Source: Leucoraja erinacea (lineage: Eukaryota). From it: a stretch of 64,000 nucleotides of DNA. This document shows, piece by piece, positions 1 through 64,000 of the stretch. The notes below the pieces were generated by a model, which saw only the letters and a list, made by a program, of their open reading frames with translations, was not told the DNA's origin and made no database searches. Location: NCBI RefSeq assembly GCF_028641065.1, contig NC_073391.1, positions 34,100,001 to 34,164,000 of the forward strand, read 5' to 3'. How positions within the stretch are numbered: the first letter of the stretch is position 1; each line of letters starts with the position of its first letter. The position numbers and the translations under genes are program-made.

Positions 1-2320
1 CATACAACATGGAAACAGGCCCTTCGGCCCAACTGATCCATGCTAACCAAAATGCCCATAAAAGCTAGTCCCATTTGCCATTGTTTGGCCCATGTCCTTC
101 TACACCTTTCCTATCCATGTACCTGTCCAAGTGTTTTTAAATGTTGTTATAGTACCTGCTCTGGCGGATCTTTCCATACACCTACCGTGAAAATGTTGCC
201 TCTCAGGTTCCTATTGAATCTTTTCCCTCTCACCTTAAACCTCTGTCCTCTAGTTCTTGATTCCTCTACTCTGTGTAAAACACTCCCTGTGGATGCTTCT
301 GTTAATTCTGGCCAAATTGGGGCTGCCAGGACACTAAAATTGAGTAACGGTTGCAGTGCTGCTAGTCCATTTGGTCAATTTAAATGTGCCTTATGCAGAA
401 CTGGGACAAGCTGCAGAAGGTGCCAGTTTGTCTGGAGCCCAGATCAGAGTTGCAGGAAAAGAATTGGGACATCTGCAGCTTCTTACAATTAGGGTTAAAT
501 TGCATGAAACGGAATGGGTGAATGCAAACCAGACGTACACATTGTATATAATGTTGCAAAACTTTACTTTGCTAGATGTTGATTGGGTTAAGTGTTGAGC
601 CTTGTCTGGGTTTCTTGAATATCTGGGCAAATGTTGCTATGTTTGCTTCCTTCCAGAAGCTCCTTTCAAATACAATGTATTATTGTTATTTGGCATGGGA
701 AATGTCTATCATGTACTGTGTTAATCGATATTTGTTATTGGACTGTAAAGAGACCACCCCCATATGGTTTAGCCCCTCAAGGTTCGGGGACCAATAAAAG
801 GTAGCTCCCACGAGCTCCTGTGTCAATCTTCTGGAAAAACGCTTGGGACTGCGTGACCTTTTGGAGTGTCTCTGGTTGCACGAGGCTATGAGGGCTTGGC
901 CACGCAGATACAAGGATCGAACCCGCGGTGGTTAGGTATCGTAGTGGGGAACTGTTATTGTGTTTTTACAAAATAAATTTTAGATGCGCAAGTGCTTGAC
1001 TCAGTATTTTATTGACTGAAACTAGACTGGGGGGAAGCTTAGAACGAGCTATTTACATACCTTAAACCTATGTCCTCTGGTTCTTGATTCCTCTACCCTG
1101 TTTAAAACACTCTGTGGATGCTTCCTTCATCAGCCAGGGCATTGAGGGTAAGAGTCCGGACGTCATGATGCAGCTTTGGTCAGGCCGCATTTGGAGTATT
1201 GTGTGCAGTTCTGGTTGCTCCATTGGGGCCTGACCAAAGTCCAATAAACCTGCATCACGACTTCCTGAGGATATGGAGGCTTTGGAGAGGGTGAAGAGGA
1301 GGTTTACCAGAATGATGCCTGGATTAGACAGTATTCGCTGTCCACAGAGGTTAAGCATACTTGGATTGTTTACTCAGGAATGTCAGAGATTGAGGGGAGA
1401 TCTGATAGAACTATATATACAGTTCATTTTATACATATAAAATGATGAGAGGCCTAGATAATGTAGACAGTCAGAACCTTGTTGTCTATGACTAGAGGGT
1501 TTAATTTTAAGGTCAAAGGGGAAAATGTTAAAGGCAAGTTTTTTTTAAAAAGGGTTATGAGTGCCTGGAACATGCTGGATCGTGGAGCGCCTTGCTGGGC
1601 CGAACGGCCTGTTTCCCTGCTGTATCTTTCAATCAATCCCACATCCCAGAGACCATAGGGGTTGGTGGGTTAATCGGCCTCTGTAAATGCCCACCCCCAA
1701 TGTGTGTGGGTGAGGAGTGGCCTGGGTGAATGATGGTGGAGGGGGGAGAGGTTCAGGGCGGTGGAAGGAGCTGGAGTACCACAAGTCTGGGCGGCGGGAG
1801 GGAGGGGAGCAGCAGGTAATGGCATTCCCTTCGCCTGCTGCCCTTGTGCCTGGCAGCGATGGGACAGCTGTTCCCAGGTGTGGAGGAGGATTTTGCAAGG
1901 TCAAGCGACTGGGCTTGGATTCAGAGAGACGATCTGTGTGGGAACATTTTCTTCTGTTTTAAAGTAATGATCATGAGTTGCTTGCTCAGCCGAATCGCAG
2001 GGTGAATACGACATTTTCTCCGCCAAAGGACATTAATGAAATGGAAGATTTTTGTTTACCTCAATCTAGAATTATTACAAGTGCTTTTAAAATTCCAGAT
2101 GATGAGCTGAATAAAAATTCTGCTGCCACTCGTTGGATTGTTTGCTCGGGGTGTCTGTGTTAATGGTCTGTTAACCTACCTGCTACACCATCACTGTATA
2201 TCGAACATAGAACAGTACAGCACAGGAACAGGCCCTTTGGCCCACCATGTCTGTGACATGATGCCAAGATCAATTCTTATCTGCCTGCACATAATCCATA
2301 TCCTTCCATTCCCTGTGCTT

Positions 2321-2633
2321 TTTAGTTTAGGGATACAATGTGGAAATAGGCCACTGAGTCCACGCCGACCGTCGCTCAACCCATCACACTCGTTCTACGT
2401 TATTCCACTTTCTCATCCACTCCCTACACATTAGAGGTAATTTACAGAGGGCCAATTAACCAACAAACCCGCACATCTTTGGGATGTGGGAGGAAACCGG
2501 AGCACCGGAGAAAACCCTCACTGTCACAGGGAGAACATGCAAACTCCATGCAGACAGGACCCGAGGTCAGGATCAAACTCAGGTCTCTGGTGCTGTGAGG
2601 CATTGGACCTACCAGCTGCGCTGCTGTGCTGCC
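2321..2633 (-). mobile_element. tRNA-derived V-SINE (HE1-like); representative copy
   Basis: tRNA-like head, V-domain-like core (gagtttgcatgttctccctgtgac), CR1-like 3' end and (ctaaa)n tail. Further copies at about 12890-13110, 15223-15460, 15968-16262, 20155-20250, 20660-20790, 29779-30045, 33470-33605, 41500-41610, 49790-50043, 54805-55100, 55790-55960, 61670-61910 and 62345-62470. Confidence 0.8.
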
Positions 2634-2654
2634 CATACCCATTTTTTCACAAGT

Positions 2655-3010
2655 TATAGGAGTAGAATTAAGCCATTCGGCCCATCGAGTCCACTGCGCC
2701 ATTCAATCATGGCCGATCTCTGCCTCCAAATCCAATTTTCCTGCCTTCTCCCCATAACCCTTGACAACCATTCTAATCAAGAATTTGTCTTTCTCTGCCA
2801 TTAAAATATCCACCGACTTGGCCTCCACAGCCCTCTGTGGCAATGAGTTCCACAGATTAACTACCCTCTGACTAAAGAAGTTCCTCCTCACCTCCTTTCT
2901 AAAAGAGCGCCCTTTAATTCTGAGGCTACGACCTCTGGTCCTAGACTCTCCCACCAGTGGAAACATCCTTTCCACATCCACTCTATCGATGCCTTTTATT
3001 ATTCTGTAAC
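2655..3010 (-). mobile_element. CR1 LINE 3' fragment; representative of dozens of CR1 3' fragments in the window
   Basis: ORF 2703-2981 ([45 protein letters not shown]) is the CR1 ORF2 C-terminus. Confidence 0.9.
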
Positions 3011-4237
3011 GTCACATCAGGTGGAATTGGGGCAACTTGGAGCACATCCTCAGCTAATAAGAGGTCCAGCCTAATATTAATTCTCATCCAGGTTAAAAGT
3101 CTTTAGTTCTTACCTACTTGTTAGTTTGCAAATCACCTTCGTTACCGACCCCCCACTGAAACTCTCAACAAATTCAAACTCTAATAGCAACTCCTCCATT
3201 GTCTGAGGAGAACAGCACCAGACTTGTCTTTGAGGTTGTCCATAAGCATCTTAAACACCACTCCTTCAGTTGCAAAAGGTGGGGACAGAAGGAATCGCAG
3301 GCACCCTATACTGGAGGGAGGGGAGGGGGGGGTTCGGGGATCAGAGACACTGTGGGCCGAGGAACAGCAGGGGGGGGGGGGGTGAGGGCACGGGAGGACA
3401 TATATAGTCACACAGCACGGACACAGGCCCTTCGGCCCAACTCATCCATGCCGACCATAATGCACCCTCTATGCTAATCCCACCTGACTGCGTTTAGCCT
3501 ATATACGTACCTCTAAATCTTTCCTATCCATGTACCTGGCGAAATGTCTTTTAAATGCTGTTATAGTACCTTCCTCAACTACCTCCTCTGGCAGCTCATT
3601 CCATATACCCACCTCCCTTTGTGTGAAAAAGTTACCCTTCAGTTTCCAGTTAAATCTTTCGCCTCTCACCTTAAACCAAAGTCTTGTGGTTCTTGATTCC
3701 CCTTCCCTGGGTAAAAGATTCATCCAATCTATTCCTCTCATGATTTTATGCACCTCTTAAAGATCACCCTTCACCCTCCTGCGCTTCAAGGTATAAAGTC
3801 TTAGCCTGCTCAACCTCTCTCTGTAGCTCAGGCACTCGAGTCCTGGCAACATCCTCGTAAACCTGAGCAGTGGCAATGGTGCCGGTTTGCCCGTCCACTC
3901 AGCACGGAGACCATGGATGACCAGCCAGGTGAGTGATGACAGACCCAGTACTCTGGGCATCATGTCTGCTAAGGACCCATGATGTACAACTCACTGACCA
4001 GCCTCACCCAGAGGAAGTGGTCCGAGCTGCTGCTTCATGCATGGGTCACAGTGTTGGCCCCAGGGTGACTGAGGAAAATGATCGGTCACTCTTGGGGGCA
4101 AAAATGTAAAAGTTTGCAGATGATGTTGCTGCTGCTGGAAGTTCCAGACCCTCACTCTGTTGTGGTATGGGGGAGGAGGGGTAGGCGCACGAAATTGCCA
4201 AATACACAACAGCTACCTGTGCATACTCACACTATAT

Positions 4238-4530
4238 GTGTTTGCGTGTGTCTATGTGTGTGAGTGTCAGTGTGTTGATGTGCAAGTTTGCGTGTGTGGG
4301 TGGGCGTAAAATGTGTGTGCATGCTAAGTGTTTTGCGTGTGTGCATGTTGGTGTGTGCATGTGTTGGTGCGCTCAGGCCTGCTTGGGTGTGCATGTGCGC
4401 GAGTGTGCATGCGGGGAGGTGTGTGCGTAAGTACATGTGTGTTGGTGTGCCTGTGCATGTGTGGGTATGCATGTGCCTGTGGGTGCATGCGTAGGGATGT
4501 TGCATGCATGCGTGCGTGTGAGTGTGCATG
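4238..4530. repeat. Degenerate (GT/GC/AT)n alternating purine-pyrimidine microsatellite
   Basis: Directly visible run of tgtgtg/gcatgc/gcgtgt about 290 bp long. Confidence 0.9.
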
Positions 4531-4808
4531 GAAAATTAAAATTAAACATTCATCAGACATCATTTTGTTGAACGTCCATTGGAGGAGAAAACCCTCAGTA
4601 ATCAAATCTAAAATGGTTCAACCGCGCGCATACAAAAAAACCAGAGACATTAAGGCTTTTCTTTTCTCGCTCTCTCTCTCCCTCCCTCACTGAAACCAAG
4701 AGTAAAACACAGCCACAGGCCTAACTGGCAGTTTCAGATAAAGCACACATTTCCACATCAGTAAAGTTAATTGGTTAGCCATTAGTTGCAGGAGTGCACA
4801 GTACTCAC

Positions 4809-4833
4809 CAGGACACGAGCAGCCTCCTGACAT
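4809..4833 (-). CDS. LDB1: LIM domain-binding protein 1, first coding exon (25 nt); rest of the gene not seen in the window
   Basis: Minus strand reads ATG TCA GGA GGC TGC TCG TGT CCT G|gtgagtac = MSGGCSCP(G). This matches the N-terminus of long LDB1 (MSVGCACPG), has a strong donor and lies in a repeat-free block. LDB1 is in the same human 10q24 neighbourhood as OGA. Exon 2 was not found in 1-4800. Confidence 0.8.
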
Positions 4834-5400
4834 TTTTCACATCTCTGAACTCCCTTCCTATGCGTGCGGGCAGAAAATATGCTTCCTTTTAAATCCTTTT
4901 CTTTTCGCTGAGCTTCTTCTGGTTTCGAGAAGCAGAGACACTCCGCTTCTCTGCCCCCTTCCTCTCTCTCTCTCTCTTACGCTCTCCCTCCCTACTTCAT
5001 GGTATCCTGTGTGTGTGTTGATGTCACGTACTGGAATCGCTGGGAAGGAGAGAGAGGGGAAAAAAAAGACGAGCCGTCAGGCAAACAGGAAGCAGCGAAT
5101 ATTCATTCCCTCAAAGACAGAATACCTCTAGTCATTAATATGCAAAGGCAAAGACATTTCCCGGTGGGTGGAGAGTCAGACTGGCATTGTAACCCAGGAA
5201 ACGGCGGATGGCAAAGACTGAACAAGCATGTGACCCAGATTTCGTCTCTCTCGCGCCCTCTCTAAAGGCTTGTTTTGCTCAGTGTAAAATCCTCAGTGAA
5301 ATTTCTCCAACTGTCCATCAACGCCCCTCTCCACAATCCCAACTACAGTCCCTTCCGGCTGGCTGTTCCTGCCCTTGTTTATCGAATAAAGTCACCTTCC
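4834..5400 (-). promoter_or_regulatory. Putative LDB1 5'UTR and proximal promoter
   Basis: Repeat-free sequence directly upstream of the LDB1 ATG, with CT/GA microsatellites and ETS-like CAGGAAG and GTCACGT motifs. The TSS cannot be determined from sequence. Confidence 0.45.
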
Positions 5401-5640
5401 CCACTTCCCCCACTCTCCTTCCTTGCTCCTCCCCTCCTTCTCCCTTCCCCTCTCTCCCTTGCTCCTCCTTCTCTTTCTGTTTCTCTCTTTATTTCTCTCT
5501 CCCTCGCTCCTCCCACCCTCCGCCCTCCGTTTTACTGTTTCTCTTTTTTCTCTCATGCTCCTCGCCTCCGTCTCCCCCTCATTCTTTTTTCTCTTTCTCC
5601 TTTGCTCTTCCCCTCCCTCTTCCTTTCCCACCCTCTTTCG
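5400..5640. repeat. Polypyrimidine (CT-rich) low-complexity tract
   Basis: About 240 nt of almost only C and T on the + strand. Confidence 0.9.
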
Positions 5641-5651
5641 GCCCGAAACGT

Positions 5652-6680
5652 CTGAATGCCTGAATGACTACCGTCCGGTGGCCCTTACCTCGGTAGTCAT
5701 GAAATGCTTTGAGAGGCTGGTGAAGAATCACATCTGCGCCTTCCTCCCTCGGAACATGGACCCGTTGCAGTTTGCATACCGTCCGAACAGGTCCACGGAC
5801 GATGCGGTCTCCCAGGTCTTGCACACCGCTCTCTCCCATCTGGACAGCCAGAAGGGGGGGCTACGTGAGGATGCTGTTCATAGACTACAGTTCCCCTTCA
5901 ACACGTCTCCCCCCAGACTGGCCGGGAAGCTACTTTGGGGCTCAACAACACCTCCCTGTGTGCTGGGTCTGGACTTTCTCACCGCCAGGCCCCAGGTAGT
6001 CAAGATGGGAGGGAATACATCGAAGTCCCTCACTCTCCCCCCAGGGTCCCCCTATTGTAGTACACACAGGAGGTCGCCCAATTCAGGGTCTCCCAGACAA
6101 TCCCCTTTGTACTCCCTGTACACCTCTTTCGGTCCGAAAATAATTAAGTTGCTGACACTGTTGGTGGATCCTGATCCTGGTCGGGAATCGCTCCATAGAT
6201 GCTGCTGCACCCCTCCTCTTGAACATCAAAAAACGAAGGAGCTGATCACGGACTTTAGTACACTCCATTGAGTATAAATGGGGAGCCTGTGGATAGGGTG
6301 AACTGTTTTAAATATCTGGGAGTCCACATCTCTGAGGATATGACATGGTCATCACACGCCTCAGCACTGGTGAGTAAGGCAAGGCAGCGCCTTTACCACC
6401 TCAGGCAATTGAGGAAATTCAGAGTGTCTCCGAGGATCCACCTCAGGCAATTGAGGAAACTTCACTCACCCCCCTGCAGGAACTATACAACAGGAGGTGC
6501 AACTCCAGAGCAAACAAAATCATGAGAGACCTCTTCCACCCCTGCAACGGACTGTTCCAGCCGCTACGGTCAGGCAAACGCCTCCGTTGCTTTTCGGACT
6601 CTTGCCACTTTCATTTCACTGCACATCTCGTATGTGTATGTGACAAATAAACTTGACTTGACTTGACTTGACTTCTTGAC
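5652..6680 (+). mobile_element. Rex1/Babar-type LINE, degraded RT and 3' end
   Basis: [21 protein letters not shown]...[14 protein letters not shown]...KYLGVHISEDMTWS, ending in aataaa plus a (cttga)n tail. Contains many small indels. Confidence 0.85.
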
Positions 6681-8159
6681 TCACCTATTTCCATCTTCAT
6701 AGATGCTGTTGAGTTTTCTCTCCAGCATTTTTGTGTACCCTCTTTCTTTCTCTCTCTCCTTTTCCCCGGTTCGCTCACCTCTCTCTTGTTTTCTCTCTTG
6801 CTCCTGTCTCTCTCTCTCTTTCTTATTCCTCGTCCCTTCACTCACCACCCAACCCCACATGATCTGCGAGATGCAAATGTGTAACCCTGCCTGAATTTGA
6901 AAGGGGAATAGATTGGCTGATACAAGGAACTGCAGATGCTGGTTTACAAAAAAAAAGACACAAAGTGCCGGGGTAGCTCAGCGGGTCAGGCAGCATCTCT
7001 GGAGAATATGGATAGGTGACGTTTTAGGTTGAGACCCTTCTTCAGACTATTTCATTGTTAATCATTTTCAGATTTCCCTCTTTCTGAGACTCAAGGCATT
7101 TTTCCCAAGGCCAGTCCAACTCCAAACAAGGCATTCCTGAGGATAATCGACCTTAAAGTAATTTCTGTTCGTGGACACAAGGAGGGTTGTGTTCACACTG
7201 ATCGCCTTGGGCAGATGGCCAGACCTGCCTCAGACAAGTGAGGGGCCTTCTAAAGAACAAAGCAGTCCTAGCATACAGGATAAACACACATACAGGAACA
7301 TACAGCAGGAACAGGCCCTTCTGCCCACAATGTTCACGCCAAACATGATGCCAAGTTAAACTGAAATGCAAACAACTGTAATAACTTTATACGATCACCT
7401 CTCATCCTCCTGAGCTCCAAGGAATAATGTCCTAGCCTGCCAACCTCTTCCCTAAACCTCAAGCCCTCCAGTCCTGGCAACATCCTCGTAAATCTTCTCT
7501 GCACCCTTTCCAGCTTAACAACATCTTTCCTTTAATGGGGTGACAAAAACTGACCTCACCAATGTCTTGTACAATTGCAACATGACCTCCCAACTTCTAT
7601 GCTCAATTCTCTCGACTCATGAAGGCCAATGTGGTGAAAGCTTTCTTGACCACGCTACTTACTCTGGACTTGCACTCACTGCAGGCATGGCACGCAGGAT
7701 CCTTCTGCACAGGACACACATCGATCTGAGAGCTCTGCGCACCAACAGGTCATTGCACCAGGGCTGATTTCATTGAATGGGATTTGCAGGGTTAGGTTTA
7801 TGTTTATTATACTGTCATGTGTATCGGGGTACAGTGAAAAGCTTTGTTTTGCATCCTGTCCAACTAGATCATATAATACTACACATAAATACAGTCAAGT
7901 CAAACTCAAGTACAATAGGTAGTGCAAAGGAGAAGATACAGAGTGCAGAATATAATTCTCAGTATTGTATCACATCAGTTCCAGAGACAAAGTCCAATGT
8001 CCGCAATGGGTTAGAGATAAATCGGAAAGTACCCTAGCTTAAGGAAGGACCGTTCATAAGCCTGATGATAACAGAGGGGAAGAAGCTGTTCCTGGGTCTG
8101 GTGGTGCGTGCTTTCAAGCTTCTGTACCTTTTACCAGACGGGACCTGGGAGAAGAAGTA

Positions 8160-11100
8160 CTGAAGGTACTGTTGTGTATGAAGGTAGACAAATCTCCAGG
8201 GCCTGATCAGATATATCCGAGGACATTGTGGGAAACTAGAAAGGAAATTGCGGGAGCCCTGGTAGAAATTTACAAGTCGTCCTTAACTACAGGAGAGGTG
8301 CCGGAAGACTGGAGGGTCGCAAATGTTGTGCCTCTTTTCAAGAAGGGCTGCAGGGAAAATGCTGGGAACTATAGGCCAGTGAGCTTAACATCTGTAGTTG
8401 GAAAATTACTAGAGAGTATTCTGAGGGATAGGATATACAGGCATTTGGATGGGCAGGGGTTGATTAGGGATAGTCAGCATTGTTTTGTACGTGGGAGTTC
8501 GTGTCTCACAAATCTGATTGATTTCTTTGAAGACGTGACCAAAAATGGCGATGAGGGCAGAACGGTAGATGTTGTACACATGGATTTCAGTAAGGAAATC
8601 ATCAAGGTAGGCTGCTCTGGAAGGTTAGATCGCATGGGATCAAAGGAGAGATAGATGAATGGATAGTAAATTGGCTCCATGGAAGAAAGCTGAGGATGAT
8701 GGTGGAAGGTTGCTTCTTGGACTGGAGGCCTGTGATTAGTAGTTGTGTCTCAGGTTTCAGTGCTGGGACTGTTACTGTTTGTCATCTACATCAATTTGAG
8801 GAAGGATATTTGTGTCAGGTCAAGTTTATTTGTCACATACACATACGAGATGTGCAGTGAAATGAAAGTGGCAATGCTCGCGGACTTTTGTGCAAAAGAC
8901 AAACAACCAAACAAACTATAAACACAATCATAACACACATATTCTTTTACATGATAAATAATGGAAGGAAAAACGTTCAGTAGAGTTAGTTCTTGGTGAG
9001 ATAGGCGTTTACAGTCCGAATGGCCTCTGGGAAGAAACTCCTTTGCAACCTCTCCGTTCTCACCGCATGGCAACGGAGGCGTTTGCCTGACCGTAACAGC
9101 TGGAACAGTCCGTTGCAGGGGTGGAAGGGGTCTCTCATGATATTGTTGGCTCTGGAGTTGCACCTCCTGATGTATAGTTCCTGCAGGGGGGCAAGTGAAG
9201 TTCCCATAGTGCGTTCGGCCGAAGGCACTACTCTCTGCAGAGCCTTCTTGTCCTTGGCAGAGCAATTCCCAAACCAGATGGTAATGTTCCCGGACAAGAT
9301 GCTTTCCACTGCCGCTGCGTAGAAGCACTGGAGGATCCTCGGAGACACTCTGAATTTCCTCAATTGCCTGAGGTGGTAAAGGCGCTGCCTTGCCTTACTC
9401 ACGGGTGCTGAGGCGTGTGATGCCCATGTCATATCCTCGGAGATGTGGACTCCCAGATATTTAAAACAGTTCCCCCTATCCACAGGATCCCCATTTATCC
9501 TCAATGGAGTGTACGTCCTCGGATGATGTGCCCTCCTAAAGTTCATGATCAGCTCCTTCGTTTTTTTGATGTTCAAGAGGAGGCTGTTATCCTGGCACCA
9601 GAGTGCTAGACCAGCCACCTCCTCCCGGTAGGCCTTCTCGTCGTTGTCTGAGATCAGGCCCACCACTACAGTGTCATCAGCAAACTTAATTATTGAGTTG
9701 GAGCTGAACCTAGCCACACAGTCATGTGTGTACAGGGAGTACAATAGGGGGCTGAGGACGCAACCCTGGGGCGATCGTGTGCTCAGGGTGAGGGACTTCG
9801 ATTAATTCCCTCCGATCTTGACTACCTGGGGCCTGGCGGTGAGAAAGTCCAGGACCCAGGCACACAGGGAGGTGTTGAGCCCCAATTCCATTAGCTTCCC
9901 GGCCAGTCTGGTGGGGACTATCGTGTTGAAGGCTGAACTGTAGTCTATGAACAGCATCCTCACGTAGCCCCCCTTCTGGCTGTCCAGATGGGAGAGAGCG
10001 GTGTGCAAGACCTGGGAGACCGCATCGTCCGTGGATCTGTTCGGACGGTATGCGAACTGCAACAGGTCCATGTTCCGAGGGAGGAAGTCGCAGATGTGTT
10101 TCTTCACCAGCCTCTCAAAACATTTCATGACTACCGAGGTAAGGGCCACCGGACGGTATTCAGTCAGACAGGCTGGGGAGGCATTTTTTGGTACCGGTAC
10201 AATGATGGAGTGCAGTGTAGGTTCACGAGGTTAATTCCCGGGATGGCGGGACAGTCATGTAATGAGAGAATGGAGCGACTGGGCTTATATTCATTGAAAA
10301 TTAGAAGGATAAGAGGGGATCTTATAGAAACATATAAAATTATTAAAGGATTGGACACGCTAGATGCAGGAAACGTGTTCCCTATATTGGGGGAGTCCAG
10401 AGCCAGGGGCCACAGTTTAAGAATAAGGGGTAGGCCATTTATAACTGAGATGAGGAAAAACCTTTTCACACAGAGAGTTATGAATTTGTGGAGGCCGATT
10501 CGCTCGGTGCATTCAAGAGAGTTAGATTGAGTTCTTTGGGCTAGCGGAATCAAAGGGTTTGGGGAGAAGGCAGGAACGGGGTACTGATTGTGAACGATCA
10601 GCCATGATCGCATTGAATGCAGTGCTGGCTCAAAGGGCCGAACAGACTACTCTTGCACCTATTGTCTTTGTATATGTATCTATGATTTAGATGAGAACAT
10701 ACAGGGCAAGATTAGCAAGTTTGCTGATGATACAAAAGTGAGTGGTTTTGCAAATGGTAAAGATGGTTGTGAAAGATTGCAGCAGGACCTGAATCGAGGT
10801 GGGCAGAGGAATGGTTGATGGAATTTAATACAGAGAGGTGTGGTGCTGCATTTTGAAATGTCAAATAAGGGCAGGGCCTACACAGTAAATGGTAGGCCTC
10901 TAGATAGTGTTGCAGGGCAGAGGGATCTAGGAGTACAGGTGCATGGTTCCTTGAAGGTCGAGTCGCAGGTGGGGAAGGTGGCCAAAAAGGCTTTTGGCAC
11001 TTTGTCCTTCACCAGTCAGAGTATTGAGTATAGAAGTTGGAAGGTCATGTTGCAGTTGTATAAAACGTTGATGAGACCACATTTAGAATATTGTGTTCCG

Positions 11101-11460
11101 TTCACCGTGCACTGTGTTATAGGAAAGATATAGTCAAACTTGAAATGGTTCAGGAAAGATTGACGAGGATGTTGCCAGGACAAGAGGGTGTGCAGGCTGG
11201 GTCTCTATTCCATGGAGCACAGGAGGATGAGATATTTTCACACAAATGGTGGTGGGTGTACGGAACAAGCTGCCAGACGTGGTAGTTGAGATTGGGACTA
11301 TCCCATCGTTTAAGAAACAGTTAGACAGGTACATGGATAGGACAGATTTGGAGGGATAATGGACCAAGCGCAAGCAAGTGGCACTAGTGTAGCTGGGTCA
11401 TTGTTGGCCGGTGTGGGCAAGTTAGGCTGAAGGGCCTGTTTTCACACTGTATGACTCTAA
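8160..11460 (+). mobile_element. CR1 LINE ORF2, interrupted by a second CR1 and a Rex LINE
   Basis: KSPGPDQIYPRTL...NYRPVSLTSVVGKLLE...SCLTNLIDFFE at 8172-8654. The RT resumes at ~10682 ([10 protein letters not shown]) and runs to the 3' UTR near 11460. Confidence 0.85.
8815..10203 (-). mobile_element. Rex1/Babar-type LINE, 5'-truncated but well preserved
   Basis: ORFs 9802-10149 and 8986-9744 encode the RT ([36 protein letters not shown]). Same family as 5652-6680. Confidence 0.9.
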
Positions 11461-12299
11461 GAAGGAATGACCGGGGTGGGACAAGTGTTCGATTACGATG
11501 GCTGCTTTCACAAGGCAGCATGAAGTGTAGATGGAGTTGATGGCATGGAGTCTGGTATGTGTGATGGACCGAGTTAAATCGCTGCAATTTCTTGCGGTTT
11601 TCGGGAGAGCTGTTCCCAAACCAAGCTGTGATGCAACGCGACAGTGTGCTCCTACGGTGGTTTAAAATAGACCTTATGGACAGATGGTAGTGATGCCATA
11701 AAATAGAAGGGTGTAGACCCCTGATCACCACTGACAGACTCTGGAACAAGGGGCAGACTCGGAATTTACTTTAGACACAAGGAATTGCAGAGTATATACT
11801 CAAGAGAATATAATGTGTAGGAAGGAACTGCAGATGCTTGTTTAAACCAAAGATAGACAGAAAATGCTGGAATAACTGGCGTAACAGGCGGCATCTCTGG
11901 ATAGAAGGGATAGGTGATGTTTCGGGTCGGGACTTCCCACAGGTGCTGCCTGACCCGCTGAGTATCTACAGCACTTTGTGCTTTGCTCTCATTTTTATCT
12001 ACAGTTTAATGTGTCGGCATTTCATTGCTGCTCTTGCAGGGAGTGAGAATATGCAATGCTCAGCAGTTCAGCCTGTATCTAATGCTGACGCAGTAACTAG
12101 CATGGTCACAGCTCATTGAGCCTGCTCTGTCTCCCAGTCAAACAATCCTGTCAGTCCCTCTCCCTGTTTTTCACGCAGAACCCGGAAATTAGAGTCTAAT
12201 TTAGAGATACAGAATGGAAACAGGCCCTTAGGCCCACATTGTACGTGCAGACCTTCGATCACCCGTTCGTACTATTGTGCGGTTTCCCCTAGTGTGAAG

Positions 12300-12782
12300 G
12301 CATCCGCGGGAAGAGTCTGTGTTCCACATGTATATGGAGTGTGTGAGGTTGCAACCCCTCTTCCAATACCTGAAGAGGCTGCTCCTTACCTCCAGTGCAT
12401 AGGGGAGAGGGTAGGGCCGAAGACGCCCTGGTCGGGTTGCTCCTGTGCCTGGCTAAGCTGGCCATACGCGAGTCACAGCGCCAGGCGGAAGAGGGCTCTG
12501 CTCGAGCCTGTTGCCTGCCCCTTTTCCAGGGTTACATCCACGCCCGGATGGTACCTGAGAGGGACCACGCGCTGTCCACGGGCGCACTGGGGGTTTCCGG
12601 GACCGTTGGGCTCCGGGTGGGGTGGAAGTCATCCTCAATAAGGATTGTAATATATTTGTATAGTAGTTTATTTAGTATATTTGTTGGTCTTGTATTATGG
12701 TGGTGGGTTTTCTTTTGATTTATTACATACTGTAAATATTATTGTAAATAATTGATTAAATAATTGTTGGTTTAAAAAAAAG
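12300..12782 (+). mobile_element. L1/Tx1-clade LINE 3' fragment
   Basis: EESVFHMYMECVRLQPLFQYL (C-terminal Cys/His motif) and LLLCLAKLAIRES, followed by a T-rich 3' UTR and an A-run at ~12774-12782. Confidence 0.65.
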
Positions 12783-13640
12783 TGAAAAGAGTAGGATAAC
12801 ATTGAACTTGTGTGAACCGGTGATTGGTGGTCAGCATGGACTTGGTGGGCCGAAGGGCCTGTTTCCGTGCTGCTTCTTTTAATCTTTATGTTATCCCACT
12901 CCCTGTACATTAAGGGGTTATTTAATAGTGGCTCAATTAATCTACAAACCCGCAAGACTTTGGGATGTGGGAGGGAAACGGAGCACCCAGAGGGAACCCA
13001 CGCGGTCACAGGGAGAACGTGCAAACTCCGCACGGACAGAGCCTGAGGTCAGGATCGAACCAGGGTCTCTGGCGCTCTGAGGCAGCAGCTCTACCAGCTG
13101 GACTGCTGTCTCTCTCAAATGCCTGACTGATTCATTTGTGCAGTCCAGGCCAGCAAAGGACGGTTTCATCACATGTAATGCTGAATAAAAATCAGTGTGA
13201 GGCAATGCCACTCTGCTCCTCTAACTTTAGAGATGCAAAGGTCTTTGGAGAAGGCATGGAAGAGAGATTTGCTGGAACAAGTCCAGGAATGAAGGGTTCC
13301 AATAGTCAAGAGTGTTTTGAGTGCAGAAGTTGGGAGGTCATGTTGCTGTTATATAAGACATTGGTGAGGTCGCACTTAGAGCATTGTGTTCAGTTCTGGG
13401 CATCATGTTACAGGAAAGATGTTGTCACGTTGGAAAGGGTGCACAGAAGATTTATGAGGATGTTGTCAGGACTCGAGGATCTGAGCTATAGGGAGAGGTT
13501 GAGCGGGCAGGAGGATAAGGGATGATCTTATAGTGGTGTATAAAATGTTGAGAGGAATAGATCAGGTAGATTTACAGAGTCTCGTGTCCAGGGGAGGGGA
13601 ATTGAGAAACATAGGTTTAAGATGAAGGTGGAACGATTTA

Positions 13641-13970
13641 AAGCCCTGTCCCACGTTACGAGTTAATTCCAAGAGCTCTCCCGAGTTTAAAAAAAATCAA
13701 ACTCGTGGTAAGCATGGAGAATGAACGTAGTGGGTACGTTGGAGCTCGGGGACGTCTCTTAGTGGCTCATAGCGCTAACGGCAGGTACTTGGGAAGACTC
13801 GCTAATGGCAGGTAAGCATGGGAAGACTCATGAAGATTTTTCAACATGTTGAAAAATGTCCATGAGTGCCCCGAGTACCGACGAGTGGCCATTACCGTAA
13901 ATCTCTGAGTTTGAATCAGGGCAAACTCGGGAGAGCTCTTGGAATGAACTCGTACCGTGGGACAGGGCTT
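13641..13970. mobile_element. PIF/Harbinger-type MITE (330 bp) inserted in a CR1 fragment
   Basis: TIRs of ~45 bp (aagccctgtcccacgttacgagttaattccaagagctctcccgagttt / aaactcgggagagctcttggaatgaactcgtaccgtgggacagggctt). 3-bp TTA target duplication at 13638-40 and 13971-73. Removing it restores CR1 gatttaacaggga. Confidence 0.8.
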
Positions 13971-15967
13971 TTAACAGGGATCTGAGGGGTAACTTTTTCA
14001 CACAAAGGGGAGTAGGTGTATGGAATGAGCTGCCAGAGGAGGTGGTTGAGGCAGGCACTATTGCAACATTTAAGAAATAATTAGACTGGTACGTGGATAG
14101 GATAGGTTAAGATGGATATTGGCCAAACGCAGGCAGGTGGGACTAGTGTTGATGGGGCATGCTTGTCGTTGTGGGCATGTTGGGCCGAAGAGCATGTTTT
14201 CACACTGTATGACTAATTGGCATATATATTGGCAATGGAACAATTAAATTCTTACTTGCTGCAGCTTAACAGACTCGTAAAACACAACAACACAGAGATA
14301 AATAACAATGAACAAAAATCCAATAAGTCAATAATTAGTAACACTCGATAACAGTGCAAATTGAAATCTGTAGTGCAAACAAAACTAAGTCCATAGAATG
14401 ATTCAAGAACGTGATGGTTGCTGGGGAGAAGATGTTCTTGAACCTAGAGGTCACAATATTCAGGCTCCTGAAACTTCTTTCCGATGGTCGCAGTGAGATG
14501 AGAGCATGGCTAGAGTGGTGTGAGTCATTGAAGATGCTGGTTGCCTTTTTAAGGCAGCAGCTCCTGTAGATCCCTTCGATGGTGGGGAGGTCAGTACCTG
14601 TGATGGATCAGGCAGCGTCCACCACTCTCCGTAGTTTGTTTATCATGGAAAGACATAAAATGCTGGTGAAACACAGTGGGGTCAGGCAGCATCCCTGGAG
14701 AAATTGGAACGTTTTTCCAAAGAAGGACACAAAATGCTAGAGTAACTTAACGGGTCAGAATCATATATGTAGCGACTGTTCTCCAGGGATGTTGCCTGAC
14801 CTGCGGAGTCACTCTGGCAACTCTGTGTCTTTCCAGGGACATGGTGGTGGGAGCTTTGCTGTACATCCAATGCAAACTGTCCCAGCCTGCTGGTGCATAA
14901 GGGATGGTAGATATAACTCCTATCATTCCACCGATAAAAACACACCAATCGAAGAGTGCAAAAGGTTATTCGCTGGCAATAAATCTGCCAACTGGCTGCT
15001 CTCACCCAGATCTTTCTTAAACAGCCGGAGTCAGATAAACTTCCACACAACCAAAAGCAAAGAGAGGGCTGCTGGCTTCCTGCAGATTGCACCGAAGCGA
15101 GGCATTCTTTATGGTCAGATCCTCGGGAATTCTCCTGGGGGAATTCCATGAAGAAAGAGTTCGCATTTCAATGGCACATAGCCCTGTTCTCCAGAGATGT
15201 TGCCTGACTCACTGAGTTACTTAGTTTTAGTTTAGTTTAGAGATACAGCATGGAAACAGGTCCTTCGGCTCACCGAGTCCGTGTCGACCAGCGATCCCCG
15301 CACACTAACACTATCACACAGTAGGGACAATTTACAATTTTTATCGAAGCCAATTAATCTACAGATCTGTACGTATTTGTGGGAGGAAACGGGAGCACAC
15401 AGAGAAAATCAACGCGGTCACGGGGAGAATGTACATACCCCGTAAAGACAGCACCGATACTACAGCATTTTGTCTTTATTTTTTAAACCCATCTGCAGTT
15501 CCTTGTGTCTAAATAATGTTAATGCTTCAAGACAATCAAAAGTAACTGATAATATTGACCCCTTTTTGCTATTGGTATCTTAATTGGACTCGTCACCCCC
15601 TACCCCCTTACTTTTAGTCTGAAGATGGGTCCCGACCCAAAACATTACCTATCCTTTTTCTCCAGAGATGTTACTTGACCCGCTGAGTTACTCCAGCACT
15701 TTGTGTCTATCTTTGGTGTAAACAAGCATCTTTGTTTCCACGAGGTGCCAGAGGTAGTTGAGTCAGATACTATAACAGCATTTAAAAGACACTTCTGCGC
15801 GTACATGGTTAGGAAAGGTTTTCAGCGGCAGGGGCCAATTGCAGAAAAATGGGTCTAGCTTGGATTAAGAGTCAAGAGTGTTTAATTGACAGATGTACAG
15901 AAAATGGAACAATGACGTTCTTTCTTGCAGCTGCATAACAGGCAACAGCATCTTGGTCAGTATGGAT

Positions 15968-16262
15968 GTTTAGTTTAATTTAGAGATACAGTGTGGAAAC
16001 AGGCCCTTCGGCCCACCGAGTCCGCAACGACCAGCGATCCCGCACATTGTACACACACTACGGACAATTTAAACATTCACCAAAGCCAATTAACCTACAT
16101 AACTGTAAGTCTTTGGAGTGTGGGAGGAACCGAAGATCTCGGAGAAAACCCACGCGGTCAAGGGAAAAACGTAGAAACTCTGTACAGACAGTACCCATAG
16201 TTGGGATCGAACTCGGGTCACTGGCGCTGTAAGGCAGCAACTCTACGCTGTGCCACCGTGGC
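15968..16262 (-). mobile_element. HE1-like V-SINE, near full length
   Basis: Minus strand head ggcacagcgtagagttgctgccttacagcgccagtgacccgagttcgatccc, and 3' end gggccgaagggcctgtttccacactgtatctctaaa. Confidence 0.85.
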
Positions 16263-16754
16263 GGCACACGGATTAATTCAATAATCAATAGTGTTTTATT
16301 TGGCACGTATGCAACTGCAGTGAAATTTACTTTGCATGGATTACACATGTGGGCGCCGTCATTATTCAAAGTCTGGTGGGGCATTATATTCGGTATAATG
16401 GAACAGTTCCCGTGAACCGACGTTCCTCTCCTCTCCGAATTCAACAGAATGGCCTAATTCCCTGCTGTCTGACTCTATGAACAGTCATTATAGACCTCCA
16501 GTCTGATTAACAACACTCGACCAATACCCTGCTTCCTACCTTCAAGCCGATTTTGTATCCAACTGGCAAGCTCATCTTGAACCCCGTGTGATCTAGCCTT
16601 CCAGCCTACAACATGGTACCTTGTCAGGCCGTACTAAAGTCAATGCAGACAATATCTATCACAATATCTATCCTCAGCAAACAGAAGTGAAAATAAAGTT
16701 CACCTTCAATAAATTTGCACAGATTTCCAGGCCGGGACTATTAGACTGATAAGT

Positions 16755-17490
16755 CTCTACACCAACGACTGCACCTCCACAGACATCTCTGTCAAGCTTC
16801 TCAAGTTTGCGGATGACACAACCCTGATAGGACTGATCCAGGATGGGGAGGAATCTGGTGCCATCGCAACAATCTAGAGCTCAATGCTCTTAAGACAGTG
16901 GAATTGATTGTAGACTTTAGGAGTTACCCCTCTCCTCACCGTACTCACCATCAACAACACCACTGTCACATCTGTGGAGTCTTTTAAGTTCCTGGGAACC
17001 ATCATCTCCAAGGACATTAAGTGGGGGGCTACCATCGACTCCACAATCAAAAAGGCACAGCAGAGGATGTACTTCCTACGGCAGCTGAGGAAGCACAATC
17101 TACCCACGGGCAATGATGTTCCAATTCTACACGGCCATCGTAGAGTCTGTTCTCACCTTCTCCATCATGGTCTGGTTTGGCTCAGCCACCAAGCAAGACC
17201 CTTGGAGGCTGCAGCGAATCGTCCGATCAGCTGAGGAGGTTATTGGCTGCAACCTTCCCTCCATTGATGAAGTGTGCACTGCAAGGGCCAGGAAGCGAGC
17301 AGGCACGATCATCTTTGACCCCTCTCATGCTTGATCGATGGTGTTTTATCATTAATGTTTTATTATTATTAATATTTCGTGTTTTCCGAGTCATTCGTAA
17401 GTGTCACTGTATGTCATGTTGTTACATATGGGCGGAGCACCAAGGCAAATCCTTGTATGTGAATACTTGGCCAATAAACTTACTTACTTA
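16755..17490 (+). mobile_element. Rex1/Babar-like LINE fragment (second family)
   Basis: LYTNDCTSTDISVKLLKFADDTTLIGLI and FKFLGTIISKDIKW...AQQRMYFLRQLRK, with tail aataaa(ctta)n. Confidence 0.8.
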
Positions 17491-18499
17491 TATAAAGTTA
17501 ATTGTGTCAGAAGGAACTGCAGAAGCTGGTTTATATTGAAAATAGACACAAAATGCTGGAGTAACATAGCAGGTCAGGCAGTATCTGTAACATCCAGGTT
17601 CAGGAACAGCTTCTTCCCTACACCCATCACACTATTAAATACTACAACCTGCAAATAAGCTCTGAAGTACATAGACTTGGAGGCATTGGTTTTGTCTTTT
17701 TGTACTATTATTGTTTGTATATGTATATATATATACACACACATTCACACTGAATTGCTCCTTTGTTCTAAAGATACTGTCTGACCCATTGAGTTACTCC
17801 ATCTTTATGTGTGTCTTATGTCGATATATTCTGTGTAGGAAGGAACTGTACGTGCTGGTTTAAACTGAAGAGAGTCACAATAAGCTGGAGTAACTCAGCG
17901 GGTCAGACAGCATCTCTGGAAAAAAGAAACAGGTGACGTTTCAAGTCGAGACCCTTCTTCATATTTTGCTGTAATCTTAATTGGCGTAAGAATTCCATTG
18001 TTCTGTTTGGGACAAATGACAACAAAACACTCTTGACTCTTCATAAGATCATGTGATAGGAGTCGAATGAGGCCATTTGGCCCATCAAGTCTGATCTATC
18101 TCTCCCTAACCCCATTCTCCAGCCTTCTCCCCATAAGAGGAGGCCACCTACTCTTAAAAAATAATAGGTAAACTTTTGGTTGGAACCCTTCTACCATTTA
18201 AGCAATTACTCGTAATTGATTGCCTTGAGATGTTTTGAATAAAAACCTCTATTGCGTTAAATAAAGATGTAGCAGCACATCTAACAGTTTGCTGAATCTT
18301 TCTCCTCACTAACTACAATGTCCTTTAAAAGGGTGCCTGACTGGAAACGTCTTGCTAAACACAGTAAGCAAGTGAATGATTGGGAGCTGTAAAAAAAGAT
18401 CACGATGCGAGTTGCTATGGAAATTGCTGAAAGAGCAAGTTAAATAATAAAGTGAAATGTTCTCTTGCCTTCCTCTGCTTCATGGAATTAGGTCAGTGG

Positions 18500-20075
18500 T
18501 TGTGGGCCCGGCCTGACCTGGCCACCACGCATGCGCCGGATTCCCCCCCCTCCCGGCCAAAGATCCCGGCCGTCGAGAGGTGGCGGCGCATGCGCGCGAT
18601 TGAATCTCCCGCCTCCAGCTCGGCGCGCGCACGCAGTAGGCGGCCGCCCGACGGAATGGCGTCACGCGAGAACCGGAATTCAGCGCGTGCGCGCCGCGGC
18701 CGTTTACAGCAAAGATTTAGCAGGGGAACGGACAAGAGGTTTAATGCACAATCTGCAGATGTATAACGCATATTACACATTGCACAGTCCACAAAGTGTA
18801 GTAAATACCTCATGGAAGAATTAAAAAATCTAAAGAACGTATTTTCACATTAAGCCATTTCCTGCAGATAAAGATGGGCTTTTGGACAAACCGGTTCACT
18901 CCGGTTTCGGGCGGTTCCCACGCCTGCGCAGTTGCTTCGCGTCAACCCCCAGCAGCCTCTACAATGTATTTCCCGGCAGTAAAACGGGAGTGCGCGCATT
19001 AGTGGATTAACCAATTATAATTTTGTAAGAATGAGTGCAAAGTGATAAAAAAATATGTAGGGTCTTGTGGCCGAGCGAGTCGCCGCGCGTGCGTACTGTG
19101 ACGGGTGTGGCTGCCGTCGGCGGTACGCATGCGTGGCCGCGGGGAGGTGGTGACGGAGCTGCGCACGCGCTGTACGGCGGCCAGCAGCGCGCATGCGCGA
19201 GGGGCGGAGGGAACAGAGTGCCGGGCGGCCGTGCGCATGCGGGCGGGGCGTGTCGGCGGCGCAGGGCGGCCGTGCGCATGCGGGAGGGGCGCGGCCAGGC
19301 GGCACGCACGCGCGGGGCAGGGCGGCGGCGGGCAGTGCGCATGCGGGGAGGCGGGCCAGCGATCCCAGGGTGCTTCAGTGGACAACAAGGGACGGAAGCG
19401 AAGGATCGCACAGCCGCCCTGAGAGAAAAAAAAAACCCAGATAGAGAAGCAACCCGCTCCGTGTCAGAATCATTTTCGTGCGCGGCAGATCGGCAGTAGT
19501 CGGGGAACAGTGAGCCAGGCTCGCCGACCCTCCGGTCGCCATGGTGCAGACGGACAAAGTGCCCCCGGGCCCCCAGGACAGCGGCAGCAACAGCGGCGGA
19601 GGAGACTGCTCCCCGCCCGCACAACCCTCCCCTGCCCCCGTCCCCGCGGCCGATGTTGGCCTCCCCGTCCCGCCCGGCGACCCCCCGGCCACGGCCGAGC
19701 CCGCCGCCACCGACGCCCCCGATCCCACCCTCGCCTACGGCGGCCTCGACAATCGGCCGGCGCCGCCTCGCACCGACTCTTCCGGCGGCAAGAAGTTTCT
19801 GTGCGGCGTCGTGGAAGGTAAATGAGTTAAACAGTGGCGAGCGCCTTTAAAATACCCACGTCCCGATCGGCGGCGGGGGTGTAACATGTATTCCATTAAC
19901 GATGCACCATGCAGGCGGCACAGTCTTCCTCGGTGTGGAAAGCGCGGCTTGTTTGTCCCTCTGGCTCCTTCCTGCCGCCGCGGGAGGGGCGACGTTGCTT
20001 CTGAAGTCATAACATCCTCTAATTCTATCTCTCCCGTGAATAACAACGTGCACCTGGGACGTCCGACGGTGTAGA
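18500..20075 (+). promoter_or_regulatory. CpG island / OGA promoter with multiple NRF1-type GCGCATGCG motifs and GC boxes
   Basis: Very high GC and CpG density against a CpG-depleted background. Spans OGA exon 1. Confidence 0.85.
19541..19817 (+). CDS. OGA: OGA coding exon 1 (Pro/Ala-rich N-terminus ... FLCGVVE-G)
   Basis: gtcgccATGG Kozak context; GAA G|gtaaat donor. Confidence 0.92.
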
Positions 20076-23000
20076 ATTGTTATTGTCACCTGTACGGACT
20101 GCAGTAATAAGCTTTGCCTTCCAATTAAAGATAATGCTAGACGCAAGGAATGTGTGGCAGCACAGTGACGCAGCGGTAGTTGTTGCCTCGTAGCACCAGA
20201 GATCCGGTTTCCATTCTGACCACGGGTGTTGTCTGAACGGGGTTTGTACAAACACAAAATGCTGGAGTAACCCAGCGGGATAGACAACATCTTGAGGGAA
20301 AGAATGGCTGACGTTTTGGGTCGAGACCCTTCAGACAGAGTCAGGAGAGAGGGCGACCAGAGATATAGATGGATAAGGTGTGAAAACGAAAGATCAAAGC
20401 AGATGGTGATCAAGGAAATGTAGAATGGTTCATTGTTGGCCATGGGGAAGGTGACAAAGGGGGCATATAATCAGGTGGACAGCGGAACTAGTACTTATTG
20501 GTGTCATAAGGTCCTAAGTGATAGTAGAATCAGGCCATTCGGCCCATCAAGTCTAATCCACCATACAATCTTGACTGATCTATCCCTCCCTTCACCCCAT
20601 AACCTCTGATACCTGTACTAATTAGGGATGGATTAACTCGCATCTGCAATTCCTTCCAACACACACATTTGTAGGTTAATTGGCTTCTGTAAATTTTCCC
20701 ATAGTATAGGATAGAACAAGTGTCCAGTGTGATCACTGGTCAGTGCTGACACGGTTGGCCGATAGGCCTGTTTCCGAGCTATATCTCTAAAGTCTGAAGG
20801 AACTGCTGCTGCCGGCTTACAAAGACGAGGTGTATGAGTAACTCAACTGGTCGGGTCGCATCTCGGGTGAAGCAGCCTTCTTCGTAAATATAAGCAAGCT
20901 AAACTCAAGTACAATAATAGGTAGAGCAAAGAGAACTATAGAGAGCAAAATATAGTTTCTCAGCATTGTAGTCTAACGGTTCCAAAGACCAATGTCCGCA
21001 AAGGGGTTGAGGTGAATCTTGACAGTACCCTAGCTTTTGGAAGGACTGATCAGAAACCTAATAATGAAGGGGAAGTAGCTATTCCTGAGTCTGGCGGTGC
21101 ACGCTTTCAAACTCCTGTATCTTCTGCCGAACGGGGTTGGGATGTAAGGTGGTGGGGTTGTTAATGCTTGTTTTGGGGACTAGCTCCCTTCAGTTTTCTC
21201 TTCAGCATATAAATGGCATGCTCAATTGGGTTCAGATCGGGTGATTGACTTGGCCACTCAAGAGTTGACCATTTTTTAGCTTTGAAAAACTTCTTTGCTG
21301 CTTTAGCAGTATGTTTGGGATCATTGTATTGCTGTAGAATGAACCGCCGGCCAATTAGTTTGGACGTATTTGTTTGAACTTGAACAGATAGGATGTGTCT
21401 ATACACTTCGGAATTCATTATGCTACTACCATCAGCATTTGTATCATCAATTAAGATAAGTGAGCCAGTTCCTTCAGCAACCATACATGCCCAGGCCATA
21501 ATACTCCCACCACCGTGTTTCACAGATGAGGTGGTATGCTTTGGATCTTGGGCAGTTCCTTCTCCTCCATACTTTGCTCTTGCCATCACTCTGATATGTC
21601 AATCTTCATCTTATCTGTCCACAAGACCTTTTCCCAGAACTGTGGTTGCTCTTTTAAGTACTTCTTGGTAAACTCTAATCTGACCATCCTGTGGTTGGCA
21701 TCTTGCAGCGTACTGCTGTATTTCTGTTCATGAAGTCTTCTGCGGACAGTGGTCATTGACAAATCCATATCTGACTCCTGAAGAGTGTTTCTGATCTGTC
21801 GGACAGGTGTTTGGGAATTTTTCTTTATTATAGAGAGAATTCTTCTGTCATCAGCTGTGTAGGTCTTCCTTGGCCTGCCAGTCCCTTTGCGATTAGTAAA
21901 CTATAACCAGTGGTCTCTTTCTTAATGATGTTCCAAGCAGTTGATTTTGGTAAGCCTAAGGTTTGGCTAATGTCTCTTAACAGTTATTCTTGTTTCTCAG
22001 TCTCATAGTGGCTTCCTTGACTTTCATTGGCACAACTCTGGTCCTCATGCTGACAAACTGCAATGACATTTCCAAAGGTGATTAAAAGACTGGAGGAAAG
22101 ACTAGGTGCTGAGAGCTCTCTTGCACCTGCATTAAGGAGGCAATTAAACACACCTGAGCAATTACAAACACCTATGAAGTCCCATGTGTTCCAAACATAA
22201 TGGTGCCCTGAAATGGGGGAACTATGTATAAATCATGGTGAAACCAAAATGTTTAAAAATGGCCATTAATAAAGTCTGACAATGTGTACTTTAACATGTG
22301 ATTTTTCCTATTACAAATCTGAAATTGTGGAGTACAGAGGGAAATAAATAAATGACAGGTCTTTGTCCCAAACATTATGGAGGACACTGTAAATTTATTG
22401 GGGAATGGGGTTAGGAATTTGGATGGTAACTGGCTGAAACAATGATTCTCCATATGGCCATTTTGATCTAATCCTGATGTTAAAACACCCATCACACCAT
22501 GGCTCCTTTCAACAAGATCCCTAATGTATCTGTTTTACTTGATTATTTTAAAGCCTTAGTGTAAAATTAAACACTGTCTAAAGTTGACATTTTGATCATT
22601 TGCAGAATGCTAGGTAGAAATAGTGGTGCCTTTCCTCCTCCTTGGCGCTGTTGAATTAAACCTACTGACACAGTATTACCATGCCTGTGAAATCTGCTTA
22701 AACTGTTCCAGTCTCTTGCAACAGCTGACAGCTTGCTATTTGGTTCGCTGCCACATTCCTTTTGTATTGTATTGTATTGTATATCTTTATTGTCATTTCC
22801 TGAGTATTCACATACCCAGAGGAAACAAAAAAACGTTGCTCAACCAGTGTCCATTCAGTGTGCATTAAAAATAAATAGAAATAAAAATACATATATCATG
22901 AACAAATTTAACACTCTACTAAACATTCAACAGGCGTTCCGATCGGCAGCGGCACAACAGTGGCTCTGCTGCAGTGTGTCCAGGTTGGTGGTTGGTGCGC

Positions 23001-26000
23001 GATACTTTGGCAGGGGGCAAAGTCCGTTTAGCAGTCTTATAGCCTGTGGGAAGAAGCTGAGGAGCATCCTGCTGGTTTTGCAGCTAATGCTCCTGTACCT
23101 CTTCCCAGATGGCAGGATGGAGAATATGTGATGCGATGGGTGGTTCACTTTAAGAATAGAATCAAGAATTATCCCTTTGTCTCCCCTGCATTCAGACGTG
23201 TAAGGTAAATTCTGTGTAGCTGAACAAAGGGAATTGTGGGTAAGACAATCATGGTATTGTCTGCATCCCCTAATTTGTTTGTCCAAGTTGTCTAGTAATT
23301 ATTTTTTTCGGGTCTCTCTTTGCTAAACCCAGTTGTGGATATTCCATTTTATGTTGCAGAATAAAAACAAAGTACGTACTTGTGATGTGGTTGCCTGTGC
23401 CACAGATTTGCCTTTGTACATTAAGAAGGCAAAATGAATGAACTGCATTTACAAGCTAATGCTCTGGTAATATTGCCTGACGGGTGAGAGGGAGTACTGG
23501 CCAACAATATTTTGCGTCATACAGTGCCAAAATAGATCCCTCGACCCAACTTGTCAATGCCAACAAAATATGTAATCTAAGCTCTAGTTGCATTTGGCCC
23601 ATATATCGATAAATCTTTCCTGCCCATGTTCCTGGCCAAATATCTTTTAAACATTATAATTTGTACTTCTAAAGCTTCCTCTTGCAGGTAATTATTTGTG
23701 CCCTTCTGTGTTGGAAAGTTGCCACCTTGGGTCGCTATTAAGTCTCTATTCTCGTATCTTGAAGCTGTCCTCTAGTCTCAGATTCTCTAGAGCTGGAAAA
23801 AGAACAGTGACCATACACATTATAAAGGGGGAGAAATCCTAGCCTCTCCAACCCTTTGTAACTCAAGTCCTCCGATCCCAACAACATCCTCGTGAACTTT
23901 TTTTGCACTCCTGATCTTGGTGCCCTGACTGATGAAAGCAAGCCATGCCAAACAGTCTTCACCACCCTGAGGACCCGTGTCGCCAAGTTCAGAGAACTAT
24001 GTACTTGTACTCCTGGGTCTCTCTGTTCTACAACATTCTCCAGAGTCCTATCATTTACTGTGCAAATCCTGTCCTGGTTTAACTTACCAAATTGTGACAT
24101 CTCACACTTGTCCGAGAAACGTTCCATCTGCCATTCCTTGGCCCACTATCACAGAATGATTGCAAAGGGCTGGCTTTGTTTACGATGCAGGGATGCATCC
24201 CATCTTTATTATCAGTGTTATTTCCTGCTCCTCACAAATCTGTTAATGTGGCCAGAGATGACTTGCACGGTTGTATTTCATTCCCACCTTGTTGATGTCC
24301 CTGTTCTGCTGACATTGACAAGAATGGTAGTTTAGCACTGAATGAAAAGTCAATTTTGAAAATTACATTTGTAAGAAATACTAATTGTTTGAAAATGGTA
24401 TCCACTAAGACGTTTTGACTAACTAACTGTGGGTCACAAAATGGGAAGTGAAATGGCCTGATTAGATGGCATGATATCCTCCAAGACATTCTGTTCCCTA
24501 TTGGAATCATTGTGACACCTGTTCTCTAATAACATTGGGCACTCATATGGGCAGCATTTTGTTTCCTTTCAATCCAGTATATAGTCTTAATCAACTGTTT
24601 TAATTACCCCCAGGACCCTATTTTGTTGAGGCTTATTAATCTTTGAGGGTTATGTATAATCTCCCGTGTCTACCTATTCTCGGTTTTGCTTTCTTGAGGA
24701 TGGTTTGAATAAACTCAGTGAACTCGCATTCAGTGTAGGAAAGAACTGCAGATGCTGTTTTAAATCGAATGTAGACACAAAATGCTGGAGTAACTCAGGC
24801 AGCATCTCGGGAGAGAAGGAATGGGTGACGTTTTGGGTCTAGACCGTCATCAGTTTAAACCAGCATCTACAGTTCCTTCTTACACGGTCCATGACATCCA
24901 TTGGTCTGTCAAAACGGGTAATCCAGGAAGGCTCTGGAACAAAGGGTGCTGGAAAAGAAATCTAAACTGGGGTGCTGGTGCGTACATCAGTTTGCAATGA
25001 AATTCCTTGCTCGCGTGAAGCTCAGAGTAAACAGCTGATTGTAATGATGGACACAACAATAAATTCAACACATGCAAAAGTGCAGAATGGTGCAAAGAAA
25101 CCCTGCAATAAAGACGAACCAAATGAGGTAGAGTCAAGAGTAAGAGTACGTGACAGCAGCTCCATGATGGTGGATGTGAAAGAGGTGATTGGTTCAGAAG
25201 TCCGAGAGCAACCGGAAAGCTGTTCCAGAATCTGGGCATCTAAGCCTTCTAGTTCCTGTATCTTCTCCCAGAAGGTAGAACTGACAAATGGCCAGAATTG
25301 CAGGCATCCTTAATGGCCCAGTCTTGCTGATGCATTGCACCGTGAAGATGGACTGGATGGAAGGAAGTGACGAACCTGTGATGGACTGGGTTGTGTCCAC
25401 CACTCTGTAGACTCGGGCAGTCAAGACCAGTGCAGTTGCCATACACGGCTGAAATGCATTCCATCAGAATATTTTCAATAAAAGTCCTGGCAGTCATCTC
25501 TATATTAATTACCAATCTCAACACCATGAAACAGCTAAGGTAGAGACAAAATGCTGGAGTAACTCAGCGGGACATGCAGCATCTCTGGAGAGAAGGAATG
25601 AGTGACGTTTCGGGTCGAGACCCTTCTTCAGACTGAAGGGTCTCGAGTCTCGACCTAAAACGTCACCTATACGAAATTGGAGACATGGAGCTCCAGGAAG
25701 AGTGAAACGTTACTGGAATGGATCGCTTAGGCTTCCGGGGAGCTGAGATACTGGCCCGCAAGTCAGCCTCAGAACTCGGATATGGGAACAGATCCTCTGG
25801 CTGGGCCGGAGAGTGGATACGAAAATGTAGTAACATGGAACTACTTGACTGGGTGATTGACGGTCTATGTTTACTCAGTGGGCGGAAGGGCTTCTTTCCA
25901 TGCTGTATCTTTCAATCAAACAATAACCACTAGTGTGGCTATTTTCTTACTAAATTAACCTAAATAGCCTTTGAACTTTCCTCTTGCCAGTCATGGAGTT

Positions 26001-29000
26001 TCAGCGCAGTTTGTTTTTATTTAGAGCGTGACCAGAAATGTGAGTTCAGACAGCAACCATCTGTCATAGGCTGCCTGAATGCAGGGGATGGGATCTGTAC
26101 TCAGCAGATTGACATTGACTGTGGAGGATACTCTTTCATTTAGACCTCTCACTGCATGTAAATGTGCCAGTTCTATTTGGCAACGTGGGAGCATATTTGG
26201 TTTGATGTAATTGTGACTAGACATGATTAGTAAAGGAATCTGTTGCCGTGTTTTGTGCTTGGTTTCGAGATCACTAATTAGCAAACCAACTGTTTAGTTT
26301 CTGGCACTCTGCTAAGCATACAGTGGTGCCTACAATGCAAAGGGATCTCATTTGTCATCCTTCAATTGAAAAAAAATTGTGACAACATGCCTCATGCCAA
26401 AATGTTGGGATGCTATATATCTTTTCAGTGCATGCTTTAGGACTGTACAATATTTCTAATGTGTCTTCCTCTGCAGAGGCAAAACAACCGTGATGCCATT
26501 CAGCTGACAAAGGTTCCATTTAATGGATTTTTAAAAAAACACTTAATTTTCCAAGGGCAATTGAGGAAGGATAATATTTACATGCAATAATTTACGAGAT
26601 ACTTGCCCGATAAGTGCTTAATTGTAACCTTTTTCCTATTTATGGCAAAGGTCAAAGCATAAATATGTTCAGCATTGTATAAGGGCTGATTACTGGTGGA
26701 TTGGAGCTGGTGATGTGGTAGTTTTGCTGTGAGGCTATTGGCTCTTGGGTTGCCCGGGCAACACTTGTTCTGCATCAAGGAATTTGGGAACAGCTGTTTG
26801 TGTGTAAATGGCTTGTGTGACCTGGGTTTAAAACAGCGTGCCGTGCGCACAAAGCCGGCTTCACCGCAGAATTTCCCAGTTTAGTGCCATGAAACCTTAA
26901 CTATAACCAAGCACTTAACACCGCAACAGATTCCTTTACTAATTGTGTCTGTTTAAATGAGGGGGGGGGGGGCATATTGAAGGAGAACACAGTTGCAGAG
27001 CTGGGTGACCAACCTTTGCGGAGGGATGCAAAAGCAAGGAAAAGATTTGAATGTGTTTCGGGATGCGTTGGGAGGCACTGCAGATGCTGGTTTAAAACCA
27101 AAGACAGACACAAAAGGCTGGCATAACTCAGCGGGTCAGGCAGCATCTCTGGAGGGTTGGGACCCTTCTTCAGTGTTTTGCTGGGTACCAGAACGGTTCA
27201 ACAAACACAGTGGTGATTAGTGAAAGACACAAAATGCTGAAGTACCTCTGGGATAGGCGGCATCTCCAGTGATGCTGCCTTTCCCACTGAGTTACTCCAG
27301 CATTTTGTGTCTATCTTTGGTTTAAATCAGCACCTGCAGCTCTTTCCTACACATGGTGATTTGTGAACTGGACATGGTATGAATTTAAAGATAGCGGTTT
27401 GGGTTAATAGGCTGCTAAATGTAGGGTGGAGGCTAGTTGTGAATGCAGTGAAATCAATTTGAGGTACAATTCAAGGTTTCAGTCCTGGCTTAATTGAAAT
27501 AGGAGGTATAATTAATGTTTCAGATGAAAATGGGTGGATATTAATCACATTGGCGTCCTTTAAATAATTAATCTCTTCACCCCAGCAGTGATTTGGAGTC
27601 TCAATCCTTACATCCATCTTTCAAGCCATTCCTTTAATTCCCTTTGACTGGTCTAATGATTTTGAAAGAACCACATGTCAAATTGCAACTATCAGACTGT
27701 GTCATTACTGTTAGCATTAGGTGTCATAGGATGTTTTGACATAAATGGTGTACATCTCCCTGCTCCCCACTTTTATGTCACTGCTTTCTCAGTGCTTCAT
27801 GTTCTGACACAAGTGTACTGTAATCTTCTGAGTCTTTAAAATATCAACCTACTTTCAGTGTTGGACACATTTTAGTGCCTTTCACAAGCAAACAACAAAC
27901 TCCTGGAGATATTGTGCAGGTCAGGCAGAGTCTGGGCAGGGAAATGAGCACGAATAGGGATCCAGACCAGAAACATCTCCTATTCATTTCCCTCCATGAT
28001 TGCCGACTGGCCTGCTACTCTCTTCTGTTTTTTTTTTTTTGCATTGGATTCCAGCATCTGCAGTCTATGATCATCTAAATGTTTTGTTCATGTTAATAAT
28101 GACAACCAGAGGCCAAAGATGATGTTCAAAACTTCAAAACTTTTTTTTAAGACACTTATGTGGCAGATTTAATGTTTTGATTGCACCCCAGATAGTAGAG
28201 AACTTCTTCAGTACTTCAATGGAATGGTGTGAATTATACACTCCATCCACAAGAATTCTTGTTTGCAATTTTCAGAATTAATCAGTGCCTACACTAATAT
28301 TTTACATGAAATAGACCTCACTTTTCTTCTTACTTTGAACAGCGACACAGCACAGACCAGAACTGTGTATAGTACTTTAAATATATGGCCCTAACATGAC
28401 ATCCCACCTCCTGTATGAATTATTTCGACTGATGAAAGCCAGCACTCCAAATGCCGTCTTCAGACTGTTTATCTGTGTCGGCACTTTCATGGAATTGTGT
28501 GCCCACACTACTCGGTGCCTCTGTTCCACAATACTCCCTACCACTTTCACTGTAGTTAGGAACCTGGTTTAACTTATCAAAATGCAACCCCTCATATTTA
28601 TCTTGATTTAAACTCCATCTGCCATTCCTCAGCCCACTGGCCCAGTTGATCAAGATCCTGCTGTAATCTTAGATGGCCTCCTTTGTTATCCACTTTGCTG
28701 CTAATTTTAGTGTCTCGAAAGAATGTGTCCTTGGAAATGCCTCCTAATTCAAAGCTACAGGCAATACATATAATATAATAAAAAATAACTGCAGATGCTG
28801 GTTTATGCCATAGATAGACAGAGTACACACTGTCCTTACTAGCTTTATTAGACACATAGTCATGAATGAATAAAAATACATTTTATTGAATTGTAGTTTT
28901 GCTTGTATTTCATATTTAATACCATGTTATTATTTGCTTACCATCAAATCCTTTGGGCAGATATGTGAAATTTGTGCCATTTGCAGTATTTTATTTTTTT

Positions 29001-32000
29001 AATCTGTTCTTTTCCGATTTCCTAGGATTTTATGGGCGGCCCTGGAGCATGGAACAGAGAAGGGAGCTCTTCAGAAGGTGTGTTTCTGTAACTCATCTCG
29101 GGTGTATTTTGAAGTTGACGGTCTCTTCAAACTAAATCGGCAATCTCATGACTCGCTTTATTTATTAACCCTGCGTGAATCCACATACAGAGAAATTATA
29201 GTAACGTGAATTGTCACTGAGGAAAATGAACTTTCTTTTCACCTTTGAAAGTATTGATAACTAACCTACAGTCTACTGCCATTGGATCAAATTGAGATTC
29301 TAAAGCTGTTGTCTCCACTCTAGCTAGAAGTTATTCTCACTAATAACTTTTCTTTGTGGATTTTAATCTTCAATGTATGTTTTTTTTTCCTTTAATGTAT
29401 GCTTGTATGTTTAATTTGGTTTGTAATGTTACAGATTTAACACTTTAGTTTTGAAGGAACTGTTATCAAATAGTTACGCGTGCTTCCTTTGAGGCTGATT
29501 TAGCCCTTTTTCTTCCTCTTCCAAATCTGGTCATCTGAACTGGTGTGTTCTAGTTTTATCTAAAACTCCAGCATTTTGGATACTTCAGTGCAGAGAGGCT
29601 TAATGTGCGTTTTTATTGTTACATTCTTCAACAGAATGCGTCGATGGGGATTGAACACATACCTATATGCACCAAAGGATGATTATAAGCACCGAATGTT
29701 CTGGCGAGAGATGTATTCTGTTGAAGAAGCAGGTGAGTCTCAGTTCCATTATTCCCTTTCTGTTAATGTTGCACAATTTAGTTCAGTTCAGAGGTGGAGC
29801 ATGGAAACTGATTCCAAGCCAACCGTTGATCACCCGTTCACCTTAGTTCTATGTTATCCCACTTTTTCATCTGCTCCCTACAGCCATTAGGGGCAGTTTA
29901 CAGAGGCCATTGTGCTTGCATGTCTCTGGGGTGTGAGAGGAAAGCGGAGCACGCGGAGGAAGCCCACGCAGTTACAGGGATAACGTGCCAATTCCATGCA
30001 GACAGCACCTGAGGTCGGGATCGAATCCGGGTTTCTGGTGCTGTTTATCCTATATGCGGATTTTCCTTTGATGGAGCTCCACCACTAGTTGAACACACTC
30101 AGTCCCGGGAAGAGGCATAGTGAAGTGTACGTTTCATGAGTCAAGAGTGTTTAATTGTCAGATGTCCTGACAACCGACCTGACATTCTTCCTTACTGTAG
30201 CATAGCAGGCCTTAAACAGGGTATACATAAATAATATATAACAGAAATTTTGTAAAGTCATAAATTCTGATGGTGTTTTGGGTCAGGACCTTTCTTCTGA
30301 CTGAACAGTTTCTTATTTCGGCATCTTTCTGATGAATGGTCCTGACCTAAAATGTCTCTCTGTCCATTCCCTCCGCTGATACTGCCTGACCCGCTGTGTT
30401 CCTCCAGCACTTTGTTTTGCTCAAGATTCCATCGTCTGCAGTTTCTTATTTGTCGGTTCATTGGCCTTTTCAATGTCCTGTTGTACCAGCGGTGTGCTGT
30501 TGTCTGGGAGTTGTCCATTCCTTGGCTCTTAGATTGATTGTTTTCTTTAACATTTCTGCTGCAAAGCTTTTGTTTATTCATCTTTTTCCTGTTCCAGAGC
30601 AATTGATGCAGCTGATTACTGCAGCAAAAGAGCACAGTATTGAGTTTGTCTATGCCATATCACCTGGACTGGATATCACTTTCTCTAATCAGAAGGAGGT
30701 TGCAACTCTTAAACGAAAATTGGATCAGGTGAGTGTTTTTATGATATTTGTGGAAGTCATAATCAATTTTGTAACTCAACTTTTTCAATTGCCAACCAGG
30801 TGAATGGGGTTGGAACTGATTTTGCTATTGGAAGAATAACGTTAGGATGGAAAGGGTGCAGAAAAGATTTACGAGGTGCTGCCAGGATTTGAGAGCCTGA
30901 CTTGGAGGGAGAGGTTAGGCAGGCTAGGTCTTGGAAACATAGGAAATAGGTGCAGGAGTAGGCCATTCGATCCTTCGAGCCAGCCATTTAATATGATCAC
31001 GGCTTATCATCCAAAATCAGTACCACGTTCCTGTTTGCTCCCCATATCCCTTGATTCCCTTGGGGCTAAGAGCTATATTTAACTCTCTTGAATGCATCCA
31101 GTGAATTGACCAGTACCCTCAATACCATGTGCTCTAATTTTGCTAACTGCACTCTTGTGTGGGACCTTGTATAATGCATCTTATTAAGTTGTATGAAATC
31201 ATGAGGGGAATAGATGTGGTGAATGTGCAGTCTCTTACCCAGAGTAGAGGAATCAATAACCAGAGGACCGTGGTTTAAAGAGAGGGGAAAGAGTTAAAAG
31301 GAACCCAAGGAGAAAAAGAGGATGGTGGGTACATAGAACGAGCTGCCATAGGAGGTAGTTGAGGGAGGTATTACAACAACATTTAAAAAGCATTTGGACA
31401 AGTACATGGATAGGAAAGGTTTAGAGGGATTTTGGCCAAATACAGGCAGCTGGGACTAATGTTGATGGGGCATCTTGGTCGGCTAGGGCAAGTTCGGCCA
31501 GGGGAGTCATTTCAGTTAATGAACACTATCTTCCTGTTTTACAGGTGTCACAGTTTGGTTGCAAGTCTTTTGCACTGTTATTTGATGACATTGACCACAA
31601 CATGTGTCCAGCAGATAAAGAGGTCTTCAGCTCATTTGCGCATGCACAACTCTCAGTTACTAACGAGATTTATCAGTATCTGGAAGAGCCGGAACACTTT
31701 TTATTCTGTCCAACTGGTGAGTATGCAGAAATATTTCATACTGTAATGCAACCTGGGTATAAGGTTTCTGCTGCCCGGGAGTCTGTAATTATTCTTTTCC
31801 TCCTTGTATTTGATAGCTGCAAAGGTGTTCTTGACTCCAGGGCAAAGCCATACATTTTGAGGGTGCAGAATTGACTCTTTTGATTTAAAACTCTACAGAA
31901 ACATTCTTTTATCAGATGCATTTATGTACTTGCTGATCTTTGAGTCGTAAGGCTGGTTATCTTTTCTGGTTATATAGCTGTAGAATTACCAAAGTAATTC

Positions 32001-35000
32001 TTTGAACTTTACTGTAATTTGCCTGTTGTTTAAAAGGAAGAAGTTCCAAAAAAGGTTTTTGTATAAATGAACAGTGCCCCCTCGTGAGATTTGTTTTAGT
32101 CATGTGTGAAGAAATTGTGTTTCCCAGTGTTCTATTTCACAATCGACTCTCGGCTCTGTGCAAATACAAAAATCTGACGTCCAGTAAAGTTAGTTCAAAG
32201 GCTTTGTGCTACCAAAGGGGTTCTGGGGCTGAAGTAGGAGTTGCTTTAAAATCAATGTCAAAAGTATATATGTCGAAACGAGTAACTGCAGATGCTGGTT
32301 TACAAAAAAAAAATCCCAAAGCACTGGAGTAACTTGAGTCAGACTGTAGTCTGAAGAAGGGTCCCAACCTGAAACGTCACCTCTCCATGTTATCCAGGGA
32401 CCCACTGATTTACTACATCACTTTGTGTCTAAAATGTACTTATTTGTCACTTGTCTCTGCAATTTCAACATTTTCCAATGGATCTCTGTGGCAGTGGCCT
32501 TGTATGCAATGTATGCATACCTATTTATTAGTGTCAGTATTCCAAAGGAATGCTAACATCTTAATTGCCCTTAAATTGTGTTGTTTTTATTTAACCAGTA
32601 TTGGGAAATGCAGTGCCCTTGGTGTTTATCAAAGCTAAAAAATGCTCAATTCTTGAGTGACCAAATCAATCACCCGATCTGAACCTAATTGAGCATGCCT
32701 TGTATATGCTGAAGAGAAAACTGAAGGGGACTAGCCCCCAAAACATGCATACGCTAAAGATGGCTGCAATACAGGCCTAGCAGAGCATCATCAGAGAAGA
32801 CACCCAGCAACTGGTGATGTCCATGAATCACAGACTTCAAGCAGTCTTTGCATGCAAACTATGTGCAACAAAATACTAAACATGACTAATTTCATTTACA
32901 TGATATTGCTGTGTCCCAAACATTATTGTGCCCTGAAATGGGGGGACTATGCATAAACACTGCTGTAATTTCTACATGGTGAAACCAGAATGTATAAAAA
33001 TGGCCTTTAGTAAAATTTGTCAATGTGCACTTTAACATGTGATTTTTTTTTTACTATTACAAATCTCAAATTGTGGAGTACAGAGGCAAATAAACACATG
33101 ATGGGTCTTTGTCCCAAACATTATGGAGGGCACTGTATTTCAAATTTATCTGTCTCCCCTTTTCCTCTTTTTGGGGCCAATATGCCTATCCCTGAAGACA
33201 CATTTTGTACTGGTATTTTGTGAGTAGTTCACTCTATAACAGCGTTCTAATCCCCTGACAATTTTCTGTGGGGGGGAAAATGTTTTCTGCAAAATAATCT
33301 GAGTTTGAAACTTGACTTGAATTACTAAGCCCAGGGGTGCAGATTGAGATCTCTGGCTTCTATGCTTACTGAAAGAAAATTAACCTAATTCTGTGTTCCC
33401 CAACCCCTTGCATTGGAGTCTAGTTAAGGTTGAATTTGAATCTTTAATGTTTTAATTTAGTTATAAATATCAGTGCTGCAATGGTAGAGTTGCTGCCTCA
33501 TGTCACCGGGGTCCTGGGTTTAACCCTGACTATAGTGCTGGCTGGCGTTTATACGTTCTTCCTGTGACTGCGTGAGTTTTCTCCAGTGCTCTGGTTTCCT
33601 CCCACATTCAGATTCAGGTTCGGATTCAATTTTAATTGTCATTGTCAGTGTACAGTACAGAGACAACGAAATGCATTTAGCATCTCCCTGGAAGAGCGAC
33701 ATAGCAAACGATTTGAATAAATAATAATAAGTGTCTGGGGGGGGGTGGTGATTGGCAGTGAGGTACGTTGTAGGTTAAGTTGAAGCTTTTCGACCTGTGA
33801 AATTGCCTTTGTGTGTACGTCCATGTGGGGTGAGTGAAAGTGGCGATGCTAACGTAGACTCAATGGAGGGGAGCTAGGGCAATACAAATGTTCCGATCGA
33901 TGCAGTTGCCATACCATCGTGATGCAGTTGGTACACTCAGTGGACGGTAGAAGGGATCCGTGGGTTTCGAATGCTTTTGCACATACAAAGAGGCTCTAAA
34001 CTTGCCTTTGTGTGTAAAATATAGATAAATCAATAACATTGTGGCTGTAATGTCAAGGTAATAAAAGTGCTTGATTGCAAACAGTAAATCGGGTAAAATG
34101 TGTGAGAAACTAACTGCTTCTTGATGTGTAGGTCCAAAAGTCGTGTCCAAAGATATCTCTGTGGATTCTATTGAAGAGGTCACCAAAATATTGAAGAGGT
34201 CTCCTCTCATCTGGGACAATCTACATGCCAATGATTACGATCAGAAGCGCCTCTTCCTTGGGCCGTACAAAGGGCGGTCAACTGAGCTCATTCCACGACT
34301 GAAAGGAGTATTAACGAACCCCAACTGTGAATTTGAAGGGAACTTTGTTGCCATTCACACGCTGGCTACCTGGTACAAATCCAACATGAATGGTGTGAGG
34401 AAGGATGTCGTAATGAGTAAGTAGACTGCATGAAACTCGGCTGCAGGCTTCATCTGACATTTGTGACTTTAGTATTGTTTCCAATATTGGTAGAGGTGCA
34501 TTAAACATTTGGGTACAGTTGGTTGTAACCTCAGAAAACCCAATTGTTTTCTTTTATTTAACATTATTATAACATTAACTCAACATTAATTGGTGGTAAT
34601 TATTTCCTCCACCTGTGGATGTATGATGACTTTGAAGATGAGGCTGAAATTGGCACCAATGTTTGTATTCAATGCCTGCTGTATGTACAGCTGAAGCTGT
34701 TGGGGGAAGTGCTGCTGTTGGTATTCTTGTGCATCAGAGTGTGAAGCTGGGATCTTGCTGTTCCTTACCACATTCCATAGGATTTCAGTCTTGTAACAAG
34801 TGACTATACTGTACTTTGTGTTAACTGACAGTAAGTACCTCTGGTTTAGTCAGAAATGTCACAGGATAATGTTGGCAAAATGATAGCCACCGCACCTTCT
34901 CTGTTCTCTCCTGTGACTTCTGCATTTATTTGGAATATTAGTTCTTAATGCTGATTTTATTATGGGTTATGCAGTAAAGCCATCCTTTTTCTTTCCTCCA

Positions 35001-38000
35001 GCTGACACGGAAGAGAACACCGTGTCCATCCAGATCAAACTTGAAAATGAAGGCAGTGACGAGGAGATAGAAATGGATGTCTTGTACAGCCCTCAAATGG
35101 CTTTGAAGCTGGCCATAACAGAATGGATGCAGGAATTCGGAGTACCGCATCAGTATAACTGTAAGCATTTGACCACATTTTCACTAAAAGTCTTTCCTAT
35201 CGGTGATCCACAAAGTTTTATCCTCCCAAATACCGGAATGTGACTGGCACAGAAAGACTTGCTTTTCAGTTTCCATTTAAGTTTTTTGCGTACGTCCAAA
35301 TTGAACAATATCAAGGCTAGCTAAGAACAAATCTGGGTACAGTCGGACAGATAGCATTCAGTCCACTCCTTCTTGCTGGCCACTTGGCAGCTCTCAATTC
35401 TTATTGGCACCCCATGGGTCTTCCTTGTGTGAAGACTTCGACTTGCACTATTCTAGAATATAATCACTAGCAATAATTTTCCTCAACTTCCTTCGAATAC
35501 TTCTACAAATTGTGTACCCCTGCATGCCTCTCTCCCTCCCTACTGAGTGCGATTTAACATTTCTATTCACAGTGTAGGCTTCGTAAAGCAGAGTGATCTG
35601 AAATAGTTCTATCTGCCTCAACTACTATATTACTACTATACAGTCTGAAGAAGGTTTTCGGCCCGAAACTTTACCTATTTCCTTCGCTCCATAGATGCTG
35701 CTGCACCCGCTGAGTTTCTCCAGCATTTTTGTGTACCTACTATTATGGCATCTTTTTCCATATAAACATCACCCTCTGTGTGGAACAGTTACCCCTCGGT
35801 TCCTCACCGTAAACCTTTCCCCTTTAGTTTTTGATTACCTTTCTCTGGAAAGAAGACTGCGTTCACCGAATCTCATTAAGGTCACCATAAGGCTCCTATG
35901 ATCCAAGGAATAAAGTCCTAGTTTGGCCAACTTCTCCCTATAAATGTGGTCAGGTTTAATCTACAATTGGAAATCGGAGGTGTCCGTGCTACAGTTGAAT
36001 AAAGGGGACTATGGGGCCAATAGAGCATAATAATTTAGAGCATGGTATGAAATGGATAGGGTGTTGACATGACATGACGTATGAAATGACATAGGGTGTT
36101 GACATGGAGAGAAAATTGGTTGTCAGACCGGAAGCAAAGAGGAGGCATGAACAGGTCCTTTTCAGAATGGCAGCAGTGGCGAGTGGAGTAGCGCAAGGCT
36201 CGGTGTTGAGGCAACTGATTACCATATATATTAATGATTTGGAAGAGGGAATTAGGAGCAACACTAGCAAGTTTGCGGATGACACAAAGCTGGGTGGCAT
36301 TGTGAACTGTGAAGAGGATATTAGGAGGTTGCAGGGTGACCTGGACAGGTTGAGTGAGTGGGCAGATGCAGTATAATATAGATAAATGTGAGGTTATCCA
36401 CTTTGGCGACAAAAACAAGGGAGCAGATTATTATCTCAATGGGGTTAGGTTAGGTAAGGGGGAGGTGCAGCGAGACCTGGGCGTCCTTGTACACCAGTCA
36501 CTGAAAGTCGGCTTACTGGTACAGCAGGCAGTGAAGAAAGCTAATGGAATGTTGGCCTTCATAACAAGAGGATTTCAGTATAGGAGTAAAGAGGTTCTTC
36601 TGCAGTTGTGTAGGGCTCTGGTGAGACCACATCTGGAGTATTGTGCACAATTTTGGTCTCCTAATTTGAGGAAGGACATCCTTGTGATTGAGGCAGTGCA
36701 GCATAGGTTCATAAGATTGATCCCTGGGATGGCGGGACTGTCGTATGAGGAAAGATTGAAAAGACTAGGTTTGATTCACTGGAGTTTAGAAGGATGAGGG
36801 GGGATCTTATAGAAACATATAAAATTATAAAAGGACTAGACAAGCTAGATGCAGGAATGCAGTTCCCAATGTTGGGCGAGTCCAGAACCAGGGGCCACAG
36901 TCTTAGAATAAAGGGGAGGTCATTTAAGACTGAGGTGAGAAAAAACTTTTTCACCAGAGAGTTGTGAATTTATGGAATTCCCTGCCACAGAGGGCAGTGG
37001 AGGCCAAGTCACTGGATGGAATTAAGAGAGAGTAAGATCGAGCACTAGGGGCTAGTGGAGTCAAGGGATATGGGGAGAAGGCAGGCACGGGTTATTGATA
37101 GGGGACGATCAGCCACGATCACAATGAATGAGTTCATGGGGAGAAGGCAGGCTCGAAGGACCGAATGGCCTCCTCCTGCACCTATTTTCTATGTTTCTAT
37201 GTTTCATAAGGGAGGAGCTGGCCAAAGTTGACTGGAAAGATACCCTAGCAGGGATGACAGTGGAACAACAATGGCAGGTATTTCTAGGAATAACACCGAA
37301 GATGCAGGGTCAGTTCATTCCTCGGAGGAAGAAAGATTCCAAGGGGAGTAAGGGGCGACCGTGGCTGACAAGGGACGTCAGGGACAGTATAAAAATAAGA
37401 GAAGTACAACGTAGCGAAGATGAGTTACAGAGCAACAGAAGATAACTAAAAAGACAATACGGGGAGAAAAATGAGGTACGAAGGTAAGCTAACCAAGAAT
37501 ATAAAGGAGGATAGTAAAAACTTCTTTAGGTACGTGAAGAGGAAAAAAATAGTTAAGTCCAAAGTTAGACCCTTGAGGACTGAAAAAAGGTGAATTTATT
37601 ATGGGGAACAAGGAAATGGCAGATGAGTTGAACGGGTACTTTGGATCCGTCTTCACTCAGGAGGACACAAACAATCTTCCTGATATAGTAGTGGCCAGAA
37701 GATCTGGTGTGACGGAGGAACTGAAGGAAATCACATTAGGCAGGAAATGGCGTTGGGTAGACAGATGGGACTGAAGGCTCATAAATCCCCAGGGTACTTA
37801 AGGAAGTGGCTAGAAATCGTGGATGCATTGGTAATAATTTTCCAATGTTCTATAGACTCAGGATCAGTTCCTATGGATTGGGGGTTAGCTAATGTTATTC
37901 CACTTTTTAAGAAAGGCGGGGGAGAGAAAACACGGAATTCTAGATCAGTTAGCCTGACATTGGTGGTGGGGAAGATGCTGGTGACAATTTAAAAAAGATG

Positions 38001-41000
38001 AAATAGCCGCACATTTGGATAGCAGTAACAGGATCAGTATGAGTCAGCATGGATTTACGAAGTGGAACTCATGCTTGACTAATCTTCTGCAATTTTTTGA
38101 GGATGTAACTAGGAAATGGACATGGGGGAGCCAGTGGATGTAGTGTACCTGGACTTTCAGAAACAAAGGCGAAGTTAGATGGTTGCCTGTTGCTGTTCTG
38201 TTGAGAGAACATTTGTCAATTTTGGTCAGAGATCTTCCATTCCATTCAGCTTCATGCTAAAATATTGTTGCCAAACTGACATTTTCCTGTGAACTATTCA
38301 CAAATTAGGTTTCAATTTATTGTCACTGTGTAAAGGTTTGTTTTGTATGCTCTCCTATCAGATTGGATGTACTTTCCAAAAAATACACTTATCAAACTCC
38401 AGTATAATAGATGGAACAATGGGGATGAATGCAGAGTGCAGAATATAGTTCTCAGCATTGTAGCGCATCAGTTCCAGAGACAAAATACAATGTCTGCAAT
38501 GGGGTAGAGGTGAATCGGGCAGTACCCAAGCTTATGGAAAGACCGTTGTGAATCCTGATATAATAGGGGAAGCAGCTGTTCTTGAGTATGCTGGTTGCGT
38601 GTGTTCAAGTTTCTAATATTTTTTTGTTTTCAGGCCGAACAGTCCCTCACAGCGGCGCAAAGACAAACCCGATTGACACGGGAGGGATTGGCACACCATG
38701 CTTGAACTCCACTACCACAGTGACCACGGTCTACCAGCAGCCCATCATGAGTCAGGGAAGCCCACTGAGTGGCGAGCCAGTCTTACTGGCCAAGGAAGAG
38801 GAGGAAAAGAAACAGCAGTCCGATGAAGAGCCAATGGAGATGGTATTGGAAAAACCAGACGAGCAAGAAACCAAAACCGTTAATCAGATCCTTACAGACA
38901 TTGTCAAAGCCAAATTGTCTGAGGATCTCAAACCCATGGAAATGGACAAAGACAGTATTGCTGAATCCAAGTCTCCGGAGATCTTTATGCAGGAAGACAC
39001 GGGAAGTGACATGGCTCCAATGCAGACAGATGAGCAGTTGAACAAGGAACAGTACATCCCAGGTCCCAACGAGAAGCCGCTCTTCGCCGCTGAGGCCATG
39101 ACTATGGAAGACCTGAATCTCTTGGCTGAGATGTTCTATCTGCCTTATGAGCATGGACCCAAATCTGTTCAGATGTTGAGGGAATTTCAATGGCTTCGGG
39201 CAAACAGTAGTGTTGTCAGTGTGAACTGTAAAGGGAAAGATGCAGAAAAGGTAAAATGTCGAGAGATTTTGGTTGCTCTCTCCTATCAAACACCCAGGGC
39301 GGCTCCTAGGCACAGTGTGCAGCTCCTTCTGAAATGATTCATTTAATGATCCCTGGAAGTTATGGAATGGAGTCTATACAAGTTATATACTGAGATGGAG
39401 CAGGTGAAGACGCCAGTCTGCATCTGACAGTCGGATAATGCCGATCCAGGCGTTTTTTTGGTCTGTTGCCTCCATGCCGACTATCTACACTGATCCCACT
39501 TGGCCCATATCCCTCTTTTCCTACGAGCTGTGTTTATGCCCACCTCTGCCACCTTTTGCAGCTTTTTCAACATGTGTATCATCCTCTTGGAGAGAAAAGC
39601 TGTGTCTCCTCCTTTAAATGTTTCCTCTCTCACTTTAAACGTGTTCTCTAGTTTAAGACGTCTACCCTTGGAGGAAAACTGACTATCCATCCCATTTAAC
39701 TTCCTGATGTACTGTATTTCCCGAAATGAAGACGCACCTGTGTCAAAGACGCACCCCCAATTTAAGTTGCTAAATTTTGAGAAAAGGCTGGCGAGACAGG
39801 ATCAAGGATTTGGTTTAGTCCAGGGGTGGGCAACATCGCCTGTGTACCCCAGGACTGGCTGCAGTTCCCAGATCCCTCGCATCCCTGGGACTGGCTGCAG
39901 TTCCCAGGTCGCCTGCCCCGGGACTGGCTGTTGCGCCCAGGTCACCTGCCCCGAGACTAGGAGAGAGAGAGAGAGCGCAAGCCCGGGACGGAGCAGCCAG
40001 CCTTCCGCCCAGTAGCTACCTGCCAACCACCACCTCCACTGGTTGTGCCTGTGCCAAAGGACACTGTGGCTGGCGGGCGGGCAGGCAGATGGCGCTGAGG
40101 TGGCAGCTCACAGCCACCCGAGCTACTTCCCTCCCCGGCGGTGCTGACCTTTTACAGCCGCATCCCATCAGTTGCCAGCAATGAGGGATAGACTTAGCTA
40201 TCCCTCAGTACAGCAGCATCGTTCTTGATGTTGCTGTACTGAGGGATAGCCAAGTCTATCTTACTTGGCTAACAACCTAACCTTCGGCCTCCAAGACGCC
40301 GGTTAATTTTCGTGAGTTATTTTTAGCGTCTTCATTGCCGGGAAATATGGTGATTAATAAAACGACACCCCTCCACCTCCAATGAGAACAATCACAACAT
40401 GTCCAATCTCTTGTAACTGAAACCCTTGATTCCAGGTGACTTCCTGATGAATCGCTTCTTCAAACTTTCTAGAGCTGCCACATCCCTTTGATGGTGTGGT
40501 GACCAGAATTGTGCACAATATTCCAAGTGTAGCCTATGTCTTTAACAGTTGCAACTTTACCCACCGCTTCCTATCAAACTATTTTGGATCTAGTTTGCCA
40601 AAATACCTTGTGCCATAAGTTCCTGGACCAGCTTGCCATGTGGGATCTTGCCAAAAGTCTTGTTAAAGTCTGGACAGAGTGAATGTGTAGAGGATATTTT
40701 TGCTAGTGAGAGAGTCTAGACCCGAGGCCATAGCCTCAGAATAAAAGAATATACCTTTAGAATGGAGATGAGGAGGAATTTCTTTAGCCAGAGGGTAGTG
40801 AATCTGTGGAAACGGACAACTGTGGAAGCCAAATTGATGGATATTTTTACGGTGAGGTTTGACCGATTATTGATTAGTAAGGGTGTCGGGGGTTATGGGG
40901 AGAAGGCAGGAGTATGGGGTTGAGAGGGAAAGATAGATCAGCCATGAGTGAATGGTGGAGTAGACTTGATGGGCCAAATGGCCTAATTCTGCTCCTAGAA

Positions 41001-44000
41001 TGTATAGACTTATAAAGTCTATATACACCACATCTACTGCCTTGCTCTTATACATTTTCTTAGTCACCTCAAAAATAAAAGGTCAGATTCGCGAGGAAGG
41101 ATTCCCCATACACAAACCTATGGCAACTACCCCTAGTCAGTCTAAGTGATCTTAAATCCTTTCCCAAATAATTGTTACTACTGACATAAGGCTCACCTAC
41201 CTGGAGTTCCCTGGCTCAACCGTACCGCCCTTGAATAATACCTCTGCTGAGCTCCTCCTGAAATTTCTGTTCTACGTAAAATATCAGCATCTACAGTTCA
41301 TTTTTGTTTCTGTCCATTCTGAACATGCCTTTGCTGGCTTGATATTCTTTTCCTCCACTTCTTCTGCATTTTCACCTCTTCTAAGGATCTGTCTTTAAAC
41401 TGTATTTGCTGTCATCTCTTCCTGTTAACAAACCTTGGGTGTGGTTTGGTGAGCCATTAGATTGGGACTGATGTATTGATCTATTGACTGACCACATGTG
41501 TTTTCTCCAGTTTCCTCCCACATTCCATACAGACAGCACCTTTGGTCAGGATCGAACTCCGGTCTCTGGAGCTGTAAGGCAGCAGCTCTACCGCTGCTCC
41601 ACTGTGACGACCTAAAATTACATTGAGTTATACTCTATCCATAAGTATGTATTTAGACAATAAGCAGAGTTCTGATTTTTCTGTTGCAGATTGAGAAATG
41701 GCATTTCAGAGCCACCAAGTTTGAAGAAATGTGTCGCAGAGTAATGCAAATGTTTACTCGCCTGGCTAACTGTGAAAACCGATCCATTCTCTACGACTTG
41801 TACCCATATGTCTGGGACATAAAGGGTGTTGTGGCCATGGTGAAATCCTTTGTCCAGTGGTTAGGTAGGTAACATCGCAGTCTGGTATTGATCCCACATG
41901 CTCTTGGTTTGAGACTCTACAATTGTGTCAGCCTTTGAAAACTTCTTAAACTAAAACTATCACTGCACCGAATCGATCTGGAATCCAAAGGTCGCACTTC
42001 AGGAATAATTTCTGCCATCCCCTACTTCTGTCCTTCAAAGTTACGGCATCTTCTAATTAACCCACATTGATCTTAAATTTCCCCCCCCCCCCCCCCTGCC
42101 CACATCACATGTACAGTGCAGGACATTGACATGCTGATGTCTTGTTTCTGAACTGGGATTTTAAACCAACACTAGGATTAGAGTTAATGATTTTGATTGA
42201 GAGTTTCTAAACCACACTTTTCCACTAGCTTTACTTTTCAGAGGCTGATGCAGTTGTTCCTTGTAAATATTTAAAGCCCACTGGTAATTAAAAAAAGAAA
42301 CAGCCCATTGCATTTCATTTTTGTGTTGTCTCTTTTTTCTGGGACTGACTGTGGACTGCATCACGTCACTAGAACTAGTAAAATGTCTCGAAATTGTGGA
42401 ATGGCACCCAGAGGAAATAACACAGGGAGAGCTGAAATGTGCCGAGATCACACCCTGCCGTTAGGAGCTGCTTGCTGTGTGCCTTGTAACATTACTGTTT
42501 CCAACAGAACAGTGGCATGCCATCAGAAGCCGAAGGCTTGGAACGCAAACTCCAGGCCACAGCGCATGCGAGCTTTATAAAACGCGCAAGGCTATTCTGG
42601 TGACTGCTGCTTCAGTCAGTACTTCACGTGTGCTACCAGTTTCAAAACAAAAAAAAAAATGGGCGGAAAGCCGTGTTAAAAATCCGGAGACTCCAATCTC
42701 CTTTCGCAAATGCAATTGGAATACAGTCATGGAATGAAACAACAATGAGAGCTTACATTGATTGAGGTGGTGGAGTGCGGACTGTCTCAGGCACCAGCAT
42801 GGTCTAGGTTACGGCATGTAACCAAATTTTATTCACAGGTTCTACGCAGATGACAGGGAATGTGACGTGGATGCAGTCTTTTAAAGAACAATACAGCAGG
42901 CAGCTCAACTGGCATCGTGATCACGGCACGTGTTCCTCTTTTGAAAAGCCTAGGATTAGGGATTGCATATTCGAGTGGCAAGGTCCCCTGTCTGAAGGCA
43001 AAGCATTTCGATACAGTTTCTGAAAAACGGCTGCTGTTGTGTCCTGGGGAGGGGTGAGAAAGATCCTGACTTCCAAAAGTGCTGCAGTGAGTTTAATACA
43101 AGAGTTTGCAATGTTATAATGGCAGGTGTAAGACCGGGTGGTTGTGACACAGTTCAAAATGTGCAATATCAGTTTTCTGGTAGACATCAGAAATGATCAA
43201 TATCTGACCACACTGATCGTTTAAAAAAATAAAAAAAATCAATGGGTGGGGTGCAAATTTATTTATTTTTCCTTGAGTCAGTACTGAACTTAGATTCATC
43301 TTGTTTAGTAATCAGCAGTATGCAACAGTTAGTTGGCAGCTTACAAATATTAGGTTCCATTATTGGAGTAATAATTGGCAGTGTTCAGCGCAGACATTGT
43401 GGGCCAAAGGACATGTTCCTATGTTTTAATTTTGTTCTGGCAAAAATCAACAATAGATTACACAAACAGCGGTGCTTCTATCAAGGTATTCGGCAAATTC
43501 AGTGCTAATTCATTAAACATGGGGGGGGCACAAGTTGTGAGAAAGGCAGCCTGTCATAATTTTTGAAGAGCTTTAGAGCTCGGCTTTTTCCCCGCTGAGA
43601 TTGTCCTAGTGTTCAGTGATGCGGTTTGCATTCTGTCATAACCTGAGTGTGATGCTGTGATGTGAAGGGATACTAATGGCCTCTTCTATTGTCTTGTCTT
43701 CTTCCCTCATTGTGTACAGATAGAAGAATCCTCAGCACAAGTTACTACAGCTGTGGGATCCACAACGCCAGATGTATGAAGCGTGGCGCGATCATTCATT
43801 TAGCTTAGTGATAGGCAGTGAGGTTTTCTAAGGGAATGTTTTGAGGAAGTCTTGAAGTCACATTTATGCAGCCAGTATTATAAGAAATGCTTTAACGTTT
43901 TTTTTTTATATAGAACACAGTCCAGATTAATTTTGAAATCAAAAGCTAGTTGTGTTACTGTCCCCCAAGTACCCGTTACAAGCTTTATGAAATGTTTTGT

Positions 44001-47000
44001 TTTGCACTCTGTTATAATGTAGGAAAAATTAGTTCTGAAGCTGCAGTTATTTTTTTAGAAATGGGTTCAGTTTTCTAAGCTGACTCATTTTGCAAATGGA
44101 AGTCAATTGCAATATAAAAATTAATCTTGTTCTCCATTCCCCAGCCCTGAAAACATCTACTGAAGGTTCAGTAAAGTGTTTCCGTGCCACATTCCATATC
44201 TTTCATTTTTTATAAAGTTCTGCATTTTCATTCTAGATTGGCATGTAACGTTGGTACTGCTCAGGACTGTATCTCACTAGTGAATCGAGAGGAAGGCTTC
44301 CTTATTCGTAGCCAGGTTACAGACTCGTTTTTGCATTGACCCATAAAAACGAGCAAGGCCTAGAAACTGAAGCTTTCTCTCTTGTGCTGCTCTGCTAATC
44401 TTGTCAGATGACTGTCATGGTATGGACTGCACGCCAGTCATCATTTCTGTTTGCCTATTTGGAGTGAAAGTGGAAAGTCAAAGCGAGCCGAGTTTTCCAG
44501 TGTCGCTTACAGTTTATAAACCATGGTGCAAGAATTCTTTATTGTGGAAGGAGGGCTTGGGTGCATCTGACCCTTCCCACCTTGTCCCGTTAAGATTGTG
44601 GGGCAAGTTGCTTGGTGCAGGAGTCGGTGCAATCACCGATGCTTCAATTTCTTGTGTTGGAAATATGGCTGATAGAAAACTTAAACATTTATTTCTCATT
44701 TCGACATTTGGTCTGAAATGTTGAGTGGCTTTTAACTTTTCTGGCTGGATTTAGATTTCAGATTTATGACGGCCCAAATTGCCTCAGTGTTCACCCCATT
44801 AAATCACGATAGTTCAGATATATGTGGAGATCTTATGCTGGCTTCTATTCGACCTCTGTCACCCAAACTGTGTCTCACCAGTTGGCATTCAGCAGGATGG
44901 ACAGGAGTGTGGTGACTCTTTGCGTGCTGGTCCCAGAGGAGGTTCTACTAATCATCCGATACACACGTTTTGTTTTGCCGTCTGTTATAATGTCAGAAAA
45001 ATTATTTCTGAAGCTGCAGTTATTTTTTAGAAAAGTGTTCCGATTTCTAAGCTGACTCATTTTGCAAATGGAAGTAAATTGCAACGTAAAAATGAATCTT
45101 GCTCTCCATTCCCCAATAGTAGCTGGATCCTTTGTGAACTGTGCTAATTGTAGAGCATTGAAGCACAGCTTTGTTAAAGGCACTACCCAAAGCCATCAGC
45201 TCCAGGAAATGGGTTGTATAATGACTCTTTGCATAAAAACATTGTCTCCAGTGTTATTTGTCGGAAACCTGTGCGTTATCCGTGATCACATCTGTCTGTA
45301 GTGGACATGCAGGCTTGTGCCATTGATGTAAATGAGTTGCCCGTGTCAAAGGGTGATAGAGGAAGAATATGCAAATATTTGGAAGTAGTAAAGTTGATTC
45401 TACATGTGGATATTGATAAACATCCCCGTTTAAGTCTCCTGCTTAACAGTCTAAATGGTTCTTTGCACGTCTGGTGAACATGTCTGTCTTTCCCTCACTT
45501 GCTCTCCAAACTTTATTATAGTTCATTGTCTGCTCAGTATTTAAAATTGAGGGAGCATTTACCCAGCAAGGCTCAAGGTTCATCATTTTGACCCGACCTC
45601 TGCTCTGACCACATCATCTGTCCCTGTTGATGGAGTGGTTTGGTGTGTCTGTGGGATATTATTTTGCGCCCCTTTCCTTTGGCTGACTTGGACTTAGTTG
45701 GCTGATTCTCTGAAACAGTTAACTGTCCACGTTCACTACGTTTTGTCTTGTTTCCCCTCTCTAGTTTTGAAACTATATATACCCATCCATCCTTCCTGTT
45801 CTTTCTTCAACCTTGCTTCATGGCTGGGAAAGAAAGTGATCAGGCCAATGCCTCAACAGCAGTGAAACAATCTGCGATTACACTTCAAAGCAGCTTCAAG
45901 CTACAAAGTCCTTTCCCAGAGATTCCTGTTTGCAAAGGGAATTTGGGAACTTGCTAGAAACCAGAAGTTGTGTTGGGAGTAAGCAGGGTCGTGGTTCCAG
46001 GCCTTCAACTGGTATGCAAATACAGACTCAACTTGATTTTTCCAATATACACCTAAACCATACAGAAAACTCGGCAGCCACCAGCAAATGAAAAGAAGAA
46101 TTGATAACTTCAGTCCAATCCAGAGTACCATTGTGTATTTGAGTTAATATGATTGCTGCAAATGTAACTTGGATGTAAAAGCCTACTAGAATTGAAGAGA
46201 TTTGAGATGAGAAGAGAACATGGGCGTTATCTGTTACTGAAACTTGGAGTTGATGCCTTGCTTTAAGACAATCTTGGTCTTGTTTTCCCTCTTGGAAATT
46301 TTTTCCGTCAAACATCTTGAATGGTGGACCCTGGTGTGAATTTTAGAAGAAGCGAGCTGAACAGGCAAAGATGGCTGGATGCCTTGATGTACGTACAAGG
46401 CCTGCTGGCCTGAAAACCCTCTGTCAGACAAGGGTGAGCTGGGGAAACTAGTTGCCTGCAGCTTACAGCCTGGTCCTGCCCAGCTTCAGTGTGCTGACTA
46501 TATAGGGCATTACCTGTGGAAGCTTTTATTGTTGGACCTCGCTGATAATACAAGAACTGAAGGATGCCATAAGTTGCCGTGAGTGCTCAACGATTGATGA
46601 GCCTTGCCCCCATTGAAAGACACACAACCTACAGATGCTGGAAAATCTGAAATCATAAATAAAGAGAGTTGAAAATACTCAGCAGATTCAGGCAGGGATT
46701 GTGAGAATGAAACATTGTGTTTCTCTTATCGACCATTGCTGGAGTATTTCCAGCATTTTCTTTACTTTTTATTTGAAGCTTGCAACTATTGTTGATCTTT
46801 AACCAGCATAGGTTAAAGGTTTTCCTGTTTAAACAAACAAATCTGCATACCAAATGTCATCTGACAAGAGGAGCCAAAATGTGACTTCATTTTAAGTTAA
46901 GGATTGCTTAGGGCTGCAATGGGACTAGGGACATCCTTTCAATATCCAATGTAGCCAAAACAGCATGGCAAAACCTGGAATTATTCCATGCACATTTGTA

Positions 47001-50000
47001 AATAAGCATTTGGTAAAGAGCTACGGTCAAACATTTCTCTATTGATGGTTGCATTTGATGGGTTAATAGATGTCTGTTTCGTATTAAAACTTTTGTAAAG
47101 AAGAGTGGTGTGGATCATTTCAGCCCTAAACTCATGCAAGGGGTAGTCCAGTTCAGAGAGGGTTATTCTTGCTGCGCACTTTTTCTATTGAGAAGGTGGT
47201 GTATTGCTTTTGTGGAAAAAATAAGACCACAGGAAGCCCCTACGTAACATTCTCCGCTTGGATCTGATCAACAGGGTGTCGTAGTCAATCTTCAGCACAG
47301 TTCTTGAGTGGCGACCAAGAACCCTGGGCCTTTAGAGGTGGTCTAGCAGGAGAGTTTCAGGTATTCTACCAATTCCCAATGATGATGTTATTTTTTCTTC
47401 ATTTTGAAAGAGAAAACATTGTGCAAAAGGAAAGGATTGGTCTGTTGATGGCTAGCTGGTTTCCTTGACAGAATTTGGTACACTTTGGTACTGGCACTAA
47501 TTTGCTTTCTTTTCAGTTTGGAAGGAGATGTTGGAATCCCACTGCGCCTGCGCGCGCTGCAAATTTTAGTTGACGTGTCGTTGACCAAAACGTTCCTTTG
47601 CAGGTTGCGCAACATTTACTGAGCGCTGCGCAGCTTGCTTCCACCTCGAAGTTCCATGAACCGCGAAGGCCAAGTTAAGAAGTGAACATTCAGCCTCTAA
47701 AATGTGGTGGGGATGGAGGGCGGGCGGGAGGAATACACCGAGACACATACGTAAGCACACTAAGTTATAACTCGCCTTGCCATTGGTGCCTAATGGACTC
47801 GAATGGGAGGGTCAATGGACAAGGATGTTTTCTATCCAGACTGCTGAACTTTCTTGGTTTTTCCTCAAAGGTTCATGGAGCTTTGTTGCGCTGTTTTGTT
47901 TTCTCCTCTACAGGTGCTTTTGCGCGCAGCCTGTGATACCGCGCTTGCGATGAAACTCTGGGTGCACTGCTTCGACAGCCAGTTAACCCTCTCCAGACCA
48001 AACCTCCTCCCCAGACATTCCTTGCCCCCCCCACCCCCTAAACCCTTCAAAAGAGATTTTTTGGCCTTTAAAACAAAAAAAAAAACTAAAAATAAAACTA
48101 CGATTTCCATAGTAATTGGCACCTCCCTGACTTCTTTGCTGCCGCAGACGCTGTGCGTCATGTCCGGTGACTGGAATTGGTTCCAGCTACATTGCTGCAC
48201 GTGATGTTTTACATGGTGCCTTCAGCAGCAAATGAGTTTGAGATTGGAAGTTATGTTGTGTGGAGAAGATACTGATGTCCCAAAGTTGTCGCAGAGCTGT
48301 ACTGACTAAGCTGTTTGTTCTTCGCAGCGTTTGTTGCCCATTGAAGCGGCAAACGATCTCTTCTACCAACCACCGCCACCCATGCCGACGTCAAAAGTCT
48401 TCGCCATCAGGCCATACTTCCCAAAGGACGAGGTAAGTGCCATTTTCATCTCAACGACATCATCGAGACATTCTTAGATCCTGGCATTTTGTGTTTGTGT
48501 AAACTAAGATGGGTCCTGACCCGAAACGTCACATATACATAAGGTAGACACAACATGCTGCAGTAACTCAACGGGTCAGACAGCATGTCTGTAGAAATGC
48601 AATAGCTGACTTTTCGGGTCGGAACCCTTCTTCAGACCATGCTACAGCCATCTTAAAACGGCTGATCTCTGAAGCTATGCAGGCACAGGCCTGGTCAGTA
48701 CTTGGATGGGAGACTGCCTGGGAATATAGGGTGCGAACAGCATTTTATAGCTAGCTTCCATATAAACCAACATCTTCAGTCCTTCCTATACATCTGTCAC
48801 GTATCCATGTTCTCCAGAGGTGCTGCGATACTCCAGCTCTTTGCGTCTTGTGTTCTTAAACAGAGTTTTAGTTTTAATCGGGTTCTTAATATATATGAAA
48901 ATTCCCAACCTTATCACCAACTGAAATGTGGTGTGGATATCAGACAGTGGCTTCTCATCCAAGTCACATTCTCCTTCTGTGTAACTATTAGAGAAAAAAA
49001 AACTGCTGAAGGAGCATGACAGGTCAGGCAGCTCGACAGGTCATGGACAGATGACATTTAGTCAGTTTACAGAATGATCCCGACCTGAAACATCGCCTGT
49101 CTTCCCTCCACAGACACTGCCTGACCTACTGGGTTCCTCCAGCACTTTGTTTAGCTCAAGATTCTATTGCCTGCAGTTTCTTGCATGCTCCCTCCTACTG
49201 ACAGTGTTTACTGTCCAACTTCAGATATTCAGGCACTGAGGACCTTCAATGTCCACGAGGGCTTTGTAGTTTTGACAGTTTGAAGAAGGGTCCCGACCCA
49301 AAACATCATCTGTCCATTTCCCTCACAAGACGTTGCCTGACCCACAGTGATCCTCCAGCACTTTGTGCTTTGCTCAAGATTCTATCACCAGTTCCTTGTG
49401 TCTCCGCGTAACTACAGACGTTTGTTCCAGCAGGCTTATTATATATTTTTTCTTGTGTCATTGCTGTCCATGCACAGAAGCCACTTAAATGAGATGCTTT
49501 TATCTCCAGTTGCTACAGTTATTTAATCAGTTCGTCTTGAGAAATCAACTGCTGCTTGTGCGGACTATTTGACTTTAGAGTTTGCATCCTTCCCTCTTGG
49601 TCTTACAAAACATTTTAATCCCTTGGAAATGGGAAGAAGGCATCTCGAAGGCAGCACTCAGAAACCTGTTCACAGTTTATATTCATGCTGTGTCTTTATA
49701 TTTTTAGAAGTTAAGCATTATTTCCTTTTGACCATCTCTTCAGTGGATGTTGTTGCTGTTTCTTCTAAATTGCTAAGTCAGTTACTTTAGCCCACCAAGT
49801 CCACGCCAACCAGTGATCACCCCGTATATTTGCACTATACTACACACTAGGGGCAATTTACAATTTTTACCAAAGCCAATTAATCTACAAACCTGCACGT
49901 CTTTGGAGTGTGGGTGGAAACCGGACCACCAGGAGAAAAACCCACGCAGTCACAGGGAGAGAGTTCCAACTCTTGTCAGCCTGTAGTCGGGATCGAACCC

Positions 50001-53000
50001 GGGTCCCTGGCGCTGTGTGACAGCAACTCTGCCACTGTGCTTCAGGAGTGCAACATCGGGCGTAATTGTAGCATTCGTACACTTCAAGGGTCAGTCCAGT
50101 TGTACCCTCTTCTCTTTACTGTTCAACGCAGAACGAGATGCAAACTCAATGTGTGAGGAAATTTGATTAATGTAACTACCAAGGCTTTTTTTTAAATGAT
50201 CCAAAAGTGATCAGTTTATTAAACGTTCAACAAAAAAAAAAGCCTTGGTGCAGTTACATGAATCCATGAGAATTCACTTTGCATTTTTGTAATGGCACAC
50301 TGGCTGAATCAAATCTGGCAATGTCATCCAGCATGGAAATGTCTTGTCAATCCCAACCTAAGTTAATCCCATTTGCCTGCACTCAGCCCATACCCCTCTA
50401 TACCTTTCCTAAGACATAGGAGCAGAATTGGGCCACTCTGCCCATCGTGTCTGTTCCGCCATTGGCTGATCCATTTTTCTCTCTGCCTCATTCTCCTGCC
50501 TTCTAACATTTGACACCATTACTAACCAAGAATCTATCGATCGCCGCTTTAAAAGTATCCAATGACTTGATCTCTGCCACCGACTGTGGCAATGAATTCC
50601 ACAGATTCACCACTCTCTGGCTAGAGAAACTCTTTCCGACTCGTTCGACTGCTTCCTGGCACCCAGTGCTTGGTTAATCTGTGTAGAATAGTGATGAACA
50701 TACTCTTCACAGGTAAAAGAACCTGGGGAAACTGGGATGCTATATGATGGATTTGTCCTTGTACATGTGGAAATCACCATTGATATGAATTTACTTGGTA
50801 AGTTCTATCAGATTGGCAAGTTATTTTTTAAACCGAGTTACAGTCAACATCTGGAACCGAGATGCAGGTCCAAGTAGTGAATCTGCACATGTGTACAAAC
50901 CTAACTTTAATCCTTGATTTGTTCTATTAGTCTCTGGATAATGAATATTTGGTTCATTGGTCCAGAGAGTCGCAAACAATATATACAGTGTTAAAGCTGG
51001 GAGCTTTGTCCAAGTCGGGCAACTGGTTTTATTGGTGGGTTGGTGGTGGAAGTCTCACACCAGCAGGTTCAGGAATAGCTACTTTCCTGCAACCATCAGG
51101 TTCCTGAACTGACCTGCATATCCCTTGCCCTTCCTTGTGCGTGAATCATCGGGAAGTACTATACCGCGGCAGAGTTGGGCAGATTTCCCACCAGTGTATT
51201 TGGGCCACGCCTCTTCTTGGCAATCAAGACCAAGTTCGATTAAGTAGTCTCTCACTGTCAATTATCTTTAACTGCGACCAGGAAAATATTGCAAAGACCG
51301 TACTGCTCTGTGTGTTTCATTTCCTGACACCCGCGTAGCTTGAGAACGACAGACACTGCAAATAAGACAGCTAGTTTCACCAGCTACATTTGTGCCATAA
51401 ATACGCACGTGGAACATTGGCAAAACATCTTGCCTTCCCCCAGATGTGGCACTTGAACTGGGGGATAAACACGTCACTCTTTGAGCTCTCCTTCAATGCA
51501 AATTCATCTCCCAAAACTTGGCAGCCAGCACTGATGTTTGTGACATTGGTCCAATTTTAAGCATTGTCTATGTATGGCAATAATTGCACTGATATATATG
51601 CAAAAACTGTATTTCACTGTACCTTTGGTGCAAGTGACAAAAAAAAGAACCATACACCAACCATATGACTGACATCTTCAGGATCCTCCTATTGTAGATA
51701 CGCACAAAACGCTGGAGTAACAGCAGGTCAGGCCGCAGCTCTGGAGAAATGGCTGCTAAGGAACCACACTCTGAAAACTTCCCTCTCTGAACCACTCTTT
51801 AAATCTTTAAAAACCTTCATAAAACGTTCCTAGGCCAGTAAGTGTTTTGTCACATGCGCTTTGTAAAACTTTATCTCATACTATTGTAACATCAGTAAAT
51901 TGATCCACTCATTAGATATTTTGGTACATCCTCTGTGGACTGTTAGATAACGATATACACAGCCGCACGTGATAAAACATTAACTGGCATAGGTAAGTTT
52001 TGTGAAGCTTTTTAAAGCTGAGTGGTTCAGAGCGGGGAGTTTTCAGAGCGTGGCTCCTTAACAGCTGAAAGTGTGGCCACCTATTATAGAGACACAATGT
52101 GCCGAAGTGACTCTAACGGGTCAGGCAGCATCTCTGGAGAACATGGATAGGTGATGTTTCAGGTTGGGACCCTTCTTCAGGCTGATTCCAGGGGTGGGAG
52201 GGGAAAAAAGCTTAACGAGTGGAAGGGCAGACAAGGCATACCAGGTCATAGGTGAGCGTGAGGGGTGGGAATTGTTGGACAAAGGAAGAACACGCAAGAG
52301 TTGCAAATTGAGGTTTGACTCGTGACTGAGTGATTGAAGTGCGACTCGTTTAGGAATATAGTGGAAGGGGAAGGGAGAGATGGGTGCCAGGGTTCGGGGA
52401 TTGCAGTGGAAAGGGGGGAGGGGGGAATGTTTTGTAGAGGTTACCTAAAGTTGCAGAATTCAATGTTTGAACTTCCAACTTTAGAATATTGTGTTTCAGG
52501 TACAAGGAGGGTGCAGATGGGGAAAAAAAGGGGCAAGGACTGCAATTAGGTATATTTTGACTACATGCTTAGCGCATGAGAGGCCCATTGAAGATTGATT
52601 ACTGTGGGCAAGATGTTCCTGAATCTGGTGGGGTGTGCTTTCAAACCTTTGTATCTTCTGCCCGACGGGAGAGAAGAGGGAATTACACTCTTGGGCAGAA
52701 CCAAGGCAAAGGATGCTTTCTACAGTGCATCTGTTGAGGTTAATAATTCATTGGAAACATGCCAAATTTCCTTAGTCTTCTGAGGAAGAAGTGTTGTCAT
52801 GGCTGTATATGTTGTTGGACAAGTTTATGTTCATAAATTACAGGAGCAGAAATATTCATAAATCACACGATCACCATCTACTCCTCCATTAAATCATGGC
52901 TAATCTATCCTTCCCTCTCAACCCCATTCTCCTGCCTTTCTCACCAGAGATATCTCGATATCTTTACTAATCAAGTAGCTGTCAATCTCTGCCTTAAAAA

Positions 53001-56000
53001 TATCCAATGATTTGGCCTCCACTGATATCTGTGGCAATGAATACCTTAAATTCAACACCCTCTGACTAAAGAAATTCCTCCTAGTCTCCTTTCTAAAAGT
53101 ACATCCTTTTGTTCATTTTAGTTGGAAATTCACAGCAGGTAAATCCATCAGTTTTTCTCTACCTTTCAACTAAATGTACAAGGAGGATCCATTAGCCTCA
53201 AAAGGGCCTTGACAAATTGACCTCAATCCCAAATCTATTTGGCCACATTGGATTGTTTCTATAACGATTCGGTGATAACGGGATATTGTGATTTTTCTGG
53301 TTGCATTTCACGCAAATGAAAGGATCAAACACCTTTATTTTGCCAGTGCGTCGGACAGTCCCCTCATAATGTGTTACAGAACTATTTATTAACTGGCCTT
53401 TTTTTTATCCGCAGGCCTCGGTGTACAAGATCTGTAAGGAAATGTATGATGATGAAATGGATGCCGGCTTGATGTCTGATCAGCCAGATATCATCGGTGA
53501 TAGGTGAGTGTCTGTGCGGAGTCTCAGCTGGTGTGTGAAATAGAACATAGCACAATACAACACAGGAACAGGTCCTTTGGCCTGCGATGTCTGTATCGAA
53601 CATTATGCCAGGGCCAACCCTCATGTGCATGTACATAATCCACATCCCTCCATGCCCTGCATATCCATATGCCTATCCAAAAAGTCTCTTAAATGCCACT
53701 ATTGTATGTGTCTCCACAACCACCCCTGGCAGCACATTCCAGACACTCAACACCTTCTGTACCTTTAAAAAAAAAAACTGATTTGTCCGACTTTTCCCCT
53801 GTAACCTTAAACCATTCCCTCTGGTATTTGATATTCAGTTAAATATTCGATATTCAGTTAACTCCCCCTCCCATTCCCACACTGATCTTTGTGTCCTGGG
53901 CCTCCTCCATTGTCAGAGTGAGGCCCAGTGCAAATTGGAGGAACAGCACCTCATATTTCGCTTGGGTAGCTTGCACCCCAGTGGTATGAACATTGACTTA
54001 TCTACCTACAAGTAGCCCTTGCTTTCCTTCTCTCCCCATCCCTTCCCAGTTCTCCGACCAGTCTTACTATCTCCGACTACATTTTATCTCTGTACCACCC
54101 GCTCCCCTGATATCAGTCTGAAGAAGGGTCTCGACCCAAATCATCACCTATTCGTTCTCTCGAGAGATGCTGCCTGTCCGGCTGAGTTACTCCAGCATTT
54201 CGTGCCTATCTTCGACACAAAAACTTGACAGTATGAATCATCAGATTCAGGAGCAGCATCTTCCCCACTACTGTCTGCCTACATTCAGTAGTCACAGTCT
54301 CTCCCCCACCTCATTCTGGACCTTGTACTTTTCCTCTAACTGTAACACTGCAGGCCCGTAACACCACTTTATGCACGCTTTGTACTTGTGTGTGATTTGA
54401 TGGTACTCGTGTACAGTATGATTAGACTGGATAGCACGCAGTTTTTCATTGCAACTTGATACACACAACAATATACCAATACTAGTCATTCCTTTCAAAA
54501 TGTATGTGACTGGATCTTGGCTCGGGGAAATATTGTCCCTGTTTCTATGCTATTGAATCCTCTGAGACGCTGACATCTTTACATATGGGCATGTTGATCG
54601 GTGTGGGCAAGTTGGGTCTAAGGGCCTGTTTCCACACTCTATCTTGCATAAAGTAGCTGAAGATTGCTGTCCGATGCTGTGTTGCAACAACCATCAGGCT
54701 CTTGAACACCATGAACTCCCAACTAAACTGCAAACTGCCCATTTAGGGTCTTTGGGAATTTTTGTTTATGTAACTTTTGTGGGGATTTTTCCTATTCATT
54801 AAGTTTTGTTTAGTTTAGTTTAGATACAGCGTGGAAACACGCCCTTTAGCCCACCGAGTCCGTGCCGACGAGTCCTGCATGTTAACTAGGGACAATTGAC
54901 ATTTATACAAAGCCAATTAACCTACAAACCTGTACGTGTTTGGAGTGTGGGAGGAAACCAAAGATCTTTGAGAAAACCCACGCGGTCACGGGGAGAACGT
55001 ACAAATCCCGTACAGACAGCACCTATGTTCTGGATTGAACCCGTGTCTCTGGCACTGAATGCACTGTAAGGCAGCAACTCTACCGCTGAGCCAGCGTGCC
55101 ATCTTGGTTATTGTTTATTATACTATCTATTGGGTACTGTTAAACATATGCTGCTGCAGCAAGAAAGATTTTCTTTGTTCTTTTCCCGGCTATATGACGA
55201 TAAAACACGACACTCTTAGGTGTCTAACTGAGGGACTATTTGAAGCAGTTGGTGTATGGGGAAGGGCAATGTGGCTCTGATGTGCCGGTACATTGATTGT
55301 GCTGCTCTTGCTGTGTTGCAGCTTGGTGGGTGGATTTTTGACACTAAGCCCCGACTATTGCTTTGTGTTGGAAGACGAGGGCAGCGTGTGTGGTTATGCC
55401 CTCGGCATTGTCGACGTCCACCCCTACGCCAGAAAGTGTAAAGTTTCCTGGATACCCGCAATGCGGGAAAAATACATTAAACCAGAAGCCAGTAAGGAGC
55501 TCTCCGATGAACAGGTACTTTCTCAGAATAATTGCACAATAATAGAACTTTCATGCTATAAATTCATTCAGTAACATTTGCTGCTACTTCCCCAGTTTTG
55601 CATCTGAATGTTACTAATTAGCAATGGCTTGTTGTAAATTTATCGTGCCTTTCAATGGACGAAACTCTGCAACCAGTAAAGACACGGGGTTCTTGCCCTC
55701 GTAGATCCCCGCAGCCCACCCATTCACGCTGACCCTTCATTGATCCCATCTTAGTCTACCCACATTCTCATCTCCCCAGATTCAACCACTAGTGTACACA
55801 CCAACGGCCGGTGAACCTACTGACACGCACCTCTTTAGGATGTGGCAGGAAACTGGAGCACCCGGGAGGGAAACCCATGCGGTCACAGGGAGAACGTGCA
55901 AACTCCTCACAGACAGCACCCGTAGTCGGGGTCGAACCTGGCTCTCTGGCACTGTAAGGTAGTGAACACACTAACTGCTGCTCCACACATTGGAATGGTC

Positions 56001-59000
56001 TGGCGACTACAATGCCTGCACCTGAGGAGGTCGCCACGTCCATCCCTCGCTGATAATCTGGTCAGTCGTGTGGATGTAGCATGTTTTGGTACCAACATAG
56101 AACAGTACAGCAAAGTGTGTCCGAACATGATGTCGAGAGCAACCCTTATTGCCCACACATAATCCATATTCCTCCATTCCCTGCACTCCACGCGCTTCTC
56201 CTGAAGCCTCTGAAACACCACTATTGTATCTGCCTCCATCACCCTGGGCAGTGGGTTCCAGACAAAAATAGAACCTTCATGCTCAAACGTTCACTCCTTC
56301 CCCAGTTTTTCACCTGAAACTTACTAATTAATATTGAGACGTGTACTGTTATGTCCTGTTTTACCATTTTCTCCTATCCCCACCCCTCAAGTCCCCATTT
56401 TATAAAGAATAATTGCCCAATTCCTGATCAGTTCCTCCTTGTCCAGATTCCTGGAGTTTTATTTTGCTGCTATCTATCCAATTTGTGATTGGAAGCCACG
56501 TGTGAATCTGATTCCATTTTGCTCTGGCAGTGAATCCTGAATCAGTATTACATGCAAAGGTTTTCCGCTCATCACCAGTGTTCTTTCAGCTTTTCCTGCA
56601 TTTGTGTGTGATCTTTCAACCTATTAGATTGTTCTCCACCCCCTCTCCTCCAAAGGGAATAATTGCAGTTCCCCTACTTTATCTGTATACTTGTGTGTTG
56701 TTACTGAGTGCCTCTCCGTCACTGGTCTGTGTCTCTCACACAGAAAATGATGTTGAGTTTCCACGAAGAGCAGCAAGGCCTGCCGGAAAACTTCCTCGCT
56801 TCCTTTCCCTCGCTGATTAAAGTGGACGTGCACACGAAAGTGACAGATCCCAGTGTCGCTAAGAGTATGATGGGCTGTTTGCTTTCTTCCTTAAAAGCTG
56901 ACGGTAAGGACCTCTCTTTTCTTCCAAATGTTTTACCTCCATCTGTGAGTAGGAAGTGCATTGTTCACACAGAGTAAACCTTCAGTGGCATTTGTTCTTC
57001 CTTCCTAGACCAGTCTTAGCATTGTACCGTACGGAAACAGACCCTTCAGTCCAATTCGTCTATGCTGACCAGTGGCCATCTAAGCTTGTCCCATTTGCCT
57101 GTGTTTGGGCCATACCCCTCTAAACCTTTCCTATCCATGTATCCGTCCAAATGTCTTGTAAATGTTATAGTACAGGTGCACAACCTTTTATCCGAAGATC
57201 CAAATAACGAAAACCTCCGAATAGCGACATTTTTTCAGTCCTTGAATAAAGGTCCTTGAAAACGTTCACCGAGGGCGGCCCGCAGAGGTGACAGCGGAAC
57301 CTCCGGTCGGTCCTCGAAGAAAGGGGAACTAAATCCCCATTCATAAAAGAGGTGAGGGTATATTGCGCGGGAGGGTTAATAATTGACAATATGCTGCTGC
57401 CTGCCCGCTGAGTTATAAAGTTCCCACGGTAGACACGATACACAGTGTATCGTGAGTCTTGCGTGCGAACTTTTTAACTCAGCGGGCAGGCAGCAGCAAA
57501 TTGTCGCTCCCTTCAGTTTCACCCCACCTACACCCCTCTGCTTCCCGGCCATGTGTGTGACCCCTTCCCTCCCCTCTCCAGCTCCCCGCGCATTGCACCG
57601 GCGCGGGGGCTTTGCACTGTCTTCACGTTGGAGCCAGTGCCAGTCACCGGAGACGTCAGGACCAACGGGACACCGACCCCCAGGCCCACTGCAAGCACGG
57701 AGATCCCAGAGACCCACAGCCAGCAGCAGCCCAGCCCCGTTCCAATTCCAGAGGAACACGCTCTCCGCTGTCCCCGTTGGGACAGAAGCTGATGGCTCGG
57801 GCTGTGACGTCTCCGGCCACCCCCCTGTACAGGAGCTGAGACTGGGAACTGTGGGGTTGTTTACAGTTGCAGAGGGTGGGGGCAAGGGCGGTACAGTTCC
57901 CAGTCTCAGCTCCATTCCAGGGTAGTGACCGGAGACGTCAGGACCAACGGGACACCGACTGCAAGCATGGAGATCCCAGAGACTCACAGCCAGCAGCAAC
58001 TCTAGCCCAGCCCCGCTCCAACTCCAGAGGAACCCGGGTTGCGGATGAGGGGGCGCAGCTCGGGCTGTGGGCGAACTGCCACTTGTCGCTGTAGCGGCGC
58101 ATCGGGGAGCGGGTTCCTGTTGGTCCTGACGTCTCCGGTCATCCCCCTGGACAGGAGCTGAGAGACGCCAGGACCACCAGAAGCCGCTCCCCGATGCGCC
58201 GCTACAGCGACAAGTGGCAGTTCGCCCACAGCCCGAGCTGCGCCCCCTCATCGGGACACCGACCCCCAGGCCCACTGCAAGCACGGAGATCCCAGAGACT
58301 CACAGCCAGCAACAACTCTAGCCCAGCCCCGCTCCAACTCCAGAGGACCCCGGCTTGCGGATGAGGGGGCGCAGCTCGGGCTGTGGGCGAACTGCCACTT
58401 GTCGCCGTAGCGGCCCATCGGGGAGCGGATTCCTCTGGAGTTGGAGGGACAGGGAGACACAGTGGCTTTTGAGAATGGTGGGCAATCACTTCCAAAGTTC
58501 TGCCCACAAAGTCAGTACACCTCTCCTACACTTGTCTCCCGCACTAAGATCATCTCACAGAGAATGATCCCAGCCTAACCCTCCCTATTCTCTCCTATTC
58601 TGCAAGAAAAAACTACATTGAAGACTCAAACTCGCGATTGAGTAACTGCGGGGATCGAGGGGCAAACTCGCGACCTGGCGGATACGAGCCGAGCACTCTA
58701 CCACTGAGCCAGCCGTTAAAATCTACGCTAAAAATCTTCCATTCCGAAAGCCGAAAAATTCTCAATTACGAAAAGTGTCTGGTCCCAAGGCTTTCGGATA
58801 AAAGGTTGTGCACCTGTACCTACATCGACTACCTACTCTGGCAGCTCATTCCATATACCCACTAGCCTCTGAGTGAAAACGTTGCCCCTCGGGTTCCTAT
58901 TAAGTCTTTTCCCCCCTCATCTTAAACCAATGCCCTCAATTTTTGGATTTCTCTACCTTGAGTACTGAGGGGTAACTTTTTCACAAAGGGTGGTGGATGT

Positions 59001-64000: not shown

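Follow-up and report, generated by a model that had tools for sequence, protein, structure and literature searches.

On sequence evidence, an abundant short repeat in a 64,000-nucleotide stretch of the Leucoraja erinacea genome (hereafter, the window) is the 3' end of a Penelope-like element (PLE) rather than an orphan repeat, and its protein relatives suggest that this PLE is likely of the Neptune type. We think it probable that the repeat represents this PLE end, composed of a hammerhead motif and a tail, and that its scattered copies, likely by-products of truncated and inverted retrotransposition, are decaying neutrally and rarely, if ever, cleave host RNA. A longer model of the unit identifies 44 repeat pieces, amounting to 3,709 bases (5.8%) of the 64-kb window at a density of about one piece per 1.5 kb, and gives no matches in any of five shuffled windows. 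The abundance of the repeat in the original prediction is therefore borne out, and all 15 of the copies listed there are recovered. The ribozyme does lie at an end of the repeat, as had been stated, but this is the 5' end on the coding strand, from which the unit continues for ~95 or ~135 nt. No match to the repeat was found in the viral contigs that we searched.

Column counts were made on 21 heads, 6 of the 27 head-reaching pieces having been excluded because of low alignment scores. The family majority matches the published minimal type-I hammerhead consensus, with CUGANGA, GAAA and UH supplying the majority letter at every core site. The additional nucleotide that follows position 9 and precedes 10.1 is A in 16 of the 21 heads, G10.1 is present in 16, and C11.1 in 12, with a CpG-type T in 8. 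At the palindrome (15.2-16.2), 18 heads have C and 11 have G, 8 carrying a CpG-type A instead, and the G makes up 44-70% of depth across four sequencing runs. The hammerhead core with an extra A after A9 and an ACGU palindrome replacing stem III, which had been read from the end of the repeat, is the majority state of the family; a complete invariant core is retained in 5/21 heads, and core plus palindrome in 2/21. Two details of the earlier model require correction. The proposed 5-bp stem II would leave a 2-nt loop, and stem II is 4 bp closed by a tetraloop. Moreover, the 3-bp stem I (AGT/ACT) holds for the best copy but not for the family, in which helix I is 2 bp (position 1.3 is C in 14/21 heads and T in 5/21); helix I of published minimal hammerheads ranges from 2 bp upward (PMC4209133).

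CpG decay of the ribozyme is supported, the majority letter being kept in 59 of 95 CpG cells compared with 192 of 215 non-CpG core cells (Fisher P=8e-8), although the claim that most copies have lost GAAA applies to only 7 of the 15 copies originally listed, and G12 is replaced by A in 9 of the 21 heads. No selection on the core is detected, since non-CpG core sites are kept at 89% and tail sites at 86% (P=0.20).

Could the resemblance to a hammerhead have arisen by chance in an unrelated repeat? The bare CTGANGA..GAAA pattern gives 10 matches in the whole window against 5.74 expected, and 10 or more are seen in 8 of 100 shuffles, so that this enrichment is not significant alone. An Rfam scan of the window returns no hammerhead family at E<=10, a scan that is uninformative for minimal forms, and compensatory stem II changes are absent within the window's own family. 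What carries the case for a hammerhead is not the bare pattern or Rfam but the repeat family, its agreement with the published minimal-hammerhead consensus and the PLE context in which it lies. The predicted stem II covariation does appear across families: at least 4 Watson-Crick pairs form in 14 of 41 distinct metagenome matches obtained with stem II left unspecified, compared with a null mean of 0.36 and a maximum of 4 in 5,000, and both sides have changed in 3 of 4 stem II pairs in a hand-picked cross-family alignment. The 59 metagenome loci represent other families of other organisms, or chance, and inform on architecture only; the window's repeat model matches just one of them (L021, 48 nt), and in another (L044) a ribozyme of this kind is preceded by a PLE RT-endonuclease frame. 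Given this covariation, and a family majority that fits the published consensus and lies where it should, behind a PLE ORF, the chance reading is already largely refuted, and we give it almost no credence.

The best minimal type-I motif (25601..25634, minus strand; C3 at 25631, predicted cut at 25604/25603) lies antisense in intron 1 of the host gene O-GlcNAcase (OGA). Read from 25634 to 25601, it consists of AGT, CUGAAGA, the extra A, a GGGU/ACCC stem II capped by the loop CUCG, GAAA, CG, UC and ACU, and is followed by a tail (25533..25600, minus strand) in the short form, which lacks the optional ~35-nt extension. A head-to-head inverted partner (25631..25671, plus strand) has a core broken by loss of A9 and G12. 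This partner is predicted to fold back on the best copy at -38.6 kcal/mol (z -5.5), so that the two inverted copies would form a hairpin that traps the best copy. The predicted active dimer has an energy of -0.9 kcal/mol compared with -12.7 kcal/mol for the best dimer fold, and for the best copy the active dimer lies 12.6 kcal/mol above the best dimer fold, all of these figures being equilibrium predictions.

The association with PLEs, which the original prediction drew from known systems, is seen directly upstream of one copy. Here a PLE GIY-YIG endonuclease, 5'-truncated at ~53858, is represented by its last 52 codons and its stop (53857..54015, plus strand), which are followed by a pyrimidine-rich 3' UTR that runs from the endonuclease stop to the ribozyme (54016..54112, plus strand), and then by a ribozyme head and short tail (54113..54216, plus strand; C3 at 54118, with G12 and A15.1 mutated). 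The endonuclease frame is 71% identical over 52 aa to the tail of a skate gene model, and its best protein matches are skate proteins. Among 52 full-length RT-GIY-YIG proteins, 39 have a C-terminus to which it can be aligned. A CX2-5CxxC linker together with a Cys-containing GIY-YIG core is present in 44 of these 52 proteins and a DD motif ahead of the endonuclease in 43; the linker is also seen in the skate relative P0004 and in the relatives P0014, P0026 and P0070, and RT in P0026. The fragment in the window contains neither the linker nor the GIY-YIG core, so the clade is taken from relatives, and RT, lost from the fragment by truncation, is likewise seen in relatives only. Pfam gives no match for the 51-aa fragment. 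The full-length RT-GIY-YIG proteins are 29-49% identical to P0026, for which a cluster look-up returns RT/GIY-YIG clusters that carry no clade name. In addition, contigs from sequencing runs span endonuclease, UTR and head, those from one DNA run extend 5' of 53858 into more sequence, and gene model P0045, from another record, passes from the same endonuclease end into translated sequence of the head (65% across 20 aa, E=4e-7). Only 1 of the 21 heads in the window is linked to an ORF, there is no full pLTR-ORF-pLTR element within the window, and no intact full-length batoid element was seen. A further endonuclease/UTR-like match at 37062-37217 (E=0.049) proved on inspection to be the end of another repeat. 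As a separate observation, pieces of the element's endonuclease end have already been absorbed in skate gene models.

The ends and arrangement of the copies bear on how they were formed. We find 15 adjacent pairs of pieces compared with 4.1 expected, 9 of the 15 being head-to-head (P=0.004). Four pairs are in tandem, and in no case are both cores intact. All four sequencing runs contain inverted joints at 54115-54117, and the three runs of DNA also contain tandem joints that lead from 54204 back to 54112. The 3' ends (n=41) fall at model positions 93-107 in 14 pieces, 108-122 in 3, 123-140 in 23 and 88 in 1, giving two classes ~35 nt apart that correspond to an optional tail, although model positions 95-105 are poorly conserved and the split may be partly an alignment effect. 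Inverted truncated copies and an optional 30-40-bp tail are PLE hallmarks (PMC8557442). Both sides of the cut site are kept in every head, implying that the template RNA had not been cleaved at this point. We looked for truncation at the cleavage site and found none: tail-only pieces start ~8-18 nt beyond it or later, and the inverted joints listed from the sequencing runs start at 54151-54166 rather than at the cleavage site itself (54146).

These features can be accommodated by a mechanism resembling that of an anole PLE, for which the RT-endonuclease reaction has been demonstrated in vitro (PMC11167929). By analogy, the RT-endonuclease protein would bind the element RNA just 3' of the hammerhead and nick DNA, and cDNA would start at either of two internal sites ~65 or ~100 nt beyond the cleavage site, so that short and long tails result. 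Synthesis would mostly stop early or fold back, which would explain the short and the inverted copies. In the live element, stem III may arise by pairing between the ACGU palindromes of two tandem copies, whose cutting would be weak and probably assisted by protein (PMC4209133, PMC6765202). The original description of a highly amplified, non-autonomous, ribozyme-bearing retroelement is thus supported as regards the PLE-type minimal hammerhead and its amplification. A separate non-autonomous family appears less likely, the copies resembling PLE insertions that were truncated and inverted, although the sharp 5' boundary would fit a short lineage.

The 5' boundary is the feature for which another origin has to be weighed most carefully. 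The sequence common to the copies ends 3-5 nt upstream of C3. Of the 21 heads, 17 begin no more than ~5 nt from the core, and only 4 have a UTR-like stretch upstream; so sharp a boundary is not expected from plain random 5' truncation. This clustering of 5' ends immediately before the core may reflect the 5' end of a transcript or an RT stop. Alternatively, the short copies might be a SINE-like, non-autonomous lineage, in which a PLE-end-derived unit of 100-140 nt beginning at hammerhead stem I is self-transcribed and copied in trans by PLE protein. Joints that gather at 54112-54117 in other genomes are consistent with such a lineage, as is summed contig depth in the three DNA runs (at most 40-66 million for the tail and 8-17 million for the endonuclease, which is not copy number), and PLE pLTRs are given as the source of non-autonomous elements in a 2026 preprint (10.64898/2026.07.22.740005). 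The endonuclease end is, however, very abundant in the runs too, with a depth similar to that of the ribozyme core, and linkage to an ORF is seen for at least one tail type that looks young and for a second type (54118; P0045). No promoter was identified for the short unit, and internal priming on ordinary PLE transcripts can yield the same product. We therefore regard a SINE-like lineage as unlikely, if still a serious contender. Were it correct, batoids would harbor a Neptune parasite made up of a hammerhead and a PLE priming tail, with its 5' end fixed at stem I, which would be one of their most frequent repeats. If the window is representative of a 2-Gb genome, intact cores would number in the order of 10^5, one of the largest ribozyme loads known in a vertebrate, and the ends of the unit would preserve in the genome the places where PLE RT starts and stops. 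The tandem joints, both the four pairs in the window and those from 54204 back to 54112, could also suggest a non-LTR retrozyme, that is, tandem 150-450-bp units with type-I hammerheads spread as circular RNA, and retrozymes are reported in the one chondrichthyan sampled in the same preprint. Nevertheless, Tandem Repeats Finder detects no array of the unit in the window, the copies are mostly solo or inverted, and the ribozyme is of the minimal PLE type and lacks the canonical helices I and III found in retrozymes (PMC7229834), making this origin highly improbable.

The remaining copies vary in arrangement and in preservation. Inverted arrangements include head-to-head pairs at 11810..12015 and, decayed, at 27883..28064; a two-head head-to-head pair at 30269..30456 with a CUGAUGA variant on the plus strand that has lost G12; a tail-to-tail pair at 17760..17965, with a minus-strand head at 17962 that lacks C3; a three-piece cluster with tandem and head-to-head members (27063..27357); a head-to-head pair with another plus-strand copy that has lost C3 and G12 (48982..49408); and a long-tail minus-strand copy whose inverted partner is a tail end only (24728..24888). 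G12 is also lost from a long-tail copy (6917..7049, minus strand) and from a copy with UTR-like sequence upstream (15616..15750, plus strand), the core is damaged in a copy with ~110 nt of UTR-like sequence upstream (20248..20338, minus strand), and four decayed pieces lie 3' of the OGA coding region (62157..63519, plus strand).

We mapped 15 coding exons of OGA (19541..59438, plus strand), the introns of which hold 28 of the 44 pieces. Could some intronic copies be functional ribozymes, forming trans-dimers with abundant RNA of the repeat to cleave OGA pre-mRNA and alter its processing? Two sense copies retain the invariant core. The first (32348..32436, plus strand), the 32351 copy, also has the ACGU palindrome; its core had been described as intact, which is true of the invariant core, but a G10.1-U11.1 wobble replaces the G-C pair, stem I is 2 bp, and a tail-only inverted partner lies immediately upstream (32274..32346, minus strand). 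The second (35641..35734, plus strand), the 35645 copy, has a non-palindromic ACUU and a stem II mismatch. Antisense copies with the invariant core but broken palindromes are found at 48534..48637 (minus strand; AAGU) and 52085..52183 (minus strand; ACAU, with a UTR-like pyrimidine stretch upstream). Repeat sequence occurs in runs guessed to be RNA, among which X15 is marked as probably DNA, and amniotes have conserved intronic hammerheads (PMC6155905). The proposal that working cleavage sites have been seeded in OGA introns is, however, not supported. The two sense cores are 3.3 kb apart, and their stem III sequences, ACGU and ACUU, do not pair with each other. Stem II is predicted to be unformed in context for both, its probability falling from 0.72 alone to 0.00 for 32351 and being <0.01 for 35645, and the dimer energies given above likewise disfavor the active form. 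The strand-bias check shows none, with 14 sense and 14 antisense pieces, and 2 sense and 3 antisense intact cores, within the OGA coding span. Moreover, published minimal hammerheads failed to cut as monomers and were weak as dimers (PMC4209133), and no RNA-seq ends were found at the anole cut site (PMC11167929). Most copies are mutated and unlikely to cut the host gene's RNA, and we consider ribozymes that alter OGA processing very improbable.

The pairing of a minimal hammerhead with a PLE has been known in fish since 2014 (PMC4209133). We found no earlier report of a minimal-hammerhead PLE in cartilaginous fish in the literature searched, and the 2014 supplement has no shark, skate or Callorhinchus entry. 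What is added here is the occurrence in a cartilaginous fish, the very high density, and in-genome signs of the mechanism established in vitro for the anole element, namely a pair of priming sites, a template left uncut and inversions formed by fold-back. The size of the family makes it a test set both for how the 5' ends of short PLE copies are determined and for whether minimal hammerheads ever cut in vivo, as the intron strand bias of intact cores could be measured with considerable power. Pieces of the endonuclease end in skate gene models also make the element relevant to annotation.

The skate family shares with the minimal hammerheads of metazoan PLEs (Cervera and De la Pena 2014, PMC4209133) the CUGANGA and GAAA motifs, the extra nucleotide after A9, G10.1-C11.1, a palindromic CG replacing helix III and a short helix I, together with mostly solo copies, few full elements and close opposite-strand pairs. 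Its 4-bp stem II and 2-bp stem I lie towards the lower limit of published lengths. Should the window be representative, a density of 5 intact cores per 64 kb would far exceed that of the ~4,000 motifs in coelacanth and 9,000 in Xenopus (PMC4209133). The amniote intronic hammerheads (RECK and others; PMC6155905) are also type-I motifs in host introns, but these are conserved single loci with full helices, whereas the skate copies are decaying repeats that show no strand bias. Non-LTR retrozymes (PMC7229834; 10.64898/2026.07.22.740005) are similarly short, non-coding, hammerhead-bearing and related to PLE pLTRs, but form tandem arrays and classically have canonical ribozymes and circular RNAs, in contrast to the solo or inverted copies and minimal ribozyme of the skate. 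Inverted truncated partners and the optional 30-40-bp tail are shared with the Neptune clade (Craig et al. 2021, PMC8557442), as are, in the relatives, a GIY-YIG domain C-terminal to RT, the CX2-5CxxC linker and cysteines in the GIY-YIG core, the fragment in the window comprising the last 52 residues only. Poseidon PAc of Anolis carolinensis (Frangieh et al. 2024, PMC11167929), whose ORF begins inside stem II, differs in having no linker zinc finger, but has the same order of a hammerhead followed by two internal RT starts that set the tail, and the same uncut RNA template.

An iterated profile detects 37 pieces of the repeat in the window, and a longer profile detects 44 pieces spanning 3,709 bases (5.8% of the window), with no matches in any of five shuffled windows. 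All 15 copies named in the original prediction are recovered among the profile-detected pieces, and the best copy, read on the minus strand from 25634, has the expected order of AGT, CUGAAGA, an extra A, a GGGU/ACCC stem II with a CUCG loop, GAAA, CG, UC and ACU. The bare hammerhead core pattern is unenriched in the window (10 observed versus 5.74 expected) and an Rfam scan of the window finds no hammerhead, so that the motif must be assessed at the level of the family. Twenty-seven pieces reach the head, and the 21 with adequate alignment were used for column counts. The majority letter at each site in these heads gives a family consensus that matches the Penelope-like element (PLE) minimal-hammerhead consensus published in the supplement of PMC4209133. 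All invariant core letters are kept in five of the 21 heads (25631-, 32351+, 35645+, 48635- and 52180-, named by core position C3); the ACGU palindrome is also kept in two of the five (25631- and 32351+), and 25631- alone adds the G10.1-C11.1 pair. Stem I of the family has 2 bp because 14 of the 21 heads have C at position 1.3.

Most copies had been thought to have lost GAAA through CpG decay. The cause holds, since the majority letter is kept less often at ribozyme CpG sites (59 of 95 cells) than at non-CpG core sites (192 of 215; P=8e-8), but the extent does not, GAAA being gone in 7 of the 15 copies. The core is no better kept than the tail (192/215 non-CpG core cells versus 1,314/1,531 tail cells, P=0.20). 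Contigs of four public runs agree among the matches listed, with G at G12 in 56-66% of depth, G at position 16.2 in 44-70% and A at A15.1 in 91-97%, figures biased against G by a reference copy that is itself mutant there. The alignments show tails of at least two or three subfamilies (30328+, 49065+, 49277+, 62157+, 62524+ and 63389+ versus 25634-, 54115+ and 24851-), a sequence pattern that suggests successive waves. Folding predictions for two copies give a conserved 8-bp stem in the tail, AGAUGCUG pairing with CAGCAUUU (for example at 54163-54200), which is a candidate RT-binding stem-loop. In addition, a 5S rRNA-like sequence at 48641-48734 (+), below the Rfam gathering score (E=2.5), abuts the copy at 48635 (-) head-to-head.

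The repeat is very likely of PLE origin, and the link proposed originally is borne out by an endonuclease frame, by full-length RT-GIY-YIG relatives and by a gene model from a separate record. Upstream of the copy at 54118 (+) lies a pyrimidine-rich stretch (54016-54112), preceded by a frame of 51 residues ending at 54015. Pfam returns no match for this frame, which is 70-74% identical to skate gene models and also matches shorter relatives scoring for GIY-YIG, two of which (protein records P0008 and P0087) exceed the curated cut-off. It aligns to the C-terminus of 39 of 52 full-length proteins (734-958 aa) collected using the relative P0026; 44 of the 52 have a CX2-5CxxC linker followed by a cysteine-containing GIY-YIG core, and 43 an RT DD motif ahead of the endonuclease. 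Judged by the features distinguishing endonuclease-bearing PLE clades (PMC8557442), the linker and cysteine core favour Neptune (or Nematis) over Penelope/Poseidon, an assignment taken from sequence features of the relatives. Moreover, in gene model P0045, a separate record, the same endonuclease end runs into a translated repeat head. Public-run contigs are deep across 53858-54222 and fall off at either end; matching contigs number at least 117,000-132,000 per DNA run in three organisms, saturating counts of contigs that imply a very large family common to the three organisms and carry no copy number. The point where the endonuclease-linked copy is truncated at its 5' end coincides exactly with a 19-bp tandem duplication (53825-53861). 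Pieces of the endonuclease end also occur inside skate gene models P0001, P0002, P0004 and P0019 (neuromedin-U receptor 1, a DCC isoform and two uncharacterised loci), likely through annotation read-through or exonisation.

No compensatory change in stem II is found within the window's own family, and metagenome contigs were therefore scanned using a fixed core and an unconstrained stem II. The scan gave 61 matches at 59 loci with 41 distinct inner sequences, all from other families. At least four Watson-Crick pairs are present in 14 of the 41 (shuffles: mean 0.36, maximum 4 in 5,000), a count that overstates independence because some of these families are related. Both sides change in three of the four stem II pairs in an alignment of eight window copies with ten metagenome loci hand-picked for possessing a stem. 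At one locus (L044) the ribozyme is preceded, about 600 nt upstream, by the end of a decayed PLE RT-endonuclease frame; two others (L004 and L048) have inverted head-to-head ribozyme pairs, as in the window. A GGGAGC...GTGTGC-type motif 20-50 nt 3' of the cut site is common to different ribozyme families (L001, L010, L014, L018, L021, L023, L033, L035, L036, L040, L042 and L044), and may serve related PLEs as a protein-binding or priming element.

Fifteen coding exons of the host gene, OGA, were mapped on the plus strand (19541-59438) using a matching protein record as guide. The window comes from a skate or ray, and its large OGA exon is 100% identical to this record, 93% to Rhinoraja longicauda, 92% to Pristis, 91% to stingrays and 85-90% to sharks. 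Sensitive tblastn finds no match anywhere in the window for residues 244-276 of the record, a stretch encoded by one exon of about 99 nt, reflecting either assembly loss or deletion; the corresponding interval (31715-34131) contains an inverted repeat pair (32274-32436) and a transposon fragment. Within the OGA coding span the copies show no strand bias (14 sense and 14 antisense pieces, 9 and 7 heads, 2 and 3 intact cores), numbers small enough to exclude only a strong bias within OGA. The best copy is antisense to OGA and is predicted to pair with an inverted twin (-38.6 kcal/mol, z -5.5). In equilibrium predictions, from which co-transcriptional folding could differ, stem II of this copy has a probability of 0.98 in isolation but 0.00 in context, and stem II of the sense copy 32351 drops from 0.72 to 0.00; 35645 has a probability below 0.01, and stem II persists in context only at 48635 (antisense, palindrome broken). 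The active dimer is likewise predicted to lie 12.6 (25631) and 11.8 kcal/mol (32351) above the best dimer fold.

Other repeats are present in the window. An RT region from a non-LTR retrotransposon occurs twice in inverted orientation (5657-6597 and 9063-10170; 92-96% identity), the copies lying about 2.5-4 kb apart. A transposase-like fragment at 21161-21598 (-), which we take from its motif to be of Tc1 type, has a 91% identical inverted piece at 32624-32750 in another intron. Near-perfect hairpins at 58035-58432, 40186-40261 and 50164-50265, with sub-threshold Rfam microRNA matches, are probably small inverted-repeat elements. The abundant families D1/D3/D8/D14 and D4/D10 are presumably similar to elasmobranch SINE cores and the 3' ends of LINEs.

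Pairs of repeat pieces no more than 60 nt apart number 15, against a random expectation of 4.1 (at most 12 in 5,000); nine are head-to-head, four tandem and two tail-to-tail. Both inverted and tandem joints occur in the public contigs, the former at 54115-54117 and the latter running from 54204 back to 54112. The 3' ends of the 41 pieces reaching model position 85 form two groups about 35 nt apart, at 93-107 (n=14) and 123-140 (n=23), with three between and one at 88. At the other end, similarity among the copies ends 3-5 nt upstream of C3; UTR-like sequence, judged from pyrimidine content and by eye, precedes only 4 of the 21 heads, a count that could miss diverged UTRs of older subfamilies, and the upstream ORF continues in only one. 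Random truncation leaves this sharp 5' boundary unaccounted for, and the short copies could represent a separate short lineage of PLE origin, which we consider unlikely. Both flanks of the cut site are present in every head, and the short copies are probably a by-product of PLE retrotransposition. As such by-products, they would arise when cDNA synthesis is primed by the element's protein at sites within the tail of uncut RNA; the majority of cDNAs would end early or fold back, and the 5' pile-up may mark where the RNA begins or where the RT halts at the ribozyme. In a live element, the ribozyme would work as a dimer via the ACGU palindrome. Minimal hammerheads are reported to remain uncut as monomers and to cleave weakly as dimers (PMC4209133), and the anole ribozyme to require its protein while being dispensable for insertion (PMC11167929).

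Minimal hammerheads of the fish elements Xena, Poseidon and Neptune have been known since 2014, mainly from solo copies (PMC4209133), and the supplementary files searched contain no shark or ray entries. Penelope is unmentioned in the main text of the little skate genome paper, and our literature search on sharks and rays found, among the records listed, no description of hammerhead ribozymes in elasmobranchs or of Penelope in skate, although Repbase or Dfam may well contain the element. Tandem retrozymes have been reported from a single chondrichthyan in a 2026 preprint (10.64898/2026.07.22.740005), whose supplements may list the window's family. Extrapolated from this one genic window, five intact cores per 64 kb would correspond to about 10^5 in the 2.2-Gb genome given for little skate; up to 120,000 hammerheads are reported in axolotl (PMC7229834). 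What stands out is the density of the repeat together with its clean traces of mechanism. Truncated partner copies in inverted orientation, and a tail of 30-40 bp that may be present or absent, are described as PLE hallmarks (PMC8557442; PMC8969392), the tail being traced in the anole element to two internal RT start sites (PMC11167929), and the window repeat resembles PLEs in its head-to-head inverted partners and its two tail lengths about 35 nt apart.

Follow-up and report, generated by a model that had tools for sequence, protein, structure and literature searches.

The O-GlcNAcase (OGA) gene of the little skate, Leucoraja erinacea, is assembled without exon 6, and we put the probability that this absence is an assembly drop-out in an ordinary OGA gene at about 0.85; most likely, the animal itself has not lost the exon. 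The exon is missing from a window of 64,000 nucleotides (the whole stretch of DNA analysed here), in which 15 exons nevertheless form a single open frame of 911 aa, with GT-AG boundaries at 14 of 14 introns and the catalytic Asp-Asp pair retained, so that the gene is otherwise intact, as the first-pass annotation had reported. The parts of the gene, all on the plus strand, are as follows.

19541-59438, plus strand: OGA (O-GlcNAcase, GH84) gene from start to stop codon, with 15 coding exons in the window.
19541-19817, 29026-29077, 29635-29732, 30598-30728 and 31545-31716, plus strand: OGA exons 1-5.
31545-31716, plus strand: exon 5, with the catalytic Asp-Asp pair D200/D201 (human D174/D175), ending in phase 1.
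31717-34131, plus strand: fused intron 5/6 as assembled, 2,415 nt, lacking exon 6.
34132-34416, 35002-35160, 38634-39250 and 41690-41864, plus strand: OGA exons 7-10.
34132-34416, plus strand: exon 7, corresponding to human G251 onward, starting and ending in phase 1.
43723-43776, plus strand: likely 54-nt alternative OGA exon between exons 10 and 11, skipped in P0002.
47275-47360, 48328-48432, 53415-53503, 55322-55514, 56744-56903 and 59302-59438, plus strand: OGA exons 11-16.

Exon 5 ends at 31716 and is followed by a GT donor at 31717, while an AG at 34130-31 precedes the start of exon 7 at 34132. The boundaries on both sides of the fused intron are in phase 1, and exon 5 joins exon 7 in frame. 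The whole window contains no N, and the junction within the fused intron is clean. The missing segment comprises 33 aa, equivalent to human E218-T250 and encoded by a 99-nt exon; alignment to the human protein and a contig of run X15, described below, bear out the earlier description of a 99-nt, phase 1-1 exon spanning these residues. For the alternative exon at 43723-43776, 15 of 16 aa match the 18-aa insert of P0014, an insert of isoform X1 in other cartilaginous fish; the underlying alignment covers 43725-43772, from which the exon ends were inferred.

By domain, catalytic pair and architecture the gene is, as judged from its sequence, a member of the vertebrate OGA family. The PF07555 (NAGidase) model, with a cut-off of 25, matches the 944-aa Logan protein P0002 in one stretch at 285.8 bits and the exon-less public model P0124 in two stretches at 237.2 bits, and window exons 3, 4 and 7 score above the cut-off. 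Beyond the catalytic domain, alignment is continuous through the stalk and C-terminal pseudo-HAT region to human residue 916, with exons 8-16 intact. Among named proteins, those closest to window exon 7 are the OGAs of rays and sharks (97-99%).

The exon-6 peptide, taken from P0002, was aligned locally in six frames to the fused intron. Its best score was 30, which is chance level: the self score is 190, the mean for shuffled sequences 29.9, and 98 of 200 shuffles reach 30. Aligned to the whole window in the same way, the peptide reached only 40. The claim that neither intron nor window encodes the exon is thus upheld. A search of the whole 2.19-Gb assembly, which had also been proposed, found no copy of OGA's own exon 6; its three matches with the peptide were two copies of a paralog exon (56%, E 6.6e-6) and one chance site (E 4). 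It is scarcely credible that exon 6 is present in the assembly yet misplaced or too diverged to be seen. Genome searches do score best candidates only, and withheld stretches are treated as N, but the same search detects the paralog exon at 56%, and a copy with full identity should therefore not have escaped it; the chance-level scores in the intron, and the single occurrence in the assembly of each of two unique parts of that intron, also speak against a hidden exon.

Spliced sequences matching the locus contain the exon. Of the runs listed as containing the gene, none is on record as RNA; X15 is a guessed RNA run, treated as RNA because its contig (record 9) is spliced. This contig matches exons 4, 5, 7 and 8 with no differing letters, is contiguous at joins 4-5 and 7-8, and carries 99 nt between exons 5 and 7, a length made up of 97 unaligned letters and 2 that match the intron AG by chance. 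Among Logan proteins, the 33 residues are present in all five near-identical members that span the site, whose mismatches to the window product number 0 of 911 (P0002), 0 of 811 (P0126), 0 of 801 (P0131), 1 of 781 (P0130) and 2 of 725 (P0129); P0122, P0127 and P0128 do not reach across the site. The three identical proteins P0002, P0126 and P0131 were found on 2, 10 and 1 contigs, respectively. P0002, found on contigs as long as 4,157 nt, is identical to the window product outside exon 6, with no mismatch in 911 residues, and adds the 33 residues. Raw RNA reads of run X22, which bears another organism label and of which about 6% was covered, have zero depth on exons 4, 5 and 7 and hence carry no information on skipping. 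The 15 joints listed do not include one from 31716 to 34132, and 400 further joints lie outside that list. With the exon in 5 of 5 proteins and in the one informative RNA contig, no expressed product lacking the active-site elements was found among these matching sequences.

The exon is also widespread in other species. From 131 proteins, 112 were chosen by flank pattern as spanning both flanks, the 19 excluded being fragments, unspliced frames or variant flanks; exon 6 is present in 102 of these, absent in eight and of other length in two. Named cartilaginous-fish entries have it in 26 of 28 cases, the exceptions being P0009 and P0124, and the other six proteins lacking it are bony-fish sequences in UniRef. 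In five bony-fish sequences of UniRef (P0086, P0087, P0097, P0104 and P0109) the skipped part is exactly these 33 residues. The related skate Amblyraja radiata keeps the exon (P0121, 12 differences). P0124 (XP_055502497.1), the public 912-aa model of the little skate, shares 911 of 911 residues with the window product and has one extra valine at the exon 5-7 join. It may have been built on the same DNA as the window, and hence is not counted as independent; its form suggests a model forced across the gap. On the window, the extra valine would require a splice site without the canonical GT-AG pair.

These data bear on the proposal, made in the first-pass annotation, that a real loss had produced a pseudo-enzyme or O-GlcNAc reader. 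It fails, as transcripts matching the locus contain exon 6, an outcome that the annotation itself had named as refuting it. In its species-wide form, with hydrolysis taken over by an OGA-like paralog, we regard such a loss as exceedingly improbable: P0124 likewise lacks the exon and the assembly does hold a paralog with an Asp-Asp pair and an exon 6 of its own, but the exon is present in spliced sequences otherwise identical to the window and in A. radiata, and P0124 possibly derives from the same DNA.

Genomic DNA places the discrepancy within the fused intron. Four of the 24 public runs listed, among them the DNA runs X1 and X2, were compared with the window over 30400-35300, where the following features are relevant.

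32248-32249, no strand: main break, where X1 and X2 contigs match up to 32248 and continue with 429 and 425 extra bases, respectively; candidate site of the dropped exon.
32275-32334, 32347-32431, 32624-32750, 32867-33137 and 33473-33609: repeat-like stretches of the fused intron, with very high depth in DNA runs.
34023-34024, no strand: second break, with 38 (X1) and 34 (X2) unaligned bases upstream of 34024.

A 1,227-nt contig of X1 shows no difference from the window over 31451-32248 and then continues with 429 bases that match nowhere in 30400-35300; in X2, a run with a different organism label from X1, the match of a 1,223-nt contig stops at that base too, with 425 bases beyond it. Both runs rejoin the window from 32362. 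Over 34024-35300 each run has 7 gap letters, one of them at 34041. In five long pieces (about 3,250 bases), X1, which may come from the assembled animal, differs from the window at only 2 letters; X2 differs at 36 letters in five long pieces, about 1.1%. At 33400, 34041 and 34685 neither run agrees with the window. Since contigs of both runs carry extra bases at the breaks, the window lacks DNA that is present in other data sets, at least 425 bases after 32248 and at least 34 before 34024. The depth of the breaking contig is 28.6 in X1 (neighbours 27.1-33.6) and 17.9 in X2 (neighbours 16.6-19.7), higher in each case than expected were the extra part on one haplotype (24.6 and 15.1); by this rough argument the extra DNA is likely present on both chromosomes in X1 and in X2.

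Two other accounts of the junction were rejected. An inversion of 32249-34023 does not apply, the 429 extra bases having aligned on neither strand among the longest pieces, and no flanking repeat pair was found for a repeat collapse at the 32248 join. Within the fused intron, 32605-33141 has 15-nt inverted repeats at its ends and a very high depth in DNA runs; we take this element to resemble a short Tc1/mariner-type remnant.

Two marks of a false exon loss are seen here: the exon has no match anywhere in the assembly, and sequence is missing at the site according to other data, in two of two DNA runs (32248 and 34024). That X1 and X2, despite different organism labels, depart from the window at the same base adds support. 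In an assembly drop-out, a piece of intronic DNA carrying exon 6 would have been lost from this repeat-rich intron during assembly; the exon probably lay inside one of the pieces that are missing, the break at 32248 being the likelier place. Counting against an assembly error are the absence of an N gap, the clean join, the lack of a repeat pair at 32248, and the private differences at 33400, 34041 and 34685, a pattern that would fit a distinct haplotype that is real. In addition, two breaks within one intron need two events or one complex event. Of the earlier suggestion of an assembly gap or haplotype deletion, the artefact or deletion itself is supported; the window has no N gap, and the loss takes the form of a clean join, the breaks lying at 32248 and 34024.

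A real deletion allele in the assembled animal, probably heterozygous, with the assembly showing that haplotype, is an unlikely explanation, though one with several points on its side. Exon 5 would splice to exon 7 in frame; the resulting 911-aa protein is predicted to have no activity, for which the normal allele would make up. The clean join without N, the intact splice sites with compatible phases and the private differences of the window are in keeping with such an allele, rare variants are dropped from Logan contigs, and Oga heterozygous mice are viable (PMC9261361). Against it, contigs of X1 and X2 pass 32248 unbroken at full depth, none of the five near-identical Logan proteins lacks the exon, no second haplotype or haplotig of the OGA locus was found in the assembly, and a chance exon-deleting allele in an essential gene should be rare. 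We are equally doubtful of its fuller form, in which a wild skate carries an in-frame OGA deletion allele (218-250) whose dead protein would still dimerise and might act as a dominant negative, the normal allele and a second GH84 gene supplying activity. If real, the allele would be a naturally occurring case of lost activity in an enzyme needed for survival at birth in the mouse, where loss of OGA activity is perinatally lethal (PMC7988489), and its carrier would still have another GH84 gene.

A search for a second OGA-like gene had been suggested as well, and one was found in the assembly (G000), with its own exon 6 and Asp-Asp pair.

C48, about 21,900-57,000, minus strand: second GH84 gene, the OGA-like paralog (L017, L011-L013).
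C523, about 2,350-17,700, plus strand: near-identical partial copy of the paralog (L015, L016).

Exons 5 and 6 are identical between the two copies, exon 7 differs by 3 nt, and in long intron blocks the match is about 86-97%; such near-identity of exons and intron blocks suggests that the C523 copy is a second haplotype or a recent duplicate. The paralog keeps an equivalent of Tyr219 in its exon 6, and its identity to OGA is 79, 56 and 63% in exons 5, 6 and 7, respectively. It could buffer a null OGA allele, but is unnecessary to explain the absence of exon 6.

What the exon contributes can be gauged from the human enzyme. Exon 6 presumably also provides one helix and one strand of the catalytic barrel. 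The Asp-Asp pair (D174/D175) is catalytic in human OGA, where Y219 has a stabilising effect on the active conformation of D175 and T223-P226 adjoins the substrate cleft (PMC10618255). Because Y219 and T223-P226 both lie in exon 6, the exon-less product is likely inactive. Structure prediction gave a mean pLDDT of 40.8 for the exon-containing control P0011 and 35.4 for the exon-less P0009, both too poor for comparison. With exon 6 in place, the 944-aa product would remove O-GlcNAc via D200/D201 as human OGA does via D174/D175, and the gene is likely an ordinary, working skate O-GlcNAcase. Neither the locus nor P0124 should be taken as a case of gene decay; the 944-aa P0002 is the sequence to use.

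Within a partial coverage of the literature, nothing relevant was found on OGA exon-6 skipping, a fish OGA paralog or OGA in cartilaginous fish; PMC2680843, in the part available, deals with ogt paralogues only. In older assemblies of vertebrate genomes, missing exons were one of the commonest kinds of false gene loss (PMC9516821), although the error rates given there are those of Sanger and short-read assemblies and may not apply to the skate assembly. The skate locus resembles those false losses in that one exon has no match in the assembly and is present in other data; it differs in that two assemblies and read depth were compared there, whereas contigs of public runs that may come from other animals are used here.

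Among known OGA variants, that of Narcine bancroftii is like the exon-less product: the annotated isoform X3 (P0009, XP_069756465.1) skips exactly these 33 residues. Isoforms X1 and X2 of the same species include the exon, in contrast, so the Narcine gene is whole. Together with the bony-fish entries, this isoform indicates that skipping of exon 6 may be a minor splice form or an error of annotation. In NCOAT-GK of the rat, the part left out is the exon after exon 6, at about residues 250-345, and 218-250 is kept. A splice variant of OGA that is inactive and dominant-negative (PMC9261361), NCOAT-GK offers a model for a deletion allele, as an in-frame internal loss in the catalytic domain yields an inactive OGA, but it arises through splicing and not through loss of DNA. 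The closest comparison is with vertebrate OGA/MGEA5 itself (GH84, PF07555; human structure 5m7r_A). Residues 47-944 of P0002 align with human 24-916, from the catalytic domain through the stalk to the C-terminal domain, and score 1,614 bits; P0002 retains both the Asp-Asp pair and Tyr219. Unlike human OGA, the assembled skate copy has no codons for residues 218-250, Tyr219 included, whereas the matching transcripts have them.
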